Origin: Actinomycetota bacterium
GTDB lineage: Bacteria > Actinomycetota > Acidimicrobiia > Acidimicrobiales > Ilumatobacteraceae
Length of the DNA stretch: 64,000 nucleotides
Assembly: GCA_039796935.1 (NCBI GenBank)
Contig: JBDKIV010000240.1
Location: 14,376 to 78,375 of the forward strand
Direction: 5' to 3'
Positions 1 through 64,000 of this stretch are shown piece after piece. Both the position numbers and the translations under genes were made by a program. Below the pieces are notes generated by a model, which saw only the letters and a list, made by a program, of their open reading frames with translations, ran no database searches and was not told the origin of the DNA. Within the stretch, counting starts at the first letter, position 1, and the number at the start of each line of letters is the position of its first letter.

Positions 1-553
1 CGGCGAGCACGGGCCAGTCCCAGCCCTTGTCGACGATCCACTCCGACGGCGGATAGTTGGGCCGATCGGCCGACACGGCAGTCGTCACGCCGATGACCTG
101 CAGGCCCTCGGGCACTGCCCCGCTCGCCTGCCACTTCAAGAGCTCGGGTACTTCTCGGTTGCAGTGTTCGCACCAGTGGGCGAGGAAGACCAGCATGACC
201 GGACCCTTCGAGGGGTCGATCTCGACCGGGGTGCCGTCGAAGGTGTACCCCGACAACCCCGGTGCCGGTGTCCCGACGGCAGGATCGGCTGCCGGGTCCT
301 CGAGCGGGGGCAGCGGCGAACCCGTCACGGTGATCGGCCAGGTCTCTGCCACCGTCCCGGACGGCACGGACCCATCGGCGGGAACGCTCCCCTCGGTCAC
401 CTCGTCGTCACCGCCGGCACCGACGATGGCGACCAACCCGGCGATCGCCACGACGGCGGCGACACCGACCGCGATCCAGAGTCCCGTGCGCTTGGGGGCC
501 GGTGACGATGCCTGGCGCCCGCTCGGACGCGGCTTAGCGGTGTTCTTGCCCAT
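1..553 (-). CDS. Membrane-anchored thioredoxin-fold thiol:disulfide oxidoreductase (TlpA/ResA-like); 3' end cut by window edge
   Basis: My own minus-strand translation from ATG (551-553) gives MGKNTAKPRPSG..LWIAVGVAAVVAIAGLVAIVG (TM anchor)..PVMLVFLAHWCEHCNREVPELLKW. It has a WCxxC redox motif and strong GC3 bias. It is absent from the ORF track because it runs off the window. Confidence 0.8.
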   Translation of the reverse strand, partial: MGKNTAKPRPSGRQASSPAPKRTGLWIAVGVAAVVAIAGLVAIVGAGGDDEVTEGSVPADGSVPSGTVAETWPITVTGSPLPPLEDPAADPAVGTPAPGLSGYTFDGTPVEIDPSKGPVMLVFLAHWCEHCNREVPELLKWQASGAVPEGLQVIGVTTAVSADRPNYPPSEWIVDKGWDWPVLA

Positions 554-1073
554 GGGGGTCCTCCTCGTGGGGAAGTAGCAGCAGGGCGAGCACCGTCAGG
601 AAACCCGCACCTGCCATGAACGACAGGGTGACGAAACCGAACTCACGGAAGTACGGCGAACTGCACGGGGCGAACAGATCGCACGAACCCGTCTCGATGC
701 CGGGGAACCATTCGACGAGATAGTGGTACACCGACACGGCCGTGCCGACCGCTGCGAGCGGAACGGCGTACCAGCGGACACCTCGGTCACGACGGATCGC
801 CCCGACGAGCAGCACCAGCGCCAGCGAGAACATGGCGATCCGCTGGTACCAGCAGAGCTTGCAGGGGATGAAGTTCTGGACCTCGCTGAAGTAGAGGCTG
901 CCGGCCGTCGACACAGCCGCCACGGCGAAGGCCATCCAGCGCGACGACGGGCCGATCTGGTTGAGCAGCGACCGGCCCGACGGCACGAGCCGAAGGACCA
1001 CCATCACCACACTGCCGGCCAACGCCAGCAGCGCCAGCAACGAAAAGAACCGCTGAGCCGCCGACAGGGACAT
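534..1073 (-). CDS. Disulfide bond formation protein, DsbB/BdbC family
   Basis: Track ORF 534..1157. Four TM segments and a CKLCWYQRI motif (CxxC followed by WYQR, typical of BdbC/DsbB). Start placed at the internal ATG (MSLSAAQRFF). It overlaps the downstream thioredoxin gene by 20 nt. Confidence 0.75.
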   Translation of the reverse strand: MSLSAAQRFFSLLALLALAGSVVMVVLRLVPSGRSLLNQIGPSSRWMAFAVAAVSTAGSLYFSEVQNFIPCKLCWYQRIAMFSLALVLLVGAIRRDRGVRWYAVPLAAVGTAVSVYHYLVEWFPGIETGSCDLFAPCSSPYFREFGFVTLSFMAGAGFLTVLALLLLPHEEDPHGQEHR

Positions 1074-1143
1074 CGCCCTCATTCTGCCCGGTGTTTCACC
1101 CGTTGGGGCTTCGCTCGAGCAAGAGCGCTGGCATGATGCTCGT

Positions 1144-1962
1144 GTGATTCCTGTCATCGTCGATGCGGCGTTCGTGGCCGCGCACCCGGATGCGGTGCTC
1201 GCCGACGTGCGCTGGTACCTCGACGGCCGCGACGGCCGCGCTGCGTACGAGCAGGCCCACCTGCCCGGCGCGGTGTGGATCGACCTCGACCGCGATCTGG
1301 CCGGTCACGGGTTCCCTGCCACGCAGGGTCGGCACCCGCTTCCATCGCCCGACGATTTCGCGCGCTCGATGGGGGCGGTCGGCATCGGTGACGACAGCAC
1401 CGTCATCGTGTACGACGACACCGGGGGCATGACCGCCGGACGCCTGGTGGTGATGCTGCGAGTCGTGGGGGTCGCCGCAGCAGCCCTCGACGGAGGGTTG
1501 GCGGGATGGACGGGCCAGGTCGAGCAGGGCTGGGTCACGCCCGTCCGGCGGGCGTTCACCGCTCGGCCCTGGCCCTCCGAGCGCTTCGCGACGGCCGACG
1601 AGACCGGGATCGCTGCAGCAGCGGGCCGCCCGGTGCTCGATGCCCGCAGTGCCGAACGATTCCGGGGCGAGACGACGGTGGTCGACCCTCGGCCCGGGCA
1701 CATCCCGGGCGCACGGAGCGCCCCGTGGAACGCGGTGCTCGACGAGCACGGCAGGTTCCGCCCACCGGCCGAGCTCCGCCGGTACTTCGCATCGCTCGGG
1801 GCGACCGGCGGCGACGTCATCGCCTCGTGCGGGTCGGGGGTCAGTGCGTGCATGAACGTGATGGCGATGGAGCATGCCGGCCTCACCCCGGCGCGGTTGT
1901 TCACGGCGAGTTGGTCGGGATGGTCGGCCGATCCCGACCGGCCGGCGGAGTGCGGTGCATGA
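1144..1962 (+). CDS. Thiosulfate/3-mercaptopyruvate sulfurtransferase (tandem rhodanese)
   Basis: 272 aa. Two rhodanese halves, an active-site loop CGSGVSAC, and RFRGE..EPRPGHIPGA-type motifs. Confidence 0.85.
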   Translation: MIPVIVDAAFVAAHPDAVLADVRWYLDGRDGRAAYEQAHLPGAVWIDLDRDLAGHGFPATQGRHPLPSPDDFARSMGAVGIGDDSTVIVYDDTGGMTAGRLVVMLRVVGVAAAALDGGLAGWTGQVEQGWVTPVRRAFTARPWPSERFATADETGIAAAAGRPVLDARSAERFRGETTVVDPRPGHIPGARSAPWNAVLDEHGRFRPPAELRRYFASLGATGGDVIASCGSGVSACMNVMAMEHAGLTPARLFTASWSGWSADPDRPAECGA

Positions 1963-3620
1963 CCGACACGTCGACCGGGATCGCCGCTGTCCGCGCGCTG
2001 CGGGCACGACGTCAACGCAACCGCCTGGGCGACATGGAGTGGTTCGACGCCGCCTATCGCGTGTACGTGGTCGGTCTGTTCGGCCTGATCGCCCTCGGTT
2101 GGCTGAGCGACCTGGTCGGTGACGCCGAACTCTCGGCGGCCGCGGCGGCCGACGTGACACGGCGCGGACCGGCGGTACTCGGGCTCGTGGCCGTCGCTGC
2201 GCTGGCGGCGGGCCTTCGTGGCGGTAGCCAGGGCGGCCCGCTCGCCCTCGAGGCGGCCGACGTGGTCCACGTGATGACAGCACCGGTACCGAGGCGCGCC
2301 GTGCTCGTGCGACCTGCGTACCAGCGGGCGCGCAGCGCCGCATTCGCGGGCGGTGTCGTGGCCGCGGCGCTCGCTCAGCTCGCAGGCCGGCGCCTACCCG
2401 GCTCGGCGGTCGCCTGGTTCTTCGGTGGATTGCTCTTCGGCGGGGTGATCGGGCTGCTGTGGGTGGCCGGAGCGTTGATCGCTCACGAACGACGGATCCC
2501 CCAGACGACGAGCACCGTCGTCGGGCTGGCCCTCCTGGCCTGGCAGGCGGCAGCTGCCGCGACCGGCACCATCGGACCGGCCGACACGATCGGCAGCATC
2601 GGGCTGTGGGGGTGGCGGCAGGAGCCTGCCGACGCCATCGGCCTGCTCGTGGTGGTGGCCCTCGTGGCAGTGGGGTTCGGCGGCATCGAGCGACTCTCGG
2701 TCGACGCGCTCGCACGACGGAGCAGTCTCGTCGCACAACTTCGCTTCGCCGTCACGATGCAGGACCTGCGCACCGTCATCCTGCTCCGCCGTCAGTTGTC
2801 GCACGAGCACACCCGAAGCACGCCCTGGGTCGAACTACCGATGCGCACCGACGGGCGGGCGGTGTGGCGTCGTGGTTGGCACAGCCTGTTGCGGATGCCG
2901 AGCGGACGACTGCTCCGCATGAGCGCATGCGCCGGTGCTGCCGGGGCGTGCCATGTCGCCGTGCTGCACGACATCACCCCGGCACTGTTCGGCACGATGA
3001 TCGTCAGCTTCGTGCTCGGCCTCGAGGTACTGGAGCCCCTCTCGCAAGAGGTCGACCAGCCCGACCGCACCGCCGGTTTCCCGATCGAGCGCGGGCACCT
3101 GATGCTCCGTCACCTGGCGGCGCCGGCCGTGGCACTCGTCCCGTTCGCATGCCTCGCCGGCGTGGCTGCGGTGACGATCGATGCGCTCGCCACCGATGCC
3201 GAACGGATCGGCCCGGCGGTGGCCACGGCAGCGGTGCTCGCACTGCCGACGCTGCTGGCGGGTGCAGCAGGTGCGGTGGTCAGCATCGTCCGCGACGCAC
3301 CTGACCCGACGCCGAGCGGCCGCCAGGACACGTTCATGCCACCCGAGATGACAGGCTTCACGACCGTGCTCAAGACAGCGCTGCCGCTCCTCGTCCCGCT
3401 GCTGGCCGCACTGGCGATCCTGCCTGTCCGCGCGGCGTTGCCGGACGGGTCCGACGCGGTGCTGGCGGCTGCGACCCGCATGGCGCTCGGATTGTTCCTC
3501 GCCACGGCCGCCGTCGCTGCATGGGTCCGTCACCGCGACCGCGTGTGGCACAAGATCCGAGCCTTCATGGACGAAGGTCGCACCGTCACCGCCCAGCAAC
3601 GAGCAGCCCGATCATCATGA
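1959..3620 (+). CDS. Large polytopic membrane protein, family not recognised (likely partner of downstream ABC ATPase)
   Basis: In-frame ATG at 1959 inside track ORF 1506..3620, overlapping the rhodanese stop (ATGA). About 10 hydrophobic helices. Its stop overlaps the ATG of the ABC ATPase (ATGA at 3617-3620). Confidence 0.6.
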   Translation: MTDTSTGIAAVRALRARRQRNRLGDMEWFDAAYRVYVVGLFGLIALGWLSDLVGDAELSAAAAADVTRRGPAVLGLVAVAALAAGLRGGSQGGPLALEAADVVHVMTAPVPRRAVLVRPAYQRARSAAFAGGVVAAALAQLAGRRLPGSAVAWFFGGLLFGGVIGLLWVAGALIAHERRIPQTTSTVVGLALLAWQAAAAATGTIGPADTIGSIGLWGWRQEPADAIGLLVVVALVAVGFGGIERLSVDALARRSSLVAQLRFAVTMQDLRTVILLRRQLSHEHTRSTPWVELPMRTDGRAVWRRGWHSLLRMPSGRLLRMSACAGAAGACHVAVLHDITPALFGTMIVSFVLGLEVLEPLSQEVDQPDRTAGFPIERGHLMLRHLAAPAVALVPFACLAGVAAVTIDALATDAERIGPAVATAAVLALPTLLAGAAGAVVSIVRDAPDPTPSGRQDTFMPPEMTGFTTVLKTALPLLVPLLAALAILPVRAALPDGSDAVLAAATRMALGLFLATAAVAAWVRHRDRVWHKIRAFMDEGRTVTAQQRAARSS

Positions 3621-4330
3621 GCACCGACACCACACCAGCACGTCGACCCGCCCTGCAGACCCGCGGTCTCACCAAGTCGTACGGGGCTGCGCACGAACGC
3701 GCCGCCCTCGCGCCGCTCGACCTGAGCATCGAGCAGGGTCAACTGGTGGCGCTCGTCGGGCACAACGGCAGTGGCAAGACCACGTTGCTGCGCATGGCGG
3801 CCGGATTGCTCGACCCGAGCGGCGGATCGGTCGAGATCGACGGGTCGCCCCGCGGGTCGATCCCGGCCCGAGCCGCCCTGGCCTACCTGTCGGACCACCC
3901 CACGTTCTACGACGACCTGTCGCTGCTCGAACACCTCGAGTTCGTGGCCCGGATGCACGGGGTCACCGAGTGGCACGAACGAGCGGTCGAGTTGACGACC
4001 CGGCTGGGCATCGAGGAGCGGCTCGACAAGCTGCCCAACACCTTCAGCCGCGGCCTTCGACAGAAGGCCGCGATCTCGCTCGGATTCATCCGGCCGTTCT
4101 CGCTGCTGATCGTCGACGAGCCGTTCGTCGGGCTCGACTCGGCCGGCAAGTCGACGCTGTTGGACCTCTTCGACGAGGCCCACCGCAGCGGGGCCACCGT
4201 CGTGGTGGCCACGCACGAGCTGGGATTCGTGAGTCGCGCCGATCGCCTGATCGCACTGGCCGACGGAGAGCTCCGCTACGACGGTCCGCCGGGCGAGACC
4301 GACGTCCAACAACTCGTCTTCCACACCTGA
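3617..4330 (+). CDS. ABC transporter ATP-binding protein
   Basis: Walker A GHNGSGKTT, signature-like FSRGLRQKAA, Walker B LLIVDEPFVGLD, H-loop ATHE. Start at the internal ATG (MSTDTTPARRP) of track ORF 3521..4330. Confidence 0.9.
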   Translation: MSTDTTPARRPALQTRGLTKSYGAAHERAALAPLDLSIEQGQLVALVGHNGSGKTTLLRMAAGLLDPSGGSVEIDGSPRGSIPARAALAYLSDHPTFYDDLSLLEHLEFVARMHGVTEWHERAVELTTRLGIEERLDKLPNTFSRGLRQKAAISLGFIRPFSLLIVDEPFVGLDSAGKSTLLDLFDEAHRSGATVVVATHELGFVSRADRLIALADGELRYDGPPGETDVQQLVFHT

Positions 4331-4440
4331 CTCGTACGTCGTCACGCCCGCGACGACTCGCAACGATCGAGTCGGTGGTGGTGACGCCTGCCCGCCGAGG
4401 TGGGGCCCACCGGTAGGCCTGCGAGCAGTAGCATCGCCGC

Positions 4441-4947
4441 ATGCAGGAGTTCACGACCGTCAGCTCGTCGACCTACGAACCAGCAGCGCTCGCCGCTCGG
4501 CTCACCGAGAAGTCAGCCGAGGGATGGCAGGTGCTCAGCATCGTCCCGACCGGGGGTGACATCACCGCATTCCTCGTTCGTGAAGCCGCCGCCGCCGCCG
4601 CGAGCGACGCGAGCGCAGCCGTGACGGCAACGGCGGCCGACCCCGCGCCAGCCGCCGCGGTGGCGGCGGCAGCGGCAGCAGCGACCGAGCCGGCCGGGTG
4701 GGCAGTCGCCCCGGTCTCGACCAGCACGCAGGACACCGGCTACACCGCGTCGGCCACCGCAGCGGTGTCGACACCGGCCACCGTGGCACCTGCCGCATCC
4801 ACGCCGGCTGCCGCGACCCCCAGCGTTCCGGCCGGCTGGTACGCCGATCCCTCGGGCCGCTACGAGCTGCGCTACTGGGACGGCACCGAATGGACCGAGC
4901 ACGTGTCACGCGCCGGTCAGCAGTACACCGACCCGCCCGTGCGCTGA
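4441..4947 (+). CDS. DUF4177-like N-terminus / DUF2510-like C-terminus protein with Ala/Thr/Pro linker
   Basis: The C-terminal GWYADPSGRYELRYWDGTEWTEHV is the DUF2510 signature. The N-terminal segment LTEKSAEGWQVLSIVPTGG resembles DUF4177. Confidence 0.7.
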   Translation: MQEFTTVSSSTYEPAALAARLTEKSAEGWQVLSIVPTGGDITAFLVREAAAAAASDASAAVTATAADPAPAAAVAAAAAAATEPAGWAVAPVSTSTQDTGYTASATAAVSTPATVAPAASTPAAATPSVPAGWYADPSGRYELRYWDGTEWTEHVSRAGQQYTDPPVR

Positions 4948-4964
4948 TCGTCGCGCCGCCCCCC

Positions 4965-9555
<4,591 letters not shown>

Positions 9556-10563
9556 TCAGGCGGGCACGGGCGATTCGCCGTGCACCCACACCACGCTACG
9601 CATGGGCATCAGGTCGAGCGCCCAGATCATGTCCATGGCCGGCACGCTCACGCGCACGCAACCGTGCGATGCCGGGTAGTTGGGGATGCTGTTCGACCCG
9701 TGGACAGCGACACCGCCGCGGAAGTACTTCGGTCGGTAGATCTCGCCCAGATCGCCCTCCCACCAGCCTTCGGGGCGCTCACGATCGACCTTCCACAGAC
9801 CGCTCGGGGTGAGCGACACACCTCGCTGGATCTCGCCGGGCGTGTTCTGATCCTCTTCTTCGTACGGGAGACCGTTGCCGGTCGAGGTGTTGAGCACCAT
9901 GACGGTCTTGCCGGCACGGATGACGAACAGCAACTGCTTGGTCTTGTCGACCTCGATGAGATCACCCGTGTCCGCGGTTCCGCGTGCCCGCTCGGGGAAC
10001 ACCGCCAGGTAGGCGGCGGTGTCGGGGTCGACCTCGCCCGACGCCCGCAGACCGAGGTACTTCTGGAACGCCATCACTGCCTGACGCGTGGTCAACCCGT
10101 ACTTGCCGTCGACACCGCCGTGCCAGAAACCCAGGTCGAGCAACCGTTGCTGGACGGCCTTGGTCGCCTCGCCGCTGCGCGAACCCACCGGGTCGATCGC
10201 GTACGCCGCCGGGCCGATGATCTCGACGTTCGGGGCGAGCGTCGTCGTCGGCGCGGGTGGCGCCGTCGTCGTGGTGGTGGTGGTCTCGGCGGTGGTCGTC
10301 GTCGCCTCGGTGGTCGTCGTCTCGTCGAGGGTCGTGACCGGAGCTTCGGTCGTGGTCGGCGCGGCCGTCGTGGTCGGGGCGACCGTCGTGTCGGCTGTCG
10401 AGGGCGGCAGCGGCGAGACCGGGACCGTTGCCGGCACCGCGGCCTCGGCCGTCGGACCGACCTCGGTCGAGCACGACGAGACGAACGCCACCGTCAACGG
10501 CAGCGCGATCAGCGGGGCGACGCGAATGGCCCGGCGAGGGAATCGGGGATTTCGCAACGACAT
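9556..10563 (-). CDS. L,D-transpeptidase lipoprotein with peptidoglycan-binding domain
   Basis: YkuD catalytic motif HGSNSIPNYPASHGCVRVS. PG_binding_1-like VQQRLLDLGFWHGGVDGKYGLTTRQAVMAFQ. Lipobox VSSC and a Thr-rich linker. Start uncertain (ATG 10563 or GTG 10599). Confidence 0.8.
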   Translation of the reverse strand: MSLRNPRFPRRAIRVAPLIALPLTVAFVSSCSTEVGPTAEAAVPATVPVSPLPPSTADTTVAPTTTAAPTTTEAPVTTLDETTTTEATTTTAETTTTTTTAPPAPTTTLAPNVEIIGPAAYAIDPVGSRSGEATKAVQQRLLDLGFWHGGVDGKYGLTTRQAVMAFQKYLGLRASGEVDPDTAAYLAVFPERARGTADTGDLIEVDKTKQLLFVIRAGKTVMVLNTSTGNGLPYEEEDQNTPGEIQRGVSLTPSGLWKVDRERPEGWWEGDLGEIYRPKYFRGGVAVHGSNSIPNYPASHGCVRVSVPAMDMIWALDLMPMRSVVWVHGESPVPA

Positions 10564-10595
10564 GAGGCCACAAGAGTACAACCGCAATTCCGAGC

Positions 10596-11225
10596 TCACA
10601 TGGCAGGCAGCTCGAACCAGATCGTCAGCGAGTACTTCACGCCGCTGACCAGGCGGTTCGTCCGATGCGGATGCGTGACCAGCGACGGCCAGGCCAGGAG
10701 CGACCCGACGGGGAACGACTCGTTGGTCACCGCCTGACGTGGAAACTCGAGCACGCCACCGCGGTAGTCGTCGTTCAGCTTCACCGATGCAGACACCTGG
10801 GCCACGTCGTGGTGGATGCGCAGCTCTTCCTGCTCGCCCAACGCGTACTTGATGACGAACACGTCACGAAGGCCGTAGTAGTCGATGTAGGGCCAGACGG
10901 TGCGAAGGCGCGGCCAGATCCGGAGGCCGAGATCGTCCTGCACCGCCTCGAACAGTCGGGGGCTGATCACCGCGAGCGACACCTCGTGACCGGGCACCGG
11001 GTCGTCCTCGTGCGGCTCGAAGGCACCGACGGCTTCGGCGGCACGGATGATCGTGCGACAGAAGGTGGGTGTCCAGAACGGTGTGAGATAGATCTCGTCG
11101 CCGACCCGACCGAGGGTGTCGTCAGAGTCGTCGGCGGCGCCGCGGTAGCCGAGGATCTGCTGCAGTTCGTCGGGCTGGTCGATGTCGGGATCCACGGTGC
11201 CATCGTGGCAGACGCGACCCGTCAA
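10596..11225 (-). CDS. 2OG-Fe(II) oxygenase superfamily protein (prolyl-4-hydroxylase-like)
   Basis: HHD...(THPH)...K/R facial-triad-like pattern (RIHHDVAQ, LVTHPHRTN, GVKYSLTIWF). There is no internal ATG. The start is probably TTG 11225 overlapping the gluQ stop, or GTG 11195. Confidence 0.6.
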   Translation of the reverse strand: MTGRVCHDGTVDPDIDQPDELQQILGYRGAADDSDDTLGRVGDEIYLTPFWTPTFCRTIIRAAEAVGAFEPHEDDPVPGHEVSLAVISPRLFEAVQDDLGLRIWPRLRTVWPYIDYYGLRDVFVIKYALGEQEELRIHHDVAQVSASVKLNDDYRGGVLEFPRQAVTNESFPVGSLLAWPSLVTHPHRTNRLVSGVKYSLTIWFELPAM

Positions 11226-12157
11226 CCCGTTGCCGCCTCCGTCGACCCGGAGTCGCCCGGGGCCAGGTCCGTTCCGGCCACCCAGGGGGTTCGCGGAACC
11301 CGCGACCACGAGAACCGCTCGACCAGATCGGCTGCCGTCACGGCCTCGTCGCGGTCGCACAGCCCGAGGCTCGACCCGAGCAGCGACCGGACGGCGTCGA
11401 CGGGACCGGCGTCGGCCAGCGTGACCGCACCGTGTCGCTTCGCGAGTCGCTCGCCGTCTGCTCCGACGGCCAGCGGCAGATGGGCGTACACCGGCGTGCT
11501 CAATCCGAGCAGCCGCTGCAGGTGCATCTGGCGTGGCGTCGACGACAGCAGGTCGTCGCCGCGCACCACCTCGGTGACTCCCTGGAGGTGATCGTCCACC
11601 ACCACGGCGAGGTTGTAGGCGGGCACACCGTCGTTGCGCTGCACGACCACATCGTCGACGGCACCCTCGACACGCCCGGCGACGATGTCGTCGAACTCCA
11701 TGCGTTGGCCGGCGGTACGTAACCGCAGTGCCGCGCGGCGGCCCTCACGCTCGAGTTGGCGACGGCGCTGCTCGCTCAACAGCCGGCACGTGCCCGGATA
11801 CGCCCCGTCGGCCATCGACCAACCGTGCGGCGCCGACGCCGCCTCGCGGATCTCGCGCCGTGTGCAATAGCACGGATAGACGAGACCGTCGGCCGACAGT
11901 CGCGCGATGGCGTCGCGGTACAGGCCGAACCGCTCCGACTGGCGTACCACCACCCCGTCATGATCGACACCCAGCGCAGCCAGGTCGGCCAACTGCTGAA
12001 CCTCGTGCCGCCTCGAGCTCGTGACCGGGTCGAGGTCCTCCATGCGCACGATGAACTCGCCGTGTTGCACCCGTGTCGACAACCACGCCACCAGCGCCGT
12101 GCGGAGGTTGCCGAGGTGGAGCCGACCCGTCGGGGAGGGGGCGAACCGACCATGCAT
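11222..12157 (-). CDS. gluQ: Glutamyl-Q tRNA(Asp) synthetase
   Basis: GRFAPSPTGRLHLGNLRTAL (class I HIGH region), truncated GluRS-like length (about 310 aa), LAKRHGA near the C-terminus. Start placed at ATG 12157; the TTG at 12193 is an alternative. Confidence 0.85.
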   Translation of the reverse strand: MHGRFAPSPTGRLHLGNLRTALVAWLSTRVQHGEFIVRMEDLDPVTSSRRHEVQQLADLAALGVDHDGVVVRQSERFGLYRDAIARLSADGLVYPCYCTRREIREAASAPHGWSMADGAYPGTCRLLSEQRRRQLEREGRRAALRLRTAGQRMEFDDIVAGRVEGAVDDVVVQRNDGVPAYNLAVVVDDHLQGVTEVVRGDDLLSSTPRQMHLQRLLGLSTPVYAHLPLAVGADGERLAKRHGAVTLADAGPVDAVRSLLGSSLGLCDRDEAVTAADLVERFSWSRVPRTPWVAGTDLAPGDSGSTEAATG

Positions 12158-12240
12158 GAACCCCAGTGTGGCCGTCGCGAAATTGTTGCTCAACCTCGGG
12201 CCGTTCCGCGCCGAAGACGTTGACCGTGACGACAGGTCGG

Positions 12241-12270
12241 GACAGCGGTACGGACAGCGGTACAGACAGG
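12241..12270. repeat. 12-bp tandem repeat GACAGCGGTAC(G/A) x2 plus a partial unit
   Basis: GACAG occurs at 12231, 12241, 12253 and 12265, in the gluQ / GGDEF-EAL divergent region or in the extreme 5' end of the longest GGDEF ORF. Confidence 0.7.
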
Positions 12271-12342
12271 CAAGCCCCGCGTCGCTTCGGGTCGGCGTGG
12301 CCCCGCCTGGGCCGGCGCGGACGTTCCGGTCACGACACCCCG

Positions 12343-13725
12343 GTGGTCGCCGATCTGGCCCTCGCCTACCGGCAACTGGTCGAGACCAACGCCCAACTCG
12401 CCGAACTCGCCAGGCTCGCCGGCGTCGATCCGCTCACCGGTCTCCGAAACCGGCGCGGCATGGTCGAGTCCCTCGACGCAGCGATGGATGGGCGCGGCGA
12501 GCACGACCACATGAGCGTGCTGTACTGCGACCTCGACCGCTTCAAGCAGGTCAACGACCACCTCGGGCATCGTGGCGGCGACCGATTCCTCGGCGTGGTC
12601 GCAGAGCGGATCGCCAGTGCCGTCGGCGACGACGGTTCCTGCTGCCGCGTGGGCGGCGACGAGTTCGTCGTGGTGCTGCCGCATCTCGACGTCGACGCAG
12701 CCGCCGGCGTGGCTCGCCGCGTGGTCGAGGCCCTGGCGCGCCCGGTGGTGATCGACGGCCGTTCGATCCCCTCGTCGGCGAGCGTGGGTGTCGCGACCGC
12801 CCCCCAGCACGGACGGACGGGCACCGATGTCGGTCGCCACGCGAACACGGCCCTGTTCCACGCGAAGCGTGAGGGCCGGAACACCGTTGCGGTCTTCGAC
12901 CCGTCCATGCAGCGCAGGCACTCGGCGTCGCTGCACGCCGAGCACACGTTGCGACGGGCGATCGACTCGGGCGAGGTCATGCCGTTCTTCCAGCCCGAGA
13001 TCGATGTGCTCACCGGGTCGGTGATCGGCGCCGAACTCCTGGCCCGGTGGCTCCGTCCCGATGGTTCCATTGCCGCTGCCGCCGACTTCGTCGATCTGGC
13101 CGACCGGGCCGGCCTGCTCGACCGGCTGACCGAGCGGATGCTGGTGCAAGCCCGTCCCGACATCCGCCGCCTCCAACGCCTCGGTCTGCCCGAGGGGTTC
13201 AGGTTCCGGGTGAATCTCGGTCCGGCGTCGACCGATCGCACCTGGCGCGGCGGCAGCGCCGAGCAACTGGTGCGCGGGATCGACCCGGCGGTGATGACCG
13301 TCGACGTCCTCGAGACGATCGTGGCCGACGACCTGAGTGCTGCGGCGGCGACGTTCTCGTCGTTCCGCGAGGCGGGCGGTCGAGTCTGTCTCGACGACTT
13401 CGGCCGTGGAGTCACCTCGCTCAGCCTGCTCCGGCAGGTTCCCCTCGACGAGGTCCGCATCGACCGTCAGACCATCGACAGCGTCACCGCACATCCGCAC
13501 GACCGGGCGATCGTCCGGTCGATCATCGCCCTGGCGCGCGACCTCGGGCTCGACGTCAGCGCCGACGGGATCGAGACCGGGGCACAGTCGGACGTGCTCA
13601 CGGCGCTCGGCTGCACCCGCCAGCAGGGGCATCTCTACGCGGCGGCACTACCGATCGATCCGTTCGAATCGTTCCTGCTCGAGCGCGGGGCGACGACCCG
13701 GCCGGCGGCCACCCACTCGAACTGA
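12343..13725 (+). CDS. Diguanylate cyclase/phosphodiesterase (GGDEF-EAL) protein
   Basis: DPLTGLRNRR, RVGGDEFVV (GGDEF), then an EAL domain (FQPEID..GAELLARW, LDDFGRGVTSLSLL, GIETGAQ, QQGHLY). The start is uncertain: GTG 12343 is used, and the longest ORF starts at 12166. Confidence 0.8.
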   Translation: MVADLALAYRQLVETNAQLAELARLAGVDPLTGLRNRRGMVESLDAAMDGRGEHDHMSVLYCDLDRFKQVNDHLGHRGGDRFLGVVAERIASAVGDDGSCCRVGGDEFVVVLPHLDVDAAAGVARRVVEALARPVVIDGRSIPSSASVGVATAPQHGRTGTDVGRHANTALFHAKREGRNTVAVFDPSMQRRHSASLHAEHTLRRAIDSGEVMPFFQPEIDVLTGSVIGAELLARWLRPDGSIAAAADFVDLADRAGLLDRLTERMLVQARPDIRRLQRLGLPEGFRFRVNLGPASTDRTWRGGSAEQLVRGIDPAVMTVDVLETIVADDLSAAAATFSSFREAGGRVCLDDFGRGVTSLSLLRQVPLDEVRIDRQTIDSVTAHPHDRAIVRSIIALARDLGLDVSADGIETGAQSDVLTALGCTRQQGHLYAAALPIDPFESFLLERGATTRPAATHSN

Positions 13726-13747
13726 GCGCCCACTACCGTGCTCACGC

Positions 13748-14395
13748 ATGAACTCGTCGGAGACGGTGGTCCTGATCGCAGCGGTCGTCGCCGCCGTCAC
13801 GATGGTCGCCAACTGGTGGTCCCGGATCGTCGATGACCGCCGTGTCGAACTGCTGACCAAGCCGACGGCAACGGTCGCCATCGGGGTGGCCGGAGTGGTC
13901 GGCGCAGGAGATGCACCCGACACCGCCGTCGTGGCCGCCGTCATCGCCTTCGCCCTGTGTCTCGCCGGTGATGTCGCGCTGCTGCCCGCCGTCGACCGGT
14001 TCGTCATCGGCCTGGGCATGTTCTTGGCGGGCCATCTGGCGTTCGTCGTGATGTTCGTGGCGCTCGGGCTCGACCGGTGGTGGATGGCCGTCGCTGGCGC
14101 AGTGGTGACCGTGATGGGGGCAGGCCTGGTCGGACGGCGGATCATCGCCGGGGCGGTCGAGCGCGACCCGGGCCTTGCGTACCCGGTGCGCGCCTACCTG
14201 GCGATCATCTCGCTGATGGTCGTGGTGGGCTGGGGCACCGGCATCGCGGCGGCGTTCGTCGGCTCGGCGCTGTTCCTCCTGAGTGACTCGGTCCTCGGTT
14301 GGCGTCAGTTCGTCGGCGGCCGGCGGTGGATGGCTCCGGTCGTGATGATGACCTACCACGGTGCGCTGGTGGGGCTGGCGCTGAGCCTGCGATGA
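13748..14395 (+). CDS. YhhN-family (lysoplasmalogenase-like) membrane protein
   Basis: ATG 13748 within track ORF 13337..14395. About 7 TM helices. GDVALL and FLLSDSVLGW motifs typical of YhhN/TMEM86. Confidence 0.65.
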   Translation: MNSSETVVLIAAVVAAVTMVANWWSRIVDDRRVELLTKPTATVAIGVAGVVGAGDAPDTAVVAAVIAFALCLAGDVALLPAVDRFVIGLGMFLAGHLAFVVMFVALGLDRWWMAVAGAVVTVMGAGLVGRRIIAGAVERDPGLAYPVRAYLAIISLMVVVGWGTGIAAAFVGSALFLLSDSVLGWRQFVGGRRWMAPVVMMTYHGALVGLALSLR

Positions 14396-15654
14396 GCCGG
14401 TGGCATCGATGTTCGGCCCGGCGCGGCTGGTCGATCGCCGTCGTGATGATGCTCGCCGCGGCCTGTGCCGAGGTCGATCCGAGCGCGACGGTCTCGAACG
14501 GCACGACGCCCGGCACGACGCCGGGCACGACGGTGGCCGCGTCGACCAGCTCACCGGTGACGACGACCGCGACATCGTCGACCACCCCGACGACGGCCGC
14601 GTCGTCGTGGACGACTGTGACCACGACGACGGTCGCGACCAGCGCTCCCGCTGCACCGACGACGTCCACGGCGCCGTCACCGGTCGCCACGCCGTCGGTC
14701 GCCCCGGCGACGACCGCCAGACCGCTCGAGCCGGGGCCCTACCCTGCGCTGGCGGCAGCAACTGCCGAGTTGGCCGTCGGCAACATCGCCGTGTCGGTCA
14801 GCGTGCGCCGAGACGGCGCGACGCCCTTCGATCGAACCGTGGGTACGCGTCGCGATGGCCGCGCCGTCGATGCCGATTCGCCGTTCGTGATCGCCAGTGT
14901 CGGCAAGCTGTTGACGGCACTCGCCGTCGCGCGTCTGTCGACCGCCCGACGAATCGACGTCTCTGCCCCGGTTCCGTGGGAGGCGATGGGCCTCGTCCGG
15001 CACCCCGACTGGGACACGGTGACGGTGCGCGACCTGCTCGACCACTCGAGCGGGATGCCACCGAACCGGGGGGACTGGCTCGACGACCCGGCACCGTGCA
15101 GCGTTCCCCTCACCACGGCGATGGCTGCACCGCCGACCGACACGAGGGGCCGGTGGCGGTACTCGAACGGCAACTACTGCGCCCTCGGTCTGCTCGTCGA
15201 GCACGTCACGGGGCAGCGGCTCGATGCTGCCACCGATGCGTTGGTCTTCCAGCGGGCCGGCGTCACCGGCCCGTATCTGGCCCGCGACGGTGACCGACCC
15301 GACAGCGCCCCCTATGCGAAGGGCACGGCACGCCTGCTCCGCCTCGGCGGTGCCGGCGAGTGGCTCGCCTCGACGACGGACATCGCCGACGTGCTGGCCG
15401 ACGTGACCGACGACGACCTCGTCACGATGCGTTGGCCCGGAATCTTCCGCGACCAGTACGGCTGGGGTCACACGGGGACGCTCGACGGCGCCAAGGCGTG
15501 CGCATGGGTGCTCGAGGCAGGCCGCACCGTCCTGGCTGCTGCGGTGTCGGGCGAGACACCCCGCACCGGGGGCGGGGTGTGCGACCGATTGCTGCCCGCT
15601 CTCGCCGCAGATCTCGGCATGTGGGCCGGTGAACCGGTCCGCGTGCCGCTGTGA
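14392..15654 (+). CDS. Serine hydrolase (beta-lactamase/DD-peptidase fold) lipoprotein
   Basis: ATGA overlap with the YhhN stop. Signal plus lipobox LAAAC, a long Thr/Pro linker, the SxxK motif IASVGKLLTA, and YSNGNY (YxN). Confidence 0.75.
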   Translation: MSRWHRCSARRGWSIAVVMMLAAACAEVDPSATVSNGTTPGTTPGTTVAASTSSPVTTTATSSTTPTTAASSWTTVTTTTVATSAPAAPTTSTAPSPVATPSVAPATTARPLEPGPYPALAAATAELAVGNIAVSVSVRRDGATPFDRTVGTRRDGRAVDADSPFVIASVGKLLTALAVARLSTARRIDVSAPVPWEAMGLVRHPDWDTVTVRDLLDHSSGMPPNRGDWLDDPAPCSVPLTTAMAAPPTDTRGRWRYSNGNYCALGLLVEHVTGQRLDAATDALVFQRAGVTGPYLARDGDRPDSAPYAKGTARLLRLGGAGEWLASTTDIADVLADVTDDDLVTMRWPGIFRDQYGWGHTGTLDGAKACAWVLEAGRTVLAAAVSGETPRTGGGVCDRLLPALAADLGMWAGEPVRVPL

Positions 15655-15682
15655 CGGCCAGTTCGTGCTGAACTCGCGGTTC

Positions 15683-16582
15683 ATGTCGCACCAGCCGTCG
15701 CCGACCTCCACGACCGTCACGCTCACCGGCACCGGGGTGCCCCACCCGTCACCGGGCCGAGCGGGGGCCGGCGTCCTCGTCCGTCGTGGCGACGTGGCGC
15801 TGCAGTTCGACGCAGGGCGCGGCACCGTCATCAGGCTCGCCGAGGCGGGCACACCGCCACCGTTGCTGACGGCGGTGTTCATCACGCACGTGCACAGCGA
15901 TCACCTGGTCGGTCTGCCCGACCTGGCGATGACCCGGTGGGTGCAGCAACAACTCCACCGGAGCGGTCCCCTGGTCGTGTATGCGGTCGAGGGGGTGGCT
16001 GCTCGGTTCGTGCGGCGGATGCTCGAGCCGTTCGACGACGACATCGCCGCCCGGATGGAACACGTGGGGGCCGACCACCCCGAGGTCGACCTGCGGACCT
16101 TCGCCGTGCCGGTCGAACCGGTCGAGGTGTGGCGTTCCGACGATGGTTCGGTCGTGGTCGAATCGGTGGCCGTCCGGCACGAGCCCGTCCCGGAAGCGGT
16201 GGCATTCCGGGTGACCACCCCCGAGGGAGTCGTGGTCATCTCGGGCGACACCCGCGTGTGCGCCGAGGTCGAGGCGTTCGCCGCACGAGCCGATGTGCTC
16301 GTCCACGAGGCGTGCCGGACCACGGCGATGAGCGCCGCCATCGGCGGCACGGTGTTCGAGACCATCTTCAGCTATCACGCCGACTCGGTCCCACTGGGCG
16401 CAATGGCCGAGCGTGCGGGGGTGAAGCACCTGATGCTGACGCACCTGATCCCCCAGCCGACGAAGCCGGACGAGGAGGCGGCGTTCGAACGCGACGTCCG
16501 TCGGGGTGGCTACACCGGCCAGGTCAGCGTCGGACGCGACCTGATGACCGTCACCCTCGGTGACGCCACGGATGGGCAGTAG
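15683..16582 (+). CDS. MBL-fold metallo-hydrolase (RNase Z/ElaC-like)
   Basis: ATG 15683 (MSHQPSPT). ITHVHSDHLVGLPDL (HxHxDH motif) and a C-terminal LTHL. Confidence 0.75.
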   Translation: MSHQPSPTSTTVTLTGTGVPHPSPGRAGAGVLVRRGDVALQFDAGRGTVIRLAEAGTPPPLLTAVFITHVHSDHLVGLPDLAMTRWVQQQLHRSGPLVVYAVEGVAARFVRRMLEPFDDDIAARMEHVGADHPEVDLRTFAVPVEPVEVWRSDDGSVVVESVAVRHEPVPEAVAFRVTTPEGVVVISGDTRVCAEVEAFAARADVLVHEACRTTAMSAAIGGTVFETIFSYHADSVPLGAMAERAGVKHLMLTHLIPQPTKPDEEAAFERDVRRGGYTGQVSVGRDLMTVTLGDATDGQ

Positions 16583-16744
16583 CGGCGATCGTCACCTCTG
16601 TCCAGGCGCCCAGGGAACGTCGGTGGCGAGCATGCACCGTGTGCGACCATGACCCGTTCCTGGGTCACACGGTCCATGTCCGGGTCGAGTGCGGGCCTGA
16701 CGAATTCACCCGTTGGGGGACGGAACGCTTGATCAAACCTTTAC

Positions 16745-16750
16745 TAGATT
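16745..16750 (+). promoter_or_regulatory. Possible -10 hexamer TAGATT 7 nt upstream of the TetR ATG (leaderless transcript candidate)
   Basis: Lies in the only clearly AT-rich stretch of the window (cttgatcaaacctttactagatttttcttcATG), which also contains the perfect palindrome TTGATCAA (16729-16736). Confidence 0.3.
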
Positions 16751-16757
16751 TTTCTTC

Positions 16758-17432
16758 ATGCTTCAGGATCCGGAGAGTCGAACCGGTCGACGGCGTGCCC
16801 CGATGCGCCATCGAGACACCCACAGCCGCGAGGAGATCCTCGAGCGGACGATCCAGATCATCGAACACCATGGCGAGGCGGCGGTCCGGGTGAAGGACCT
16901 CTGCGACGAGGTCGGTGTCGCAGTCACGTCCCTCTATCACTTCTTCGACAACCGCGAGGGGCTGATCGAAGCCGCGCAGGTCGAGCGGTATGAGCGCGAG
17001 TTGCGACGTGCTGCCGACGACATCACCGACCACATCTCGGCGTGCCGCACCCAGCGCGAGTTCCGCTCGCTCGTCAGGCGCCTGCTCGACATGCTCTGCG
17101 CGCACGAGCGTGCCGGTGCTCGACTCAACCGCATCAACGTGATCGGCAGCGTGCAGGGCCGGCCCGACCTCGAACGACGCATCGGCGCAGCGCAGACCGC
17201 GTTCCATCACGACCTCGCCGCAGCACTCGAACTGCCGCAACAGCGCGGCTGGATTCGCCGCGACCTCGACCTCGCCGCCCTCACCGCATGGTTCTTCGGT
17301 CAGATCACGAGCCGAATCCTCATCGAGATCGGCGACTCCGACATCGACGGGCGGGCATGGAACCGGATGGCCACCGAAGCCATCACCGCCGTGATGTTCG
17401 GCGAGGTTCGCAGCATCCGGTCTGCCGCCTGA
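16758..17432 (+). CDS. TetR/AcrR family transcriptional regulator
   Basis: N-terminal HTH EEILERTIQIIEHHGEAAVRVKDLCDEVGVAVTSLYHFFDNREGL. Start at ATG 16758, or at 16803. Confidence 0.85.
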   Translation: MLQDPESRTGRRRAPMRHRDTHSREEILERTIQIIEHHGEAAVRVKDLCDEVGVAVTSLYHFFDNREGLIEAAQVERYERELRRAADDITDHISACRTQREFRSLVRRLLDMLCAHERAGARLNRINVIGSVQGRPDLERRIGAAQTAFHHDLAAALELPQQRGWIRRDLDLAALTAWFFGQITSRILIEIGDSDIDGRAWNRMATEAITAVMFGEVRSIRSAA

Positions 17433-17478
17433 CCGCACCGGCACCGGAACACACCGGCCCCGGCATCATCGGCAGGCG

Positions 17479-18468
17479 TCAGTCCGGCTCGCCGCCTTCC
17501 GACTCGGTCGGGACGTCCGCATCGTCGTCGCCGAGCATCGGCACGCGCCACAGCGCATCGGCGGCCACACGCTGCAGTGTGTCTGCTTGCGCGCCGGTGA
17601 GCGGCTGGGCGGTACGCACCTCGACCTGCATCATCGGCTCGCTACCCGGCTCGGTCCGCACCGCGGCCTTCACGTCGTCGACCAGCACCAGACCGGTGAG
17701 CCTGCGGTCGCCGGCGGCCTGAGCCAGCGCGAACGCCACCGCATCGGCCGCCGCCTGCTCGCTGTGGACGCCCTCGTCGATGTGGGTCGGGAGCGGAACG
17801 TCGAGCGAGGTGGTGACCGGCCGTTGTGACAGGTTGCGGACCCGCGTGAGCTCGCCGTTCGACACGTGGAAGGTCGACCCCTCAGAGCTGAGTCGGGTGC
17901 TGAAGGCGCCGACGTGCTCGACGACCCCGTCGATCTGGGTGCCGGTGGACGTCTCGAAGGCCACCCGGTCGCCCACACCAAGACGGTCCTCGACCAAGAT
18001 CCCGATGCCGGAGATGAAGTCCCGGACGGCGTGCTGACCACCGATCGCCAGGCCGGCACCGATGAACCCGGCGCTGGTGAGGACCGGCACGAGATCGACC
18101 TGCATGACGTGCAACACCACGATGACGGCAGTCACCCATGCGAACAGGGCGATGAAGTGCGCGACCATCCGGCTCATCGCATCGATGCGCTGGCGGCGGC
18201 GCTTCTCGGCGAGCTCCGGTGTCTCACCGAACACTCGCTGGACTCGCGTCCTCCAGAACGACGACGACGCCGGCTGCAGCACGCTGCGATCGGCGACCCG
18301 ACGGACCGAGCGGTGGACGACGCTGCGCATGATGCGAACGAACAACCAGGTGACGATGACGACGCCGATGGCGATGGCCGGCCTGGTCAGCAGCACGTCG
18401 ACGGCCTCGCCAGCCGTGACGTCGTCGACGATCGCAGTGCTGTCCGGTGGTGGGGCTACGGCACGCAT
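17479..18468 (-). CDS. Mechanosensitive ion channel, MscS family
   Basis: TM3-like AGFIGAGLAIGGQHAVRDFISGIGILVEDRLGVGDRV followed by a beta-domain. Confidence 0.8.
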   Translation of the reverse strand: MRAVAPPPDSTAIVDDVTAGEAVDVLLTRPAIAIGVVIVTWLFVRIMRSVVHRSVRRVADRSVLQPASSSFWRTRVQRVFGETPELAEKRRRQRIDAMSRMVAHFIALFAWVTAVIVVLHVMQVDLVPVLTSAGFIGAGLAIGGQHAVRDFISGIGILVEDRLGVGDRVAFETSTGTQIDGVVEHVGAFSTRLSSEGSTFHVSNGELTRVRNLSQRPVTTSLDVPLPTHIDEGVHSEQAAADAVAFALAQAAGDRRLTGLVLVDDVKAAVRTEPGSEPMMQVEVRTAQPLTGAQADTLQRVAADALWRVPMLGDDDADVPTESEGGEPD

Positions 18469-18527
18469 TGCTCCATGGTGCCACCCGGACGGCCGTCGCC
18501 ATGATCAGGACCTGCAACGATGGAGTC

Positions 18528-19763
18528 ATGCGCTCCGGGGTGAGGGTGAGTACGGGACTTGCGCTCGTGGCCGGCCTCGCCGCCTGCAGCGCCTCGACGA
18601 CCGCACCGATGACGACCGCCACCGTTGCGCCGACCGTGTCGATCGCAGCCGCACCACCCCCACCACTGCCGCAGACCGATCGGGACGGATCGGCGCCCAC
18701 CGCCGGTGACATCACCAGCACGACGATCGAGACGACCACCACCGTCGCCCCCGGGCCCGTGCGCCTCGTCCTCACCGGCGAAGTGCTGATGCACTCACCG
18801 CTGTGGGCGCAGGCCCGCACGAACGGTGGCGGCGACACGCACGACTTCGCCCCGATGTTCGAACACATCCGGCCCCTCGTCGAGGGTGCCGACCTGGCGG
18901 TGTGCCATCTCGAGACTCCGATCGCGCCCCCGGGCGAGGCGTACTCGACCTCGCCGCTCTACGGAGTTCCGGCCGAGGTGGTCGACGGCATCGCCGCTGC
19001 AGGCTTCGACCACTGCTCGACGGCCAGCAACCACACCTTCGACCGCGGTGTCGCGGGCCTGGTCGCCACCGCCGACCGGTTCGACCAGGTGGGCGTCACC
19101 CAGCACGGCATGGCCCGGCAGCCCGCCGATGCCGCTCCGGTCCTCATCGACGTCGACGGACTCGTCATCGCTCACTTCGCAGCCACCTACGGATTCGACG
19201 CCGGACAGCGACCGAGGGACGAACCGTGGCGAAGTTCGCTGATCGACGCCGAGCAGATCGTCGCCGAGGCGACCGGTGCGCGCCGTCGTGGCGCGGAGTT
19301 CGTGGTGGTGTCGCTGCACTGGGGCAACTCGAACTCGCACCGGGTCTCCGAGCGGCAGCGAACGATCGCCGAGGTCGTCGCTGCGTCGGGTCAGGTCGAT
19401 CTCATCGTCGGGCACCACAGTCACCTCGTCCAGCCCGTCGAGCGGGTCGGCGACATGTGGGTGGCGTTCGGTCTCGGCAATCTGGTGTCGAACCTGCCGG
19501 TCCCGACCGGGATCTGGACCGAAGCCAGCCGGGACGGCGCGGTCATCGAGGTGACGGTCGAGCGCAACGCCGACGACACCGAGGTCGCCATCGCCCCGCC
19601 GGTCGTTCGGGCGGTCTGGGTCGATCGCGAGGCGGGATGGGTGGTTCGCGATGTCGTCAGCGCACTCCGCGATCCCGAACTGAACGCACGACTCGGCGAT
19701 CAGTTGGTGACCTCCCTACGACGGACGACCGATGTCATGGGCGCTGCCGTCGCGCAGCCCTGA
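18528..19763 (+). CDS. CapA-family (poly-gamma-glutamate synthesis/metallophosphatase-like) lipoprotein
   Basis: ATG 18528 preceded by GGAG. Lipobox LAAC. LTGEVLMH, CHLETP, NHTFD and HWGNS motifs typical of the CapA/PGA_cap family. Confidence 0.7.
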   Translation: MRSGVRVSTGLALVAGLAACSASTTAPMTTATVAPTVSIAAAPPPPLPQTDRDGSAPTAGDITSTTIETTTTVAPGPVRLVLTGEVLMHSPLWAQARTNGGGDTHDFAPMFEHIRPLVEGADLAVCHLETPIAPPGEAYSTSPLYGVPAEVVDGIAAAGFDHCSTASNHTFDRGVAGLVATADRFDQVGVTQHGMARQPADAAPVLIDVDGLVIAHFAATYGFDAGQRPRDEPWRSSLIDAEQIVAEATGARRRGAEFVVVSLHWGNSNSHRVSERQRTIAEVVAASGQVDLIVGHHSHLVQPVERVGDMWVAFGLGNLVSNLPVPTGIWTEASRDGAVIEVTVERNADDTEVAIAPPVVRAVWVDREAGWVVRDVVSALRDPELNARLGDQLVTSLRRTTDVMGAAVAQP

Positions 19764-19817
19764 TTTCGCCATCACGTCGACCCGTTCGGTGGGTCATCCG
19801 CGGTACGGTCGGCCACG

Positions 19818-20303
19818 ATGAACCGCCGCAGCTTCCTGTTCGCCGCCGCCGCCTCTGCGCTCGGCGGGTCAGCGGTCGTGGTCGGCTGCGCCTCGACCGA
19901 GACGGCCCCGCGCAGCGGACGCCTGCTCGACGGGGTCTCGCTCGAGGTCCATCGCGATCCTGGTTGAGGCTGCTGCGTCGAGTGGGTCGTGTACCTGCGT
20001 TCGCACGGTGCCTCGGTGAGCGACACCGAAGATGCCGACCGCGCGTCGCTGCGCGCCCGGATGGGGATCCCCGATTCGGTGGCGTCGTGCCACACCGCGC
20101 TGGTGGCCGGCTACGTGGTCGAGGGCCACGTCCCGGCGCCGGCGCTGCGCCGACTACTCGACGAAGGCCCGGACGTGGTGGGCCTGGCCCTGCCAGGCAT
20201 GCCGGGTGACTCGCCCGGCATGGGTGGTGACGAGACCACGTGGGCCGCGCAGGACGTCCTGGCGGTCATGGCTGACGGACGCCTCAGCCGCTTCGGGTAC
20301 TAG
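19818..20303 (+). CDS. CopG/DUF411-type periplasmic metal-binding lipoprotein with in-frame TGA (19965-19967) at the first Cys of the CxCC motif; candidate selenoprotein or nonsense pseudogene
   Basis: ATG 19818 gives a Tat-like signal MNRRSFLFAAAASALGGSAVVVGC..EVHRDPG, then TGA, then GCCVEWVVYLRSHG continuing in frame into track ORF 19989..20303 (SCHTALVAGYVVEGHVPA, LALPGMPGDSPGMGG). The whole length matches the DUF411 pattern. Confidence 0.6.
19982..19998 (+). other. Hand-folded hairpin GUGGGU-CGUGU-ACCUGC 15-31 nt after the UGA; possible SECIS-like element
   Basis: Six pairs including two G-U wobbles, with a pentaloop containing G. The position fits the bacterial SECIS window. Not validated by any folding tool. 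Confidence 0.2.
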
Positions 20304-20346
20304 ACGAGGGCGTGCTGTCACCCCGTCGACCGGTCGAACGAGCGGG

Positions 20347-20769
20347 TTAGACCGTCTTGACGATGTGGACGTCGCAGGGTGCGTGGTGGGCCACGGTGTT
20401 GGCCACGCTGCCGAGCACACGACCGATTCCCTGCATGCGGCGGTTGCCGACCACGATCATCCGTGCCTCGACCTCTCGGGCCCGTTCGATGAGGACATCG
20501 GCAGGCTTGCCGTCGCCGGCGCTCACCTCGATGTCGGACACGATCGCCCGAAGCCGCGCTGCGACATTGGTGGCGGTCTGCAGCGCGTCTTCGGCCGAGC
20601 CGATCACCCATCGCTCGCTGCCGATCTCGACCACCTCGACATCGTTGCGGTCGAATGCGCTGACGATGTCGAGTCGTGCGCCCAAGGCCGCGGCGAGCTC
20701 GGCCGCTTCGTGCGCCGCCTTCAGTGCCGTCTCGCTCGCGTCGACTCCGACCACGATCACGTTGGCCAT
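20347..20769 (-). CDS. Universal stress protein (UspA family)
   Basis: ATG 20769 preceded by GGGAGGG. MANVIVVGVDASE...MIVVGNRRMQGIGRVLGSVANTVAHHAPCDVHIV is the canonical USP ATP-binding tail. Confidence 0.85.
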   Translation of the reverse strand: MANVIVVGVDASETALKAAHEAAELAAALGARLDIVSAFDRNDVEVVEIGSERWVIGSAEDALQTATNVAARLRAIVSDIEVSAGDGKPADVLIERAREVEARMIVVGNRRMQGIGRVLGSVANTVAHHAPCDVHIVKTV

Positions 20770-20824
20770 GGATTTCCCTCCCCACGATCGGCACGATGCC
20801 GAACCGTCAGGGTAGACGGTGACG

Positions 20825-23386
20825 TCACGGCTGGGCGAGGAGCTGTTCGATGATCCCGACGGCGAAGCCCGGCATCCCGTCGGCTGCTGCCATCCGCGAG
20901 AGCTCGGCGCGGAGCAGCACTCGGCGGTCGTCGTCGAAGCGCTGGAACTGCAGCAGGTCACCGACCAGGCGCACGGCGAGCCCGGCGTTCACGGGCATCA
21001 GCTCGATCAACTCGTCGGTGAAGAGGCGATAGCCCGCCCCGGACCGGTCGTGGAAGACCGTCCGATTGCGGGTGGCGAAGGGGAACCAGACCGCCATCAC
21101 TCTCGAACGATCGCTCCGGTCGTAGAGCGGACCGGCCGCCAGTCGGGCGACTCGCGCGATGGTGTCGCTCCGGCGCGCGCCCGACTGGGCGCGGAGCCAC
21201 CGGTCGACGAGCTTCGGCGACGCTTCCCACCGCCGGAACGTCATCTCGACGAGCGCATCGGCGTCGACGGCATCGAGATGCAGCAACTGGCCGAGCGCCC
21301 GCACGGACCGAGTGGCATCGGCCGAGTCGAGCTGCGCCCGCGCGGCGGCGAGCGCCTCGTCCGAGCCGGTCGCGACGAGCAGGGCGAGGACCGGCTCGAC
21401 GAGCGACCGGGCGGCGATCTGATCGGCACGGTACCCGCCGACGACCCCGGCATCGGTCTGGCGCACGAGGTCGAGGAGGTCGTCGTGGAGCGCAGATCCC
21501 AGCACCGTGCGAAGGTGTGCCAGCCCGCCGCCGACCCCGTCGACATCGATGCGCGGCTCGCGATCACCCAGCATGAACTCGTCGGGCACGGCCAGCAACT
21601 GCGCGAGCAGCATGGGTTCGGTGCCGCCGCGACGGATCAGGTCGCGCAGGGCGGCGGCGAGCGCGTCGAGGCAGGGCTGAGCGGCGGCGGTGTCACCGTG
21701 CCGGTGCGCATCGATCGCTGCGATCATCAGCTCTTCCGATGCCCACCAGCGCACATAGGCGTCGTCGTCGTGGCGGACCAGTGCGGCGAGATGCTCGACC
21801 GGGAGCGCGCAGGTGAGATCGACCGGTGCCGAGTAGCCCCGCAGCGGCGAGACGACGAGTGCCTCGGCCGGGGTGTCGGCGTCGGGTCGCAGCACCCACC
21901 GGGCCTCCCGGCCGCTGAGCACCTCGGTCCGAGGTGCGCTGGCTCGACGGCCGTCGAGCGTGCGCAGTGCGAGCACGACCGGCATGGCGAGTGGCGGGTC
22001 GTCGGTGAGGGCGTCGGTCCGTCGAGCGTCGACGACCACCGCGCCGTCCTCGTGCCCGACGGTCAGCTCGAGCGACGGCCGGCCGGCGGTGACGAACCAG
22101 CGCGCGACCCCGTCGATCGCGGCGGCACGGTCGGGTGCGAGTTCACGAGCGAGTCCGACGAACTCGTCGACGCCGGTGGACGCCAGGTCGTAGCGGCGGA
22201 CGAACTCGGCGAACACCGCCGCCCACGTCTGCTCGCCGAGCAGCGTGCGCAGCATCCCGAAGATCTCGGCACCCTTCAGGTAGGTGGTGCGCGTGTAGAG
22301 CTGCGACGGATCGTCCACCTCTCCGCGGAGCACCGGAGCGCCCATCGTCAGCTCTTCGGGGAACTGCAGCCGACGCAGGTCGAGCACGTCCATCACCCGG
22401 CCGACCGGCCCGAGCCAGTGCCGCCGGTAGTCGTTCTGCCCCATCAAGACGGTGAGGCCTTCCTTCAGCGCCAGCTGACCCCACGACCGCACCGTCACAC
22501 GGTTGCCGCGCACGTGATGGCCGTATTCGTGGGCGATGTTGGCGCAGATGAGGAGCAGGTCGTCGTCGACATGACCACGCTGGTCGACGACGAGGATCGA
22601 CGACTCGAAGAACATGAGGCCGTGGTACTCGGTGGCGTCCGGGTATCCCGGGATGGCGACGAAGGTGAGTACGTCGAGGTCGTGCTCGACACCGCCGTTC
22701 GCCTCGTCGAACGCCATCACGTCGGCCATCCGCTCGAGCGCGAACTCCGAGCCGTCGATCTGGTCGGGGAGCGCCGCGACACGCAGGTCGACCCGGCGAC
22801 CCGAGCGCGTGATGTACGGCTGTGACACCACGCGGAGATCGCCCGCCACGAACGAGAACAGATAGGTCGGTTTCGGTACCGGATCGTCGAAGCGCGCCCA
22901 GTGACGACCGTCGGGCAGCGTGCCCTGCTCGACGAGATGCCCGTTCGAGAGCAGCACGGGGAACGACTCGCGCTCACCCACCAGCGTGACGTCGAAGGTG
23001 GCGCGCTGGTGGGGCGCGTCGACGGCGTAGGTGATCCGCCGGAACCCGTGCGGTTCGCAGGTGCTGCTCAGCAGCTCGGGACGGGCCGTGATGCCCGCAT
23101 CATTGATGCCTCCGGGCACGACGTTCACCGAGGTGCCCACCACGTGATCACCGGGGGTGAGCGAGACCGTCAGCGTTCGATCGGTCTGCTGGTAGCGATC
23201 GGACGCCACGACCTCGCCGTCGATGCGCACCTCGAGCAGTTCGAGGCCACGCCCGTCGAGCACGAGGGGCACCTCGGCCGGGCCGTCTCCCGACGGCATC
23301 GAGACGTGGAGGTCGGTGTCGACCCCGACCCGGTGTGCGCTCAGATCGAGGCGCATCGTCACGTGGTCGACACGCCACGTGGACAT
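20825..23386 (-). CDS. pepN: Aminopeptidase N (M1 family)
   Basis: HEYGHHVRGNRVT..(18)..LKEG is the HExxH-x18-E zinc motif, with a GAMEN-like region upstream. The ATG at 23384-23386 shares 1 nt with the upstream stop. Confidence 0.9.
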   Translation of the reverse strand: MSTWRVDHVTMRLDLSAHRVGVDTDLHVSMPSGDGPAEVPLVLDGRGLELLEVRIDGEVVASDRYQQTDRTLTVSLTPGDHVVGTSVNVVPGGINDAGITARPELLSSTCEPHGFRRITYAVDAPHQRATFDVTLVGERESFPVLLSNGHLVEQGTLPDGRHWARFDDPVPKPTYLFSFVAGDLRVVSQPYITRSGRRVDLRVAALPDQIDGSEFALERMADVMAFDEANGGVEHDLDVLTFVAIPGYPDATEYHGLMFFESSILVVDQRGHVDDDLLLICANIAHEYGHHVRGNRVTVRSWGQLALKEGLTVLMGQNDYRRHWLGPVGRVMDVLDLRRLQFPEELTMGAPVLRGEVDDPSQLYTRTTYLKGAEIFGMLRTLLGEQTWAAVFAEFVRRYDLASTGVDEFVGLARELAPDRAAAIDGVARWFVTAGRPSLELTVGHEDGAVVVDARRTDALTDDPPLAMPVVLALRTLDGRRASAPRTEVLSGREARWVLRPDADTPAEALVVSPLRGYSAPVDLTCALPVEHLAALVRHDDDAYVRWWASEELMIAAIDAHRHGDTAAAQPCLDALAAALRDLIRRGGTEPMLLAQLLAVPDEFMLGDREPRIDVDGVGGGLAHLRTVLGSALHDDLLDLVRQTDAGVVGGYRADQIAARSLVEPVLALLVATGSDEALAAARAQLDSADATRSVRALGQLLHLDAVDADALVEMTFRRWEASPKLVDRWLRAQSGARRSDTIARVARLAAGPLYDRSDRSRVMAVWFPFATRNRTVFHDRSGAGYRLFTDELIELMPVNAGLAVRLVGDLLQFQRFDDDRRVLLRAELSRMAAADGMPGFAVGIIEQLLAQP

Positions 23387-24684
23387 CAGCGGCGCCCGAG
23401 GAACTCGCCGACCAGGCCGACCACCGTGTCGATCTCGTCGAGTGTGTTGTAGTGCGTCGGCCCGATCCGTACGACCCCGCCCTGGTCGGCCAGGCCGAGC
23501 CACTCGACGACCGGCAACGCGTACGAGTGTCCGTTCCACACGTAGACGCCGTGGGTGTCGAGGAAGGTGGCCATCTCGGCGGGCACCATGCCCTCCGCGG
23601 TGATCGACACGGTGGGCACCCGGCGGCCGAACGCGGCGGGGTCGGTGATGCCGTGCACCCGGACCCCGTCGATCTGCTGCAGGCCGGCGACGAGGCGCTC
23701 GCTGAGGAGCTCTTCGTAGTGGGCCATCGCTGCGAGGCCGGCGTGGATGTCGCGGGTCCGCTCACGCAGATCGGCGGTGCTGGGCCGATGGGCGCCGCCC
23801 ATCTCGGTGCCCACCCACTGGAGGTACTCGAGCGCTCCGATCGTGCCGGCCTGGCCCTCGAGTGACTGCGTGCCGGTCTCCCACCTGTCGGGGCTCTCGT
23901 CGGGCACCACGCGCAACTTGTAGGAGGGGAGCGAATCGAGGAGTTCGCTGCGACCGAACAGCACACCCTGGTGCGGGCCGTAGAACTTGTAGGCCGAGCA
24001 GACGAGGAAATCGCACCCCAACGCCTGGACGTCGATCGGCCCGTGCGGTGCGTACTGCACGGCGTCGATGTAGGTCATCGCACCGGCGGCGCCGAGCATG
24101 CGGCAGGCGGCGGCGACGGGGTTGATCGTGCCGAGGAGGTTGCTGGCGTAGTTGATGGCGGCGAACTTCGTCCTGGGCGTGATCAGCGCGGCGAGTTCGT
24201 CGAGGTCGAGTTCGTACGTGTCACGGTCGAATCCCCAGGTCTTCACCACCAGTCCACGCTCGGCGGCCATCGTGCGCCACGGGGTGTTGTTCCCCTCGTG
24301 CTCCATCGAGGTGATGATGATCTCGTCGCCCTCGGAGAACGTGGGGCCGAGCACCCGGGCCATCATGAAGGTCAGGGTCGTCATGTTCGGACCGAACACG
24401 ACCTCGTGGGGACCGGCGGCGTTGAAGAAGTCGGCCATCGCCAGGTGCGACCGCTCGACCAGATCGGTGGATTCGCGCGAGGTGCGGAAGTTGCCGTGCA
24501 TGTTGGCCTTGAAGTCGACGAGCGCCTCGCGCATCCGGTCGAGGACCTGCACGGGTACCTGGGTCCCGGCCGGGTTGTCGAGATAGACGCGGGGCCGGGT
24601 CGGGTCGTGGGGCAGCGACAACGCCGGGAACTGGGCGCGGAGCGTGTCGAGGTGCAGGGAATGGCTGGAGGAGTTCGCGGTCAC
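23386..24684 (-). CDS. Class V PLP aminotransferase, cysteine desulfurase-like (SufS/CsdA-related)
   Basis: GTG start at 24684 (VTANSSSHSL) with GGAAAG upstream. The PLP-Lys motif is CSAYKFYGPHQG, and RIGPTHYNT lies near the C-terminus. Confidence 0.8.
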   Translation of the reverse strand: MTANSSSHSLHLDTLRAQFPALSLPHDPTRPRVYLDNPAGTQVPVQVLDRMREALVDFKANMHGNFRTSRESTDLVERSHLAMADFFNAAGPHEVVFGPNMTTLTFMMARVLGPTFSEGDEIIITSMEHEGNNTPWRTMAAERGLVVKTWGFDRDTYELDLDELAALITPRTKFAAINYASNLLGTINPVAAACRMLGAAGAMTYIDAVQYAPHGPIDVQALGCDFLVCSAYKFYGPHQGVLFGRSELLDSLPSYKLRVVPDESPDRWETGTQSLEGQAGTIGALEYLQWVGTEMGGAHRPSTADLRERTRDIHAGLAAMAHYEELLSERLVAGLQQIDGVRVHGITDPAAFGRRVPTVSITAEGMVPAEMATFLDTHGVYVWNGHSYALPVVEWLGLADQGGVVRIGPTHYNTLDEIDTVVGLVGEFLGRR

Positions 24685-24717
24685 GTGGTCATCTTTCCGG
24701 TCGGACTGCTGGCGTCG

Positions 24718-24734
24718 TCTTGTACGGTGTGCAA
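24718..24734. promoter_or_regulatory. Degenerate copy (13/17) of the 17-mer operator-like motif: TCTTGTACGGTGTGCAA
   Basis: Lies in the 60-nt divergent region between the sufS-like start (24684) and the serine hydrolase start (24745). Palindromic core is TTGTAC-N3-GTGCAA. Confidence 0.4.
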
Positions 24735-24744
24735 CAGTAGCGCG

Positions 24745-26157
24745 ATGGAAGACAGCGAGTCGCGCCAGCGTGCCGTCGAGCACGGGTTGGTGCCGATCGT
24801 GCGGATCGCCGATCATCCGGTGCACTGGACCATCGACGAACGCCTGCAGCACTACGCCTGCCCGGGCGCGGCCGTGGCCGTCATGCACGACGGACGACTC
24901 GACTGGGCGGCCGGATACGGCGTGCGCGACGTCGACCAGCCCGGTCCCGTGGGCCCCGACACGGTGTTCATGGTGGCATCGTGCAGCAAGCCCGTCACGG
25001 CGATGCTCGTGCTCCAGCAGGTCGAGCGAGGAGCGCTCGACCTCGACACCGACGTCAACCGCTATCTGCGCCGATGGCAGGTGCCTGTCGACGAGTTCAC
25101 GAGCGAGCAACCCGTGACGCTGCGCCACATCCTCAGCCACACCGCCGGCCTGACCGTCAACGGGTTCGGCGTCACCCCGCGCGACGGCCGACCGGTCGCC
25201 ACGTCGCTCGATCTGTTGAACGGAACACCACCGTCGGCAGAGCGACCGGTACGCGTCGACAAGCACTACGACGGGACGAGTCGCTACTCGGGGGGTGGCT
25301 ACGTCATCGCCCAGTTCGTGCTCGAGGACGTGCTGGGCACCGACTTCGCCGACCTCGCCCAGACCACGCTCTTCGGGCCGCTGGGCATGACCAACTCGAC
25401 GTTCCGCCACCCTCTGCCCGAGCGGTTCCACCACGATGTCGCATCGGGTCACGGCGACGACGGCCGGGCGCATGCCGGCGGCTGGATGCTCTCGAGCGAG
25501 ATGGCGGCGGGCGGATTGTTCAGCACGGCACGCGACTACGCGACGTTCCTGCTCGCCTGCCGCGCCTCGTTCCACGGCGAACGCGGCGCACCGCTCGGGC
25601 GGTCACTCGCCCGCGAGATGATGACGCGTCACGACCGCGGCGAGTTCGGTCTGGGCGTACGGGTCCTCGGAAACGATTCGACCGCTCGTTTCAACCACGG
25701 CGGCTCGAACGACGGCTACCAGAGCGAGACCAACACGTACCTCGAATCGGGCGATGGGGCCGTCGTGCTCACCAACGCCACCTCCGGCCTGTTCCTGTAC
25801 CGCGAGATCCACAACGGCATCGCCGAGGTCTACGACTGGCCCGAGTACCTGCTCACCCCGAAGCGTCTGCGCACGCTCAGCGACGACGAGATGCAGCGCT
25901 ACGTCGGGTCGTACCGCATCAAGATCGGTATCGAACTGCCCTTCATCGAGGTCTGGGTCGAGGACGGACGCCTGCTCAGCCAGGTGCCCGGCCTGCGCTT
26001 CGGTGTGCAGGAGACGTTCTGCGACGAACACGGCGTGCTGTTCCAGCAGACGGGTCCGTTCGAGACCTACGTCGAGTTCGGGCCCGATGGCCGAGCCCAG
26101 GAACTGGCCGTCCGCGAGGGAGCGGTCGAGTTCATCCGTGCCGAACGAGTCTCTTGA
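24745..26157 (+). CDS. Serine hydrolase, class C beta-lactamase / D-aminopeptidase-like fold
   Basis: ATG 24745. SxxK motif VASCSKPVTAM, YSGGGY (YxN-like), HGGSNDGY. The C-terminal about 100-aa beta domain is as in paralog 32608..34017. Confidence 0.8.
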   Translation: MEDSESRQRAVEHGLVPIVRIADHPVHWTIDERLQHYACPGAAVAVMHDGRLDWAAGYGVRDVDQPGPVGPDTVFMVASCSKPVTAMLVLQQVERGALDLDTDVNRYLRRWQVPVDEFTSEQPVTLRHILSHTAGLTVNGFGVTPRDGRPVATSLDLLNGTPPSAERPVRVDKHYDGTSRYSGGGYVIAQFVLEDVLGTDFADLAQTTLFGPLGMTNSTFRHPLPERFHHDVASGHGDDGRAHAGGWMLSSEMAAGGLFSTARDYATFLLACRASFHGERGAPLGRSLAREMMTRHDRGEFGLGVRVLGNDSTARFNHGGSNDGYQSETNTYLESGDGAVVLTNATSGLFLYREIHNGIAEVYDWPEYLLTPKRLRTLSDDEMQRYVGSYRIKIGIELPFIEVWVEDGRLLSQVPGLRFGVQETFCDEHGVLFQQTGPFETYVEFGPDGRAQELAVREGAVEFIRAERVS

Positions 26158-26168
26158 ACAGCGTACAA
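26152..26168. promoter_or_regulatory. Operator-like 17-mer TCTTGAACAGCGTACAA (imperfect palindrome TTGAAC-N3-GTACAA)
   Basis: Identical to 39043-39059. AT-rich in a GC-rich genome. Sits 35 nt upstream of the SBP start codon and overlaps the stop of the preceding hydrolase gene. Confidence 0.5.
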
Positions 26169-26203
26169 TCCTGACCGAAGGTCACTGACAGGGGGAGCCA
26201 ACC

Positions 26204-27898
26204 ATGACCAACCTCATTCGCCGGTCCCGCGCCCGTTCGCGCGGCCTCGCCGGGCTGGCGGCACTCGCCGTTCTCGCCGCTGCGTGCGGCGGGAACGATC
26301 CGGCCGCATCGAGCACGACCGCGGCGCCCGAGGTGACCAGCGCCTCGAGCGAACCGCCGGCCACGGAAGCCCCGGTGTTCACCAATGCGCCGACGACCAC
26401 CAACCCCGAGATCGTCGCCACACCGGGCGGCACACTCACCATCGCCCTCGACGGCGAGTCGACCGGCTTCCACCCGCACGTCGACGCGTGGGCGAACGCC
26501 GGCCACAACGTCGCGAAGGCCGTCTTCGAGACCCTGATGGCCTTCGACGCCTCCGGCAAGCCGGTGCCGTACCTCGCCGAGTCGATCGAGGCGAACGACG
26601 ACGCAACGGTGTGGACCATCACGCTCCGCTCGGGGATCACCTTCCACAACGGCGAGGCCTTCGATGCCGAGGCCGTCAAGCTCAACTTCGAGTCGATCCT
26701 CGCCAGCGCCCAGTTCAAGGACCAACTCGCGCTGGTCGCCTCGTTGAACGTCGTCGACGAACTCACCCTCGACGTGACGATGAGCCAGCCATGGGGCACG
26801 TTCCCGACGGTCCTCACCGGTGACATCGGATCGCAGGTCGGCTACATGGCCGCCCCGGCGATGCTCGCCTCACCCGACGGAGGCCGCAACCCGATCGGTA
26901 CCGGACCGTTCACCTTCGTCGAATGGATCCCCGACGGACAGCTCACGGTGGCGAAGAACGCCGACTACTGGCAGGGGCCGGTGTACCTCGACGAGGTGAT
27001 CTTCCGACCCATCCCCGACCCGACGAGCCGGAAGGCCGCCTTCGACGCGGGCGACGTCGACCTGTACTACACCGGCGACAGCGGTGACATCGTCGAGTAT
27101 CTGGCGCAGCAAGAGGCCGGTGACGTCAACGTCACCATCGGTGCGCCCAGCAGCCCCGACGTCGTGATGTTCAACACCCGCTCGGCACCCCTCGACGACG
27201 TCCGTGTGCGCCGCGCCCTCGTCATGGCCGTCGACATCCCCCGCCTCTACGACTACCTCGAAGCGACCGGGGTGAAGCGGCCGCTCAGCGGCCCGTATGC
27301 CGACGACTCGTTCTGGTTCGCCGAGAGCAACTACCCCGAGTACGACCCCGCCGGGGCGAAGGCGCTCATCGACGAGTACGTGGCCGAGACCGGCACTCCC
27401 GTCGAGTTCGAGTTCGCCGGCAACCAGAGCCCGTTCCTCGTCAGCTACCAAGAGCTGTTCCAGTCGATGTGGTCCGAGATCGGCGCCACCGCCAACATCG
27501 TCTCGCGGGCACAGAGCGAGAACGTGAATGCCGTGATCGGCGGCGACTTCCAGGTCGTGCTGTGGGGCGGTATCGGCGGCGGCGACCCCGACAAGGACTA
27601 CCAGTACTTCCACTCCAGCGGCTTCAACTTCTCGGGCTTCAACACGCCGACGATCGATGCCGCGATGGACGAGGGGCGCAGGCTGTCCGACCCGGATGCC
27701 CGCAAGGAGCAGTACGCGATCGTCCAGCAGGAACTCGGTGACGCGGTGCCGTACATCTGGACCGGCACCAACCAGTTCGCCGTGATCGCCCAGAGCGCCG
27801 TGATGGGAGTCGCCGAGTTCATGCTGCCCGGCGACGTCGCCGGTCAGCCGCTCACCGGCGGCCAACTCTTCCTGAACGGCGTTTGGCTGATGCAGTGA
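26204..27898 (+). CDS. ABC transporter substrate-binding lipoprotein, family 5 (peptide/nickel type)
   Basis: Signal plus lipobox LAAACGG. Length 564 aa. Typical DppA/OppA-like blocks (GPFTFVEWIPDGQLTVAKNADYW). GGGGGAG RBS upstream. Confidence 0.85.
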   Translation: MTNLIRRSRARSRGLAGLAALAVLAAACGGNDPAASSTTAAPEVTSASSEPPATEAPVFTNAPTTTNPEIVATPGGTLTIALDGESTGFHPHVDAWANAGHNVAKAVFETLMAFDASGKPVPYLAESIEANDDATVWTITLRSGITFHNGEAFDAEAVKLNFESILASAQFKDQLALVASLNVVDELTLDVTMSQPWGTFPTVLTGDIGSQVGYMAAPAMLASPDGGRNPIGTGPFTFVEWIPDGQLTVAKNADYWQGPVYLDEVIFRPIPDPTSRKAAFDAGDVDLYYTGDSGDIVEYLAQQEAGDVNVTIGAPSSPDVVMFNTRSAPLDDVRVRRALVMAVDIPRLYDYLEATGVKRPLSGPYADDSFWFAESNYPEYDPAGAKALIDEYVAETGTPVEFEFAGNQSPFLVSYQELFQSMWSEIGATANIVSRAQSENVNAVIGGDFQVVLWGGIGGGDPDKDYQYFHSSGFNFSGFNTPTIDAAMDEGRRLSDPDARKEQYAIVQQELGDAVPYIWTGTNQFAVIAQSAVMGVAEFMLPGDVAGQPLTGGQLFLNGVWLMQ

Positions 27899-28848
27899 CC
27901 GTACTGGTGTCGCGCATCGCCCGCCTGCTGGCCGTGCTGCTGGCGGTGACCGCAGCGTCGTACGGCATGGTCAGCCTGCTCCCGGGCGACACCGTGACGG
28001 CAGTGCTGGGCGAGCGCGCCTCCGAAGAGGACCGCGCCGCGGCCCGCGAAGAACTCCACCTCGACGATCCGCTCCCCGTGCGGTACGTGCGCTGGCTGGG
28101 CGACGCCGTCACCGGCGACCTCGGCTCGTCGTACCGCACGGGACAGCCGGTCACCGAGGCGCTCGGGCAGAGGATCTGGGTGACGATCGAGCTGGTGGTG
28201 ATGTCACAGTTGATCGCCTTGGCGATCGCCGTCCCGATGGCGGTCGCCGGCGCCCTCCGACCCGGGTCGTGGCTCGACCGGGTGCTGAGCGGGACGCAAC
28301 TGGCGATGTTGGCGCTGCCCGGCTATCTGGTGGCCGTCGGCCTCATGGCGATCTTCGCCGTCCGTCTCGGGTGGTTCGACACCAGCGGCTACGTGACGTT
28401 CACGGACAACCCGCTGCGCAACATCCGCTCGCTGCTGCTCCCGGCGATCGCGCTGGGCGTCGAACAGGTGGCGCTCTATGCGCGAGTGCTCCGTACCGAT
28501 CTGGTCACGACCTTCGACCAGGACTTCATCTGGTTCGCCCGCGCCAAGGGCAACTCGACCCGTCGGATCGTTCTCCGCCATGCACTGCGCCCGTCGTCGA
28601 TCGGCCTCGTCACGTTGACGGGCATCTCCCTCGGGCGGATGATCGGGGCGACCGTGCTCGTCGAGGTGATCTTCTCGCTGCCAGGTCTCGGCCGGTTCAC
28701 GATCGACGCGATCAACAACCGTGACTTCATCGCCCTCCAGGGTGCGGTGGTCGTGCTCACCACGGTGTTCGTGCTGGTGAACTTCGCCGTCGACCTCCTC
28801 CACGGCGTGATCGATCCGCGCATCCGGCACGCGGAGCGCGCCGCATGA
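27895..28848 (+). CDS. ABC transporter permease (DppB/OppB-like)
   Basis: Six TM helices and an EAA-like loop (FIWFARAKGNSTRRIVLRHALRPS). GTG 27895 overlaps the SBP stop; the TTG at 27883 is an alternative. Confidence 0.85.
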   Translation: MTVLVSRIARLLAVLLAVTAASYGMVSLLPGDTVTAVLGERASEEDRAAAREELHLDDPLPVRYVRWLGDAVTGDLGSSYRTGQPVTEALGQRIWVTIELVVMSQLIALAIAVPMAVAGALRPGSWLDRVLSGTQLAMLALPGYLVAVGLMAIFAVRLGWFDTSGYVTFTDNPLRNIRSLLLPAIALGVEQVALYARVLRTDLVTTFDQDFIWFARAKGNSTRRIVLRHALRPSSIGLVTLTGISLGRMIGATVLVEVIFSLPGLGRFTIDAINNRDFIALQGAVVVLTTVFVLVNFAVDLLHGVIDPRIRHAERAA

Positions 28849-29678
28849 GTGCACCCGTGCGCCAGCGATGGGGTGTCGCCGTCTGGATGTCGGTCGGCTG
28901 GCTGGTCGTCATCACGGTCGCCGCCGTCTTCGCCGACGTGTTGCCCCTCGCCGACCCGACCGACACGCGTGCGGGGATCCCCCTCTCGGTGCCCACATCG
29001 CAGAACTGGCTCGGGACCGACCAGCTCGGACGGGACCTGCTGTCGCGCACCATCCACGGCGCACGGGTGTCGCTCGTGGTCGGTGTCGCTGCGGTACTGC
29101 TGTCGGCCGTCGTCGGCGGTGCGATCGGTCTGATCGCCGGCTACTTCCGTCGCCGTGTCGAGACGATCACCCTGTTCACCGTCGACGTCTTGATGGCGTT
29201 CCCGACGATGCTGCTCGCCGCGTCGATCGTCGCCTTCACCGACCGGCGCGGCCTCGCCACGGTGGTGATGGTGATCGCCCTGATCTACCTCGGCCCCACC
29301 ATCCGGATCGTTCGCGCCCTCACGTTGACGATCGCCACGCGCGAGTTCGTGCTGGCCGCCCGTTCGGTCGGGGCACGGCATGGTCGGGTCATCCGGCGTG
29401 AGATCCTGCCCAATGCCCTGCCCACCGTGGTGTCGATGATGGTGGTCGCGATCGCCGGGGCGATCGTCGCCGAGGGTGGCCTCGCCTATCTCAACTTGTC
29501 GGTGCCGCCCCCGCAACCGACGTGGGGTTCGATGATCGCCGCGGGTCAGCCGAAGATCGACGAGAGCCTGTACCCGGTGCTCGTGCCGGGTGGCGCGCTG
29601 TTCCTCACCGTGCTGGCCCTGACGCTCATCGGCGACGCGATCCAGAAGCGGCAGCGCCGCGACATCGGGGCGGTCTAA
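28845..29678 (+). CDS. ABC transporter permease (DppC/OppC-like)
   Basis: ATGA overlap with the upstream permease. EAA-like loop REFVLAARSVGARHGRVIRREILPN. Confidence 0.85.
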   Translation: MSAPVRQRWGVAVWMSVGWLVVITVAAVFADVLPLADPTDTRAGIPLSVPTSQNWLGTDQLGRDLLSRTIHGARVSLVVGVAAVLLSAVVGGAIGLIAGYFRRRVETITLFTVDVLMAFPTMLLAASIVAFTDRRGLATVVMVIALIYLGPTIRIVRALTLTIATREFVLAARSVGARHGRVIRREILPNALPTVVSMMVVAIAGAIVAEGGLAYLNLSVPPPQPTWGSMIAAGQPKIDESLYPVLVPGGALFLTVLALTLIGDAIQKRQRRDIGAV

Positions 29679-30385
29679 CGGCGTCGCTGCAGTTGCGCTG
29701 CCAGACCGTCGATGAGGACCCGGAGCAAGAACTCGAACGAATCGTCGAGCGAGGCCGCATCACCCGAGGACCACTTGATCGACAGCGCTCGATTGGCGAG
29801 CTGATCGATGTGGCCCGTGATGTGCGGGAACTGCTGCGGATCGAGATTCCGCAAGACCTCGTCCGATCCGTCGTCCGACGGCTCGGGGCCGGCCGTCAGC
29901 AACGACAGCTCGAGCAGCACGAAGCCCTGTACTGCCCCGAGCAGGGCATTGAACGCGTGGACCACGTCGTCGCCGAGACCGAGCGCCGCGAGTCGCCCCA
30001 CGATCGCATCCGGGATCATCAGGGCATCGGTGTTGCGAGCGCGCTCGACCGTCACCAACCAGGCGACGTTCGGCTGACGATGGGCGTTGGCGCGGAAGCG
30101 GTACGCCAGTTCGAACATCCACTCCCGCCAGTCGGTGACCTCGGGGATCTCGACGGCCGACACCCACCGGTGCTCGATGAGGCCGAGCAGCTGCGCACGG
30201 TCGCCGACGTGCCAGTAGAGCGTCGCCGGGAACACGCCGAGCTCGGATGCGAGGGCGCGCATGCTGAACTGGTGCGGGCCTCGGTCGTTGATCAGCGAGA
30301 TCGCCGCATCGACGATCGCATCGCTGGTGATCGGCGTCTCGGCACGGGCGCCACGCCGGCGAGGTGTCGAGCGGGTCGCTGTCAT
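29675..30385 (-). CDS. TetR family transcriptional regulator
   Basis: ATG 30385 preceded by AGGAGG. HTH is DAIVDAAISLINDRGPHQFSMRALASELGVFPATLYWHVGDRAQL. Confidence 0.85.
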   Translation of the reverse strand: MTATRSTPRRRGARAETPITSDAIVDAAISLINDRGPHQFSMRALASELGVFPATLYWHVGDRAQLLGLIEHRWVSAVEIPEVTDWREWMFELAYRFRANAHRQPNVAWLVTVERARNTDALMIPDAIVGRLAALGLGDDVVHAFNALLGAVQGFVLLELSLLTAGPEPSDDGSDEVLRNLDPQQFPHITGHIDQLANRALSIKWSSGDAASLDDSFEFLLRVLIDGLAAQLQRRR

Positions 30386-30437
30386 GAGGCCTCCTGGGCG
30401 ACACCGCTGCCGCCACCGTTCGACGATGACTGTACCG

Positions 30438-31193
30438 TCACCGCGCGACGTACCCCTCGACACACCAGCCCACGATCGTGCGGCCGGCTTCATCGAGTGC
30501 GGCCAGTTGACGACCCATCGTCGCCCGCCACTCTCGGGCACGTTCGGGGTCGTCCGTGCGCAAGGTCGGGTAATCGGCCGGCACCGCGACGACGGTGTCC
30601 CCGGGCAGCACGTCGACCTCGGCCGCGCCGACCGGGTGCTCGAGCATCCAGGACACCTCGAGCCGATCGGTGCGCTCACCGGTGTTGAACGCATCGCGTC
30701 GATCGCCGTAACAGTGCGGGAGGAACGCCACCGGCCTGGCGCCGAGACGGACGAGGTTGAACCGTGCGTTGGCGCGCAGCATCGGGTCGAAGGTCCAGCG
30801 CATCTCGGTCACGCCGTGGTCGAGGCACTGTGCCCGCTGGGCGAGTTTGAGGGCCACGCCCACACCCGTGGCCCGAGCCGTCGGGACGACGCCCACCTGG
30901 TGGGAGTGGAGGTGGATCCCGTCGGCCCATCCGAGCCACCCGAGCGCGAACCCTGCGGCCGACCCGTCCGACCGGCGACGCGCCAGCAGCAACGACCCGC
31001 CCCCGATGGCCATGCCCCTCAGCAGGTTGCGGGGCGGCACGACCTCGGCACCCCAGATGGCATCGAGCGTGGCGCGGAGTGCGTCGAGTTCGGCCGGGGT
31101 CTCGACGGCGTCGATCCGAACTCCGGCGTGGGCGGCGGCTGCGGCCGCGGCTGCTGCGGCGCCTGCCGCGGCGGCTTCAGCCGTGTTGCTCAT
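30438..31193 (-). CDS. GNAT-family N-acetyltransferase-like protein
   Basis: ATG 31193 (ATGA overlap with the M20 stop). Ala-run N-terminus. HQVGVVPTARATGVGVALKLAQR resembles the acetyl-CoA binding Q/RxxGxG/A segment. Confidence 0.6.
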   Translation of the reverse strand: MSNTAEAAAAGAAAAAAAAAAHAGVRIDAVETPAELDALRATLDAIWGAEVVPPRNLLRGMAIGGGSLLLARRRSDGSAAGFALGWLGWADGIHLHSHQVGVVPTARATGVGVALKLAQRAQCLDHGVTEMRWTFDPMLRANARFNLVRLGARPVAFLPHCYGDRRDAFNTGERTDRLEVSWMLEHPVGAAEVDVLPGDTVVAVPADYPTLRTDDPERAREWRATMGRQLAALDEAGRTIVGWCVEGYVAR

Positions 31194-32611
31194 CGCGCGG
31201 CGCGCCCGTGCGCCTCGAGCACGTCGGCGACGCTGGCGGTCACCCGTCGAACCGTCGGCAGGTGCAGGAACTCGTCGGGCCCATGAGCGTTCGAGCCGGG
31301 ACCGAGCACACCCACCAGGAGGAACTGTGCGTCGGGCAGCCGTTCGCCGAGCATCCCCATGAACGGGATCGTCCCACCCACCCCGCACGATGCGGCCGGG
31401 CGGCCGAAGTGACGCTCGCTCGCCTCGTCGGTCGCTGCGACGAGCCACGACTCGAATGCCGGCGACTCCCACCCCGGCCCCAGCGCGCCGCCACGGAAGC
31501 GGACCCGGGCACCGAACGGCGGGTCGGTCTCGAGGACCTCGGTGAGCTCGGACGCGATCGCATCGATGTCGGCCGTCGGCGGCACACGGAACGAGAGCTT
31601 CACCGCCAGCCGTGACCGGAAGACGTTGCCAGCGTCGGCGACCGGTGGCAGCCCATCGGCGCCGATCACCTCGAGCGCCGGACGCCACGTCTCGTTGATC
31701 AACTCGTCGTGCGGCTCGGCCCCCATCGACTGGACCCCCTCGACCGGGTGGAACGACGTGGACAGCCGCTCGAACGCCGACGCAGCCACGACCGCTTCGG
31801 CGACACGGTGCTCGGGGATCTCGGCGTGGGCGCTTCGCAGCAGCACGGTGCCCGTGCGGGAGTCCTCGACGCGGTCGAGGAGCACGCGCAGGATCCGGAA
31901 CGCCGACGGGAGGACCCCGCTGGCGCGACCGCTGTGCGGGTCGTCGGCGCACACATCGATCTCGAGCACGCCGCCGACCACGCCGCGCGTCGACGTCGTC
32001 GTCCAGAGCCGGTCGTAGCTCTCGCAGAACGAGTCGAGCGTGATCACCAGATCGGCTCCGGCGAACCGCGGGAACAGCTGCGCAAGGTGCTCGCTCAGGT
32101 GGACCGACGAGCTCTCCTCGCTCGCTTCGATCAGCACGACGATCCGTGCATGCCCGCCACCGGCCTCTCGAACCGCGCGGATGGCGATGAGGGCGGCGAA
32201 GACCGAGTAACCGTCGTCTGCCCCACCGCGTCCGTACAGGCGATCCCCGTCGAGCACCGGTGTCCACGGTCCGAGTCCGGGTGACCAGGGCTCCATCTCG
32301 GGTTGCTTGTCGAGATGGCCGTACATCACCACGGTCCGACTCGACAGCGAGTCGTCGGTGGCCGGGATCTCGAGCAGCAGCACGGGGGTCAATCCGGGCC
32401 GCTCGATCAGTTCGACGGTCATGCCGTCGATCGGCTGACGTCGGGCCCAGTCGGCCAACATCCGCGCTGCAGTGGCGATGTGGCCCGTCGTCTCCCAGTC
32501 GACGTCGAACATGGGAGAACGCGCCGGGACGGCGATGTAGTCCATGAGTGTCGGGAGTGCGGCGTCCCACTCTCGATCGATGAACTCCGTCGAGGCGGTC
32601 ACCCCGTTCAC
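31190..32611 (-). CDS. M20 family dipeptidase
   Basis: MYGHLDKQP, GRGGADDGYS and EASEESSS match the M20 metal ligand/catalytic motifs (HxD, D, EE). GTGA overlap with the upstream gene. Confidence 0.8.
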   Translation of the reverse strand: MNGVTASTEFIDREWDAALPTLMDYIAVPARSPMFDVDWETTGHIATAARMLADWARRQPIDGMTVELIERPGLTPVLLLEIPATDDSLSSRTVVMYGHLDKQPEMEPWSPGLGPWTPVLDGDRLYGRGGADDGYSVFAALIAIRAVREAGGGHARIVVLIEASEESSSVHLSEHLAQLFPRFAGADLVITLDSFCESYDRLWTTTSTRGVVGGVLEIDVCADDPHSGRASGVLPSAFRILRVLLDRVEDSRTGTVLLRSAHAEIPEHRVAEAVVAASAFERLSTSFHPVEGVQSMGAEPHDELINETWRPALEVIGADGLPPVADAGNVFRSRLAVKLSFRVPPTADIDAIASELTEVLETDPPFGARVRFRGGALGPGWESPAFESWLVAATDEASERHFGRPAASCGVGGTIPFMGMLGERLPDAQFLLVGVLGPGSNAHGPDEFLHLPTVRRVTASVADVLEAHGRAAR

Positions 32612-34017
32612 GACCGCACCTCGACCGGAGCGAACGACATCAGTTCGGCATCACCGACGAGCACGGCGATGCGTTCGACGGCGTGTGCCCCGCCGGCCGC
32701 GGCCGGGTGCACCTCGAGCGTGGCGCCGGTCTCTTCGTCGAGGAACCTCGTCGCCGACAGCGGGAGCATCCGACGCCGGCCGTAGGGGGCGGGGCTCGAC
32801 AACTCGCCGTCGAGGAACTCGAGCGTGAGCGGACGATCGAACGGTCCGCGGTACCGGCCGGCGTACGAGGCCAGGGTCTCCGGATCGACCTGCGCCACAT
32901 CGACCACGAACATGTCCATCGCTCCCCATCCGTACTCGGCGGCGATCGCTCGCCGGATCTCTCCCATCAGTGTCGTACCACCTTCGGCGTTGGTGAGGAT
33001 CGCAGCACCGAGCGGTTGCTCGACCAGTCCGTCGACCTGGCTGCGGAACCCCTCGTTCGAACCGCTGTGACCGAAGCGGCGAAGCGGTCCCGATCCGCCG
33101 AGCTCGGGGCCCAGGCCGAACGGTCCCGGCTGACCCGCCACGTCGACGGGGGTGACCATCTGGTGTGCCGTTGCTCGAGAGATGGGCCCGGTGCGGTCGC
33201 CGCGGAGGATCTCCTGCACGCAGATCGTCCAGCGCGCCAGGTCGACCACCGTGGTCCACAGGCCGGCTGCCTGCAGCTCGGGATACACGTGGTGACCACC
33301 CTCGACCGGCGCACCGGTCGGTCCGTGACCCTCGGCGGCACGAGCCGCCCGATCGACGCCGAGTGGTTGGGCGTACGCGCTGTCGACCATGCCGAACGGC
33401 ACGAGCACGAGATCGGACATCACCTCGGCGAAATCACGGCCCGTGACATCGGCGACGAGTTGCTGGACGATGGTCGACCCGCCACCGGAGTACTGCGACA
33501 CGGTGCCCGGCGGGGCGAACGATTCGACGGCGGGAGTGTTGGCTGCACCGCGGCCCGAGAGGATGTCCGCGACCGAGGGGAGGTCTGCCGTGCGCGGATA
33601 GCCGGGGAAGCCGGGCACGGTCGTCCCGGCCGTGTGACTCAGCAGGTGCCGGACGGTCACCGGCCGGTCTGCGGTGTGTGACGACTCGGGGAGCCGCCAA
33701 CTCCGCAGCAGCGAGTTGACATCGGCATCGAGGTCGAACGCACCGTGCTCGACGAGGGCGAGCACACCGACGGCCGCGACCGCCTTGCTGATCGATGCCG
33801 CCTGATATCTCGTGGTCGCGTGCGCCGCGCTCCGACCCGCGATCGCCTCGCCGTACCCTCCGGCCCACGCGATCTCGCCGTCGTCGATGACCGCGATGCT
33901 CACCCCGGGCACGCAGTACCGGCGCATCCGCTCGAGCAGGGAATGCTGCTCGAGCGGACGGCCGGCGATCTGGAGGGCGGCGAGCAAGCCGTGTTCGACG
34001 CGCTCGCGACGGCTCAT
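32608..34017 (-). CDS. Serine hydrolase (class C beta-lactamase / D-aminopeptidase-like fold)
   Basis: SxxK motif AASISKAVAAV, YSGGG, HSGSNEGF. Same architecture as 24745..26157. Confidence 0.8.
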   Translation of the reverse strand: MSRRERVEHGLLAALQIAGRPLEQHSLLERMRRYCVPGVSIAVIDDGEIAWAGGYGEAIAGRSAAHATTRYQAASISKAVAAVGVLALVEHGAFDLDADVNSLLRSWRLPESSHTADRPVTVRHLLSHTAGTTVPGFPGYPRTADLPSVADILSGRGAANTPAVESFAPPGTVSQYSGGGSTIVQQLVADVTGRDFAEVMSDLVLVPFGMVDSAYAQPLGVDRAARAAEGHGPTGAPVEGGHHVYPELQAAGLWTTVVDLARWTICVQEILRGDRTGPISRATAHQMVTPVDVAGQPGPFGLGPELGGSGPLRRFGHSGSNEGFRSQVDGLVEQPLGAAILTNAEGGTTLMGEIRRAIAAEYGWGAMDMFVVDVAQVDPETLASYAGRYRGPFDRPLTLEFLDGELSSPAPYGRRRMLPLSATRFLDEETGATLEVHPAAAGGAHAVERIAVLVGDAELMSFAPVEVRS

Positions 34018-35120
34018 GCCGGCACCTCGAACGACTCGGGGAACGTGTCACGGGCAGCTGCGACCACTGCGTGCATCAGCTCGTCGGGCCGCCGTTCCGC
34101 CTGACTGATCGTCCCGGTGATCGTCAGCCCGCTGACGGGATCGATGTGCATGAGCGCGCCCCAGTACCCACGGTGGCCGCGAAGCACGAGCCCGCTGCTC
34201 TCTCGGGCATCGACCCCGCAGCCATACCCCACGTACCCGGGGGTGTGCAGATCGGGGTCGAGCGTGCGGAACCGGTAGTCGAGCATCTCGTCCAAGAGGG
34301 GCTGCGGCACGAGCGTGCCGTCGATGAGTGCTCGGGCGAACACGGCCAGGTCGTCGGTGTCGGACACGAGTCCACCACCCGCCCAGTCGGCCGAGCCATC
34401 GATGACGGAGGCGTCCAGATCGCCCTGATGGGGATGGATCATCGGCTCACCGCGATGCTCCTCGTAGCCCTCGAGGTAGGTCGCGGCGAGGCCGAGCGGT
34501 CCGATGATCCGGCGCCGGTACGACTCGTGCAACGGACCGGCATCGAGTCCTTCGATGATGCAGCCGAGGAACACGTACCCGGTGTCGCTGTAGGCGTAGC
34601 CGTACCCTTCGCCCGGCGGGAAGTGTGCAGCGCCCCACACACCAGCCCCTTCGAGCATCTCGCGCGGCGACCAGTGCCGCCCGGGATCGGCCGCGATCGC
34701 GGTGAAGAACCCTGCGCTCTGGGCGAAGTCGAACAGACCGCTGGCGTGGGTCAGCATCTGGCGGACCGTGATCCGGCGCCCGTACGACACGCCATCGATC
34801 ACGTGCACCCGGTCGACCACGTCGTGGAGGTCGGCGGGCAGATGATCGATCATCGCGTCGTCGAGGCCGAGACGGCCCTCGGCCACCAACTGCATCACCA
34901 CCGCTGCCGTGAAGGGCTTGGTGATGCTGGCGATGCGGAACGAACTGAGCGGGTGGGCCCGGGCCTGCCCGCGGACGATGCCGCCGGCGGCGTGGCGGAC
35001 GACGACGCCCTGGTCGGGCAGTTCGACCCGGACGACGCACGCATCGTCGGAGACCGCGGACTGCGACTCGACGACGCGAACGATCCGCTGGCGAAGATCG
35101 TCGGCACGGGTGGCATTCAT
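34014..35120 (-). CDS. Serine hydrolase (beta-lactamase / DD-peptidase fold)
   Basis: ATG 35120 preceded by GGAGG. SxxK motif IASITKPFTAAV, YSDTGY (YxN-like), GHRGYWG. Confidence 0.8.
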   Translation of the reverse strand: MNATRADDLRQRIVRVVESQSAVSDDACVVRVELPDQGVVVRHAAGGIVRGQARAHPLSSFRIASITKPFTAAVVMQLVAEGRLGLDDAMIDHLPADLHDVVDRVHVIDGVSYGRRITVRQMLTHASGLFDFAQSAGFFTAIAADPGRHWSPREMLEGAGVWGAAHFPPGEGYGYAYSDTGYVFLGCIIEGLDAGPLHESYRRRIIGPLGLAATYLEGYEEHRGEPMIHPHQGDLDASVIDGSADWAGGGLVSDTDDLAVFARALIDGTLVPQPLLDEMLDYRFRTLDPDLHTPGYVGYGCGVDARESSGLVLRGHRGYWGALMHIDPVSGLTITGTISQAERRPDELMHAVVAAARDTFPESFEVPA

Positions 35121-36133
35121 GTCGACCTCCGGTCGAGTGGATCGTGGACGAGGCGATGTCGATGGACGAAGGCTGCGGCGTCGTCGCGGTCGCTGCAGGT
35201 GGTGAGCGCCGCCATGGTTGCGAGTCTGGCCTTCTGAGCGTTCAGGCCACCGGCGCCGACGGCACCGAGGAAGTCGAGGTCGTCGGTTCGTGCCGTGTCG
35301 GTGAAGGGCCTCGAGGCGAGCACGACGAGGACTCCCGCATCGGCCGCAGCCCGGATGGGACCCCACAGCTGGCGCGGCACGTGCAGGTCGCCGAACACCT
35401 CGAGCACGACGCCACGGTGGCCGTCGGCGACGGTGTCGAACGCCCCCGGCTCGATACCGGGGTAGCAGGTGAGGAGGGGCACGTCGACGTCGAGACCGCG
35501 TGCCGGGGGCCGCTCGGCGGGCGCGTCGCCGACGAACTCGACCCGACCGTCGCGCACCCGGCCCGACGGCGCGAGCGGAGCGGACTCGAACGCGTCGACG
35601 GACCGCGCGTGCACCTTGGTGACCGCTGCCGACGAGTGGATGCGGCCGTCGAGGCACACGAGCACGTCACGCCCGGCAGCAGACGGCGACCAGGCCGTGC
35701 GCACGGCGTCGGCGACGTTGCCGGGTCCGTCGGGGTCGGGGTGCGACCGCACTCGCATCGCCCCGGTGAACACCACCGGCCGGCGACCCGGACGAACCCC
35801 GAGGAGCAGGTCGGTGACGAACGCCGTCAGCTCGATCGTGTCGGTTCCGTGCAGCACGACGACCCCCGCGGCCGGTGCACCGGAGGCATCCCCGGCGAGG
35901 CATGCCTCGATCCGCCGTGCGATCGCCACCATGTCGGCGACGGTGAGGTTCGAGCTGGGTCCGGCAGCGACGTCGTCGACGTCGATCCGCTCACGCTGCC
36001 CGGCACCGAGCAGTCCCGACCTGACGACGTCGTCGAGGAGCGCGCCGCCGGGTGTCTCCGTCCAGGTGCCGTCGACCAGGCACGAGGCGATCGTGCCGCC
36101 GGTGGCGAGCACATGGATCCGGTCGTCGCTCAT
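35117..36133 (-). CDS. L-asparaginase (type I-like)
   Basis: HVLATGGTIAS (catalytic Thr motif) and VVLHGTDTIE (second Thr motif). ATGA overlaps on both sides. Confidence 0.8.
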   Translation of the reverse strand: MSDDRIHVLATGGTIASCLVDGTWTETPGGALLDDVVRSGLLGAGQRERIDVDDVAAGPSSNLTVADMVAIARRIEACLAGDASGAPAAGVVVLHGTDTIELTAFVTDLLLGVRPGRRPVVFTGAMRVRSHPDPDGPGNVADAVRTAWSPSAAGRDVLVCLDGRIHSSAAVTKVHARSVDAFESAPLAPSGRVRDGRVEFVGDAPAERPPARGLDVDVPLLTCYPGIEPGAFDTVADGHRGVVLEVFGDLHVPRQLWGPIRAAADAGVLVVLASRPFTDTARTDDLDFLGAVGAGGLNAQKARLATMAALTTCSDRDDAAAFVHRHRLVHDPLDRRST

Positions 36134-37686
36134 ACGTGCTCGGGTCGTCGTGCCCGGTGGGCGAGGCGTGGCTGCGGCTCCCAGTCGTCGATCTGGTCGA
36201 GCGGGAACACCGGGCGCTCGACATGGCACCACGCGACCGACCACAGGTCGTTGGTCGCGACGCCCGGAGCGCCGACTTCGATGATCTGGTCGTCGGTGAA
36301 CAGGTGGTCGAACCCGGCACGGAAGTGGCCGCGCGACTTCACGACGACCACGGTCGCCGCGGCCGGGTCGAGCCCGACGTGGCGCAGTGTGTCGTCGTCG
36401 GCGCACTGCACCGGCGAGGACGACACCCCGATCCGGATCCCGTCGATCTGGAGCGCGCACGACCGACCCGGTCGGCGCGTGCTGCCGGCATAGACGCCTC
36501 GGCCCGGCACGAGCGGTTCGTCCACCAGGGACAGCACGCTGGCGCGGGCGGCGAACGTGGGGGCGAGCGGGTCGTCACTGTCGGCGTTGAACTCGACGTC
36601 GAGTGATGCGCCCACACCGGCGGCCCAGGCGGCGGCGACGACACGCGCATCGCAGTGGAGTCCCATCACGACCTCGGTCGCGCCCGCGTGGACGAGCGAG
36701 CGGAGGATGAACGGCGCCGTGGCGGGCGCTCCACCACCGGGATTGTCCGAGGTGTCGGCCAGCAGGACCGGGCGGCGGTCACCGGCACAGGCGCGCACGG
36801 CCTCGGTGACGGCGTCGTCGAGCGTGACGGTGTGCAGGCGGTAGCGGTGACGCCGATCCCATGCCGCGCGGCACACCGCTGCGACCACCTCGCGGGCCAG
36901 GTCCTCGTGGCCGTCATCGACGCTCGCGCAGACGGCCATGCCTGCCCCGGGGACGTCGGAGAGCGAGAACCCCCCGAAGACCGAGACGTTCCGTACCGGG
37001 GGCTCGGCCTCGGCGACCGCCATCACCTCGGCGAAGACCTCACCGGGCGTGGTCAGCTGTGCGATCTGCGGGAGCATCATCGGCACCGGTGCCCACACGA
37101 GGCGAGCGCGCGCCGAACCGGCGAGCAGGCGGCGGACGTGATCGGCGGCCTCGACCAACCGGGCCTCGATGTCGACGTGCGGATTGGTGCGATAGCCGAC
37201 GACGACGTCGAGCGCATCGCACAGTCGTTGCGTGAGGTTGGCGTGGAAGTCGAGCACGGCGACGACGGGCGCGTCGTCGCCGACGGTGGCCCGGACGGCT
37301 TCGACGAAGGTGGCGTCGGGGTCGAGGTCGTCGGTGGTCCGGCCGGCACCGTGGCCGAGGACGAGCACGGCGTCGACGGGCGCGGCGGCGTGGAGTGCCT
37401 CGACGACCTCTGCGACCACCGTCTGGAAGTCGTCGCCGTCGAGCAGCCCGCTCGCACCGAACTCCCAGACCGGCAGGTCGATCACCTCGACGGGCCGACC
37501 GGCGAACCGGCCCTCGGTGACGCTGCCTCCGGTGAGACGGCGCACGGCGGCACCGGCCTCCCAGCTGGCAGCCAGCCCACCGGGATGCTGCGATGCGTCG
37601 ACGCCGTCGCGGCGGCGAACGGGCGCGGCGAAGGCGTTCGCTTCGTGGGCGTAGCCGGTGATCGCCACCCGAACGGGACGGTTCAT
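36130..37686 (-). CDS. M81 family metallopeptidase, MlrC-like
   Basis: 518 aa. The N-terminal VRVAITGYAHEANAF and the HGAG...DFHANL blocks are typical of the MlrC N-terminal/C-terminal domain family, recognised by eye. Confidence 0.7.
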   Translation of the reverse strand: MNRPVRVAITGYAHEANAFAAPVRRRDGVDASQHPGGLAASWEAGAAVRRLTGGSVTEGRFAGRPVEVIDLPVWEFGASGLLDGDDFQTVVAEVVEALHAAAPVDAVLVLGHGAGRTTDDLDPDATFVEAVRATVGDDAPVVAVLDFHANLTQRLCDALDVVVGYRTNPHVDIEARLVEAADHVRRLLAGSARARLVWAPVPMMLPQIAQLTTPGEVFAEVMAVAEAEPPVRNVSVFGGFSLSDVPGAGMAVCASVDDGHEDLAREVVAAVCRAAWDRRHRYRLHTVTLDDAVTEAVRACAGDRRPVLLADTSDNPGGGAPATAPFILRSLVHAGATEVVMGLHCDARVVAAAWAAGVGASLDVEFNADSDDPLAPTFAARASVLSLVDEPLVPGRGVYAGSTRRPGRSCALQIDGIRIGVSSSPVQCADDDTLRHVGLDPAAATVVVVKSRGHFRAGFDHLFTDDQIIEVGAPGVATNDLWSVAWCHVERPVFPLDQIDDWEPQPRLAHRARRPEHV

Positions 37687-39014
37687 GCGTCGCCGATCCG
37701 CTCCTCGACCAGCATCTGCATGCCGTCGCGCATGTGCCCGAGTGTCTCGTCGATGTCGTCCTCGGTCATGGCCGTCGACAGCAGCATCAGGCCGTGCGGG
37801 ATGATCGTGACGCCGTGGTCGAGCAGGTACCGGTGCAGTGCGTAGATCATCTGCGCCTCGCGGCGACGAATCGGGAGCTGACGGAAGTTGGTGAAGGGGG
37901 CGTCGTTGAAGATCAGTGAGACCATCGACGCGCAGCCGTGGACACCCCCGGCGAGGCCGGTGTCGCGCAGCGCCGCGCGCAGGCCCTCGCGCAGTCGATC
38001 ACCCAGCCCGTTGAGCCGGTCGTACGCCTCGGGCGTCATCTGCTCCATGCAGGCCAGGCCGGCCGCCATCGTCATCGGGTTGGCGTTGTAGGTGCCACCG
38101 TGCTCGACGCGGAGTGGCTTCTTGGTCTGGTCGAACACCTCCATCACGTCGGCGCGGCCACCCGTGGCCCCGACCGGCAGTCCTCCGCCGATGATCTTGC
38201 CGAGTGCCGTCAGGTCGGGCGTGACCCCGACGGATCCCTGCGCACCGTCGTAGCCCACGCGGAACGAGAACACCTCGTCGAACACGAGCAGGATGCCGTG
38301 CCGTTCGGTGACCTCGCGCACCATCTGGAGGTAGGCGGGTGTTGCCTGCACGAACCACATGCGCGAGACGACCGGGTCGATCACCACGGCCGCGAGCTCG
38401 TCGGCGTGGCGCTCGATGATCGCCTGCGATGCCTCGACATCGTTGAAGGGCAACACGATGCTGTCGCGCAGCACCCCGTCGGTGAGGCCGTCCGTGGCGG
38501 GCACGGTGGACGGTTCGGTCGGGCTCCCCCACAGGTTGGGTGACGGGGCGACGCTGACCTCGATGGCGTCGGCGTTGCCGTGATACGAACCCTCGACCTT
38601 CGCGATCTTCGGTCTGCCCGTGAACGCCTTGGCGGCACGCAGCGCCATGAGGACACCCTCGGAACCCGAGTTCGAGAACCGGATCGTGTCGATGCCGGGA
38701 ACCCGTGCGGTGAGCAGTTCGGCCAGTTCGATCTCGACCTCGGTCGGCATGCCGACGGCGAGCAGTCGCTGCGCCTGGTCGGTGATCGCGGCGAGCACCT
38801 TCGGGTTGCCGTGACCGTGGATGAGCGACGACCAGTTGTTGACGAAGTCGATGCGCTCGACCCCGTCGACGTCGGTGACGCGGCAGCCCTTTCCCGACAC
38901 GGCATAGAGCGGGTACGGCTCGAACATCACCCCGACTCGACTGTTGCCGCCGGGCATCACCCGACGCCCTCGTTCGAACAGGGCTGCCGATGTGGAGTTC
39001 GGATCGGGGTACAT
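37683..39014 (-). CDS. Class III PLP aminotransferase (glutamate-1-semialdehyde aminomutase-like)
   Basis: ATG 39014 preceded by GGAG. RVMPGGNSR, FSNSGSEGVLMALRAAKAFTGR, LVFDEVFSFR and LGKIIGGGLPVGA (PLP Lys) are GSA-AM-type motifs. Confidence 0.8.
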   Translation of the reverse strand: MYPDPNSTSAALFERGRRVMPGGNSRVGVMFEPYPLYAVSGKGCRVTDVDGVERIDFVNNWSSLIHGHGNPKVLAAITDQAQRLLAVGMPTEVEIELAELLTARVPGIDTIRFSNSGSEGVLMALRAAKAFTGRPKIAKVEGSYHGNADAIEVSVAPSPNLWGSPTEPSTVPATDGLTDGVLRDSIVLPFNDVEASQAIIERHADELAAVVIDPVVSRMWFVQATPAYLQMVREVTERHGILLVFDEVFSFRVGYDGAQGSVGVTPDLTALGKIIGGGLPVGATGGRADVMEVFDQTKKPLRVEHGGTYNANPMTMAAGLACMEQMTPEAYDRLNGLGDRLREGLRAALRDTGLAGGVHGCASMVSLIFNDAPFTNFRQLPIRRREAQMIYALHRYLLDHGVTIIPHGLMLLSTAMTEDDIDETLGHMRDGMQMLVEERIGDA

Positions 39015-39042
39015 GGGGATCTCCTGCCTGATGCGCACCGGG

Positions 39043-39059
39043 TCTTGAACAGCGTACAA
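39043..39059. promoter_or_regulatory. Operator-like 17-mer TCTTGAACAGCGTACAA, identical to 26152-26168
   Basis: Centred in the 73-nt divergent region between the 7-gene operon (start 39014, minus) and the MaoC-like gene (start 39088, plus). Confidence 0.5.
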
Positions 39060-39087
39060 CGTGAGCGGGGCGTGCCATGATCCGGGC

Positions 39088-39942
39088 ATGCCCCTGCACG
39101 CTCAGGCCATCGGTGAACCGATCGGCGCGATCGACGTCCACTGCGATCGACGCTGGGTCATGTCGTTCGCCGCCGGGATACCCGACGACAGCGCCCCGTT
39201 CTACGACACGGTTGGCCACCTCGCCGTCCACCCGCTGTTCCCGGTCGCCGCCGAGTGGCAGCTCGTCGTCATGAAGCGCACCGACCCGTCGGGCATGTCC
39301 GCCGACGAGCGGCGGCGAGGCATCCACGTCGCTCACGACCTCGCGATCGAACGGCCGGTCCGGCCCGACGAGACGATCAGCCTGACGGCGTCGTTGCTCG
39401 GCGTCGGCCGGCGTCGGTCGGGTGCGACGCAGGAGGTGTTGTTCGTCGCCCGGGACACCGCCGGCGACATCGTGTGGCGGAGCCGCTTCACGTCGCTCTT
39501 CCTCGGCGTCGAGCTCGTCGGCGAGCCCGCGACGCTCGAGATCGACTGGCCCGCCACCCCGCCTCGACCGGACACGAACGGACCCCTCGTCGCGACCGAG
39601 TCGACCGTTCGGCTCGTCGACGCACACGTCTATTCGGAATGCGCGCGCATCTGGAACCCGATCCACACCGACCGGGCGGCGGCGCGAGCGGCCGGGCTCA
39701 CCGATCCGATCCTGCACGGCACGGCGACGCTGGCGCGAGGCGTGTCGCTGGTGACGGCCGCCGCCGGGGTTCGACTCGACGCGGTCACCCGAGTCGACTG
39801 CCGCTTCGTCGGCCAGGTGGCGCTCGGCAGCACCATCACGGCACGGCTACTCGCCCGCGACGACCATCACCTGTGGTTCGACGTGCTGACGGCCGACGGC
39901 GCGACGGCCATCGGCGACGGCCTCGTCTCGATCAACGCGTGA
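39088..39942 (+). CDS. MaoC-like (R)-hydratase/dehydratase, double hot-dog
   Basis: ATG 39088. The C-terminal half has YSECARIWNPIHTDRAAARAAGLTDPILHGTAT, a MaoC dehydratase motif. Confidence 0.65.
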   Translation: MPLHAQAIGEPIGAIDVHCDRRWVMSFAAGIPDDSAPFYDTVGHLAVHPLFPVAAEWQLVVMKRTDPSGMSADERRRGIHVAHDLAIERPVRPDETISLTASLLGVGRRRSGATQEVLFVARDTAGDIVWRSRFTSLFLGVELVGEPATLEIDWPATPPRPDTNGPLVATESTVRLVDAHVYSECARIWNPIHTDRAAARAAGLTDPILHGTATLARGVSLVTAAAGVRLDAVTRVDCRFVGQVALGSTITARLLARDDHHLWFDVLTADGATAIGDGLVSINA

Positions 39943-40555
39943 ACCGCGGCTTGAGGAAGCGCTTCCAGACGAACAGGGCGACGAGCGCGACGATCACGAT
40001 GATGACGACCGCCTGGAGCAGCCCGACCACGTTGCCCACCTGATCCCATCGGTCGCCCAGCACGGCGCCGGCGGCGATGAGCGCGATGTTCCAGATGGCG
40101 CTGCCGATCGCCGTGAGCACGGTGAACCGCACGAACGGCATCCGCCGGAACCCGGCCGGCACCGACACGATCGAGCGGATCAGCGGCACGCACCGGCCGA
40201 TCAACACCGCCGCATCGGAGCGGCGGTCGAACCACTCCTCGGCCCGGACCAGATCGGGCTCTTTGATGCCGAACCACCGACCCGAGCGGACCACGAAGCC
40301 GTGCAGCCGCTCGGGGCCGATCGCCGCCGAGATGCCGTACAGGATCCAGGCACCGACGACCGAGCCGATCGTCGCGGCGACGATCATGCCGATCAGCGAT
40401 GCATCGCCCCGTCCCGCCACGAAACCGGCGAGGGGAAGGATCACCTCGGACGGGATCGGGGGGAACAGATTCTCGACGGCGACGAGGAGCGCGACGCCGA
40501 CATAGCCGACGGTCTCGACGACATCGGTGACGAAGGTGGTGAGGTCGCCGAACAT
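39932..40555 (-). CDS. DedA family membrane protein
   Basis: VENLFPPIPSEVILPLAGF and RCVPLIRSIVSVPAG are canonical DedA/SNARE-associated motifs. Confidence 0.85.
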   Translation of the reverse strand: MFGDLTTFVTDVVETVGYVGVALLVAVENLFPPIPSEVILPLAGFVAGRGDASLIGMIVAATIGSVVGAWILYGISAAIGPERLHGFVVRSGRWFGIKEPDLVRAEEWFDRRSDAAVLIGRCVPLIRSIVSVPAGFRRMPFVRFTVLTAIGSAIWNIALIAAGAVLGDRWDQVGNVVGLLQAVVIIVIVALVALFVWKRFLKPRFTR

Positions 40556-40578
40556 GCGACCTGCATCGTAACGAGCGG

Positions 40579-42819
40579 CTACTGCTTGCCCATCTCGGAC
40601 CGCTGCTCGGTGGATGCGTCGGGGCCGACGGCGCGACCGAGCAACTCGATGTCGACGTGGTGCAGGACCCCTGCGAAGGAGAACGGCGACTCGTAACTCG
40701 TGCCGACGGGAGCACCGGCGTCACACCCGACGCTCAGGCCGTTGAACGGCATGAACCCGCGGATGACACGAGGGATCTCGACCGAACCCACGGGTCGACC
40801 GTCGACACCGAGCTCGCCGCGCGCCGACACCCGATCGAGCATCGTCAGGGTGAAGGTGACGTCGTGGTCACCCGGGTCGAGCGGCGTCTCGGCGCGGACC
40901 TCGTGACGCTCCATCGGGAAGTGGTAGTGGAAACATGCCCGACCGTCCTGGACGAACATCGCGTACCCGCCCCACCGGTCGCCCTCGGCGACCAGCACGC
41001 CATCGGTGGCACCCTCGCCGACGGTGATGCGGGCGTCGATCCGGAAGCCGGTGTTGACCAGCCGTGGACCGGCGTCGGACGGCAGCCGGACCAGACCGGG
41101 CCACAGCCGCCACGTGCGGCGGACCGGCCGGCGACGGCGACTCCCGGCGCCACCCCGATCGTCGATCGGCAGCACCTGGTAGCGCTCGGCCTCGTCCCAC
41201 CAGCGCTCGACCAACGCCTCGAGCACCTCGGGGTGCTGGCCGGCGAGATCGTGGCTCTCCGAGAAGTCCTCGTCGAGGTGGTACAGCTCCCACACGTCCT
41301 CGTCGAGCGGGCGTCGGGCGTCGTGCATGGTGACGGCCTTCCATCCGCCGGCGACGATGCCGCGGTGGCCGAGCATCTCGAAGTGCTGCACCGACTTGCG
41401 GGTCGGTGCGTCGGGCTCGGCGAAGGTGTAGGCCATCGAGGTGCCGTGCATCGGCATCTGGGCCACGCCGTTCACCGCCGGGGGCAGCGACGCTGCTGCG
41501 ACGTCGAGCACGGTCGGGGCGAGATCGCTCACGTGGTGGAACTGCCGCCGCAGCCCACCCGCAGAGCCCTCGGGCAACCCGGCCGGCCAATGGACCACGA
41601 GCGGGTCGCGCACGCCTCCGCCATGAGTGTTCTGCTTGTAGAACTTGCACGGCGTGTTGCCCGCCATGGCCCACCCGAGCGGGTAGTTGTTGAACCACTG
41701 CGTCTCGCCGATCTGGTCGAGCAGACCGAGCGACTGCTCGAGCGTCATCGGGGCGCGTTCGAAGTACCGGCCCTGGTGGAGCGTGCCGAACGGGCTGCCT
41801 TCCTGCGACGCCCCGTTGTCGCTCATCACCACGAACACGGTGTTGTCGAGCCGACCGACTCGCTCGAGCGTGGCGACCAGCCGACCGATCTGGGTGTCGG
41901 TGTGGCTGAGCATCGCCGCGTACGCCGCCTGGAACCGCACGTACAACCGCTGTTCGTCGGCCGACAGCGACTCCCACTCGGGCACACCGGGGTTGCGCGG
42001 CGGCAACTCGGTCGACCCGGGGATGATCCCCATCGCCTTCTGGCGGGCGATGCGGTCGAGGCGGGTGGCGTCCCAACCCTTCCGGAAGCGCTCTTCGTAC
42101 GCGTCGATCATGTCCTTCGGCACGTGATGGGGCGAGTGTCCGGCACCGAAGGCGAGGTACAGGAAGAACGGCTTCTCGGGGGCGACCGAGGTCTGGTCCG
42201 AGACGAGACCGATCGCCCGGTCGACGAGATCGGTGGTGAGGTGATAGCCGGGTGTGTCGGGGGTGGGGATGTGGTGGTTGTCCTCGGTGAGGAACGGCTC
42301 CCAGTGGTTCATGGCCCCGTCCATGAACCCGTAGAACCGGTCGAAACCACGCTGTGTCGGCCACTGGTGGAACGGCCCCGACGGGCCCGTGTGATGCATC
42401 GGCGTGAGATGCCACTTGCCGACCGCCCAGCTGTTCCAGCCGCGTTCGCGAAGGATCTCGGGCAGCAACGCCGCCTCGCGCGAGATGGCCCCCCGGTAGC
42501 CGGGGTGGCCCATGTCCCAGTTGGCGAGCGTGCCCATGCCGACGGCGTGGTGGTTGCGGCCGGTGAGCAACGAGGCGCGCGTCGGCGAACAGAGCGAGGT
42601 CGTGTGGAAGTTGGTGTACCGCAGCCCGCCCGCAGCCAGCCGGTCGATGTTCGGCGTGTCGATCTCGGACCCGTAACACCCGAAGTCGGAGTAGCCGACG
42701 TCGTCGAAGACGCAGAACACCACGCTCGGTGTACCGGGAGGTGCCTCGAACTCGGCCGGCCACATCGGCTCGGCGCTCGACATGGTGACGCCGGGGCGGA
42801 CTCGCGCTGTATCGCTCAT
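40579..42819 (-). CDS. Arylsulfatase (type I, formylglycine-dependent) with C-terminal extension
   Basis: DDVGYSDFGCYG and SLCSPTRASLLTGRNHH (C-x-P-x-R formylglycine motif). Start at ATG 42819, or at 42783. Confidence 0.85.
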   Translation of the reverse strand: MSDTARVRPGVTMSSAEPMWPAEFEAPPGTPSVVFCVFDDVGYSDFGCYGSEIDTPNIDRLAAGGLRYTNFHTTSLCSPTRASLLTGRNHHAVGMGTLANWDMGHPGYRGAISREAALLPEILRERGWNSWAVGKWHLTPMHHTGPSGPFHQWPTQRGFDRFYGFMDGAMNHWEPFLTEDNHHIPTPDTPGYHLTTDLVDRAIGLVSDQTSVAPEKPFFLYLAFGAGHSPHHVPKDMIDAYEERFRKGWDATRLDRIARQKAMGIIPGSTELPPRNPGVPEWESLSADEQRLYVRFQAAYAAMLSHTDTQIGRLVATLERVGRLDNTVFVVMSDNGASQEGSPFGTLHQGRYFERAPMTLEQSLGLLDQIGETQWFNNYPLGWAMAGNTPCKFYKQNTHGGGVRDPLVVHWPAGLPEGSAGGLRRQFHHVSDLAPTVLDVAAASLPPAVNGVAQMPMHGTSMAYTFAEPDAPTRKSVQHFEMLGHRGIVAGGWKAVTMHDARRPLDEDVWELYHLDEDFSESHDLAGQHPEVLEALVERWWDEAERYQVLPIDDRGGAGSRRRRPVRRTWRLWPGLVRLPSDAGPRLVNTGFRIDARITVGEGATDGVLVAEGDRWGGYAMFVQDGRACFHYHFPMERHEVRAETPLDPGDHDVTFTLTMLDRVSARGELGVDGRPVGSVEIPRVIRGFMPFNGLSVGCDAGAPVGTSYESPFSFAGVLHHVDIELLGRAVGPDASTEQRSEMGKQ

Positions 42820-42849
42820 GGCCTGTTTGTAGCCGATGCGCGAACCCTC

Positions 42850-42896
42850 GTCGACCACGGTTCGCCCCGGTCGACGCGGGATCGGTACCGTCGACC
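42850..42896. promoter_or_regulatory. Three GTCGAC palindromes at an exact 20-bp period in the sulfatase/kinase divergent promoter region
   Basis: GTCGAC occurs at 42850, 42870 and 42890. The outer context GGTCGAC (42869-75) and GTCGACC (42890-96) forms a 7-bp inverted repeat. Confidence 0.3.
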
Positions 42897-42924
42897 CGTT
42901 CCGAGACGACAGACGGGGGATGCG

Positions 42925-44010
42925 ATGTCGACAACGCAGGACGTTCGCGGGGAGCCCGCACAGATCGACGGGCCGTGGATGACCGAGGTCCTCGAGGCGG
43001 CAGGCGTCGCCCGAGGTGCGACCGTCACCGCCGTCACGCTCGACGGTTTCATCGGCACGGGCCAGACGGGCCGCAACGCCCGTTTGTCGCTCACGTGGGA
43101 CCGGCCCGACGATCGACCGGGCACCGTGGTCGGCAAGTTCCCGTCGGCCGACCCGACGGCACGATTCGCCGCGTTCGAGAACGGCACGTACCTGACCGAG
43201 TGGTCGTTCTACGACCAACTCGCCGACACCCTCTCGATCAGGACCCCGGCCTGCTACGCAGCACGGTTCGACGCCGACGCCCGCGACTTCGTGTTGATCA
43301 TGGAGGACCTGGCCGGCTCGCGCCAGGGCGACCAGTTCCGCGGGCTCACGGTGGACGAGGCATCGCTGGCCATCGAGCAGGCCGTCGGCCTGCACGCCCC
43401 CCGGTGGGGAGATCCCACGATCGCCTCCTTCGGCAGCCACCGACCGAAGGGTGACGAGGCCGCCGCTGCCCTCGGGATGGTGTACGGCATGATGGTCGAG
43501 CCGTTCCTCGATCGACTCGGGGGCGGGCTCGACGACGACGTCATCGAGTTGACCAGGGCGCTCATCCCGTTCGCCGGGGCGTGGGCCAGTGGGACCGACA
43601 CACCGCGTACCGTGGTGCACCTCGACTACCGACCCGACAACTTCATGTTCGGCGCCACGCCGGATGCGCCGCCGCTCGCCGTCGTCGACTGGCAGACGTG
43701 CACCGACGGCAACGCCATGTGGGATCTCGCCTACATGATCGGTGGCGGCTTCGAGCCGGCGCACCGGGCGCAGGTGGAGCGCTCGCTGCTCGACGACTAC
43801 CGCGCCCGCATGTCGAGCGCCGGTGTCGACTACGACGCCGACACGATGTGGCGCGACTATCGCCACGCGTCGCTGTGGGGCGTGGTGATGACCGTGATCG
43901 CCACGATCCTCGCCGCCGAGACCGAGCGGGGCAACGAGATGCTCACGGTGATGGGCCAACGCCACGGCCGGCATGCACTCGACCTCGAGGCGCTGGAGTT
44001 GCTGGGCTGA
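42925..44010 (+). CDS. Small-molecule phosphotransferase, APH/choline-kinase/EcKL-like fold
   Basis: ATG 42925 preceded by GGGGGA. Catalytic loop HLDYRPDNFMF (HxDxxxxN) and metal-binding VVDWQ. LIMEDL hinge-like segment. Confidence 0.75.
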   Translation: MSTTQDVRGEPAQIDGPWMTEVLEAAGVARGATVTAVTLDGFIGTGQTGRNARLSLTWDRPDDRPGTVVGKFPSADPTARFAAFENGTYLTEWSFYDQLADTLSIRTPACYAARFDADARDFVLIMEDLAGSRQGDQFRGLTVDEASLAIEQAVGLHAPRWGDPTIASFGSHRPKGDEAAAALGMVYGMMVEPFLDRLGGGLDDDVIELTRALIPFAGAWASGTDTPRTVVHLDYRPDNFMFGATPDAPPLAVVDWQTCTDGNAMWDLAYMIGGGFEPAHRAQVERSLLDDYRARMSSAGVDYDADTMWRDYRHASLWGVVMTVIATILAAETERGNEMLTVMGQRHGRHALDLEALELLG

Positions 44011-44012
44011 CG

Positions 44013-45263
44013 ATGATGCACACCGCGACGCTGCGTGTCCGCCGGATGGTGGTGCTCGGCGCATTCGTCGCGGTGATCGCGACCGCCTGGCTCGCCTTCG
44101 GACACCGGGGCCAGCACGTCGCGCGCGGCCTGTTGTTCCCCGGCGCCGGACTGGTCGACGAGCGGCCGTTGCTCGCAGCGCTGTGCCTCGCTGCCACCGT
44201 CGTGGCAACGCTGGCCTGGCTGCGATGGGGCGCGGACTGGCTGGTGGCCACCGCCGCCGGGCTCTCGGTGGTGCTCTCGGCCCTCGCCGTACCGGTGGGC
44301 CAGCACGCGAGCGGACCGGTGCACGATTCGTGGCAGGCATCCGCTGCAGCCCACGAGTTCCCGCTCGTCCTGATCGTCGTCGCGGTCGTCGCCTGGCTCC
44401 GGGCGCTCACCCTCCGGGTCCCGCTGATCGCTGCCTGGGTGAGCGCACGGCACCGACGTCGTGCGGGTCTCGGTGACACCGGCCAGCTCCCTCCGGTCGA
44501 CCGGTCACGGACGGCCGCGGTACTCGCCCTCGTCGGTGGCGAACTGGCCGGTCGCGCTGCGGCAGTGGCGGCCGATCCCGAGGTCGTCGAACGGGCCCGC
44601 CGGGTCGGTCTGGTGGCCCGGTTCCGCACCGGCGGCGACCCGTTGCGACATGACCATGCCCACGCCCGCGCTGCGCTGGCACTGACGGGTCGCGCCGACC
44701 GGGAGACGCTCGATCGACTGATCGCCGACACCGATCGTCACCCGCTCGGCGTGGTGTGCAGCGAGCCGGGGTGGGTCCGCCCCCTCGACGCAACCCTCGT
44801 CGCACTGGCGGTGTCGCGAGCGGGGGTTCGCCCCACCAGGTGGACCAGCGCGCTCGAGCAGCAGTTCGCCCTCGACCGTGGGCACCGGCCGGCCTGGTGG
44901 TGGACACCCCTCGGCATCGGCGCCGGATCGATGCCGGCGTGGGAGCACGCCACCACGGCATGTCTGGCGCGCGCCGCAGGGTGGATCGATCACGATCGCG
45001 ACTGGGAGGCACTCCGCCGCACCGCCCTCGGGGCATCGGCGCGCGGCACCTCGGTGGCCGCCGACGAACGCCTCATCGCCGCAGCCCGGATCCTCGCCTC
45101 GCTCGCCGGTGACACCGAGGCCGGCCGCCTGTTGGCCCGGCCGACGGTGCGCCACGACCCACTGGCCGTGGCCATCGACCTCCTCGCACGACGTCTCGCC
45201 GACGACCCATCAGCGCTCGCTCCCCGTGGGCTCGCACCGACCGAACGGACCTTCACCGCATGA
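44013..45263 (+). CDS. Membrane protein; divergent, shortened paralog of the two downstream Ldi-like genes
   Basis: ATG 44013, 2 nt after the kinase stop. N-terminal TM module with GLLFPGAGL ... LAWLRWG resembles GLSLVFPGGGF ... LVLWWG of the paralogs. VVCSEPGW resembles FFPCEPGW. Confidence 0.6.
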   Translation: MMHTATLRVRRMVVLGAFVAVIATAWLAFGHRGQHVARGLLFPGAGLVDERPLLAALCLAATVVATLAWLRWGADWLVATAAGLSVVLSALAVPVGQHASGPVHDSWQASAAAHEFPLVLIVVAVVAWLRALTLRVPLIAAWVSARHRRRAGLGDTGQLPPVDRSRTAAVLALVGGELAGRAAAVAADPEVVERARRVGLVARFRTGGDPLRHDHAHARAALALTGRADRETLDRLIADTDRHPLGVVCSEPGWVRPLDATLVALAVSRAGVRPTRWTSALEQQFALDRGHRPAWWWTPLGIGAGSMPAWEHATTACLARAAGWIDHDRDWEALRRTALGASARGTSVAADERLIAAARILASLAGDTEAGRLLARPTVRHDPLAVAIDLLARRLADDPSALAPRGLAPTERTFTA

Positions 45264-45277
45264 GCATCACCGTATGA
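45260..45277 (+). other. Five-codon relay mini-ORF (MSITV) created by a 14-bp tandem duplication
   Basis: The ATG at 45260 overlaps the stop of 44013..45263 (ATGA). Its TGA (45275-77) overlaps the ATG (45274-76) of the next gene. Confidence 0.4.
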
Positions 45278-45287
45278 GCATCACCGC
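45260..45287 (+). repeat. 14-bp direct tandem duplication ATGAGCATCACCG(T/C)
   Basis: Units at 45260-45273 and 45274-45287 are 13/14 identical. The duplication copies the start codon and the first four codons of the downstream gene. Confidence 0.9.
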
Positions 45288-47271
45288 ACCTCCCCCGGCC
45301 GGGACCGACACCGTCGAGCCGCAGGCCATCCCGCTGCTGCCCGAGCGACCGAAGCGGATGGGTCCTGTCACCCGATGGCTCGTGCTCCGCAGCGTTGCGG
45401 TCTTCGTCGTCTGGCAGGCGATCGCGGCTTCGCTCGTCGTGTTCGGCGGTGACACCGCCCGCGCCGGCGGCCTGTCCCTCGTCGTACCGGGAGGCGGGTT
45501 CGTGTTCACCGCCAGCCCGGTGCTGTTCGCGCTCACCTGGGTGGCGATGTCGGTCGCCGTGGTCCTCTGGTGGGGCATGAGCCTCCACGTCGGCATTCCG
45601 GTGGTGTGGATGCTGAGCGCCGTGGGCAGCGCGCTGGTGGCGAACGGCCCGCGCCTCTGGGTCGAGCGCGGCACCACGTGGGGATGGGCGATCCCGGCGA
45701 GCTACCTGCTGGCCGTCGTGCTGGTCGGCGCACTCGTGTGGTCGTTCGAGGCCCGCTTCCGTCGCAAGCGAGCCGCGGTCCCCGAGCTCAACGAGTACCT
45801 CGCCTCGGCCCGGCTGCCCGAACCGTCCCGAGCGCTGCGGACCCCCGACGAGATGGATGCCGAACTGCTCCGCTGGAGCTACGAACTCGCCCTGCAGCCC
45901 ATCGACCGCTTCGACGGGTTCGAGTGGGGCGAACAGTTCCACGGCGGGACCGTGGTCCGTTACCAGTTGAACTACCTCGGCTGGGCGCTCGCCCCCTACG
46001 CGGTCAACTACGTGCCCAACGCGCCCGGCCAGATCGAGCTGGCGCTTCGCAACCTGGTCATCAAACAGACCGACCTCCGTGTCTGGCAGTACTGGCAGAC
46101 CCTCAACCGGCTCGGCAACTTCGACGGCAATCCCGATCCGCTGGTGCGCGACAACATCATGTTCTCGGGCTTCACGGGCGACCAGATCAACCTCTACGAG
46201 GCCGCGACCGGCTCGACCTACTTCGACCAACCAGGTTCGCTGACGTTCGTGTGGAAAGACGGCCGCACCTTCGCGTACGACCACCACAGCTGGATGGAGG
46301 CGGTGCGCAAGAACTTCGAGCAGAGCCGGTTGGGGTTCTTCCCGTGCGAGCCGGGGTGGGCCTTCGCGGCGTGCAACACCCTCGGCGCGCAGGCGCTGTA
46401 CGGGCACGACCGCCTGCACGGGACGTCGCTGTGGGCGTCGGTCGAACCCAGATGGCGCGAGACGCTCGAACGCGAGTACCTGATGCCGGACGGCAACTAC
46501 GCCAACATCCGGTCGACCCACACGGGGCTGTCGTGGGACACCGGCGAGACGCCGGGCGGCGAGTACTTCGCCACGGGGACCCACCAGTTCCGCGATGTCG
46601 CACCCGACCTGGCAGCACGCGGTCGAGCACTGAGCTTGCGTCACGCACCGCAGAAGCTGGCCAAGCTCCGGGCCCTCATCGCCGATGGTGTGCTGCAGAT
46701 GCAGCTGCCCGACGAGTGGGAGCGCAACCGCGCCCGGCGCAGCGCGGTGCCCGGCTGGACGAAGCTGATCGGCGGTGCCCGGGCGGTCGGCGACGAAGAA
46801 CTCGCCGTCGCGGCCCAGCGCGCCCACGACCGACAGTGCGCCACGGGTCAGCGGTGGCCCGAGCGGCCGCTGGCCGTCGGGGTCTCCAACCTCGCCCTGC
46901 ACCTGCTGGTTCGCTGGTCGACCCCGATCGACAATGCTGCGTTGAACATCCGCGGCTACGTGCCACCGGTCGGTCCGGTCCTGCACGACGCGCCCTGGCC
47001 GGCAGTGCTGGTGACGCTGGCCCGCTCGAGCGACGGTGTCACACTCGACCTCGTGCTCCGTCCCGGCCCGGAGGCCGATGCGCGACCGGTCGGTCTCGGC
47101 TTCACCGCCCTGCAGCCCGGCACGACGTATCGGCTCGCGGGGGACGGGTTCGACGTCGAGTTCGTCGCCGACGGCGACGGGCACGGGTCGATCGACGTCA
47201 CCGTCGGGGCCACCCTGGCCCTGCGACTCGAGCCGGTCACGGCCGACACGGCGGACCGGGTGCTGTCATGA
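45274..47271 (+). CDS. Membrane-anchored protein with linalool dehydratase/isomerase (Ldi)-like domain, paralog A
   Basis: 665 aa. An N-terminal 4-TM module is followed by a soluble domain with RVWQYW, DNIMFSGF, FFPCEPGWAFAACN (C-x8-C) and GHDRLHGT, which align with my recollection of Ldi. Strong GC3 bias. Confidence 0.7.
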   Translation: MSITAPPPAGTDTVEPQAIPLLPERPKRMGPVTRWLVLRSVAVFVVWQAIAASLVVFGGDTARAGGLSLVVPGGGFVFTASPVLFALTWVAMSVAVVLWWGMSLHVGIPVVWMLSAVGSALVANGPRLWVERGTTWGWAIPASYLLAVVLVGALVWSFEARFRRKRAAVPELNEYLASARLPEPSRALRTPDEMDAELLRWSYELALQPIDRFDGFEWGEQFHGGTVVRYQLNYLGWALAPYAVNYVPNAPGQIELALRNLVIKQTDLRVWQYWQTLNRLGNFDGNPDPLVRDNIMFSGFTGDQINLYEAATGSTYFDQPGSLTFVWKDGRTFAYDHHSWMEAVRKNFEQSRLGFFPCEPGWAFAACNTLGAQALYGHDRLHGTSLWASVEPRWRETLEREYLMPDGNYANIRSTHTGLSWDTGETPGGEYFATGTHQFRDVAPDLAARGRALSLRHAPQKLAKLRALIADGVLQMQLPDEWERNRARRSAVPGWTKLIGGARAVGDEELAVAAQRAHDRQCATGQRWPERPLAVGVSNLALHLLVRWSTPIDNAALNIRGYVPPVGPVLHDAPWPAVLVTLARSSDGVTLDLVLRPGPEADARPVGLGFTALQPGTTYRLAGDGFDVEFVADGDGHGSIDVTVGATLALRLEPVTADTADRVLS

Positions 47272-47408
47272 TCTCGATGTACCTCAACTGCGCACAGGTG
47301 TGGGTCCGTCTCGTACGGCTCTGGTGCCGGCTCACCCGCCGGCCTCAGGTGACCTACGAGGCCCCGCCGCTCGCCCATGCCCGACCATCCGGTGGAGACC
47401 GCTCGTGA
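47268..47408 (+). CDS. Conserved micro-ORF (46 aa) coupled to both flanking genes
   Basis: MISMYLNCAQVWVRLVRLWCRLTRRPQVTYEAPP... Its ATG overlaps the upstream stop (ATGA) and its TGA overlaps the downstream GTG (GTGA). It is homologous to the micro-ORF at 49330..49428. Confidence 0.45.
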   Translation: MISMYLNCAQVWVRLVRLWCRLTRRPQVTYEAPPLAHARPSGGDRS

Positions 47409-49330
47409 CCGATCTGCTCCTGCTCCCTGAACGACCGAAGCGTTTCGGCCCGGTCACGCGCCGGTTGCTCGGCCGCTTCGTCGCCGTGATGCTGATGGTC
47501 GAGATCGTCGGCGCCGCGCTCGTGTTCGTGGCCGACGATCCGGTCGCCCGGGCGGCCGGTCTGTCCCTCGTGTTCCCGGGCGGCGGGTTCCTCTACGCCG
47601 CGTCGCCGGTGCTGTTCGTCGCCACGCAGGTCCTGGTGGTCGTGGCGCTCGTGCTGTGGTGGGGTCTCAGCACCCACTTCTCGATCCCCGCCGTCTGGGC
47701 GCTCGGCGTGATCGGTTCGGTGCTGCTCGCCGACGGGCCCAGGGTCTGGGTCGATCGCGGGACGCACTGGGACTGGGCGGTGCCGGTCGTGTACGCCGCA
47801 GCGCTCGTCACGCTGGGTGTGATGGTCTGGAAGGTCGAGCGGCGCTTCCGCGCCAAACGCGCCCGCGTGCCCGAGATCAACAGCTATCTGCGCGACGCAG
47901 CCGTTCCCGATCGCGTGACCGAACTCCGAGCGCCCGACGCGATGGATGCCGAGTTGCTTCGCTGGTGCTACTCGTTCGCCGACCAACCCGACGACGGCCT
48001 GGCCGGACTCGACTGGGGCGAGCAGTTCCACGGCGGCACGCAGCTCCGCTATCAGCTCAACAGCGTCGCTTGGTCGATGGCGCTGTACGCCGCGAACTAT
48101 CTGCCCAATGCCCCGCGCCGGATCGAACAGGCGCTCGGACGGGTGGTCGCCAAGCACACCGACCCGCGTGTGTGGGGCTACTGGCGCACGCTCAACCTGC
48201 TCGGCAACTTCGACCCGAACCCCGACCCGATCCGCCGCGACAACATCATGTTCTCGGCGTTCCTCGGCGATGTGATCAACAGCTTCGAGGCCGCCACCGG
48301 CTCGAGCCGGTTCGACGAGGCAGGGTCGCTCACGTTCGTGTGGCGCGACGGGCGCACCTTCGCCTACGACCATCACTCGATCGTCGCGGCGGTGCGCGCC
48401 AACTACGACCGCAGCCGGCTCGGGTTCTTCCCGTGCGAGCCCGGTTGGTCGTTCACGGTGTGCAACGTGATGGGCGCCCAGGCGCTCCACGGCCACGACA
48501 CGCTGCACGGCACCGACGAGTGGGACCAGGTGCGTGAGCGCTGGCGGCAGACCCTCGACGAGGAGTACCTCACACCCGACGGCTCGTATGCCCACATCCG
48601 TTCCAACCACGTCGGCCTGTCGTGGGACACGGGCGAGGTGCCGGGCGGTCACTACTTCGCCAACGGCACCCACCGGTTCGTCGACATCCTCCCCGATCAC
48701 GCTCGCCGCGCGAAGGCACTCGACCTTCGCGGGGCCAGCGGCAAGATGGCGGCGCTGTCGTCGATGATCCGCGACGGACGGCTCGAACTCGAACTGCCCG
48801 AAGAGCCCGAACGCCACCGGACCCGCTCGAGCGCACTACTCCCGTGGAACAAGGTGATCGGCGGCGCGCGCATGGTCGGCGACGCAGCCCTCACCCGAGC
48901 GGCGGTCGAAGCGTCGGCCCGGCAGTGCGCCACGGGTGAGCGCTGGCCGGGACGTCCGCTCGCCGTGGGTGGTGCCGGCATCGGCTCGCACATGCTGCTG
49001 CGCTGGTCCGCCCCACTCGACCTGGCCGCGCTCAACATGCGCGGCTACCTGGCCCCGGTGGGTCCGGTCGTCGACGAGGCCGACGACCGGGTGCTCGTCA
49101 CGCTCGCCCGCTGCGATGACGGTGTTCGGCTCGACCTGATGCTCGAGCCGTACGGCGAAGCCGTGCACGACGCCGTGCTGGCCGTCAGCGGGTTGGCCCC
49201 GTCGACCACGGCTCGGATCCACGGCGACGGTATCGACCTGAGCGTCGTTGCAGCGCCCGACGGGTCGGCGCGTGTCGTCGTGCCGCTCGTCGACCGACCG
49301 GTGCGTCTCGTCGTGGAGGCAGCGTCGTGA
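47405..49330 (+). CDS. Membrane-anchored protein with Ldi-like domain, paralog B
   Basis: GTG 47405 (VTDLLLLPERPKRFGPVTR parallels PLLPERPKRMGPVTR of paralog A). Shares long identical blocks with paralog A (WGEQFHGGT, GSLTFVW.DGRTFAYDHHS, RLGFFPCEPGW, GLSWDTGE). Confidence 0.7.
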   Translation: MTDLLLLPERPKRFGPVTRRLLGRFVAVMLMVEIVGAALVFVADDPVARAAGLSLVFPGGGFLYAASPVLFVATQVLVVVALVLWWGLSTHFSIPAVWALGVIGSVLLADGPRVWVDRGTHWDWAVPVVYAAALVTLGVMVWKVERRFRAKRARVPEINSYLRDAAVPDRVTELRAPDAMDAELLRWCYSFADQPDDGLAGLDWGEQFHGGTQLRYQLNSVAWSMALYAANYLPNAPRRIEQALGRVVAKHTDPRVWGYWRTLNLLGNFDPNPDPIRRDNIMFSAFLGDVINSFEAATGSSRFDEAGSLTFVWRDGRTFAYDHHSIVAAVRANYDRSRLGFFPCEPGWSFTVCNVMGAQALHGHDTLHGTDEWDQVRERWRQTLDEEYLTPDGSYAHIRSNHVGLSWDTGEVPGGHYFANGTHRFVDILPDHARRAKALDLRGASGKMAALSSMIRDGRLELELPEEPERHRTRSSALLPWNKVIGGARMVGDAALTRAAVEASARQCATGERWPGRPLAVGGAGIGSHMLLRWSAPLDLAALNMRGYLAPVGPVVDEADDRVLVTLARCDDGVRLDLMLEPYGEAVHDAVLAVSGLAPSTTARIHGDGIDLSVVAAPDGSARVVVPLVDRPVRLVVEAAS

Positions 49331-49428
49331 TGCTCGACTGCGACCGCCTGTGGACGCGTCTGGTGACACTCGTCTACCGGATCCGCCGCCGGCCTCGGGT
49401 GACTACGCCGCCGCAGCGACGGGGATGA
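49330..49428 (+). CDS. Conserved micro-ORF (32 aa) after paralog B
   Basis: MLDCDRLWTRLVTLVYRIRRRPRVTTPPQRRG. The ATG shares 1 nt with the upstream TGA. It aligns with 47268..47408 (L-[ND]-C-x2-[VL]-W-x-R-L-V-x-L-x2-R-[LI]-x-R-R-P-x-V-T), with synonymous differences at conserved residues. Confidence 0.4.
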   Translation: MLDCDRLWTRLVTLVYRIRRRPRVTTPPQRRG

Positions 49429-50749
49429 CGAGTCGGAACGTGGCGCCGCCGGCGTCGTGTTCGACGAGTTCGATCGTTCCGCCGCAGCGTTCGAGGAGCA
49501 GGTGGACGGTCGGCAGACCGAGCCCTCGACCCTCGCCCTTGGTCGACGAGAACGGCGTGAAGACGTCGCGGGCCAGCTCGGCCGGGACACCCGGGCCGTC
49601 GTCGCTGACCAGGACTTCGACCGCCGGACGACCGGACTGCACGGTGCTCGACAGCTTCACCCGGATCGAGCCGTGACCCTGCTGGGCATCCCCGGCGTTC
49701 GACACCAGATTGAGCATCACCTGCAGCAGATCGCCCTCGGACAACTCGACGACGGTGTGCTCGTCGACGTCGAGGTGGAAGCGGAGGTCGACCCCGCGAC
49801 CGGCCACCGAACGCAGGAACCCCATCGAACCGGCCAGGGCCGGAACGATCACGCACGACCCGCCCTCTGCCCCGCGTGACCCGCTGCGCAGTCGCTGCAA
49901 ACGTGCCGTCATGGCGGCAGCGTTGTCGCACGCTTCGAGGATCCGCTCGACACCCTGACGAGCCGAGTCGGACAGCTCCTCGCTCTCGAGCAGGCTGCAC
50001 TGGAGCGAGATCATCGTGATGAGGTTGTTCATGTCGTGAGCGACACCCGACGCCAGCCGTCCGATGTACCCGAGCCGCTCCTGCCGTTCGGCGAGCGCCC
50101 ACGCCTCTCGTTCGGCCGCTTGGGCTGCAGCACGCTCTCGATCGGTACGGATCACGTCGATCATGTGGGCACAGACCGCCAGGAACGGCTCGAGGAACTC
50201 GATGTCGTGCTCGTCGAACCCTCCCGGGCGGTTGGCGACCCCGATCATGCCGATCAGCACGTCGTTGCGACGAAGCGGCAAGCCGAGGAAGCTCACGAGC
50301 GGTGGGTGCCCGGGCGGAAGTCCACCACGACGCGGGTCGTGCGCCGGTTCGTTGCTGATGAGCGGCTCGCCCGAGGTGAGCACCCGACCGAACAACGTGT
50401 CGAGGTTCGAGAACACCAGCCCGCGGTCTTCGCCCTGGTTGTCGAGGTAGAGCTGCCGGGTGGCGTCGTCCCAGGCGATGTTGGTGAGCGCCCAGCTCTT
50501 CAGGTACGGCCGAGCGTCATCGGTGTAGAGCACCTCCCCGATGAAGCCGTACTCGCAGCCGGTGAGCCGCAGCACGTCGTCGAGGATCCGCTCGAACAGC
50601 TGCGGCCGATCGGCATCGCGGAAGTACAGCCGATGAGCACGTTCGATCGCGCCGAGGAGCTCGGACGCAGGTGACGTCGCTGTCTCCTCCACGACGGCCA
50701 ACTTAGTGCGTCCGACCTCGCTCGCGCGCGTGCTGGTCGCCGGCGGCAT
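49403..50749 (-). CDS. GAF-domain sensor histidine kinase
   Basis: GAF (CEYGFIGEV..FLGLPLRRNDVLIGMIGVANR), H-box ASGVAHDMNNLL, N-box LNLVSNAGDA, G1 DDGPGV, F FTPFSSTK, G2 GRGLGL. The start is uncertain (ATG 50749 used). Confidence 0.8.
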   Translation of the reverse strand: MPPATSTRASEVGRTKLAVVEETATSPASELLGAIERAHRLYFRDADRPQLFERILDDVLRLTGCEYGFIGEVLYTDDARPYLKSWALTNIAWDDATRQLYLDNQGEDRGLVFSNLDTLFGRVLTSGEPLISNEPAHDPRRGGLPPGHPPLVSFLGLPLRRNDVLIGMIGVANRPGGFDEHDIEFLEPFLAVCAHMIDVIRTDRERAAAQAAEREAWALAERQERLGYIGRLASGVAHDMNNLITMISLQCSLLESEELSDSARQGVERILEACDNAAAMTARLQRLRSGSRGAEGGSCVIVPALAGSMGFLRSVAGRGVDLRFHLDVDEHTVVELSEGDLLQVMLNLVSNAGDAQQGHGSIRVKLSSTVQSGRPAVEVLVSDDGPGVPAELARDVFTPFSSTKGEGRGLGLPTVHLLLERCGGTIELVEHDAGGATFRLVIPVAAAA

Positions 50750-51116
50750 GCGCCTCGGCCGGACGATCCGGCCGTGGCGCTGCCACGAGATTTGACGGTG
50801 CTGCGGGCGGGCACCACAGCACCGTCGATCTGCGAGCACGGGCGCTCATGCCGTGCTCACGCCCGCATGGTGTCGGGCAAGGCGGTGAGACCGCCGGCAG
50901 CCACGCTCTCGGGGCTCAAGCCCAGCGTGACTGCCGAGGCTGTTGGCGCACCACCCGCCGCGATCGCGAAGGCGCCGGCGTCCGCCGACCGGCGCAGCCA
51001 CCGCGCAGCGGGGGTTCGAGGTGGCTCGATCGGGCGGGGGTGCGTCACGGGTTGTAGAGAACCTGATCGTTCGTCGCTGCGAAACTCAGGAATCCATCAA
51101 TCTCCGGCGGGATGCT

Positions 51117-51144
51117 CCTCACTCTGGTGAGGGACATCCCTCAC
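51117..51144 (-). terminator. Two mutually exclusive GC-rich hairpins at the 3' end of the response regulator gene
   Basis: In plus-strand notation, CCTCAC-TCTG-GTGAGG lies at 51117-51132, or alternatively GTGAGGG-ACAT-CCCTCAC at 51127-51144. There is no U-tract. The third arm covers the stop codon at 51141-43. Confidence 0.3.
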
Positions 51145-51815
51145 GTGCGCGAGCCCGCCGCCCGCATGACCGCATGCACTCGGGGATTGACGCCGTCGTC
51201 GCCGGCATCGATGCCCAGCTTCGAGTAGATGGTGGTCAGCATCCGCTCGACGGTCTTCACCGACAGGTGCACGCGTTCGGCGATCGCTCGATTGCTGAGT
51301 CCGGCCGCCAGCGCTGCCAGGACCTGGCGCTCGCCGTCGCTCAGCGAGGCCACCTGTGCGTCGGTCCGCTCACCCAGACGATGCAGCTCGGGGTCGATCA
51401 TCACGAACCCCGACACCACCGCATCGATCGCCTGGCGCAGTCGACGACTCGTGTTCGTGCTCTTCAACAGGTACGCCCACGCCACGTCGAGTCGCTGGGG
51501 CAGCACCGCCACCAGATCCGGGCGGGCATCGCCGCTGAGGATGACGACGCCACGAGGACGGTCGCCGCCATGGCCACCGGCGACCACATCGGCTGCCACG
51601 TCGAGCCCTTCGCCGTCGGGAAGACCGAGGTCGACCACCAAGACGTCGACCGCGACACCGCGGAGTCCGCGTCGAGCCTCGTCGGCGGTACGGAACACGC
51701 CCGCCAGGCACAGGTCGTCCTGCTTCGACACCCACTCGCCCAGCAGGTCGGCGAGCAGATGTTCGTCTTCGACCACAGCGACGCGCACGACCTGACGGTC
51801 GACGTCGACGGTCAC
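51141..51815 (-). CDS. Response regulator, NarL/FixJ family (LuxR-type HTH)
   Basis: Receiver (VAVVEDEHLL, VLVVDLGLPDGEG, YLLKS) plus LuxR HTH (LSDGERQVLAALAAGLSNRAIAERVHLSVKTVERMLTTIYSKLG). GTGA overlap with the upstream gene. Confidence 0.85.
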   Translation of the reverse strand: MTVDVDRQVVRVAVVEDEHLLADLLGEWVSKQDDLCLAGVFRTADEARRGLRGVAVDVLVVDLGLPDGEGLDVAADVVAGGHGGDRPRGVVILSGDARPDLVAVLPQRLDVAWAYLLKSTNTSRRLRQAIDAVVSGFVMIDPELHRLGERTDAQVASLSDGERQVLAALAAGLSNRAIAERVHLSVKTVERMLTTIYSKLGIDAGDDGVNPRVHAVMRAAGSRT

Positions 51816-52822
51816 GCTGCGCCCTGCGACAACCGCTCGATGGACTGGACCAGCTCGAGTGCCCGGAACGGCTTGCGCAGCACGGTCGCATCGTCGGGAA
51901 GCCGCCGGGACAGGTCGGCACCGGCGTGCCCGGTGATGAACAGCACCGGCAGATCGGGCCGCCGCGAGCGCAGTTCCTCGGCCAGCGTGACACCGTCCAT
52001 CAACGGCATCGACAGATCGGTCACCAGGAACTCGAACGGCGTGCGATCGGCGACGTCGAGCGCCTCGACACCGTTCGATGCGACGTGCACGACGTATCCC
52101 CGGCGGCTCAGGATCTGCGCGACCGTGTCGAGCAGGGTGGGCTCGTCGTCGACCACCAGCACGATCGGGCGGTCGTCGGAACCGTCCATCGGCACGGTCG
52201 GGACCGTCGGCCGCAGTCGCTCTCCGGATCGTTCGAGCAGCTGAGCACCGAGGCGTGCGGCGCGGTCGAGCAGATCGCGCAGCGCCCCGGCATGCACGGT
52301 GTCGTCGGCCAGGTCGAGCTGCAGTTGCATCGCCGCCAGCAGATTGTTGAGCTCGTGCGCCGTCTCTGCGGCCACCCGGGCGACCGCCGTCTCGGCCGCG
52401 AGTTCGCGCTGCACGCGGTCGAGCTCTTCCTGTTCGGTCCGGTCGACGATCAGCCCGAGCATGGCGACGACCTCGCCATCGGGCCCCCGCAATGCCCGGG
52501 CGATCAACCGTCCCGGGAACGTCGAGCCGTCCGGCCGCATGTACTGCTTGTCGGTGACCATCTCGTCGAGCTCGCCGCTGGCGAGTCGGCCCAGGTAGTC
52601 GCGAGTCCGGTCACGGTCGTCCGGGTGGGTGATCGCAACCGCGCTCTGCTCGGGCAGGTCGGCCGGATCGAGGCCGAGCAGTTCGACGAACGCCTCGTTC
52701 GCGTCGAGTTGATTGCCGTCGACGTCGAGCAGCGAGAGCGCGACCGGAGCACGATCGAACGCCAGCCGACCCAGCAGCAGACGCGGCGTGTCATCGCTTC
52801 TCACTCCCGGCACGTTAGCCAC
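51812..52822 (-). CDS. PAS - HisKA(DHp) - receiver protein lacking a HATPase_c domain
   Basis: PAS (FDRAPVALSLLDVDGNQLDANEAF...KQYMRPDGSTF), H-box AAETAHELNNLLAAM, then directly a receiver (IVLVVDDEPTLL, FLVTDLSMPLMDG, VLRKPF). No N/G1/F/G2 boxes. Start uncertain (52804-52876); GC3 is weak upstream of about 52820. Confidence 0.7.
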   Translation of the reverse strand: MANVPGVRSDDTPRLLLGRLAFDRAPVALSLLDVDGNQLDANEAFVELLGLDPADLPEQSAVAITHPDDRDRTRDYLGRLASGELDEMVTDKQYMRPDGSTFPGRLIARALRGPDGEVVAMLGLIVDRTEQEELDRVQRELAAETAVARVAAETAHELNNLLAAMQLQLDLADDTVHAGALRDLLDRAARLGAQLLERSGERLRPTVPTVPMDGSDDRPIVLVVDDEPTLLDTVAQILSRRGYVVHVASNGVEALDVADRTPFEFLVTDLSMPLMDGVTLAEELRSRRPDLPVLFITGHAGADLSRRLPDDATVLRKPFRALELVQSIERLSQGAA

Positions 52823-52898
52823 ACGAGCCGACGGCGACGTCACAAACGGGTGACACCCATCCGTTGAAGCGTTCATCCACGCCCGACCGGAGGACCGC

Positions 52899-53255
52899 AT
52901 GAGCGACGACCACACCCCCATCGACGACGAGACCGCCCAGATGCTCGAGCACGTCTACGTGCGGGCAACGCGGATCGAACCGCAACTGCGCCGGTTCTCG
53001 CGGGTCCTCGCCGACCTCGGCCTACCCGTCCCGGCCGACTGGGCGTCGCAGGACGACCTGAGCACCGTGTCGTTCGCCGACCTCACCGTCACGCAGTTCG
53101 ACCGTCTCCTCTGCCTGTTCGAGGATCTCGCCGCCAACCGGCCCATCTCGGTCACCGTGGTGCGCGGCGGGCCGACCCTGTTCGATCCGGGTCCGCCCTC
53201 CGGGCCGGTCTCGCCGCCCTCGACGTCGAGCGTTCACATGGTGGTGCCGCGATGA
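52899..53255 (+). CDS. Hypothetical protein (118 aa), no family recognised
   Basis: ATG preceded by GGAGG. Strong GC3 bias. ATGA overlap with the next gene. Confidence 0.5.
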   Translation: MSDDHTPIDDETAQMLEHVYVRATRIEPQLRRFSRVLADLGLPVPADWASQDDLSTVSFADLTVTQFDRLLCLFEDLAANRPISVTVVRGGPTLFDPGPPSGPVSPPSTSSVHMVVPR

Positions 53256-54439
53256 GCGCCCCGTCGACCACGGTCAGCGACCGCGAACTCGTCCTGCTGC
53301 GCGCCGCCCTCGCGTCACTCGGCCTCGACGAGGTGCAGGGCGAGGCGTTCCACCTCGACGTCGACGAGCTCGGCCGTCACTGGATCGTCCAGAACGACAC
53401 CGGCCAGATGGTCATCGACCGGCACGACCCCGACAGCGTCGACGGTCTCGAGGGCAACTTCGCGATCCCCGAGCGGATCCGGCGATTCGGCGAGTGCTTC
53501 AGCGCCGACGGCCTCACCCTCTCGGTCGTCGACTCGACCACCGTGGTCGCTCAGATCGGAACGGGCATCGGCTCGGTCAGCGTGGCGGTCGACCTGGTCG
53601 CCGGTGACCGGCAGCCGACCGAGCCGTGGCAGGTGCTGCCCACCTCGACCGCCGTCGTACCCGCCCGCGAGTTCATGCTCATGCTCACGGCGATCAGATC
53701 GATGCCGACCGGGCTCGAACCCGCCGAGTACCCGGTACCGCCGATGTGGCTCCAGATCGAACGAGGGACCGTCGGCCTGCACGTCGACTGGAGCGACTTC
53801 GTGCCGAGCCGGGGTACCTACCGACTCGCCGCCTCGTCGACCGAGGGATCCGCGACCGTCGCCATCCCGCACGGCGCCATCGAAGCGCTGCTTCGCCAGC
53901 TCCCCTGGTTCGGCGACGACAGCGAGGACGACAGCCAGGGCGACAGCGACCTGACCATCGAGATCGGCGCCGTTCGCCACCGGGGCGACGTCGGTGACGC
54001 GATCAGCGTGGCCGGCGACGACTGGAGGGTGGTGTTCTGGACCCTCCACCCGCTCGAGCACCGCTGGGGCGCACCGATCAACCAGATCCTCACCGAGGCA
54101 GGGATGACGGTGGTCGACCGCGATCAGGGCGAGTGGATCGTCTCGAGCCGCTCGATCGATGTCCGCGTCGTGCTCCACCACGGCCACCCCGACATCGCCC
54201 GCGTGAGCGCCCTGCTCATCGACGGCGCCGACGACAACATCGATCTCCTCCGCGAGCTCAACCAGCTCAACGCCGCCTCGACGGGAGTGCGGCTGTGGCT
54301 CGAGCACGGCGCCGTGCACGCCGCCGCCGACGTGCGCTGCAACGACCTCAGCCCGTTGCCGGCGGTGATCCGCCAGGTCGGCACGACCGCACATCAACTC
54401 GCCCCGGTCCTCGCTGCACTGGCGACCAGCGGCGAGTGA
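53252..54439 (+). CDS. Hypothetical protein (395 aa); C-terminal part resembles YbjN/T3SS-chaperone-like sensory transduction regulator fold
   Basis: Strong GC3 bias. The C-terminal segment VRVVLHHGHPDIARVSALLIDGADDNIDLLRELNQLNAASTGVRLWLEHGAVHAAADV looks YbjN-like by eye only. Confidence 0.5.
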   Translation: MSAPSTTVSDRELVLLRAALASLGLDEVQGEAFHLDVDELGRHWIVQNDTGQMVIDRHDPDSVDGLEGNFAIPERIRRFGECFSADGLTLSVVDSTTVVAQIGTGIGSVSVAVDLVAGDRQPTEPWQVLPTSTAVVPAREFMLMLTAIRSMPTGLEPAEYPVPPMWLQIERGTVGLHVDWSDFVPSRGTYRLAASSTEGSATVAIPHGAIEALLRQLPWFGDDSEDDSQGDSDLTIEIGAVRHRGDVGDAISVAGDDWRVVFWTLHPLEHRWGAPINQILTEAGMTVVDRDQGEWIVSSRSIDVRVVLHHGHPDIARVSALLIDGADDNIDLLRELNQLNAASTGVRLWLEHGAVHAAADVRCNDLSPLPAVIRQVGTTAHQLAPVLAALATSGE

Positions 54440-54460
54440 CGGCACCGATCACACGGCGGC

Positions 54461-55339
54461 TCACGCCGCACGTGCCCAGAGCCGACGGCCGGCGAACCGC
54501 CAGATCAACCACAGACTGACCGACACCCCCGCCAGGCCGAACGCGGTCTGGGTGACGAACCCGGCCCACGTGTCGGCCCGCTGGAACGAGGGCGCCCGCT
54601 CGACCCACGCAGGACCGCCCCACGTGAGGTCGATCGTCTGGGTCGCCCGCTCGGGATTGATCAACCTCGCCCACAGGAACCAGCCGAAGATGCGACACGC
54701 GCCGTAGACGAAGTAGGCGCGGTACACGGCGAGCATCACGGTCTCGGTCATCGAGAACCGGCGCTGCAGCCGACCCCAGACCGGATCGGCGGGGACGATG
54801 CGGTCGCGGAAGAACTGCCGGGTGAAGACCCGCGGCCCACCGAGCGCGAGGCAGAGCCAGAAGAAGTCCCACGCTCCGCCCAGGCTCGAGAAGTAGGCGG
54901 CCGCGTCGCCGTACCGGCCCTCCTGCGCCGCATACGCCCACATCCCGGTCGAGTAGTGCTGGGTCGTGAAGGGGAACAACAGCATCGTGCCCACCGAATC
55001 GAAACAGTCGGTCAGCACATGCGCCCACCCGCCGAGCAGCAACCCGAGACCCCACGCCCGGTTCCGGCTGAACGCCAGCACCACGAGCACGACCACCACG
55101 ATGAACAGCAGCGAATGCGTCGGCCCGACACCGGGCCAGCCACGGTGGTACTTCCATGGTTCCTGCGCCTTGATGAGCGTCATCGAACCGATGTTCAACC
55201 CGTAGACCGGCAACTTCGTGAACAGGTCGGGCAACAGACAGCCCAGCAGCACGGCGAGGTAGCTGATCTTCGACTTCAGCCGTCCCTCGAGGTGGTCCTG
55301 GAGGAAGTAGCTCTCGAGTTCGTGAGCCGCCCAGCTCAC
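54461..55339 (-). CDS. Membrane-bound metal-dependent hydrolase-like protein (YdjM/DUF457-like)
   Basis: Polytopic. His-containing motifs THSLLF and WAHVLTDCFD. The family call is tentative. Confidence 0.5.
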   Translation of the reverse strand: MSWAAHELESYFLQDHLEGRLKSKISYLAVLLGCLLPDLFTKLPVYGLNIGSMTLIKAQEPWKYHRGWPGVGPTHSLLFIVVVVLVVLAFSRNRAWGLGLLLGGWAHVLTDCFDSVGTMLLFPFTTQHYSTGMWAYAAQEGRYGDAAAYFSSLGGAWDFFWLCLALGGPRVFTRQFFRDRIVPADPVWGRLQRRFSMTETVMLAVYRAYFVYGACRIFGWFLWARLINPERATQTIDLTWGGPAWVERAPSFQRADTWAGFVTQTAFGLAGVSVSLWLIWRFAGRRLWARAA

Positions 55340-55506
55340 CGTTCACCCCGATCGAACCGACCGAACAGGCGCGTGCTGACGATGACACAGACGACGACCA
55401 GAGCCGGTCCCACGATCCAGTTGAGGATGACCGTCTGGACCAGCGCACCACCCACCACGAGGATCACGACCGCCAGCAGATACCCGATCTTCTCCGACCG
55501 AGCCAT
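55336..55506 (-). CDS. Small membrane protein (56 aa, two TM helices)
   Basis: MARSEKIGYLLAVVILVVGGALVQTVILNWIVGPALVVVCVIVS. 4-nt overlap with the downstream gene. No clear RBS. Confidence 0.45.
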   Translation of the reverse strand: MARSEKIGYLLAVVILVVGGALVQTVILNWIVGPALVVVCVIVSTRLFGRFDRGER

Positions 55507-55520
55507 GATCGACGGACGCC

Positions 55521-57257
55521 TCAGCCCGCGTCGCCGACGGACGACCGGGCCGGGAGCTCGCACGCCTGATCGGTCTCGATCCGCTCGTGCAGGATCGGGC
55601 ACGCATGAGCACCGGCACCCCACGACGGGAACACCGACGAGTACAGGCCCCCGCCGCCGGCGACCGCCACCAGGATGTGGTCGGGGCTGGCGATCGCGTG
55701 GATCTCGTCATCGGGATCGCCGCGCGGCACGAACATCGGGTTGAGCGACTGGAGCCGTCCCCGGCGGTTGGTCGCCAGTCGCTGTAGTTCGACCTGCACC
55801 TCGCGCCGGCCGAGACCTGCACGTGCGAGCACCTGCGCATGCTCGGGATTCAGCAGCACCGCCGCCGAACCGACCCGGAAGAACGCGTTGTTCGAACCCG
55901 TCGTGGCGATCACCGCGGCCACGGCGCGCAGCAGGCGGTACGCCGAATCGGGGTCATCGGCGTCGTCGACGAACACGACCGAGTGCGGGGCTTCGACACC
56001 CACGACGGTCACCACCGAGTCGGACGGCTCGAACCCGACGGCCACCGACAGCGGCTCCCACGGCGACTCGGCCTCGGCCTCGGCCAGACACATCGAGAAC
56101 TTGCCGGGATGACCGAGCAGCGCCATGTCGGACACACCCGGCCTCGCCCCGCCGATGTTGATCATGCACAGGCGCAATGCTCGCCCGATCGAGGCATTGG
56201 CCCGGTGGCCGGGCCCGAGCGCACCGAAGCCGCTCGCCACCCCGCACGCTGCCGGCACGGGACCGTTCACCACCACGAGCGGCGACACCGAGTGCGTCGT
56301 GCTCTGCACTTCGGACAGATCGAACTCGGGACGCAGCAGGGCGCGCAGCCCAGCCACCACGATCGGCATGTGATCGGGGAGACAGCCGGCCATCACCGCA
56401 TTGACGGCGACCGACTCGATGGTCGTCGCCGACCCGAGCGGCCCCATGATCCCGAGGTCGATCGAGCCGTCGAGACCGGTGGCCACGACGAGCCGCTCCA
56501 CACGCTCGCGAGTCGGCACGATCACCGGGAACCCGTCGGTGCAAGCCAGATCGTGCAGCAACTCGAGCGCTTCGGACTCGTCGGAGGCGGCCAGCAACGT
56601 TGTGTCGGCCTCTGACCGCGCCTGCGCCTGGTCGGGCTCGACCGGTGCCCCGACCGCGCCGGGCGCATCGGTCGCGTCGGTCGCGTCGTCGGGTGAGTGA
56701 GCCGGGTTGTCGGGCGACGCTTCGCCACGGAGCACACCGATGAGCCGCGGAGCCAGGTCGGCCGCGAGCGCTGCCATGGCCGACGCCCCCGTCCCTGCCA
56801 CCGGGTGCGGCAACCGGAGCCGGGGCACGTCGGGCATGCCGTTCGAGAGGGCGACGAGATCGCCCTGCTGCCAGAACGCCTCGGTGACCAACGCGACGAC
56901 AGCGCGGTCTCGACGAGCCAGTTGGATCCCGTCACGCACGGTGCCGGAGGTGCAACTGCCTCAATGTCCGTATGCGGCGATCACCGCCGTGCAGGTGGCT
57001 GCGATCTCGGTCAGTTGCTCGTCGCTGGCCAACGCCGACGCGTTGCCCTTGTTCCAGACCCGCACCGACACATCAGGCATCGCCGCCTCGAGCGCCGCAC
57101 CGATGTGCTCGACGAAGGCCACCGAATCGGGAAAGCCGTTCGCGAACAATCCGATCGTGTCGCCCGGACCGATGGGCGCCGAACACGTATACGGGTCGAT
57201 CGGTCCAGCAGGTCGGCCGCGCGGATCGTGGAACTCCATGCGTGCAGCTTCCCACAT
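55521..57257 (-). CDS. UGSC-family selenoprotein candidate (in-frame TGA at 56961-56963) fused to an uncharacterised C-terminal domain of about 330 aa
   Basis: Track ORFs 56961..57257 (…CTAVIAAYGH) and 55521..56939 are in the same frame, separated only by TGA. The read-through gives AAYGH-U-GSCTSGTVRDGIQLARRD. Start at ATG 57257, or at 57239 (GGGAAG upstream). Confidence 0.6.
56919..56958 (-). other. Hand-folded extended hairpin 3-42 nt after the UGA; possible SECIS-like element
   Basis: In the mRNA sense, the lower stem is CAGUUG/CAACUG (perfect 6 bp, plus-strand 56919-24 and 56953-58). The upper stem is CCGU/ACGG capped by the pentaloop GCGUG. Not tool-validated. Confidence 0.25.
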
Positions 57258-57266
57258 CGGGCGAGA

Positions 57267-59240
57267 TCACGGCTCGAGCGAGAGCGCCTCGGCCAGACCC
57301 GTCATCCGCTCGGCCGGGGCCGCCACGCAGGCGCCGACCGCGCCCGCCGAGCCGACCACCACGAGATGCCGGCGCGCCCGTGTGACCGCCGTGTACAGCA
57401 GCTCGCGACCGGCGAGCGGCGAAGTCGCCGGCGGGAGGATCACGACCACCGTCGGGTACTCCGAACCCTGGCTCTTGTGCACCGTCATGGCGTAGGCCGT
57501 CTCGACCTGCTCGAGTTGCACGAGATCGATCGGGCGCGGATGGTCGGGGGTGCCGAACACCGCCACCAGGTCGCCCTCGCGGCGCACCACGACACCGACG
57601 TCGCCGTTGGCGAGACCCAGGCGGGGTTCGTTCCGAGTGACCAGCAGCGGCCGCCCCGGGTACCACAGATCGTCGCCCGCACCCATCCACCGGGCGGCGA
57701 GTTCGTTCCACCGCGACACCCCGTACGGTCCGTAGCGATGGGCGCACAGGATTCTCGCCGCGCCCGACGACGTCAGCGCCTCAGCGAAGTCACCGGCCTC
57801 GGCAGCCGCACGAACCCTGACCAGGACGGGCAACATCACGGAGCGAACGGCATCACGAGCCGTCCGGTCGGGCGCCTCGTCGACTTCGACGAAGGTGATC
57901 TCGTCGGTCTCGCGTCGCAACACCTCGAGCGCCGGGGCACCCACGTCGGTGTCCGGCGCCGGCTCTCGCTCGGCCAGACGAACCGCATCGGCCACCGCGG
58001 CGATCGCCGACTCGGCGCCGTAGCGATGGACACGGTCGAGCCTGACCACGCGACCCGCCAAGGGACCCGACCGCTCGCCGGCACGGACCATGTCGCCGAG
58101 CACGGCACCCAGCTCGACGCTCTCGAGTTGGTCGGGATCACCGATCAGCACCAGACGGGCATCGGGGCGCAAGGCCTCGCACACACGGGCGAGGAGTGGG
58201 GCCGAGACCATCGAGGTCTCGTCGATCACCACGACGTCGTGCGGCAACGGATCGGAGCGATCGTGGCGGAACCGGTGCAGTTGATTGCCCTTCGGGCCGA
58301 GCAAGCGATGAACGGTCGTCGGTGTCAGCGCAGAGAGCTGAGCACGCACCTGCTCGGGCAGAGCAGCCCGCATGTCGTCGGTGGCCAATGCGCCATCGAT
58401 CGACTCCTTCAGACGCGCCGCTGCCTTGCCCGTGGGTGCCGCGAGCGCAACACGTACGGGTCGCCCGGTCTCGGTGGCCTGGGTCATCAGCACGGCGAGG
58501 ATCCGCGCCACCGAGAAGGTCTTCCCGGTGCCGGGCCCTCCGGCGATCACGGCGAACCGCCCGGAGAGCGCCAGGTCGGCGGCCACGCGCTGCCGATTCG
58601 CCACGCCCCCCGACGTGACCGCAGGGAGGAGGCGCTCGAGGAGTTCGAGCACGGCGGGCGTGACGGCGGGCTGGACAGCGGGCGAGTGATCGGCCGATGC
58701 CTGCCCGTCGGGTGCAACCGTCACGCCACCCTCGACCGAGAGGTGACGCAGCATCGATGCGACGACACACTCATCGACCCAGTGTCGCTGCAGGTACACG
58801 CTGGTACCGCGGAGCACCAGCGGACGAGCATCGAACTGCGGCACCGCGTCCCACGACTCGGTCAGCCGCACCACCACGTCCGGTGCACGGTGCAGCGCGT
58901 CGAGCCACTCGCCGACATTCGGCCACGGAAGGTCTCGATCGACGGCACCGAGCGTCGGGTCCGACGGGTCGATCGGATCGATCGGATCGACGAGCTCGCG
59001 CCTGCCCACCTCGCGTTCGACCACTCGGGCCAGCTGACCCAGCGTGGCGCACGAATGACCATGACGGGCCGACCAGGCCGCCATCGCCACGGCGAGGAGC
59101 ACGAGCTGGTCGGAGCACCCGGACGACCGCGCCACCCACGCCGCCAGATGCACCTCGGCAGGCCCCAGAACGCCCGCCTCGACGAAGGGGATGAGCGACT
59201 CCGCTTCGGCCGGGACGAACGGCGACGACATGCTGCTCAT
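57267..59240 (-). CDS. recD: Exodeoxyribonuclease V alpha subunit
   Basis: Walker A AGGPGTGKTF, DETSMV (Walker B), C-terminal TVHKSQGSEY. ATGA overlap with recB. Confidence 0.85.
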   Translation of the reverse strand: MSSMSSPFVPAEAESLIPFVEAGVLGPAEVHLAAWVARSSGCSDQLVLLAVAMAAWSARHGHSCATLGQLARVVEREVGRRELVDPIDPIDPSDPTLGAVDRDLPWPNVGEWLDALHRAPDVVVRLTESWDAVPQFDARPLVLRGTSVYLQRHWVDECVVASMLRHLSVEGGVTVAPDGQASADHSPAVQPAVTPAVLELLERLLPAVTSGGVANRQRVAADLALSGRFAVIAGGPGTGKTFSVARILAVLMTQATETGRPVRVALAAPTGKAAARLKESIDGALATDDMRAALPEQVRAQLSALTPTTVHRLLGPKGNQLHRFRHDRSDPLPHDVVVIDETSMVSAPLLARVCEALRPDARLVLIGDPDQLESVELGAVLGDMVRAGERSGPLAGRVVRLDRVHRYGAESAIAAVADAVRLAEREPAPDTDVGAPALEVLRRETDEITFVEVDEAPDRTARDAVRSVMLPVLVRVRAAAEAGDFAEALTSSGAARILCAHRYGPYGVSRWNELAARWMGAGDDLWYPGRPLLVTRNEPRLGLANGDVGVVVRREGDLVAVFGTPDHPRPIDLVQLEQVETAYAMTVHKSQGSEYPTVVVILPPATSPLAGRELLYTAVTRARRHLVVVGSAGAVGACVAAPAERMTGLAEALSLEP

Positions 59241-62200
59241 GCGTCACCCCCGAGCGCGAGGACCTGATCGAGCGCCACGATCGTGGCCGGCGGCGGCTCC
59301 CAGGCGAAGACGCCGTAGGGGCGTCCGTCGGCCAATGGTGTCTTCGCGCCGACCATTCCCCTGACGAACAGATAGGCGATACCACCGAGGTGAACTGCCG
59401 GGTCGTACCCGCGGAGCCGCCAACGGAGATACCGGTGCAGCGCCACGCTGTAGAGCAGCGCCTGCAGCGGGTAGTCGTGATGGGCCATCGCCGCAGGCAG
59501 CCGGTCGGGATGGTACGAATCCAACGGTCGCGCCGCGCCCCGCTCGTGCAGTCGATTGGTCTTGTAGTCGACCACCACGAATCGCGGAGCTCCGACCGGA
59601 CCGGGCACCCGGAGGACCGCGTCGATCGAACCCTGCAGGTAGCCGGCGATCTCGACGGAGAACCGGCCGTTGGCCAACTGGTCGGCGTACGGACGCTGGG
59701 GGTCGTCGCCCGGAAGGGTGTCGAGCAGCACCTCGCCGATCCGTCGAGCCGGTACACGATGCCGGGTTCCGGCCAGTGGGAGGTCGAAGGCCAGCTCTGC
59801 GAGCCGGTCCGTCGGACCGATGTCGGCAAGGCGGCGGCCACCGAACAACGGCCCGAGTGGCGACGCGAGCATGGCGCTCAACCCCGCCACCAGTTGTGCC
59901 GGCTCGACCGGCAGCCGATCTCGCTCGAGTTGGTCGTCGACACGGGCGGCCAAGTCGTCGGCGAGCGTGACGCTCGTCGGGTCGATCCCCTCGAGCACGG
60001 CGTGCACCAGATTGCCGAAGGCTCGGCCGCCGACCACGTCGGCGAGCGGCATGGCCACCGCGTGGTCCCCCGGCTCGGGCCACACCGCGTCGAGGCCCGG
60101 CCCCTGACCGAGCGCCTCGCCGCCGATGGCGGTGGCGGTGCTCGACTCGTCGGCTCCACCGACGACCGGTGCTGCATCGTCGACCGAGCCGAAGGTGTGT
60201 TGCCGGGTTCGCGACACCGAACTGAACGACCAGCGCTTCCAGTTCGGGTCGATGACGACTCGGTCGCCGGGGTCGGCGACCGTCAGCACCGGCGGCGGTT
60301 CGAGCACTGCGGGCCCCGACCACCGGCGTTCCGACCCGACCCGCGGACAGACCGACACCTCGATCAGCCCACCGCTACGGTCTGCCACCGATCGCAGCGC
60401 CTCGTCGGCGGTGTCGTCGTCCATCGGTACGGACGCCTTGACCGCTTTCAACGTGGGTGCGCCACCGCGTGCCGTGGCCTCGACGAGGGCCGGGCGCGAA
60501 CCGCGCGGTTCGCCAGCCTCGTCGCGGTCGAGGAGCAGTGTCGACAGTGCCCACTGACCGACGTCCTTGCACGGCGCCCACCACACGATCGTGCGGTGCC
60601 GAGCACGGGTGAGGCCCACGTACAGCAACCGGAGTTGATCGCCGAACTGCTCGATGTGGGTCCGGTGCTTGCGAACGTCCTTGGTCTCGAGTCCCGCTCT
60701 CCAGCTCCAGTTCGATGCGATGTCGACGACCCGAGTCGCCGTGCCGTCGTCGTGGTAGACCGACGGACCGAACGAGGACGCCTTCTGCCACGAGAACGGC
60801 ATCAGCACGATCGGGTACTCGAGACCCTTGCTGGCGTGCATCGTGGTCACCTGAACCGCATCGGCATCGGAGTCGATCCGGCGCATCTGCGGATCTCGCT
60901 CGTCGGCGTCACCCGAGCCCGAACGCAGCCGGTCGAGGCAACGGCGGAGGGTGGCCGCCGAGGTACCGGACCCGTGCAGTTCGGCAGCCATCAACTCGGC
61001 GATGTGGTCGAGATCGGTGAGATCTCGCTCACCCCCTCGCCGGTTCAGCAGTGTGGTGACGACACCGCTGTCGGCCCGGACGCGGTCGTACCAGGCGAGC
61101 AAGGGCATGGCGGCGAGGTCGGCGGCCCATTGGGCGCACTGGCGCTGCAGGCCCGCGATCAACTCGTCCGAACCGGTCTCGTTCGGGTCGAGTTCTTGCG
61201 GTGTCCGGCCGAAGAACACTCCGAGCCCGGCGGCTCGCACCGTCGACGACGACGAGGGTCGTTCGATCGCAGCGAGCAACCGGGTCCACTCGTGGCCGGC
61301 CGGCGACGACAGCACGCTGCCGGTGCGCGTTCGCACGGCGGGCACCCCCGCATCGAGCAGCGCCCGCACGACCAGGTCGGCACCCGAGTGGGTCGGCACC
61401 AGCACGGCGATGCTCGCGGGCGTGACGGGCTTCGACCCCTCCGCCCCCTCGATTCGATGGTGGTCGAGGAGGTCGATCACGACGTCGACGAGATCGGCGA
61501 CGATGATCTGGCGCGCGTCGCCGGTTGCCACGAGGTCGGTGTCGCCGGGGTCTCTCGGCACCCGCCGAATGACGAGCGGAGCGCCCGGCTGCAGTGCCCG
61601 GTCGCGCGCCGACGGCGCTGCGTCGACCGGCATCGCCACGATCCGGTCGTCGCCGAGCGTGACGTCGGCGAGCAAGGCATTGGTCGCGGCGACCGTGTCG
61701 CGGTCGCTGCGGTAGTTCGTGGCGAGGTGCACCGTTCGCTGACCATCGGTCGCGGACAGGTAGGTGTGCACGTCGGCACCACGGAATCGGTAGATCGCCT
61801 GCTTCGGGTCGCCCACCAGCACCATGTCGCCGCGGAAACCCCGATCGAAGATCTCCCACTGCACCGGATCGGTGTCTTGGAACTCGTCGACCAGGACCAG
61901 GTGGTAGCGCTCGTTGAGCGCGTCGACCACCGCCTGGCCGTGAACGGGGTCGACGATCGCGTCTCGCAGGCCGGTCAGGAGATCGTCGAAGCCCTGTTCG
62001 TTGCGGAACCGACGTCGACGACCGACCTCGGAGGCGGCCCGGTGCACGAGTTCGATCCAACCCGCCAACTCCGGGGCGTCGTCCGCGGTCGGAACGACCG
62101 ACGATCCCGAGTTGGCCAGGACGGCGGTGACCGACTCGACGAGTTCGGACAGCACCTTGCCCGGGGTGGTGCCGCTGTCCCAGTCGAACCGCGATGCATC

Positions 62201-62695
62201 GTCGAGCAACGAGGCGACCACGAGGTCGCGACAGACCTCGTCGATCACCGCCTTGCCGCTGCTGCCGAGCGAACTGTCGAGCGTTGCGGCCGACCGGACG
62301 CCCAGTTGGCGAAGCGCCTGTTGACAGAACCCGTGAATGGTCGAGATGGTGGCGTCGTCGAAGCTGGCGATCGCCTGCGCGACCCGACGGCGGCGATGTG
62401 CCCGGTCGGCGGCGTCACCCTGCAGCAACACCTCCATCCACGAGCCGTCGGGCGCAACGCCAGCCTCGAGTACCTCGAGCGCATCGACCAATGCCCGCCT
62501 CGACCGGTCGCGCAGCTCGGCGGCCGCTGCCTTGGTGAAGGTGACCACCAGCAGCGACGAGGCCGGGCGGTCGAGTTCGGCCACGTGGCGAACCACGAGC
62601 GCGCTCAGCGAGTAGGTCTTGCCGGTGCCGGCACTGGCCTCGATGACCAGTCGCCCGCGCGGCAGCTCTCCTCGAAGATCGAGGTGCGTGGTCAT
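59237..62695 (-). CDS. recB: Exodeoxyribonuclease V beta subunit
   Basis: ATG 62695 preceded by GGGGGA. EASAGTGKTYSL (Walker A), VDEFQDTDPVQW, and the C-terminal nuclease motif GSIDAV...VVDYKTN. Confidence 0.85.
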   Translation of the reverse strand: MTTHLDLRGELPRGRLVIEASAGTGKTYSLSALVVRHVAELDRPASSLLVVTFTKAAAAELRDRSRRALVDALEVLEAGVAPDGSWMEVLLQGDAADRAHRRRRVAQAIASFDDATISTIHGFCQQALRQLGVRSAATLDSSLGSSGKAVIDEVCRDLVVASLLDDASRFDWDSGTTPGKVLSELVESVTAVLANSGSSVVPTADDAPELAGWIELVHRAASEVGRRRRFRNEQGFDDLLTGLRDAIVDPVHGQAVVDALNERYHLVLVDEFQDTDPVQWEIFDRGFRGDMVLVGDPKQAIYRFRGADVHTYLSATDGQRTVHLATNYRSDRDTVAATNALLADVTLGDDRIVAMPVDAAPSARDRALQPGAPLVIRRVPRDPGDTDLVATGDARQIIVADLVDVVIDLLDHHRIEGAEGSKPVTPASIAVLVPTHSGADLVVRALLDAGVPAVRTRTGSVLSSPAGHEWTRLLAAIERPSSSSTVRAAGLGVFFGRTPQELDPNETGSDELIAGLQRQCAQWAADLAAMPLLAWYDRVRADSGVVTTLLNRRGGERDLTDLDHIAELMAAELHGSGTSAATLRRCLDRLRSGSGDADERDPQMRRIDSDADAVQVTTMHASKGLEYPIVLMPFSWQKASSFGPSVYHDDGTATRVVDIASNWSWRAGLETKDVRKHRTHIEQFGDQLRLLYVGLTRARHRTIVWWAPCKDVGQWALSTLLLDRDEAGEPRGSRPALVEATARGGAPTLKAVKASVPMDDDTADEALRSVADRSGGLIEVSVCPRVGSERRWSGPAVLEPPPVLTVADPGDRVVIDPNWKRWSFSSVSRTRQHTFGSVDDAAPVVGGADESSTATAIGGEALGQGPGLDAVWPEPGDHAVAMPLADVVGGRAFGNLVHAVLEGIDPTSVTLADDLAARVDDQLERDRLPVEPAQLVAGLSAMLASPLGPLFGGRRLADIGPTDRLAELAFDLPLAGTRHRVPARRIGEVLLDTLPGDDPQRPYADQLANGRFSVEIAGYLQGSIDAVLRVPGPVGAPRFVVVDYKTNRLHERGAARPLDSYHPDRLPAAMAHHDYPLQALLYSVALHRYLRWRLRGYDPAVHLGGIAYLFVRGMVGAKTPLADGRPYGVFAWEPPPATIVALDQVLALGGDA

Positions 62696-64000
62696 GGTTC
62701 CCCCGTCTGTCCGACATCGGCGCCCGAGTCGGATTCGGGGGGCATCGCCGCCGCCTGCATCGCCTTCTTCGTCTTCGCGTCGAGCTTGGTCTCGGTCTCG
62801 TCGATCGCCGCCCGGTAGGCACCCCAGATCCACGATGCGGCGCGAGCGGCACACCCGCCGGTCGACCCGCCACCGTGACCACCGGGGCCGAGCAACCAGT
62901 CGAGTCGCTCGGGGACCTCGACGGCCAGGAAGTCGTCGAACGACACCTCGGACCACACCATCGCGGCGTGCTCGTCGTAGCCGATGTCGTCACCCTCGAA
63001 CGCAGCGCGCGCCTTGGCCGCCTGACCGGCGGCAAGCTGGAACGACGTCTCGTCGAGCAACGGCACCACGTCGTGGCGAGCCCACCACAGCACGGTGATG
63101 GCAGCCCGGAGCAGGCGATCGACCGCATCGCCGTCGGTCTCGTCGCCCCGGCGCACCCTGAGCCGATAGGTGACCGGCGCCGTACCCGACGAAGGCCTGC
63201 CGATGACCACCGCCGTCCAGTCGAGGTCGGGGCGCTCCCGGTGCAACACCGCCAACCGGAGTGCGGCGGTCAGGCGGTGCCACGGCTTCGTCGTGCCGTA
63301 CCGGACGTCGACGAGGCACCCGTCACGATCACCGACGACCAGGTGACCGATGGTGCCCGACAGCTCGACCCGTTCGAGCCGACCCGCGATCTCGACCTCG
63401 ATCGCCTGCTCCACCTCGATGGCCTCGACCGCATGCACCGGAACACCGGCCACCTGCGCTGCCATCTGCAGGAGTTCGGCCTGCTCGCTGACGGTCTGGA
63501 TCGTCGCCGAACCGAGTTCGCCCGGCGGGAGCCAGCCGTGAAGCCGGACCGCTTCTCTCCACTCGGCGACGTCGGTGACGCTCGAGTCGCTGCCGAGCGC
63601 TGCCAGCAACTCGCGGCCCAACTGCGCCCGGTGCAGTGCACTGGCTTCGACGGGCAGGCCGTCCTCGAGCGCAACGGACTCGCCCGGTAGCCGGATGTCG
63701 AGTCGCCGGCGGAGATAGACCTGGGCGGGACGTCGGACTGCGTCGAGCAGTTCGTCGAGGTCGACGTGACTGATCGGCGCAGGCGGCAGCGCCCACCGAG
63801 ACCAGGCATCGCCTGCATCGAGCGTGCTTGCCGACGCCGAACGCTTCGCCAGCGCTGCGTCGAGCATCGCGGGGTCGAACGTGAACGGTCCCGGTCGAGT
63901 CGTCCCCAGCCCGCTCGGCCGGAGCGCTCGATCGTCGAACCCGTGGCGGGGGTGACGCACGACGACCGGGCCGAGTTGGTCGTCGAGGTCGACGAGGTCG
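62692..64000 (-). CDS. recC: Exodeoxyribonuclease V gamma subunit, C-terminal part (5' end beyond window)
   Basis: The frame stays open from 64000 (no stop upstream of the track start at 63960). It overlaps the recB start by 4 nt. Position and length are consistent with recC; the sequence itself is only weakly recognised. Confidence 0.7.
   Translation of the reverse strand, partial: DLVDLDDQLGPVVVRHPRHGFDDRALRPSGLGTTRPGPFTFDPAMLDAALAKRSASASTLDAGDAWSRWALPPAPISHVDLDELLDAVRRPAQVYLRRRLDIRLPGESVALEDGLPVEASALHRAQLGRELLAALGSDSSVTDVAEWREAVRLHGWLPPGELGSATIQTVSEQAELLQMAAQVAGVPVHAVEAIEVEQAIEVEIAGRLERVELSGTIGHLVVGDRDGCLVDVRYGTTKPWHRLTAALRLAVLHRERPDLDWTAVVIGRPSSGTAPVTYRLRVRRGDETDGDAVDRLLRAAITVLWWARHDVVPLLDETSFQLAAGQAAKARAAFEGDDIGYDEHAAMVWSEVSFDDFLAVEVPERLDWLLGPGGHGGGSTGGCAARAASWIWGAYRAAIDETETKLDAKTKKAMQAAAMPPESDSGADVGQTGEP

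Follow-up and report, generated by a model that had tools for sequence, protein, structure and literature searches.

The closest described relative of the protein considered here is CopG of Pseudomonas aeruginosa, in which a CxCC motif and two methionines hold a tetranuclear copper cluster. It has been suggested that this protein switches copper between Cu(I) and Cu(II) and hands it to partner proteins, and it is the only member of its family for which binding of the Cu4 cluster and a role in copper resistance are established (PMC7558416).

Two groups of selenoproteins are also relevant. The first consists of thioredoxin-fold proteins with a UxxC motif (Trx, Grx, DsbA-like, DsbG-like, Prx-like and GOS_C), which carry selenocysteine (Sec) where helix 1 begins, as the first residue of a CxxC-type motif, and whose homologues elsewhere mostly have Cys instead. 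No Sec motif is more frequent than UxxC in the May-2026 inventory of 119 prokaryotic selenoprotein families (PMC13188914 Table 1). In these families the motif is a simple dithiol/disulfide redox pair, whereas that of CopG is a set of metal-cluster ligands made up of CxCC and two methionines. The second group comprises predicted metal-handling selenoproteins, namely the SO_0444 Cu/Zn efflux transporter (UxC), an E1-E2 cation ATPase (UxxC), CopZ-family (2Fe-2S)-binding proteins, a YHS-domain protein and a MerT-like protein (PMC13188914), in which Sec replaces a metal-ligand Cys of a protein of metal homeostasis or resistance, as it would in a Sec form of CopG. Their folds and families are unrelated to CopG and, unlike CopG, they have no solved homologue that places the Cys in question in a multinuclear copper cluster. 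Among the metal centres that contain Sec are the Mo/W-Sec site of formate dehydrogenase and the Ni-Sec site of [NiFeSe] hydrogenase (PMC13188914).

The window, by which is meant the whole stretch of 64,000 nucleotides analysed here, carries a gene that, judged from its sequence and from that of its homologues, very probably codes for a DUF411/CopG protein that contains selenocysteine (Table 1).

The candidate gene and its TGA/Cys column

Between the ATG and the TAG the frame translates as MNRRSFLFAAAASALGGSAVVVGC...EVHRDPG-TGA-GCCVEWVVYLRSHG..., the TGA at codon 50 being its single in-frame stop, after which a further 111 codons are open. The public gene call (P0001) covers only 19989-20303, or 104 aa. 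The TGA is the first position of a U-G-C-C motif (19965-19976) that is the counterpart of the CxCC of CopG. The leader combines a twin-arginine-like motif with a lipobox whose Cys24 (19887-19889) is the predicted site of lipidation, and the leaders of all 13 orthologues examined are hydrophobic and finish with a lipobox Cys (e.g., AAGC, LTAC, AAAC or VASC). An earlier note on this DNA had described an in-frame TGA at the first Cys of the CxCC of a DUF411/CopG protein, a Tat-type lipoprotein signal and an intact downstream frame. The frame and its alignment to 6wis bear out the first of these, inspection of the translation agrees with the second (RRSFLF and VVGC), and the third holds in that the frame is open to 20303 and is conserved in the orthologues.

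Membership of the family is well supported, as residues 89-135 match Pfam DUF411 (PF04214) with an E value of 3.9e-23 and 81.4 bits against a cut-off of 27, and phmmer aligns residues 40-142 to the CopG entries 6wis/6wje with an E value of 2e-28. The structure was modelled for the closest Cys homologue (P0004, 55% identical, pLDDT 85.6), standing in for the window protein, and its top five PDB matches were all CopG chains, with target-normalised TM-scores (TMt) of 0.80-0.83. The columns C50, C52, C53, W56, C91, H92, M128 and M135 are invariant in the alignment, C50 being the Sec/Cys column, and the set of cluster ligands in the window protein corresponds to U50-G-C52-C53 together with M128 and M135, with a UGA codon in place of the first Cys. 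The window protein thus has in common with P. aeruginosa CopG (6WIS/6WJE) the thioredoxin-like fold and the x-C-C-x-x-W, S-C-H-T and G-M-P-x-x-S-P-G-M motifs, and both are extracytoplasmic, by prediction in the case of the window protein. The two differ in that the window gene has UGA (Sec) where CopG has the codon for the first Cys of the CxCC, and in that the window protein is predicted to be a lipoprotein of a monoderm actinobacterium, while P. aeruginosa CopG is a periplasmic protein of a Gram-negative bacterium.

Table 1. Coordinates of the features discussed, numbered from the first nucleotide of the window
Feature	Position	Strand	Details
Candidate selenoprotein gene	19818..20303	+	161 codons including Sec50; ATG start, TAG stop
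Signal peptide (predicted)	19818..19889	+	N-R-R-S-F-L-F at codons 2-8, twin-arginine-like; lipobox V-V-G-C; from inspection of the translation
CopG/DUF411 thioredoxin-like domain	19935..20243	+	Residues 40-142; Pfam, and phmmer to 6wis
Predicted selenocysteine codon, TGA (Sec50)	19965..19967	+	Aligns with the first Cys of DANCGCCKDW in 6wis
Possible outer helix of a longer stem-loop directly after the UGA	19968..20012	+	19968-19976 with 20003-20012; tentative
Candidate core hairpin of a bacterial SECIS	19982..19998	+	GUGGGU 19982-19987, loop CGUGU 19988-19992, ACCUGC 19993-19998
S-C-H-T motif	20085..20096	+	
G-M-P-G-D-S-P-G-M motif	20196..20222	+	
Second predicted selenoprotein gene, UGSC family	55521..57257	-	TGA 56961-56963; H-U-G-S-C-T

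The codon used at the TGA column was scored in 139 homologous loci, and only three codons occurred: TGC in 80 loci, TGT in 23 and TGA in 36. With two further loci, L161 and L164, a TGA occurs at exactly this column in 38 distinct orthologues (hereafter Sec-type), which come mostly from metagenome-assembled genomes of Acidimicrobiia, and the remaining 103 homologues (Cys-type) all have TGC or TGT. Assemblies with the TGA form include GCA_041443025.1, in which the window gene itself recurs, GCA_964268765.1, GCA_022842355.1, JAWKIF01 and CALOAN01, and Acidimicrobiia with the Cys form include JBDSDH01 and JASJXX01. Such a pattern is far more than chance. TGA/Cys pairs among DUF411 homologues are what the earlier note had proposed to look for.

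The hairpin downstream of the TGA

A hairpin with a stem of 6 bp and a loop of 5 nt lies 15-31 nt past the A of the UGA (+18 to +34), where it overlaps the codons for W-V-V-Y-L. The earlier note had placed it exactly, and the comparison now adds its conservation in the Sec-type orthologues. Across 36 Sec-type sequences, 96% of the hairpin cells are paired, against 27-57% when the register of the seven-pair test was slid, and none of 500 shuffles matched the observed values. At pair 18:34, 30 of these sequences have GC and 4 have CG, and at pair 19:33, 19 have UG and 14 have UA; the covariation is limited to these two pairs, and few evolutionary events may lie behind it.

Synonymous variation is suppressed within the hairpin of Sec-type genes. 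The codon for Val+7 is GTC in 33 of 35, with the lowest third-position entropy of 42 fourfold-degenerate columns, the codons for Leu+10 are restricted to CTG, CTA and CTC (CTA in 12 of 35), and wherever a Sec-type gene has Gly at +8 (17 genes), the alignment shows the codon GGG. The complete hairpin is present in 32 of 36 Sec-type genes versus 7 of 103 Cys-type genes, and the mean local dG is -6.65 kcal/mol for the former versus -2.97 kcal/mol for the latter. The stem is largely dictated by the conserved peptide W-V-x-Y-L, and five of the six pairs are already formed in 45 of the 103 Cys-type genes.

In the window sequence the hairpin alone accounts for about -5.5 kcal/mol, and single-sequence folding gave z = -1.37 for 51 nt and z = +0.73 for 41 nt, not significantly stabler than shuffles. 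Because the folding energy of this one sequence is unremarkable, the case for a SECIS is built on the comparative data. The outer helix listed in Table 1 is present in the minimum-free-energy fold of the window sequence, but across the orthologues (columns 4-12 with 39-48) just 71% of its cells are paired and it is absent from the RNAalifold result. A scan with Rfam at gathering thresholds returned no match, and one of 19900-20100 at E<=10 returned no SECIS and two chance-level matches only; this is to be expected, since bacterial SECIS elements are thinly covered in Rfam (preprint 10.64898/2026.04.03.716425).

Like the canonical bacterial SECIS (E. coli fdhF type; bSECISearch model), the hairpin is a stem-loop within the coding sequence, directly 3' of the UGA (PMC9312934). 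Its apical loop lies 20 nt past the UGA, compared with 17 nt in a published SelD example (PMC13326102 Table 1), and the G residues of the loop are conserved, as a figure legend in PMC2398784 describes for bacterial SECIS elements. It departs from the canonical form in that only the 6-bp core is conserved, the longer lower stem not being in register.

Other readings of the TGA codon

The UGA might be read through without Sec, either because a near-cognate tRNA for Trp or Cys suppresses it while the hairpin serves as a generic stimulator, or because UGA has become a sense codon in this lineage. Downstream hairpins can stimulate readthrough in other systems, which lends this reading some support, and yet we regard it as improbable. 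The column alternates with Cys only, which is the classical Sec/Cys signature, and the hairpin agrees with published examples of bacterial SECIS elements in its distance from the UGA (loop 20 nt downstream) and in having G in the loop (PMC13326102 Table 1; a figure legend in PMC2398784). Moreover, 12 of the 13 genes examined terminate in TGA, the sole exception being the window gene with its TAG; as the genes themselves end in TGA, the genetic code has not been reassigned.

The window also holds a second UGA, which occupies the U position in a probable member of a known selenoprotein family and likewise counts against readthrough of this kind. The earlier note had pointed to a second TGA-for-Cys case at 56961, and the codon is indeed there, on the minus strand, in the context AAYGH-TGA-GSCTSG. 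The gene matches NCBIfam NF041046, 'UGSC family (seleno)protein', with an E value of 5.9e-25 over positions 2-146 of the 147 of the profile, although its 88 bits are below the curated cut-off of 125, and it matches Pfam PF24696 (UGSC) with 44.8 bits against a cut-off of 25. The presence of this gene suggests that the organism decodes UGA as Sec. Folding downstream of its TGA gave nothing convincing (z = +1.39); a possible 4-bp hairpin, CCGU-GCGUG-ACGG, can be seen there by eye. As for the decoding machinery, ARAGORN found no tRNA in the 64-kb window and no tRNA-Sec among the 7 tRNAs in all retrieved homologue loci, and motifs of the SelB G1 box and the SelD N-terminus were not found in the six frames of the window. 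A complete Sec machinery has been reported in Actinomarinales, another order of the same class, Acidimicrobiia (preprint 10.64898/2026.04.03.716425), a further point against readthrough without Sec.

If the UGA terminated translation, the product would be a cytoplasmic DUF411 core of 104 residues that starts at GTG 19989 and has neither signal peptide nor CxCC, and the first 49 codons would either stay untranslated or yield a small lipopeptide of their own. We consider this very unlikely, even though gene callers choose this start in 86 of the best 120 protein clusters, all shortened calls without the CxCC, and most orthologues have GTG or ATG at the V of V-Y-L. A start at GTG 19989 falls inside helix 1, so that the product would lack strand 1 and the entire metal-binding motif; this GTG is the Val codon of W-V-V-Y-L, and in 17 of 36 aligned orthologues its place is taken by GGG (Gly), which is unusable as a start. 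Furthermore, G-C-C-x-x-W, between the TGA and the GTG, is invariant as protein, and the upstream block L-x-G-V-x-[FV]-x-V-x-R-D-P-G keeps its protein sequence despite synonymous codon changes and is always in the frame of the downstream part.

The gene could also be a decaying CopG gene in which a nonsense mutation turned TGC or TGT into TGA, a change of one base, and the public annotation does show a shortened gene of 104 aa. The conservation data have effectively refuted this reading already, and we rate it as highly improbable. The same TGA is found in all 38 orthologues, whose proteins are 47-93% identical (median 62%); 36 of the 38 genes are equally long, and frameshifts and extra stops are absent from all of them. 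Nor can the recurrence come from chimeric assemblies of one sequence, as all 36 aligned sequences are distinct. In the 38 distinct sequences a single frame is conserved at the protein level on both sides of the TGA, with pN/pS of 0.39 downstream and 0.53 over the 15 codons upstream (pS is saturated, at 0.63), which points to purifying selection on either side. TAA, TAG or another residue was found at the column in none of the homologues, and Sec-type genes dominate one whole clade (35 Sec versus 8 Cys).

Finally, a sequencing or assembly error at position 19967 is scarcely credible: the window is part of a metagenome-assembled contig, but the TGA also occurs in dozens of diverged orthologues, and all 486 nt of the gene, with the TGA, recur unchanged in three other independent assemblies that come from different samples (ENA ERZ27315730, Logan SRR35185585 and ENA ERZ922604), so that the TGA is not a base-call error.

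Family novelty, genomic context and proposed role of Sec50

The earlier note had remarked that DUF411 is not a listed bacterial selenoprotein family, and the sources agree: DUF411/CopG is absent from the inventory of 119 families (PMC13188914), and DUF411 as a selenoprotein is absent from the GOS paper and from the main texts of the BSepDB and deep-Sep papers. In the literature, no relevant paper was found that pairs DUF411, COG3019 or CopG with selenoprotein or selenocysteine. The window protein, unlike the thioredoxin-fold UxxC families, matches no NCBIfam selenoprotein model, that of GOS_C (NF045500) included; GOS_C, with its thioredoxin-like fold and UxxC, was considered as an identity for the protein and rejected for this reason and because it was originally described without a Pfam or COG domain. 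We are confident, if short of certain, that DUF411/CopG is a real and new selenoprotein family of a well-known type, with UxxC in a thioredoxin-like fold.

The context of the window gene differs from that of P. aeruginosa CopG in that it lies outside any cop/cus/cue operon, and copper binding by its product is a prediction from homology. No copper-related gene was found among its neighbours, which are instead MBL, TetR, MscS, PGA_cap, Usp and PepN. The Sec-type orthologues L161 and L164, however, adjoin copper genes (cupredoxin, a CopRS-like two-component system, DUF305, CopC-CopD and a P-type ATPase). Clustering of the neighbours of 36 Sec-type loci yielded one recurrent neighbour, a P1B-type ATPase at 5 of the 36, after the top two clusters had been dismissed as artefacts of antisense ORFs. 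A PCYCGC gene beside L161 adds no evidence for Sec use, since it has the Cys form here, although its family has known Sec forms.

In the mechanism proposed, the hairpin would act as a bacterial SECIS that recruits SelB-GTP-Sec-tRNA(Sec), so that the ribosome inserts Sec and does not terminate. The product of 161 residues would then leave the cytoplasm, receive a lipid at Cys24 and be held at the outer surface of the membrane in a monoderm actinobacterium of the Acidimicrobiia type. By homology, Sec50 would sit in the loop that connects strand 1 to helix 1, at the position of the N-terminal Cys of the thioredoxin CxxC, with U-G-C-C corresponding to UxxC, and would take the place of the first cluster or redox cysteine. 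It would have a lower pKa, would be a softer and more nucleophilic ligand, and would better resist irreversible over-oxidation in an oxidising extracytoplasmic compartment. Sec appears to be the ancestral state in the Acidimicrobiia clade of DUF411/CopG, with several later reversions to Cys.

A bolder version, advanced tentatively and as something short of probable, is that in CopG of Acidimicrobiia the Sec is a direct, possibly bridging, ligand of the copper cluster that tunes the Cu(I)/Cu(II) couple of an extracytoplasmic, membrane-anchored copper oxidoreductase or chaperone, that Sec is ancestral to the clade, and that the SECIS evolved from a hairpin that the codons for W-V-x-H/Y-L almost form. 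If this were true, it would provide a natural protein with Cu-Se(Sec) coordination. A solved homologue with a tetranuclear copper cluster at the matching Cys motif makes the role of selenium directly testable, and it sets DUF411/CopG apart from most predicted selenoprotein families.

DUF411/CopG would join the list of prokaryotic selenoprotein families, and its public record would carry a widespread annotation error, as at least 86 public protein clusters are cut to about 104 residues and have lost the signal peptide and the metal site. With its Sec forms, its hairpin-bearing Cys revertants and its Cys forms that lack the hairpin, the family would offer a natural series for following the origin and decay of a SECIS within a coding sequence. 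The finding also points to a common use of Sec among Acidimicrobiia of freshwater, soil, wastewater and marine habitats.

A DUF411/CopG gene with one in-frame TGA

The gene has a single internal stop in its plus-strand frame, a TGA at codon 50, and a mechanical ORF list shows the locus as two ORFs, of 49 and 104 aa. With this stop replaced by Cys, the product is recognised by Pfam as DUF411 (PF04214; 81.4 bits vs a cut-off of 27, residues 89-135), and its residues 40-142 match the crystal structures of P. aeruginosa CopG (6wis/6wje, E 2e-28). Residue 50 is aligned with the first Cys of the C-G-C-C motif in CopG, the TGA-for-Cys position proposed in the earlier note. Residues C52, C53, W56, C91, H92, M128 and M135, invariant across the family, are all present. 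Inspection of the N-terminus revealed a twin-arginine-like N-R-R-S-F-L-F and a lipobox V-V-G-C24, as expected from the Tat-type lipoprotein signal described previously; a lipoprotein leader occurs in all orthologues examined, the RR motif not in all of them. The hairpin reported 15-31 nt past the UGA was also located, and every element of the original observation was thus borne out.

Features in and around the DUF411/CopG gene and other in-frame TGAs of the window
Feature	Position	Strand	Detail
DUF411/CopG gene	19818-20303	+	ATG to TAG
In-frame TGA	19965-19967	+	EVHRDPG-TGA-GCCVEWVVYLRSHG
Hairpin	19982-19998	+	GUGGGU-CGUGU-ACCUGC
104-aa ORF	from 19989	+	GTG start
Class-V aminotransferase gene	23386-24699	-	PF00266, E 1.4e-68
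Third in-frame TGA	44505-44507	-	YRGRP-TGA-PVDRR; high GC3 both sides; no Cys-like context
UGSC-family gene	55521-57257 (TGA 56961-56963)	-	motif H-U-G-S-C-T; family assignment predicted

The AlphaFold model of P0004, the nearest Cys homologue (55% identical to the window protein; pLDDT 85.6), consists at this point of strand 1, a loop R-D-P-G-C-G-C-C and helix 1, an order which places the first Cys where the thioredoxin CxxC has its N-terminal Cys. The five best PDB matches of the model are all chains of CopG (TMt 0.80-0.83), with thioredoxins and glutaredoxins as weak matches behind them; the fold is of the CopG type.

Conservation of the TGA among homologues

A protein search returned 948 homologues. 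The best 120 clusters, which were inspected, comprise 33 full-length proteins with D-P-G-C-G-C-C, 86 calls of at most 112 aa and one mis-framed call. The 86 short calls start at V-Y-L directly past the motif, which is the usual trace of a stop codon unreadable to gene callers. Codons were read in the DNA of 80 genome and 80 metagenome loci, and the first-Cys column contained TGC in 80 cases, TGT in 23 and TGA in 36 (window counted), with no TAA, TAG or other residue among the loci scored. The TGA/Cys pairs that the earlier note had suggested seeking by alignment are therefore present, 36 against 103. All 36 TGA sequences are mutually distinct, and two further TGA forms (L161 and L164) were confirmed, for a total of 38; the TGA-bearing proteins share 47-93% pairwise identity (median 62%).

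This pattern rules out decay into a pseudogene. Measured from the 15th codon before the TGA through to the stop, 36 of the 38 TGA genes have the same length, and none contains an extra stop. pN/pS is 0.39 downstream of the TGA and 0.53 over the 15 codons that precede it (with pS, at 0.63, nearly saturated). Upstream of the TGA, every orthologue examined has a hydrophobic leader with a terminal lipobox Cys, then L-x-G-V-x-[FV]-x-V-x-R-D-P-G, and both elements share their frame with the downstream domain. A changed genetic code is excluded because 12 of 13 genes examined terminate in TGA, indicating that it is an ordinary stop in these genomes (the window gene ends in TAG). A sequencing error is dismissed by the TGA in diverged orthologues and by the identical 486-nt gene, TGA included, in three assemblies: the 104-aa product is encoded on nine contigs, and the three that were read came from different samples and assemblers. 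The comparative data support the earlier suggestion of a possible new selenoprotein, with Sec in the place of Cys, and the TGA at codon 50 is very probably a genuine Sec codon.

Candidate SECIS and probable Sec use in the organism

In a gap-free RNA alignment of 36 sequences, covering 69 nt from the TGA onward, RNAalifold found one consensus helix, columns 18-23 with 29-34, enclosing a 5-nt loop C-G-(U/G)-G-U. At 18:34, G-C occurs in 30 sequences and C-G in four, and in these four a Ser codon changes from TCG to AGC together with a change from C to G in the first base of the codon after Leu. At 19:33, 19 sequences have U-G and 14 have U-A, whereas the four other pairs hardly vary. Pairing in the 6-pair helix amounts to 96%; in a 7-pair test 87% of cells were paired, vs 27-57% in slid registers, and none of 500 shuffles reached the observed values. 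The stem falls within the codons of W-V-(V/G)-(Y/H)-L, and the protein thus accounts for some of its conservation. Synonymous sites argue for a further constraint acting on the stem: Val+7 is GTC in 33 of 35 sequences (entropy 0.32 bit, the minimum among 42 conserved fourfold-degenerate columns, with 0.87-2.0 in the others), Gly at +8 is GGG in 17 of 17, and Leu+10 is restricted to CTG/CTA/CTC, with the rare CTA used 12 times as against at most twice in any other Leu column.

The complete hairpin (6/6 pairs) occurs in 32 of 36 Sec-type genes vs 7 of 103 Cys-type genes, with mean local folding energies of -6.65 and -2.97 kcal/mol, respectively. Its G-containing loop lies 20 nt past the UGA, similar in distance and geometry to a published canonical bacterial SECIS whose loop lies at 17 nt (PMC13326102 Table 1). 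The hairpin is short, and a longer outer helix reaches only 71% pairing. No Rfam model matches the hairpin region, and this region of the window gene, taken alone, folds not significantly better than shuffles (z = -1.37); the candidate SECIS therefore depends on the comparison of orthologues. An outlier Sec-type gene (L114:242-310; Y-G-U-G-C-C-T-E-W-S-A-Y-I) lacks the consensus stem, only 1/6 pairs being in register; visual inspection suggests that a 4-bp hairpin in a shifted position, GUGG-UCGGC-CUAC, could form at the same place.

The 64-kb window contains no tRNA and no SelB/SelD signatures. A scan of it for in-frame TGAs with coding signal on both sides returned three sites, 19965 (+), 56963 (-) and 44507 (-), the last of which is probably the junction of two adjacent same-frame genes. 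The second TGA of the earlier note, at 56961, was found in a predicted UGSC-family gene that matches the whole profile of NCBIfam NF041046, 'UGSC family (seleno)protein' (E 5.9e-25, but at 88 bits below the cut-off of 125), and also Pfam PF24696. UGSC is among the selenoprotein families listed in PMC13188914 (Table 1), and a preprint reports selA, selB, selC and selD in each of the 84 complete genomes of Actinomarinales, another Acidimicrobiia order (10.64898/2026.04.03.716425). Both are good, if indirect, pointers to Sec use in the window organism. The UGSC ORF runs about 400 residues in frame past the UGSC domain via an Asp/Ala/Pro-rich linker; Pfam gave no match to this region at E<=1e-4, and the ORF may join UGSC to an uncharacterised domain.

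Evolution, neighbourhoods and proposed function

In a crude neighbour-joining tree of 132 domains, a single clade contains all Sec forms (35 Sec and 8 Cys), labelled mostly Acidimicrobiia, Ilumatobacteraceae, Microthrixaceae or Actinomycetota. Its Cys forms occupy at least four separate positions and Cys is found in every other phylum of the tree, suggesting that Sec was ancestral in the clade and repeatedly reverted to Cys. Two Acidimicrobiia Cys forms (TGT), L001:3043 and L010:3040, retain 6/6 and 5/6 pairs and the W-V-(V/G)-Y-L codons (W-V-G-Y-L in L010), and look like recent reversions with a fossil SECIS. In five actinobacterial Cys forms (L091, L092, L094, L096, L097) the peptide is gone, as is most of the stem folding energy. 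In the Cys-type genes of other phyla (L019-L160; Proteobacteria, Gemmatimonadota and others), W-V-x-H-L codons suffice for 5/6 pairs, which 45 of the 103 Cys-type genes form, so that few changes may have been needed for a SECIS to arise, and the family may be predisposed to one at this position. A Sec-type gene on a 7.9-kb contig binned as 'uncultured Gemmatimonadales' (L017, CAXMRC010000136.1) clusters tightly with Acidimicrobiia L100-L105, reflecting either mis-binning or lateral transfer.

The neighbours of the window gene (MBL-fold hydrolase, TetR, MscS, PGA_cap, Usp, aminopeptidase N, class-V aminotransferase) are all unrelated to copper. The aminotransferase, of the cysteine desulfurase/selenocysteine lyase superfamily, lies three genes away, an arrangement kept in other assemblies of the locus; a link to selenium/sulfur mobilisation is speculative. 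Two Sec-type orthologues on long contigs sit in copper islands, one (L161) with a cupredoxin, a CopRS-like two-component system, a PCYCGC protein, DUF305 and CopC-CopD, the other (L164) with an ArsR-type regulator and a P-type ATPase directly upstream and DUF305 and CopC-CopD downstream. The PCYCGC-family protein (L161:12109-12564, PF13798) is a Cys form, I-P-C-Y-C-G-C, of a family listed with Sec forms (OS_HP4). A P1B-type ATPase neighbours 5 of 36 Sec-type loci (L014, L084, L100, L102, L105). The representative from L014 has a His-rich N-terminus and a transmembrane S-P-C instead of C-P-C, a motif more typical of Co/Zn/Cd-type than of Cu(I) pumps, and the metal handled by some Sec-type CopG-like proteins may thus be other than copper.

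CopG is a periplasmic thioredoxin-like protein in which CxCC and two methionines hold a tetranuclear copper cluster; it has a part in anaerobic copper resistance, and a role in oxidising Cu(I) and transferring copper to partners such as CueO has been proposed (review PMC7558416). We infer that the window protein binds copper and gains from selenium: it would be an exported, membrane-anchored CopG in which Sec takes the place of the first Cys in a cluster-binding UxxC-type motif, as a more acidic, softer and more oxidation-tolerant ligand/nucleophile for extracellular copper redox handling.

Neither DUF411, PF04214, CopG nor UxCC appears in the May-2026 inventory of 119 prokaryotic selenoprotein families/subfamilies (PMC13188914, Table 1), and DUF411/CopG is unmentioned in the GOS study and the main texts of the deep-Sep and BSepDB papers, in agreement with the earlier note, for which DUF411 is not known to be listed among bacterial selenoprotein families. 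None of the papers searched joins DUF411, COG3019 or CopG with selenoproteins, and no model of NCBIfam, which holds the curated selenoprotein models behind RefSeq annotation, matches the window protein. The mechanism of UGA, SECIS and SelB is well known, as are UxxC in a thioredoxin-like fold and Sec at a metal-ligand Cys; DUF411/CopG would lengthen an already long list of selenoproteins and overturn nothing. The family is widespread and systematically mis-annotated, its Sec forms being recorded publicly as truncated hypothetical or DUF411 proteins, and, with a structural template available, it would place selenium at a copper cluster.

Follow-up and report, generated by a model that had tools for sequence, protein, structure and literature searches.

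A conserved actinobacterial cassette of Lis-type membrane proteins and a kinase hints at an undescribed route for isoprenoid alcohol rearrangement and phosphorylation

Introduction

Ldi and Lis are the only biochemically characterised members of their protein family. Ldi carries a signal peptide and forms a soluble homopentamer in the periplasm (PMC6013536). Lis from Thauera linaloolentis 47Lol (ENO87364), enriched and assayed in 2016 by Marmulla et al., comprises 644 aa, with four TM helices at its N-terminus and an Ldi-like domain in the cytoplasm, and interconverts geraniol and linalool with geraniol to linalool as the favoured direction (PMC4791888). Its activity is membrane-located and reductant-dependent, consistent with catalytic thiols, and when lis was expressed alone in E. 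coli the protein was found in the membrane and was inactive (PMC4791888).

The window analysed here, a stretch of 64,000 nucleotides, contains two Lis-type genes (ldiA and ldiB) in a compact group with a kinase gene, a remodelled third paralog (ORF2) and two micro-ORFs. A sequence-only reading had regarded a membrane-anchored Ldi as uncharacterised, a view that does not hold given the precedent of Thauera Lis and the family architecture, in which full-length proteins of ~600-700 aa are the norm (1029 family clusters). It is the system, not the membrane-anchored architecture, that appears to be undescribed: as that reading had supposed, no description of such a cassette was found in the literature searched.

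Results

Six closely packed ORFs occupy window positions 42925-49428 on the forward strand, in the order kinase (361 aa, 42925-44010), ORF2 (416 aa, 44013-45263), ldiA (665 aa, 45274-47271), micro-ORF A (46 aa, 47268-47408), ldiB (641 aa, 47405-49330) and micro-ORF B (32-33 aa, 49327-49428), the stop of which is at position 49428. GC3 frame analysis supports the coding status of the kinase, ORF2, ldiA and ldiB, the four ORFs previously placed here, and identical starts are given for the long genes in this MAG's public annotation (P0001, 665 aa, 100% identity; P0082, 641 aa). Packing with gaps of 0-2 nt had been described, and this stands for the kinase and ORF2 (2 nt) but not for ORF2 and ldiA (10 nt), while the 133-nt "gap" between ldiA and ldiB is occupied by micro-ORF A, which overlaps each neighbour by 4 nt. 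The best reading, although unproven, is that the six ORFs form a single operon. The presumed promoter region is the 105-bp divergent intergenic region at 42820-42924, bounded by a sulfatase gene (-) and the kinase gene (+) as judged by frame analysis and translations; a scan upstream of the kinase for the sigma-70 consensus, which is ill-suited to a 70% GC actinobacterium, gave no match.

The products of ldiA and ldiB are paralogs with 60% identity across 623 residues (BLASTP), and share the blocks WGEQFHGGT, RYQLN, DNIMFS, GSLTFVW.DGRTFAYDHHS, RLGFFPCEPGW, GHD.LHGT and GLSWDTGE.PGG.YF, all of which had been listed from the sequence. Single-copy loci have ldiB as their best match, making it the paralog type of those loci. 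The suspected relationship to Ldi was borne out by Pfam Ldi (PF18566) matches of 2.4e-57 for ldiA and 4.7e-54 for ldiB, and phmmer alignment to Castellaniella defragrans Ldi (PDB 5G1U/7AD2, E ~3e-8) reproduced the block alignment proposed earlier, pairing RVW(G)DW with RVWQYW, ENIMYKGH with DNIMFSGF, VCEPDNYFVQCNS with PCEPGWAFAACNT, and YDRLHGT with GHDRLHGT, including the C-x8-C spacing and the change of His to Phe.

The AF2 model of ldiA (pLDDT 88.1) returned Ldi as Foldseek matches 1-27 (E 2e-8, TM 0.60-0.66), in agreement with the anticipated (alpha/alpha)6 barrel, followed by the GH127 enzyme HypBA1 as the next fold match (E 1.6e-4, TM-score ~0.22). In ldiA the barrel extends over aa ~190-560 (AF2/Foldseek) and a C-terminal beta-sandwich over aa 569-654 (AF2), and hydropathy places the TM module at aa 31-167 (nt 45364-45774, +). 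The long proteins contain four hydrophobic segments with positive-inside flanks (hydropathy, positive-inside rule), as expected for the proposed 4-TM module. Pro72 in the PGGGF motif of this module is invariant family-wide, suggesting that the module is functional and more than a mere anchor.

Alignment with the PDB structures identifies Cys358 (nt 46345-46347, +) and Cys367 (nt 46372-46374, +) of ldiA as the equivalents of the catalytic pair, Met296 as that of Ldi Met125 and Phe300 as that of Ldi His129. Cys358, Cys367, Met296 and Tyr230 are invariant down to 24-35% identity, and the Cys pair is present in ~88 of 104 diverse family members. Across these 104 proteins the His129 position is F, Y or W, never His, so that the substitution is not particular to this locus. 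Modelling and alignment together show ldiA and ldiB as predicted fusions in which a 4-TM module is joined to an (alpha/alpha)6 barrel facing the cytoplasm and to a beta-sandwich, with Cys171, Cys180 and Met125 of Ldi kept. Their chemistry may differ in detail from that of Ldi, because His129 and the capping disulfide Cys49-Cys102 are missing.

Pfam and NCBIfam searches with ORF2 gave no match, and the at least 173 members of its family are all annotated "hypothetical". Comparison with the Ldi-like profile nevertheless gave an hhalign probability of 94% (E 1.4e-7), and the AF2 model (pLDDT 84.5) returned only Ldi as Foldseek PDB matches 1-27. The protein combines a 4-TM module (motifs PGAGL, WLRWG.DW and AAHEFPLV) with a compact Ldi-like alpha/alpha barrel, in whose pocket Ser250 and Asp259 take the place of both catalytic Cys and His215 that of a family-invariant Asn; ten Arg are invariant in the ORF2 family. 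ORF2, previously counted as one of three tandem paralogs, is shown by these comparisons to be a remote and very divergent Ldi-like paralog with a remodelled pocket. The "triplicated" description is thus right about a third paralog, although only two full catalytic paralogs exist.

The kinase assignment was confirmed by Pfam (APH 8.8e-12, EcKL 8.2e-8), and its sequence shows a full predicted set of catalytic motifs, comprising a Gly-rich loop (41-49), Lys71, the Brenner motif H232-x-D234-x4-N239 and the Mg-binding D255-W-Q. Hydropathy gave no TM segment, as for a soluble enzyme. An NCBIfam equivalog search gave no match, and the nearest solved relatives are weak, namely ACAD10/11-type kinase domains (E 8e-4 and 0.096) and choline kinase; the best of these E-values, 8e-4, is over 43 residues, and none of these relatives points to a substrate.

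The kinase and paralog arrangement recurs in relatives. Of 42 species-level loci from Acidimicrobiia and Mycolicibacterium, 30 show the order kinase-ORF2-Ldi-like; at 34 the Ldi-like gene is preceded by a kinase homologue, closely spaced or overlapping, and at 38 an ORF2 homologue is present. Beyond the cassette, flanks are unrelated from locus to locus. Judged by gene order, these comparisons show a cassette conserved across Acidimicrobiia and some Mycolicibacterium. The divergent neighbour of the kinase is indeed a formylglycine-type sulfatase (CSPTR motif; Pfam Sulfatase 1.1e-59) with its true frame at 40579-42819(-); longer antisense ORFs over this region were rejected as genes. A desulfation step had been attributed to it, which is not supported, as a sulfatase was found at 0 of 42 related loci with enough flank.

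Betaproteobacterial family members, Rhodocyclales among them, match a window-derived profile end to end. In this proteobacterial-type clade a DgkA-family gene comes after the Ldi-like gene in 4/4 betaproteobacterial genomes and 40/65 non-redundant metagenome loci, at a median distance of 132 nt, and one locus without DgkA instead carries an APH kinase gene on the upstream side. Structures of E. coli diacylglycerol kinase were matched by the DgkA-like partner (E 3e-9). Membrane lipid alcohols, undecaprenol included, are phosphorylated by members of the DgkA family, and B. subtilis DgkA acts on undecaprenol (PMC5723303). The pairing of two unrelated kinase families with the same enzyme family argues for a common pathway, and this independent association strengthens the phosphorylation link suggested earlier for the window.

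Micro-ORF A (MISMYLNCAQVWVRLVRLWCRLTRRPQVTYEAPPL..., net charge +5) begins with an ATG that overlaps the stop of ldiA (ATGA) and ends with a stop that overlaps the GTG start of ldiB (GTGA). Micro-ORF B ((V)MLDCDRLWTRLVTLVYRIRRRPRVTTPPQRRG, net charge +7), whose start, GTG 49327 or ATG 49330, overlaps the stop of ldiB, shares its final 26 nt with the 3' end of a convergent GAF histidine-kinase ORF. Peptides of the A type are also found behind ldiA-type genes at related loci, where the public annotations examined contain no gene call for micro-ORF A, and peptides of the B type are conserved behind ldiB-type genes, Mycolicibacterium included. Of 96 actinobacterial ldi gene ends, 81 are followed by a micro-ORF, and in 76 of the 81 it overlaps the ldi stop by 4 nt. 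Over 24 codons, the pN/pS of micro-ORF A is 0.33 in frame, whereas the two alternative frames give 1.22 and 2.12. At the sequence level, each long gene is shown to be followed by a predicted, translationally coupled micro-protein under purifying selection. A proteobacterial-type positional analogue (MxCC-TM-...AWRL) occurs at 35/65 loci, one of them called as a gene by JGI.

Discussion

Our tentative reading, to which we give slightly less than an even chance, is that the operon encodes a membrane-embedded Lis/Ldi-family enzyme system and a soluble ATP-dependent kinase, by which an isoprenoid alcohol would be isomerised and then phosphorylated. The Lis-like enzymes, acting as isomerases or hydratases, would draw a hydrophobic allylic isoprenoid alcohol, or the matching diene, out of the bilayer, and thiol-based acid/base chemistry would interconvert a tertiary (linalool-type) and a primary (geraniol-type) allylic alcohol. 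The kinase would phosphorylate the primary alcohol to a prenyl or polyprenyl phosphate, pulling an equilibrium otherwise in favour of the tertiary alcohol; we infer this step order from thermodynamics alone. The micro-proteins, and possibly ORF2, may be subunits of a membrane complex, and a hetero-oligomer of paralogs is plausible because the Ldi active site sits between pentamer subunits. The system could return isoprenoid alcohols to phosphate pools by salvage or repair, candidates being polyprenol carriers, farnesol, geranylgeraniol and phytol, or alternatively could be an inducible means of handling exogenous terpenoid alcohols.

It is unlikely, in our estimate, that the kinase acts first, with the phosphate as a leaving group for the Ldi-like barrels, perhaps ORF2, and an allylic cation giving an alkene or isomeric alcohol. 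This logic resembles that of terpene synthases or ACAD10/11, in whose pathway a hydroxyl is phosphorylated and elimination follows. The best, if weak, PDB matches of the kinase are of that type, the ten invariant Arg and the His, Ser and Asp of the ORF2 pocket would suit such a role, and the (alpha/alpha)6 barrel is also the class II terpene cyclase fold (PMC6013536). However, Lis and Ldi use free alcohols and no phosphate (PMC4791888, PMC6013536), the Cys pair of this free-alcohol chemistry is strictly retained in ldiA and ldiB, and the products of DgkA-type kinases are stable lipid phosphates rather than activated intermediates (PMC5723303).

The sole characterised membrane member, Lis, is catabolic (PMC4791888), and the window enzymes might likewise be purely catabolic linalool or terpenoid isomerases, with a kinase that is incidental or serves regulation or detoxification. 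The flanks of the M. vinylchloridicum cassette (TetR, SDR, P450 and MFS genes) look closer to xenobiotic handling than to housekeeping; TetR-like ORFs lie beside ~15/64 actinobacterial loci, and one locus (L002) has Rieske, ECH and acyl-CoA ligase genes upstream of the cassette. Other clades of the family have no kinase and adjoin oxidoreductase or beta-oxidation-type genes, in some cases ECH/ChsH2-like, luciferase-like or FAD monooxygenase and SDR genes. We nonetheless consider a purely catabolic role improbable: the kinase is kept in tight spacing or overlap despite complete flank turnover, in the other clade the same enzyme is paired with a kinase of an unrelated family, and geraniol/geranial dehydrogenase and Atu-type genes were not conserved beside the cassette at the loci compared.

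There is little likelihood that the substrate undergoing hydration or rearrangement is a non-isoprenoid membrane lipid (diacylglycerol-related or an unsaturated fatty alcohol), with the DgkA link reflecting diacylglycerol recycling. The resemblance of the DgkA-like partner to diacylglycerol kinase would fit, and Gram-negatives are reported to lack free undecaprenol (PMC5723303), which also weakens the polyprenol version of our reading for the DgkA-linked clade. Known family chemistry, however, is limited to allylic alcohols of the 3-methyl-allyl type (PMC4791888, PMC6013536), a group that diacylglycerol lacks, and proven undecaprenol kinases occur within the DgkA family (PMC5723303).

Pro-rich stretches can slow ribosomes, and the actinobacterial micro-ORF peptides have Pro-rich ends (APP, PPP). 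That the micro-ORFs are translational-coupling or arrest leaders tuning a downstream gene rather than subunits is nevertheless very doubtful, since, although micro-ORF A, through its two 4-nt overlaps, couples ldiA and ldiB, micro-ORF B is the final ORF of the operon with no downstream gene to regulate, the peptide itself is under purifying selection, and the proteobacterial counterparts, one already a JGI gene call, lack a Pro run and contain a clear TM helix. The inactivity of lis alone in E. coli is consistent with a missing subunit.

On the preferred reading, the operon suggests an undescribed membrane route that joins isoprenoid alcohol rearrangement to phosphorylation, and its parts can be set against known systems. 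GH127 beta-L-arabinofuranosidase HypBA1 (PDB 3WKX) resembles the window proteins in having an (alpha/alpha)6 barrel followed by a beta-sandwich and a cysteine-based active site, but is a glycosidase with neither a TM module nor a sequence-level relationship to them. The window kinase shares Pfam membership, HxDxxxxN and D-W-Q with APH/EcKL kinases such as the ACAD10/11 kinase domain and choline kinase, but has no close characterised relative. DgkA (PF01219), absent from the window, holds in the proteobacterial-type clade the role of this kinase, in one operon with the Ldi-like gene and micro-ORF, and the two are non-homologous: DgkA is a ~130-aa integral-membrane protein, and the kinase of the window is soluble, has 361 aa and adopts a protein-kinase-like fold. 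Ldi (LinD, C. defragrans 65Phen; PDB 5G1U, 5HSS, 5I3T) has the barrel in common with the window proteins at ~15-18% sequence identity, and the equivalents of its Cys171, Cys180, Met125, Tyr66 and His58, as well as RVW..W and DRLHGT, are kept in them. Unlike Ldi, they have Phe in place of His129, no capping disulfide, an N-terminal 4-TM module, a C-terminal beta-sandwich and a predicted cytoplasm-facing orientation. Lis, as described in the published account, is like ldiA and ldiB in length, TM count and predicted topology, but is reported as a stand-alone gene of a monoterpene-degrading denitrifier, with no report of a kinase, paralogs or a micro-protein. To this architecture the window operon adds a second catalytic paralog, a remodelled third paralog, two micro-ORFs and a kinase.

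Organization of the cassette

Codon-position GC analysis revealed unbroken + strand coding from 42925 to ~49430, bordered by a − strand gene on each side, in a region of ~70% GC. The cassette (42925–49428, +) opens with a kinase gene (42925–44010, +, 361 aa), followed by ORF2 (44013–45263, +, 416 aa), ldiA (45274–47271, +, 665 aa), micro-ORF A (47268–47408, +, 46 aa), ldiB (47405–49330, +, 641 aa) and micro-ORF B (49327/49330–49428, +, 32–33 aa). The first two gaps measure 2 nt and 10 nt, and the remaining three junctions are overlaps of 4 nt (or 1 nt) of the ATGA/GTGA type. The window comes from an Actinomycetota MAG with relatives in Acidimicrobiia/Ilumatobacteraceae, and the public annotation lists ldiA (RI958_2487) and ldiB (RI958_2488) as 'hypothetical'. 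Scans for promoters and terminators, Rfam families and tRNAs gave no matches, nor did any PADLOC anti-phage defence model match the four cassette proteins.

A divergent gene for a formylglycine-type sulfatase (40579–42819, −; CSPTR motif; Pfam 1.1e-59) lies upstream. The four-gene layout and flanking sulfatase described in the sequence-only reading were confirmed by ORF, Pfam and codon-position GC analysis. Codon-position GC ruled out the ORFs at 40657–44010 (+) and 40868–42961 (−) as genes, the real gene there being the sulfatase; spurious long ORFs occur on its opposite strand or in another frame, and one, of 1117 aa, extends into the kinase frame. At the other border, micro-ORF B and a convergent GAF-HisKA-HATPase sensor kinase ORF (49403–50839, −) share 26 nt (49403–49428) at their 3’ ends. 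Further along, a 433-aa ORF without a Pfam match (50943–52244, +) overlaps the ORF of a PAS/receiver protein (51812–52921, −).

ldiA and ldiB encode predicted Lis-family membrane enzymes

Pfam searches assigned both long proteins to the Ldi family (PF18566), that of the linalool dehydratase/isomerase of Castellaniella defragrans, with E values of 2.4e-57 for ldiA and 4.7e-54 for ldiB (195.3 and 184.5 bits; curated cut-off, 26.1). The two share 60% identity over 623 residues, and their alignment contains every shared block listed from the sequence alone. The Ldi alignment proposed in the sequence-only reading was reproduced by direct alignment to the C. defragrans Ldi structures (E ~3e-8), whose chain numbering is that of the literature, as seen from the PDB mutant names C171A, C180A, M125A and G107T. 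Ldi Met125, Cys171, Cys180, Tyr66 and His58 correspond to Met296, Cys358, Cys367, Tyr230 and His223 of ldiA. The claimed cysteine pair with C-x8-C spacing is therefore kept, as Cys358/Cys367 aligned to Ldi Cys171/Cys180, and Cys358, Cys367 and Met296 are invariant in A2 and A3, two alignments of Ldi-like proteins. The suspected replacement of an Ldi His by Phe was also found, His129 aligning with Phe300 in ldiA and with Phe in ldiB.

The AF2 model of ldiA (pLDDT 88.1, pTM 0.88) comprises a TM module (31–167), a helical barrel (~190–560) and a C-terminal β-sandwich (569–654). In Foldseek searches of the PDB with this model, the top 27 matches were all Ldi (E ~2e-8, TM 0.60–0.66), and GH127 barrel-plus-sandwich enzymes ranked far below. 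Pfam, AF2 and Foldseek thus all answered positively the check for Ldi family membership and an (α/α)6 barrel that had been suggested for the soluble domain. Hydropathy analysis indicated four TM segments each in ldiA, ldiB and ORF2, with positive-inside flanks; basic N-termini, together with a segment of strongly basic character past TM4, place the soluble domains of all three in the cytoplasm. The capping disulfide Cys49–Cys102 at the substrate channel of Ldi is absent, the aligned residues being Asp214 and Asp267, and this absence fits the predicted cytoplasmic site of the ldiA/ldiB barrel. Their sequences identify ldiA and ldiB as Lis-family membrane enzymes with intact catalytic cysteines and predicted activity.

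Lis, the linalool isomerase of Thauera linaloolentis, is a 644-aa protein whose four TM helices lie within residues 1–139 and whose Ldi-like domain is cytoplasmic; its activity is membrane-located and reductant-dependent (PMC4791888). With 665 and 641 aa, four predicted TM segments and a cytoplasmic barrel, ldiA and ldiB resemble Lis as judged from its published description. According to a 2018 review (PMC6013536), Ldi has no known relative other than Lis. A profile built on the window's Ldi-like family matched 1029 clusters (50% identity) at E ≤1e-3. The majority of full-length matches are 600–700 aa and aligned from ~10 to 654, and betaproteobacterial members of ~640 aa are likewise matched from position ~10 to 654. 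Among 104 diverse full-length members, the catalytic cysteines occur in 89 and 88. At the position of His129, 90 of the 104 carry F, Y or W and none carries His, so this His is Ldi-specific rather than family-defining. Residues invariant at 24–35% identity include Cys358, Glu359, Pro360, Cys367, Met296 and Tyr230, and likewise, within the TM module, Pro72 of PGGGF. Together, the Lis architecture and the family survey indicate that membrane anchoring and the His-to-aromatic change are family norms and not new. The earlier assumption that only a soluble enzyme was known was wrong: membrane Lis had already been characterised (PMC4791888), and the anchored architecture is usual in the family. Both the enzyme family and this architecture are already known.

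ORF2 is a predicted remodelled paralog

ORF2 showed no Pfam (PF18566 included) or NCBIfam match at E 0.1 or better, and its homologues form a conserved family of ~400–440 aa, all labelled 'hypothetical'. Comparison with the Ldi-like profile using hhalign gave 94% probability (E 1.4e-7, 298 columns), pairing PGAGL of ORF2 with the TM motif PGGGF, and (C)SEPGW with CEPGW. The ORF2 model (pLDDT 84.5) returned Ldi as its top 27 Foldseek PDB matches (E 5e-4 to 5e-3, TM 0.45–0.49). In place of the catalytic cysteine pair, ORF2 carries Ser250 (≥90% conservation) and an invariant Asp259; His215 stands where the family has an invariant Asn, and ten Arg residues of ORF2 are invariant. The profile alignment, the fold matches and the replaced yet conserved pocket residues point to a remodelled relative. 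The proposal of three Ldi-like paralogs thus holds for remote homology, supported by hhalign and Foldseek, and fails for the catalytic cysteines, which ORF2 lacks. As far as sequence and model can tell, ORF2 is a remodelled third paralog rather than a Lis-type enzyme or a copy in decay, and on its residues it should not be classed as a Lis/Ldi enzyme.

The kinase and the conservation of the cassette

The kinase matches the Pfam families APH (8.8e-12; 45.7 bits against a cut-off of 23.2) and EcKL (8.2e-8; 32.4 against 22), and contains Lys71, the Brenner motif H232-L-D234-YRPD-N239 and the Mg-binding D255-W-Q. These above-cut-off matches and catalytic motifs bear out its description as APH/EcKL-like, and identify the conserved operon partner as a predicted competent small-molecule kinase.

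Three long contigs from other Acidimicrobiales encode, in the order seen here, an APH/EcKL kinase, a 417–439-aa protein and one or two Ldi-like genes, with wholly different flanks. A conservation scan using one genome per species found 59 loci, nearly all in Acidimicrobiia, together with Mycolicibacterium vinylchloridicum and M. pyrenivorans. Neighbour counts are based on the 42 of these loci whose upstream flank reaches 3.5 kb or more: the kinase was found upstream in 34, an ORF2 homologue in 38 and the canonical order in 30; two tandem Ldi-like genes were present in 16. Single-copy loci hold the ldiB type, and ldiA was found only alongside ldiB. The kinase/paralog arrangement is therefore kept in relatives, with canonical order in 30/42 loci amid unrelated flanks.

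The same counts disposed of other candidate components. No sulfatase homologue occurred at any of the 42 related loci, and flanks differ in every genome inspected, so the sulfatase had to be dropped from the system in which it had been placed. The GAF kinase gave one weak match among the 42 loci, and the sulfatase, the GAF histidine kinase and DedA were all ruled out as system parts for want of conservation near the cassette. The gene for the DedA/VTT-domain membrane protein (39932–40555, −) lies just downstream of the sulfatase gene. DedA proteins are implicated in undecaprenyl-phosphate recycling; the proximity may be chance, because DedA is no conserved neighbour in the inspected loci. The window also contains, 6 kb past the cassette, a gene for a UGSC-family (PF24696) protein (55521–56960, −), and a UGSC-family gene lies directly 5’ of the kinase in another Acidimicrobiales MAG (related loci L004/L005, 5026–5553, +); this adjacency could be coincidence or a loose association.

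The actinobacterial loci also include a third Ldi-like type without a kinase. Seven loci of this subtype (L032, L035, L036, L041, L045, L048 and L062) have no adjacent kinase and a distinct micro-ORF, MILNID(R/K)xWT(R/W)LV...; the ORF2 homologue is downstream or on the opposite strand, and TetR-like ORFs are near several of them.

Decay of the paralogs would show as frameshifts, and none were found in the window. Split matches at four related loci (L001, L031, L052 and L056) resemble assembly errors. L001 and L002 (GCA_041394205.1 / GCA_041394265.1) encode an identical ldiA-type protein, P0045, with fragmentation in L001 alone, where kinase, ORF2 and ldiB are broken into fragments; this most likely reflects assembly indels and not gene decay.

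Micro-proteins follow the actinobacterial Ldi-like genes

An ORF of 30–60 aa follows 81 of 96 actinobacterial Ldi-like gene ends, and for 76 of these 81 its start overlaps the preceding stop by 4 nt. Of the 15 ends that seem to be without one, many can be put down to artefacts of tblastn extension or to frameshifted assemblies (e.g. L031, L052, L046 and L061). The encoded micro-proteins share the core (N/D)C(A/D)x(V/I/L)W(T/V)RLV...R(R/K)P(Q/R)VT..PP; two sequence types follow ldiA and ldiB respectively, and Mycolicibacterium also has a micro-protein. Over 24 core codons and 252 pairs, pN/pS was 0.33 in frame versus 1.22 and 2.12 in the other frames, a codon pattern demonstrating selection on the predicted micro-proteins. 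Those of the window are amphipathic and carry a strong positive charge (+5 and +7). No Pfam, NCBIfam or PADLOC match was obtained for the micro-proteins, and the micro-ORFs are unannotated in the public records of the three inspected Acidimicrobiales contigs.

A DgkA-linked clade outside Actinobacteria

Loci outside Actinobacteria were reached with the query P0351, a distant representative that turned out to fall in a betaproteobacterial clade (Uliginosibacterium, Massilia, Polaromonas, Rubrivivax). At all four inspected betaproteobacterial loci (L065 6001–8450; L066 6001–8446; L067 6001–8452; L068 6001–8469), the Ldi-like gene is followed by a 43–46-aa ORF and then by a DgkA-family gene (PF01219). 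The micro-ORF begins with MACC and encodes a TM helix and a basic patch, ending ...AWRL in L066, L067 and L068 and ...LRWQP in L065 (Uliginosibacterium). It was called as a gene by JGI at one locus and is otherwise unannotated. In a metagenome scan (non-redundant loci among L069–L148), a same-strand DgkA-like gene was found in 40 of 65 loci at a median of 132 nt downstream, a figure valid for the clade around the homologue P0290 only, because the scan sampled mainly that clade. An MxCC...W(R/K)L micro-ORF was present in 35 of the 65, and micro-ORF plus DgkA in 29; at one locus that lacks DgkA, an APH-family kinase lies upstream. The DgkA-like protein matches E. coli DgkA structures. The DgkA family includes undecaprenol kinases, and Gram-negatives are reported to be without free undecaprenol (PMC5723303).

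The actinobacterial and proteobacterial micro-proteins are alike in position, size and helix-plus-basic-patch design. No homology between them could be demonstrated (hmmsearch E ~0.01 with a tiny database, hhalign probability 0.7%), and they are treated as positional analogues. The same enzyme family has recruited two unrelated kinase families.

Other clades of the family are without a kinase and adjoin ECH/ChsH2-like genes, FAD or luciferase-like monooxygenases, or SDRs. Kinase-less members with neighbours of catabolic appearance (enoyl-CoA hydratase, ChsH2-like, luciferase-like or FAD monooxygenases) include L143 (2710–3963), L132 (3055–3972), L119 (3200–4387) and L120 (3744–5021); in L143 and L132 a 118–127-aa ORF without a Pfam match precedes the family gene.

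Discussion

The sequence-only reading proposed an undescribed lipid/isoprenoid-alcohol system. Its enzyme family, kinase and conserved arrangement have stood; the role given to the sulfatase and the view of the membrane form as uncharacterised have not. We found nothing relevant on actinobacterial Ldi-like systems or PF18566 in the open-access literature. The conserved kinase operon with its remodelled third paralog and translationally coupled micro-proteins, as well as the parallel DgkA-linked module in another phylum, appear to be undescribed in the literature searched.

The Lis-like enzymes and the kinase probably serve one pathway acting on a lipophilic alcohol. In such a pathway, the Lis-like enzymes would convert allylic isoprenoid alcohols between their tertiary and primary forms, or hydrate a diene, in or at the membrane, and the kinase would phosphorylate the primary alcohol to a prenyl phosphate in an ATP-dependent manner. 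The full proposal, with its order of isomerase and then kinase, is more tentative, and we would not quite wager on it. Since the Ldi active site sits between subunits of a pentamer (PMC6013536), the co-transcribed paralogs may form a hetero-oligomer, whose conserved TM module the micro-proteins would bind.

A role in prenol or polyprenol salvage or repair is an unlikely extension. Exogenous prenols, or tertiary allylic isomers such as those left when allylic prenyl (di)phosphates solvolyse, would undergo isomerisation to the primary alcohol and renewed phosphorylation, and the resulting prenyl or polyprenyl phosphate would enter carrier-lipid or isoprenoid pools. Equally doubtful is a widespread module of three parts, shared across phyla, for isoprenoid-alcohol salvage or repair: a Lis-like enzyme, a micro-protein as its obligatory subunit and a kinase for lipid alcohols. 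In Actinobacteria that kinase would be APH/EcKL, accompanied by an additional remodelled paralog; in Proteobacteria it would be DgkA. The M. vinylchloridicum cassette is flanked by TetR, SDR, P450 and MFS genes, and TetR-like genes adjoin ~15 of 64 loci, which is suggestive but not general; these Mycolicibacterium flanks and TetR neighbours would fit inducible handling of exogenous terpenoids. Experiments are feasible because the cassette occurs in the cultured M. vinylchloridicum CECT 8761 and M. pyrenivorans DSM 44605. If true, the proposal would mean an ATP-driven conversion of tertiary or free isoprenoid alcohols to prenyl phosphates at the bacterial membrane, bearing on carrier-lipid homeostasis and phytol/farnesol-type lipid recycling in aquatic Actinobacteria, and on the engineering of alcohol-to-isoprenoid pathways.

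The family members studied are Ldi and Lis only, as monoterpene-catabolic curiosities or biocatalysts for alkene and alcohol chemistry, in what is a large family genetically tied in two phyla to kinases acting on hydrophobic alcohols. Expressed alone in E. coli, lis gave a membrane-located, inactive protein, and the cloning primer stopped at the lis stop codon (PMC4791888); an absent micro-protein is a testable candidate explanation for this inactivity. Thermodynamics favour conversion of geraniol to linalool (PMC4791888), and driving the reaction toward the primary alcohol thus calls for a consuming step. In Thauera this step is oxidation, whereas in the cassette we propose that it would be phosphorylation.

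Follow-up and report, generated by a model that had tools for sequence, protein, structure and literature searches.

A micro-protein family encoded directly downstream of membrane-anchored Ldi-domain enzyme genes

Two micro-ORFs, m1 and m2, each lying directly behind a gene for a membrane-anchored Ldi/Lis-like enzyme, are real and conserved protein-coding genes, and their sequence features strongly suggest that both are translated in vivo. They are located in a window of 64,000 nucleotides, which is the whole stretch of DNA that was analysed and to which all positions refer. The peptides belong to a micro-protein family that is undescribed, has no match in Pfam, NCBIfam or PHROGs, and is so far confined to the position directly downstream of the membrane-anchored Ldi-domain enzyme clade. 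Judged from sequence, the micro-protein is probably an accessory subunit of this enzyme clade made by termination-reinitiation; we infer that it is translated in vivo, binds the enzyme and affects its function.

Gene module and large enzymes

The module (Table 1) opens with a phosphotransferase gene, the start of which was set at ATG 42979. An APH gene is found in the equivalent upstream position in the related loci L010, L012 and L061-L064. The second gene encodes a 416-aa membrane protein for which searches of both Pfam and NCBIfam gave no match. By BLASTP this protein is weakly similar to paralog B (E 6e-4), in a colinear alignment that takes in the FPGxG and CSEPGW motifs, and it may possibly be a shorter, distant Lis-like paralogue. 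L010 and L064 have genes of comparable size (425 and 439 aa, respectively) at the equivalent place. The 5-codon mini-ORF in front of paralog A arises from a 14-nt tandem duplication (45260-45273 / 45274-45287). The convergent histidine kinase ORF is a neighbour outside the conserved module, and the downstream genes differ in, for example, L009, L010, L012, L061 and L064.

Table 1. Features of the module and its neighbour, in window positions
Feature	Position	Strand	Basis
APH/EcKL-family phosphotransferase gene, first gene of the operon	42979..44010	+	Pfam PF01636 and PF02958 match this stretch of the ORF frame
416-aa membrane protein gene	44013..45263	+	no Pfam match
5-codon mini-ORF MSITV*	45260..45277	+	direct sequence reading; flanked by two ATGA overlaps
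Ldi/Lis-like paralog A, 665 aa	45274..47271	+	Pfam PF18566, E 2.4e-57
Micro-ORF m1, 46 aa	47268..47408	+	family HMM, E 2e-23
Ldi/Lis-like paralog B, 641 aa	47405..49330	+	Pfam PF18566, E 4.7e-54
GGAGG Shine-Dalgarno-like sequence	49315..49319	+	7 nt 5' of the m2 start, within the final codons of B
Micro-ORF m2	49327..49428	+	family HMM, E 1e-15; 33 aa from GTG 49327, 32 aa from ATG 49330
GAF-HisKA-HATPase histidine kinase ORF, convergent	49403..50839	-	Pfam matches

Paralogs A and B are 60% identical, and the matches of both to the Ldi family (Pfam PF18566) are far above the gathering score. Paralog A comprises about four N-terminal transmembrane (TM) helices, as judged by hydropathy, followed by an Ldi-fold domain and a C-terminal beta domain. 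The hydropathy segments of A and B fall within the first ~160 residues, and the AlphaFold2 model of paralog B (pLDDT 92.5) contains helices H16-41, H68-87, H93-108 and H125-152. When this model was compared with the PDB by Foldseek, the top 27 matches were all linalool dehydratase/isomerase, with a target-normalised TM-score of about 0.6. Both cysteines of linalool dehydratase/isomerase (LDI) align in B (C344 and C353, in a CEP...CN motif) and are invariant in 51 homologues.

The micro-ORFs and their conservation

The peptide encoded by micro-ORF m1 (47268-47408) is MISMYLNCAQVWVRLVRLWCRLTRRPQVTYEAPPLAHARPSGGDRS. Four-nucleotide overlaps join m1 to both large genes: an ATGA combines its ATG with the stop codon TGA of paralog A, and a GTGA combines its own TGA with the GTG that starts paralog B. 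Micro-ORF m2 overlaps the stop of B at its start (GTGA) and ends at 49428. The coordinates, translations and overlaps given in the preliminary description were re-read from the sequence and matched, among them the 26 nt by which m2 runs into the 3'-terminal part of the convergent, minus-strand kinase ORF (49403-50839), with the single exception of the start of m2. This had been placed at ATG 49330; m2 most likely starts at GTG 49327, within the GTGA overlap, because orthologues read GTG-ATC where the window reads GTG-ATG. The proposed homology of m1 and m2 is borne out by 15/29 identities (pairwise BLASTP E = 7e-8), and in tblastn searches of the 64-kb window the two are each other's only significant match (E about 1e-5 to 3e-5).

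Relatives of the enzyme gene were drawn as an unbiased sample from genome and metagenome contigs, nearly all of them metagenome-assembled, and about 70 distinct ones were examined, ranging from Acidimicrobiia down to homologues of 44-49% identity, one from a named Gammaproteobacteria MAG. The claim that each Ldi-like paralog is trailed by a homologous micro-ORF held throughout this sample: wherever the sequence extended far enough beyond the 3' end of the enzyme gene, a homologue was present. The family HMM found 68 trailing micro-ORFs, and one further copy (L004) is split by an assembly frameshift. Orthologues of m1 lie behind every A-type enzyme gene (tblastn and HMM). The three most distant homologues (L046, L049 and L053, 44-49% identity) carry divergent copies of the micro-ORF, which is present also in L061-L064, though uncalled by gene callers; profile-profile comparison joins the divergent group to the main family with 85% probability (E 6e-6, colinear). 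Micro-ORFs also follow single-copy enzyme genes and occur in loci of 53-56% G+C, one of them from the named Gammaproteobacteria MAG. All family HMM matches in the window and the loci adjoin an enzyme gene. A regular expression for the exact motif shared by m1 and m2 gave zero matches in relatives; tblastn and the HMM recovered all copies. More distant, plasmid-borne homologues of the enzyme in cultured bacteria (Rhodococcus, Aureimonas and Novosphingobium) have short ORFs at the equivalent position, with no detectable homology to the micro-protein family; those of Aureimonas and Novosphingobium include an M[SA]CCILA type.

Clustering divides the family into 93 groups at 90% and 39 groups at 50% identity; almost all are shorter than 90 aa, and the usual length is about 32-72 aa (median 43 aa). 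The exceptions are one N-terminally extended call of 123 aa and one spurious repeat protein. No true fusion to a larger protein was found among 1.84 billion representative proteins; three candidates were rejected, P0225 and P0042 as N-terminally extended gene calls and P0243 as the spurious repeat protein. Searches of Pfam, NCBIfam, PHROGs, PDB sequences and Rfam with the peptides gave no match. The family offers a clean and statistically strong case of an uncatalogued micro-protein that gene callers often miss, and it holds a lesson for annotation, in that an RTGA overlap, a Shine-Dalgarno (SD)-like sequence and third-position divergence are together enough to recognise a gene of 33 codons.

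In each peptide an amphipathic helix of ~20 residues precedes a basic, Pro-containing tail, RRP(R/Q)VT..PP. The earlier reading of the peptides as Arg/Leu/Trp-rich amphipathic helices agrees with the hydrophobic moment (mean 0.53, z = 1.8 versus shuffles) and with AlphaFold2, which for m1 predicts a helix at residues 3-22 and then a disordered tail. Arginine makes up 16.7% of family residues. The net charge of the peptides is +5 to +6.5 (median +6), against about -12 for the cytosolic domain of the enzyme. A membrane-spanning form does not agree with their composition, as the hydrophobicity is too low for crossing a membrane: the highest Kyte-Doolittle mean over 15 residues reaches about 1.1 in m1 and 0.65 in m2, with GRAVY values of -0.25 and -0.77 and pI values of 10.7 and 11.9, respectively. 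The N-terminal part is conserved and the C-terminal tail hypervariable; W and Pro stand at fixed spacing, followed by PP or PPP. Only the W and a few other positions are nearly invariant and the Cys of the LNC motif is not; the sequences point to no specific contact.

Purifying selection on the peptide is well supported by the sequences. The synonymous codon differences at residues conserved between m1 and m2, cited earlier as a sign that selection acts on the peptide and not on the DNA, are present, and the same conclusion is reached with 59 distinct 24-codon micro-ORF cores, for which dN/dS is 0.28 in the micro-ORF frame versus 1.28 and 2.34 in the other forward frames; the spanning tree was built from the core itself, which lowers the absolute divergence and should affect the ratio less. 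All 59 cores (59/59) are free of stop codons in the micro-ORF frame, and the antisense frame is also mostly without stops. Equal divergence at all codon positions, the pattern that the preliminary description had associated with a mere recent DNA duplication, is not what the cores display: differences at positions 1/2/3 number 181 / 125 / 375, third positions being the most divergent. The amino-acid divergence of the core (pN 0.106) is near that of the enzyme's catalytic region (0.126) and far below that of the enzyme's last 25 codons (0.393). Indels inside the micro-ORF are multiples of three.

Translational coupling between enzyme gene and micro-ORF, as proposed, is consistent with the conservation of both the RTGA overlap and the SD-like sequence. 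The micro-ORF starts one base ahead of the enzyme stop (RTGA) in 62/68 HMM-detected cases. Anti-SD pairing upstream of the start averages -7.4 kcal/mol versus -2.6 kcal/mol in controls (p = 9e-28), and pairing of <= -6 kcal/mol is found at 64% of micro-ORF starts versus 8.5% of controls. The frame of the micro-ORF relative to the enzyme varies (-1, +1 with a 7-nt gap, +2 as TGATG, 0, or a 15-nt gap); the start codon is retained despite these shifts, including in the 15-nt-gap variant with AAGGAGGA. In L063 the micro-ORF is in the same frame as the enzyme, with TGA alone between them. In tandem loci RTGA overlaps flank m1 on both sides, and ribosomes would for this reason get to paralog B through m1, as had been suggested; the overlap of the m1 stop with the start of B recurs in 22/28 cases with a downstream same-strand ORF.

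Proposed function and alternative explanations

According to the favoured reading, a ribosome that ends the enzyme gene would reinitiate at the ATG or GTG one base ahead of the stop (RTGA), aided by the SD-like GGAG in the enzyme's final codons, and the micro-protein would thus be encoded on the enzyme's own mRNA and synthesised in step with the enzyme. It would bind the acidic cytosolic domain of its cognate enzyme at the cytoplasmic face of the membrane, and after gene duplication each paralog would retain a matched micro-protein partner. A-type enzymes are accompanied by a-type peptides in 21 cases and B-type enzymes by b-type peptides in 27, and no B-type enzyme is accompanied by an a-type peptide; each paralog type retains its own micro-protein type and the two co-diverge. 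A role as small subunit would fit these data. Linkage and co-divergence are not proof of binding, because any cis-acting element predicts both.

An element of that kind, a regulatory or coupling peptide whose translation or nascent-chain stalling tunes the next cistron or mRNA stability and whose free form is functionless, is an unlikely explanation. It draws on the position of m1 between two RTGA overlaps in tandem loci, recurrent in 22/28 cases as given above, and on the conserved W ... RRP ... PP(P) with its fixed W/Pro spacing, which is reminiscent of arrest peptides; polyproline stretches slow ribosomes when EF-P is absent. Like SecM, TnaC and MifM, the micro-ORF is short and has a conserved Trp and a C-proximal Pro-containing motif. 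However, such arrest or leader peptides sit upstream of the gene that they control, whereas here the conserved neighbour precedes the micro-ORF, and conserved genes are often missing behind it: a position upstream of a candidate regulated gene is seen only for m1-type copies in tandem loci, and m2 and the single-copy modules have no conserved downstream gene, their neighbours being convergent or unrelated. A pure coupling device, which had been offered as one role for the peptides, is not their general role, because single-copy modules contain no conserved gene after the micro-ORF. Selection, moreover, spans the whole amphipathic helix, including residues distant from the tail, and the peptide type co-diverges with the enzyme upstream. 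It is similarly doubtful that the peptide functions independently of the enzyme, for example by binding to the membrane interface or to nucleic acids, and is merely co-inherited on a shared transcript. Its Arg/Trp-rich, cationic amphipathic composition (R 16.7%, median charge +6) and its lack of detectable kinship to known domains would suit such a peptide, but the family has been seen only beside this enzyme family, and each paralog has kept its own copy and type after duplication.

The remaining explanations have little probability. Extension of the enzyme's C-terminus by programmed -1 frameshifting or stop-codon read-through would account for the micro-ORF being in the -1 frame right at the stop in most loci and for L063, where TGA is the only separator from an in-frame micro-ORF; it is very improbable given that the relative frame varies among loci, that neither a start codon nor an SD-like sequence is ever missing and that true fusions are lacking among the 1.84 billion representative proteins. 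The conserved N-terminal part and hypervariable C-terminal tail resemble the leader and core of a RiPP-like precursor or peptide substrate, which would be modified by the APH-type kinase and the alpha/alpha-barrel protein, and an APH kinase does stand beside the module in several loci, both in Acidimicrobiia and in the divergent, partly gammaproteobacterial group. This too is most unlikely, as Cys and Thr vary (LNID, VNTN and divergent types), the tails are rich in Pro, Arg and Ser and lack a conserved arrangement of residues open to modification, no conserved protease or exporter was found near the module in the loci inspected, the L009 module has no kinase, and the barrel has the LDI fold with the LDI cysteine pair, with no lanthionine cyclase among the fold matches listed. 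A lanthipeptide-like system of kinase, barrel and Cys/Thr peptide was likewise considered and dropped in view of the variable Cys and Thr residues and the LDI fold. Finally, spurious ORFs are frequent in GC-rich genomes and the antisense frame of the core is largely free of stops, so that the micro-ORF might be no gene at all, only a relic of tandem duplication or a DNA or RNA element with a chance open frame. This is the least credible of the explanations: the ORF also follows single-copy enzyme genes and occurs in loci of 53-56% G+C, its third positions diverge most, dN/dS is 0.28 in its own frame only, its internal indels keep to multiples of three, Rfam has no match, and the start overlap (62/68), the coding signal and the SD-like enrichment all contradict a chance frame.

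Comparison with known enzymes and small proteins

LDI (LinD) of Castellaniella defragrans (PDB 5hlr, 5g1u and 5i3t) has the alpha/alpha-barrel fold and the cysteine pair in common with paralog B, at about 15% sequence identity. LDI forms soluble homopentamers in the periplasm from subunits of about 370-400 aa that have no membrane anchor, and it does not have the C-terminal beta domain; we know of no micro-ORF trailing its gene.

By architecture, compared through the published description, the closest characterised relative of A and B is the linalool isomerase Lis of Thauera linaloolentis 47Lol, which has four N-terminal TM helices and a cytosolic LDI-related domain and for which no signal peptide is predicted (PMC4791888). 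Lis is the sole characterised membrane-anchored member of its class; E. coli expressing it by itself yielded inactive enzyme, and >150 bp of unannotated sequence flank its gene (PMC4791888). A and B are like Lis in their length of about 640-665 aa, four N-terminal TM helices and Ldi-like cytosolic domain, and unlike it in that their gene is duplicated and part of an operon with an APH-type kinase; Lis has no reported small partner. One may tentatively extend the subunit reading to membrane-anchored Ldi/Lis hydratase-isomerases as a whole, which would then be obligate two-component enzymes with a ~40-aa micro-protein, the distant Rhodococcus, Aureimonas and Novosphingobium homologues having a different partner, though we regard so broad a rule as rather unlikely. 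If true, a missing micro-protein would explain the inactivity of recombinant Thauera Lis, a link that is speculative. Alkene/alkenol hydratase-isomerases, the enzymes to which the family is linked one-to-one, attract interest in biocatalysis, and if the micro-protein is a required partner, its co-expression could render this enzyme family usable.

Small accessory proteins encoded in the operon of their partner include CydX (cytochrome bd oxidase), KdpF (KdpFABC) and AcrZ (AcrB). Like these, the micro-protein is shorter than 50 aa (33-46 aa for m1 and m2, family median 43 aa), is encoded next to the gene of the enzyme, is missed by annotation and, by analogy, would be expected to act by binding its partner. 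CydX, KdpF and AcrZ are single hydrophobic TM helices, as are the majority of small subunits known from membrane enzymes, whereas the micro-protein is basic and amphipathic and does not span the membrane, and its family shows no sequence relation to any described family in the libraries searched. The mode of coupling would be that of ordinary termination-reinitiation (ATGA/GTGA), which is common in bacterial operons: the same 4-nt overlap is found at the junctions of enzyme with micro-ORF and of micro-ORF with paralog B, and the SD-like sequence likewise lies inside the upstream gene, so that nothing in the mechanism is unusual. What is unusual is that a cistron of 33-46 codons has been kept as the coupled partner across Acidimicrobiia and Gammaproteobacteria.

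Organization of the operon

The interval 42979-49428 reads as a single plus-strand operon in which two Ldi/Lis-like paralogs, A and B (60% identity), are each trailed by a micro-ORF, m1 and m2 respectively. The preliminary description had proposed that these micro-ORFs are homologous, and re-reading of the sequence upheld its translations, its ATGA and GTGA overlaps and its 26-nt overlap of m2 with the convergent histidine kinase gene. The homology is borne out by 15 identical residues in 29 (E 7e-8 for the pair), and in tblastn of the 64-kb window m1 and m2 are each other's sole significant match. The ATG at 49330, proposed as the start of m2, gives way to GTG 49327 as the most likely one, since the orthologous B-type micro-ORFs begin GTG-ATC on the enzyme's TGA, where the window reads GTG-ATG. 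The kinase overlap (49403-49428) leaves no space for a terminator between the two genes; it looks specific to this genome, because the gene 3' of the module varies among the other loci inspected.

Coordinates of the module in the window, of uncalled micro-ORFs in relatives and of short ORFs behind distant homologues
Feature	Locus	Coordinates	Strand	Remarks
APH/EcKL-family kinase gene	window	42979-44010	+	Pfam
416-aa membrane protein	window	44013-45263	+	no Pfam match
Ldi-domain paralog A	window	45274-47271	+	665 aa
Micro-ORF m1	window	47268-47408	+	46 aa
Ldi-domain paralog B	window	47405-49330	+	641 aa
Micro-ORF m2	window	49327-49428	+	likeliest start GTG
GAF-HisKA-HATPase kinase ORF	window	49403-50839	-	convergent; shares last 26 nt of m2
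Uncalled micro-ORF	L061	~6965-7087
Uncalled micro-ORF	L062	~6962-7120
Uncalled micro-ORF	L063	6288-6428
Uncalled micro-ORF	L064	6974-7129
Short ORF	L066, Rhodococcus opacus	4854-5078		ATGA overlap, 74 aa
Short ORF	L067, Aureimonas	4893-5009		TGATG overlap, 38 aa, MACCILAGLAFGAALSLARAIRRLFG..
Short ORF	L065, Novosphingobium resinovorum	4852-5244		6-nt gap, 130 aa, MSCCILAALLIAHIMAVLRRW..

A 14-nt tandem duplication (ATGAGCATCACCGT / ATGAGCATCACCGC; 45260-45287) at the start of paralog A yields a 5-codon mini-ORF (MSITV and stop, 45260-45277), whose ATG overlaps the stop of the 416-aa gene and whose TGA overlaps the ATG of A; it may reflect either genuine variation or an assembly artefact. The upstream gene directly overlaps the Ldi-like start in L010, L064 and loci like them. 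The 416-aa protein possesses hydrophobic N-terminal segments with an FPGxG motif, a CSEPGW motif, and weak colinear similarity to Lis-like proteins (BLASTP E 6e-4), of which it is possibly a distant paralogue of reduced length. Its gene is not trailed by a micro-ORF, and genes of similar size take its place in L010 and L064. Long ORFs also oppose each other at 40579-44340 (minus strand, sulfatase domain at ~41200-42700) and 40657-44010 (plus strand, APH domain at ~43100-43800); beyond these domains both are probably shadow ORFs of the sort that GC-rich DNA commonly produces.

Linkage, initiation signals and selection

The micro-ORF is a micro-cistron that is conserved and under selection, has initiation signals and shows strict linkage to the enzyme gene. 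Relatives were chosen by the large gene rather than the micro-ORF, to avoid bias towards loci bearing the latter (8 loci from a genome collection, 48 from a metagenome collection and 7 from look-ups of individual proteins), and a peptide HMM was run on every stop-to-stop segment of all loci. Matches are found only directly 3' of Ldi-like genes, after 68 real enzyme-gene 3' ends, with one further micro-ORF, in L004, that an assembly frameshift splits. Both L004 and L008 are MFD long-read MAG contigs with frameshifts throughout, in which the Ldi-like genes and first micro-ORF are broken; this pattern typifies long-read assembly error and does not point to real pseudogenes. Three rows without a match are partial-alignment or frameshift artefacts, and otherwise the HMM failed only in the three most distant homologues (44-49% identity), where divergent micro-ORFs were read directly at the same position (MRKYFIISRWWDRVMGWSLWLRGRPRCARSPFEPPP.. 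in L046, MRKYFVISRWWDHLVGLRVFLMRQQRCTQSP.. in L053, ..VMSRWWSRFVGLRGWLLRRPRVENSP.. in L049). The same divergent type occurs in L061-L063. This group, which contains a MAG named Candidatus Azotimanducaceae, a gammaproteobacterial family, is colinear with the main family in profile-profile comparison (85% probability, E 6e-6). L064, from an Ilumatobacter genome, has the main type, and gene predictors called the micro-ORF in none of L061-L064, although all four possess it. Single-copy modules (L005, L006, L009, L064 and others) also carry a micro-ORF, which rules it out as a product of the window's tandem duplication. Enzyme and peptide have diverged together: A-type enzymes are trailed by a-type peptides in 21 cases and B-type by b-type in 27, and no B-type enzyme is trailed by an a-type peptide.

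At 62 of the 68 ends, the micro-ORF's start codon precedes the enzyme stop by one base (RTGA, usually RTGATC). The other arrangements, all of which retain a start codon, are TGATG, a 7-nt gap, a 15-nt gap with AAGGAGGA (L049), and a start directly after the TGA in the enzyme's own frame (L063), the stop being the sole separation; such diversity favours independent initiation over a frameshift or read-through fusion. Between positions -18 and -4, pairing with the anti-SD has a mean of -7.4 kcal/mol, compared with -2.6 at control sites within the same genes, and reaches -6 kcal/mol or lower in 64% versus 8.5% (Mann-Whitney p = 9e-28); the window itself has GGAGG at 49315-49319, 7 nt upstream of the m2 start. 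Where a same-strand ORF follows m1 in tandem loci (28 cases), the m1 stop and paralog B start form an RTGA overlap in 22. The conserved overlaps therefore indicate that the chain A-m1-B-m2 is coupled throughout, as the preliminary description had supposed.

Its further claim of selection on the peptide also holds. Among 59 distinct 24-codon cores compared on a minimum spanning tree, none has a stop codon in frame, differences at codon positions 1, 2 and 3 number 181, 125 and 375, and Nei-Gojobori dN/dS is 0.28 in frame versus 1.28 and 2.34 in the two alternative forward frames. Indels that separate the two peptide types have lengths divisible by three, and no Rfam match occurs in the region. 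Along the same tree edges, the enzyme gene shows pN 0.126 (dN/dS 0.23) in the catalytic region, 0.259 (0.43) at codons -125 to -25 and 0.393 (0.71) in its last 25 codons, whereas the micro-ORF core has pN 0.106, an absolute divergence lowered by building the tree from the core itself, to which the dN/dS ratio should be less sensitive. Amino-acid conservation therefore rises sharply from the enzyme tail into the micro-ORF. The case for the micro-ORF as a genuine gene is unusually strong, and its codon-position data contradict a non-coding relic.

The peptide, the enzymes and their neighbourhood

The peptide consensus is M-I-[LV]-[ND]-C-[DA]-[RK]-x-W-[TV]-x-[LM]-V-x4-[RK]-[LVI]-x-R-[RK]-P-[RQ]-V-T-x2-3-P-P, followed by a hypervariable tail. 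In database searches it matches 93 clusters at 90% identity and, amongst 1.84 billion representatives, 39 at 50%, nearly all short and stand-alone and named, if at all, 'hypothetical protein'. The small number of longer ones comprises gene calls extended at the N-terminus and a spurious repeat protein, and no true fusion to a larger protein was found. Searches of Pfam, NCBIfam, PHROGs and PDB sequences gave no match, and no description of the family was found in the domain libraries or literature searched. The amphipathic helix proposed earlier agrees with an AlphaFold2 model of one helix at residues 3-22, the rest disordered, with hydrophobics spaced i, i+3, i+4, i+7 and basic residues between, and with a mean hydrophobic moment of 0.53 (z = 1.8 versus shuffles). 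A transmembrane segment is rejected (maximum 15-residue hydropathy ~1, pI 10.7-11.9, median net charge +6).

Both large proteins match PF18566. The confident AlphaFold2 model of B (pLDDT 92.5) comprises N-terminal transmembrane helices, an alpha/alpha barrel and a C-terminal beta domain; its best 27 PDB fold matches are all linalool dehydratase/isomerase, and both LDI cysteines align and are invariant in 51 homologues. The architecture is that described for the linalool isomerase (Lis) of Thauera linaloolentis, with 644 aa, four N-terminal TM helices and a cytosolic Ldi-like domain; Lis produced in E. coli was membrane-located and had no activity (PMC4791888). The lis gene lies >150 bp from its neighbours (PMC4791888), which leaves enough space for an unannotated micro-ORF; that one may lie there is a lead, not a result.

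An APH/EcKL-family kinase gene is located directly 5' of the Ldi-like gene(s) in the window, L010, L012 and L061-L064, spanning Acidimicrobiia and the divergent group with its gammaproteobacterial MAG, and cytochrome P450 genes adjoin in L062 and L063; these neighbours suggest a pathway whose substrate is a small hydrophobic alcohol. On plasmid pAU20b of Aureimonas sp. AU20 (L067), a distant Lis-like homologue (29% identity), in the stretch 2270-5419, is flanked by uppS (polyprenyl diphosphate synthase, 4-nt overlap) and by a diacylglycerol-kinase family gene, which hints that some family members use polyprenols, not monoterpenes. In L065-L067, plasmid loci of cultured bacteria, the stop codon of the distant Lis-like gene is abutted or overlapped by a short ORF. 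The micro-peptide HMM detected none of the three; the two alphaproteobacterial ones (L065, L067) have an N-terminus in common (pairwise E 5e-4), and their enzymes are only 31% identical.

Proposed role of the micro-peptide

We propose that termination-reinitiation would yield the micro-peptide in step with enzyme synthesis, and that the peptide probably acts as a small accessory subunit, bound to its cognate enzyme at the membrane's cytoplasmic face. The net charges of the enzyme's cytosolic domain (~-12) and the peptide (+5 to +6.5) are compatible with binding, as weak evidence. A purely cis-acting coupling or arrest peptide would suit m1, but is improbable given the single-copy modules and m2, which have no conserved downstream gene; a function independent of the enzyme is equally improbable for a peptide family seen solely beside it. 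Far less credit is due to recoding that fuses micro-peptide to enzyme, against which speak a variable relative frame and a conserved start codon, and just as little to a RiPP-like substrate, whose Cys and Thr are not invariant and near which no protease or exporter is conserved.

CydX, KdpF and AcrZ are known small proteins encoded with a large membrane protein. Like them, the micro-peptide is a bacterial small protein encoded with a large membrane protein and probably acting on it; it differs from them in being a basic amphipathic helix rather than a transmembrane helix.
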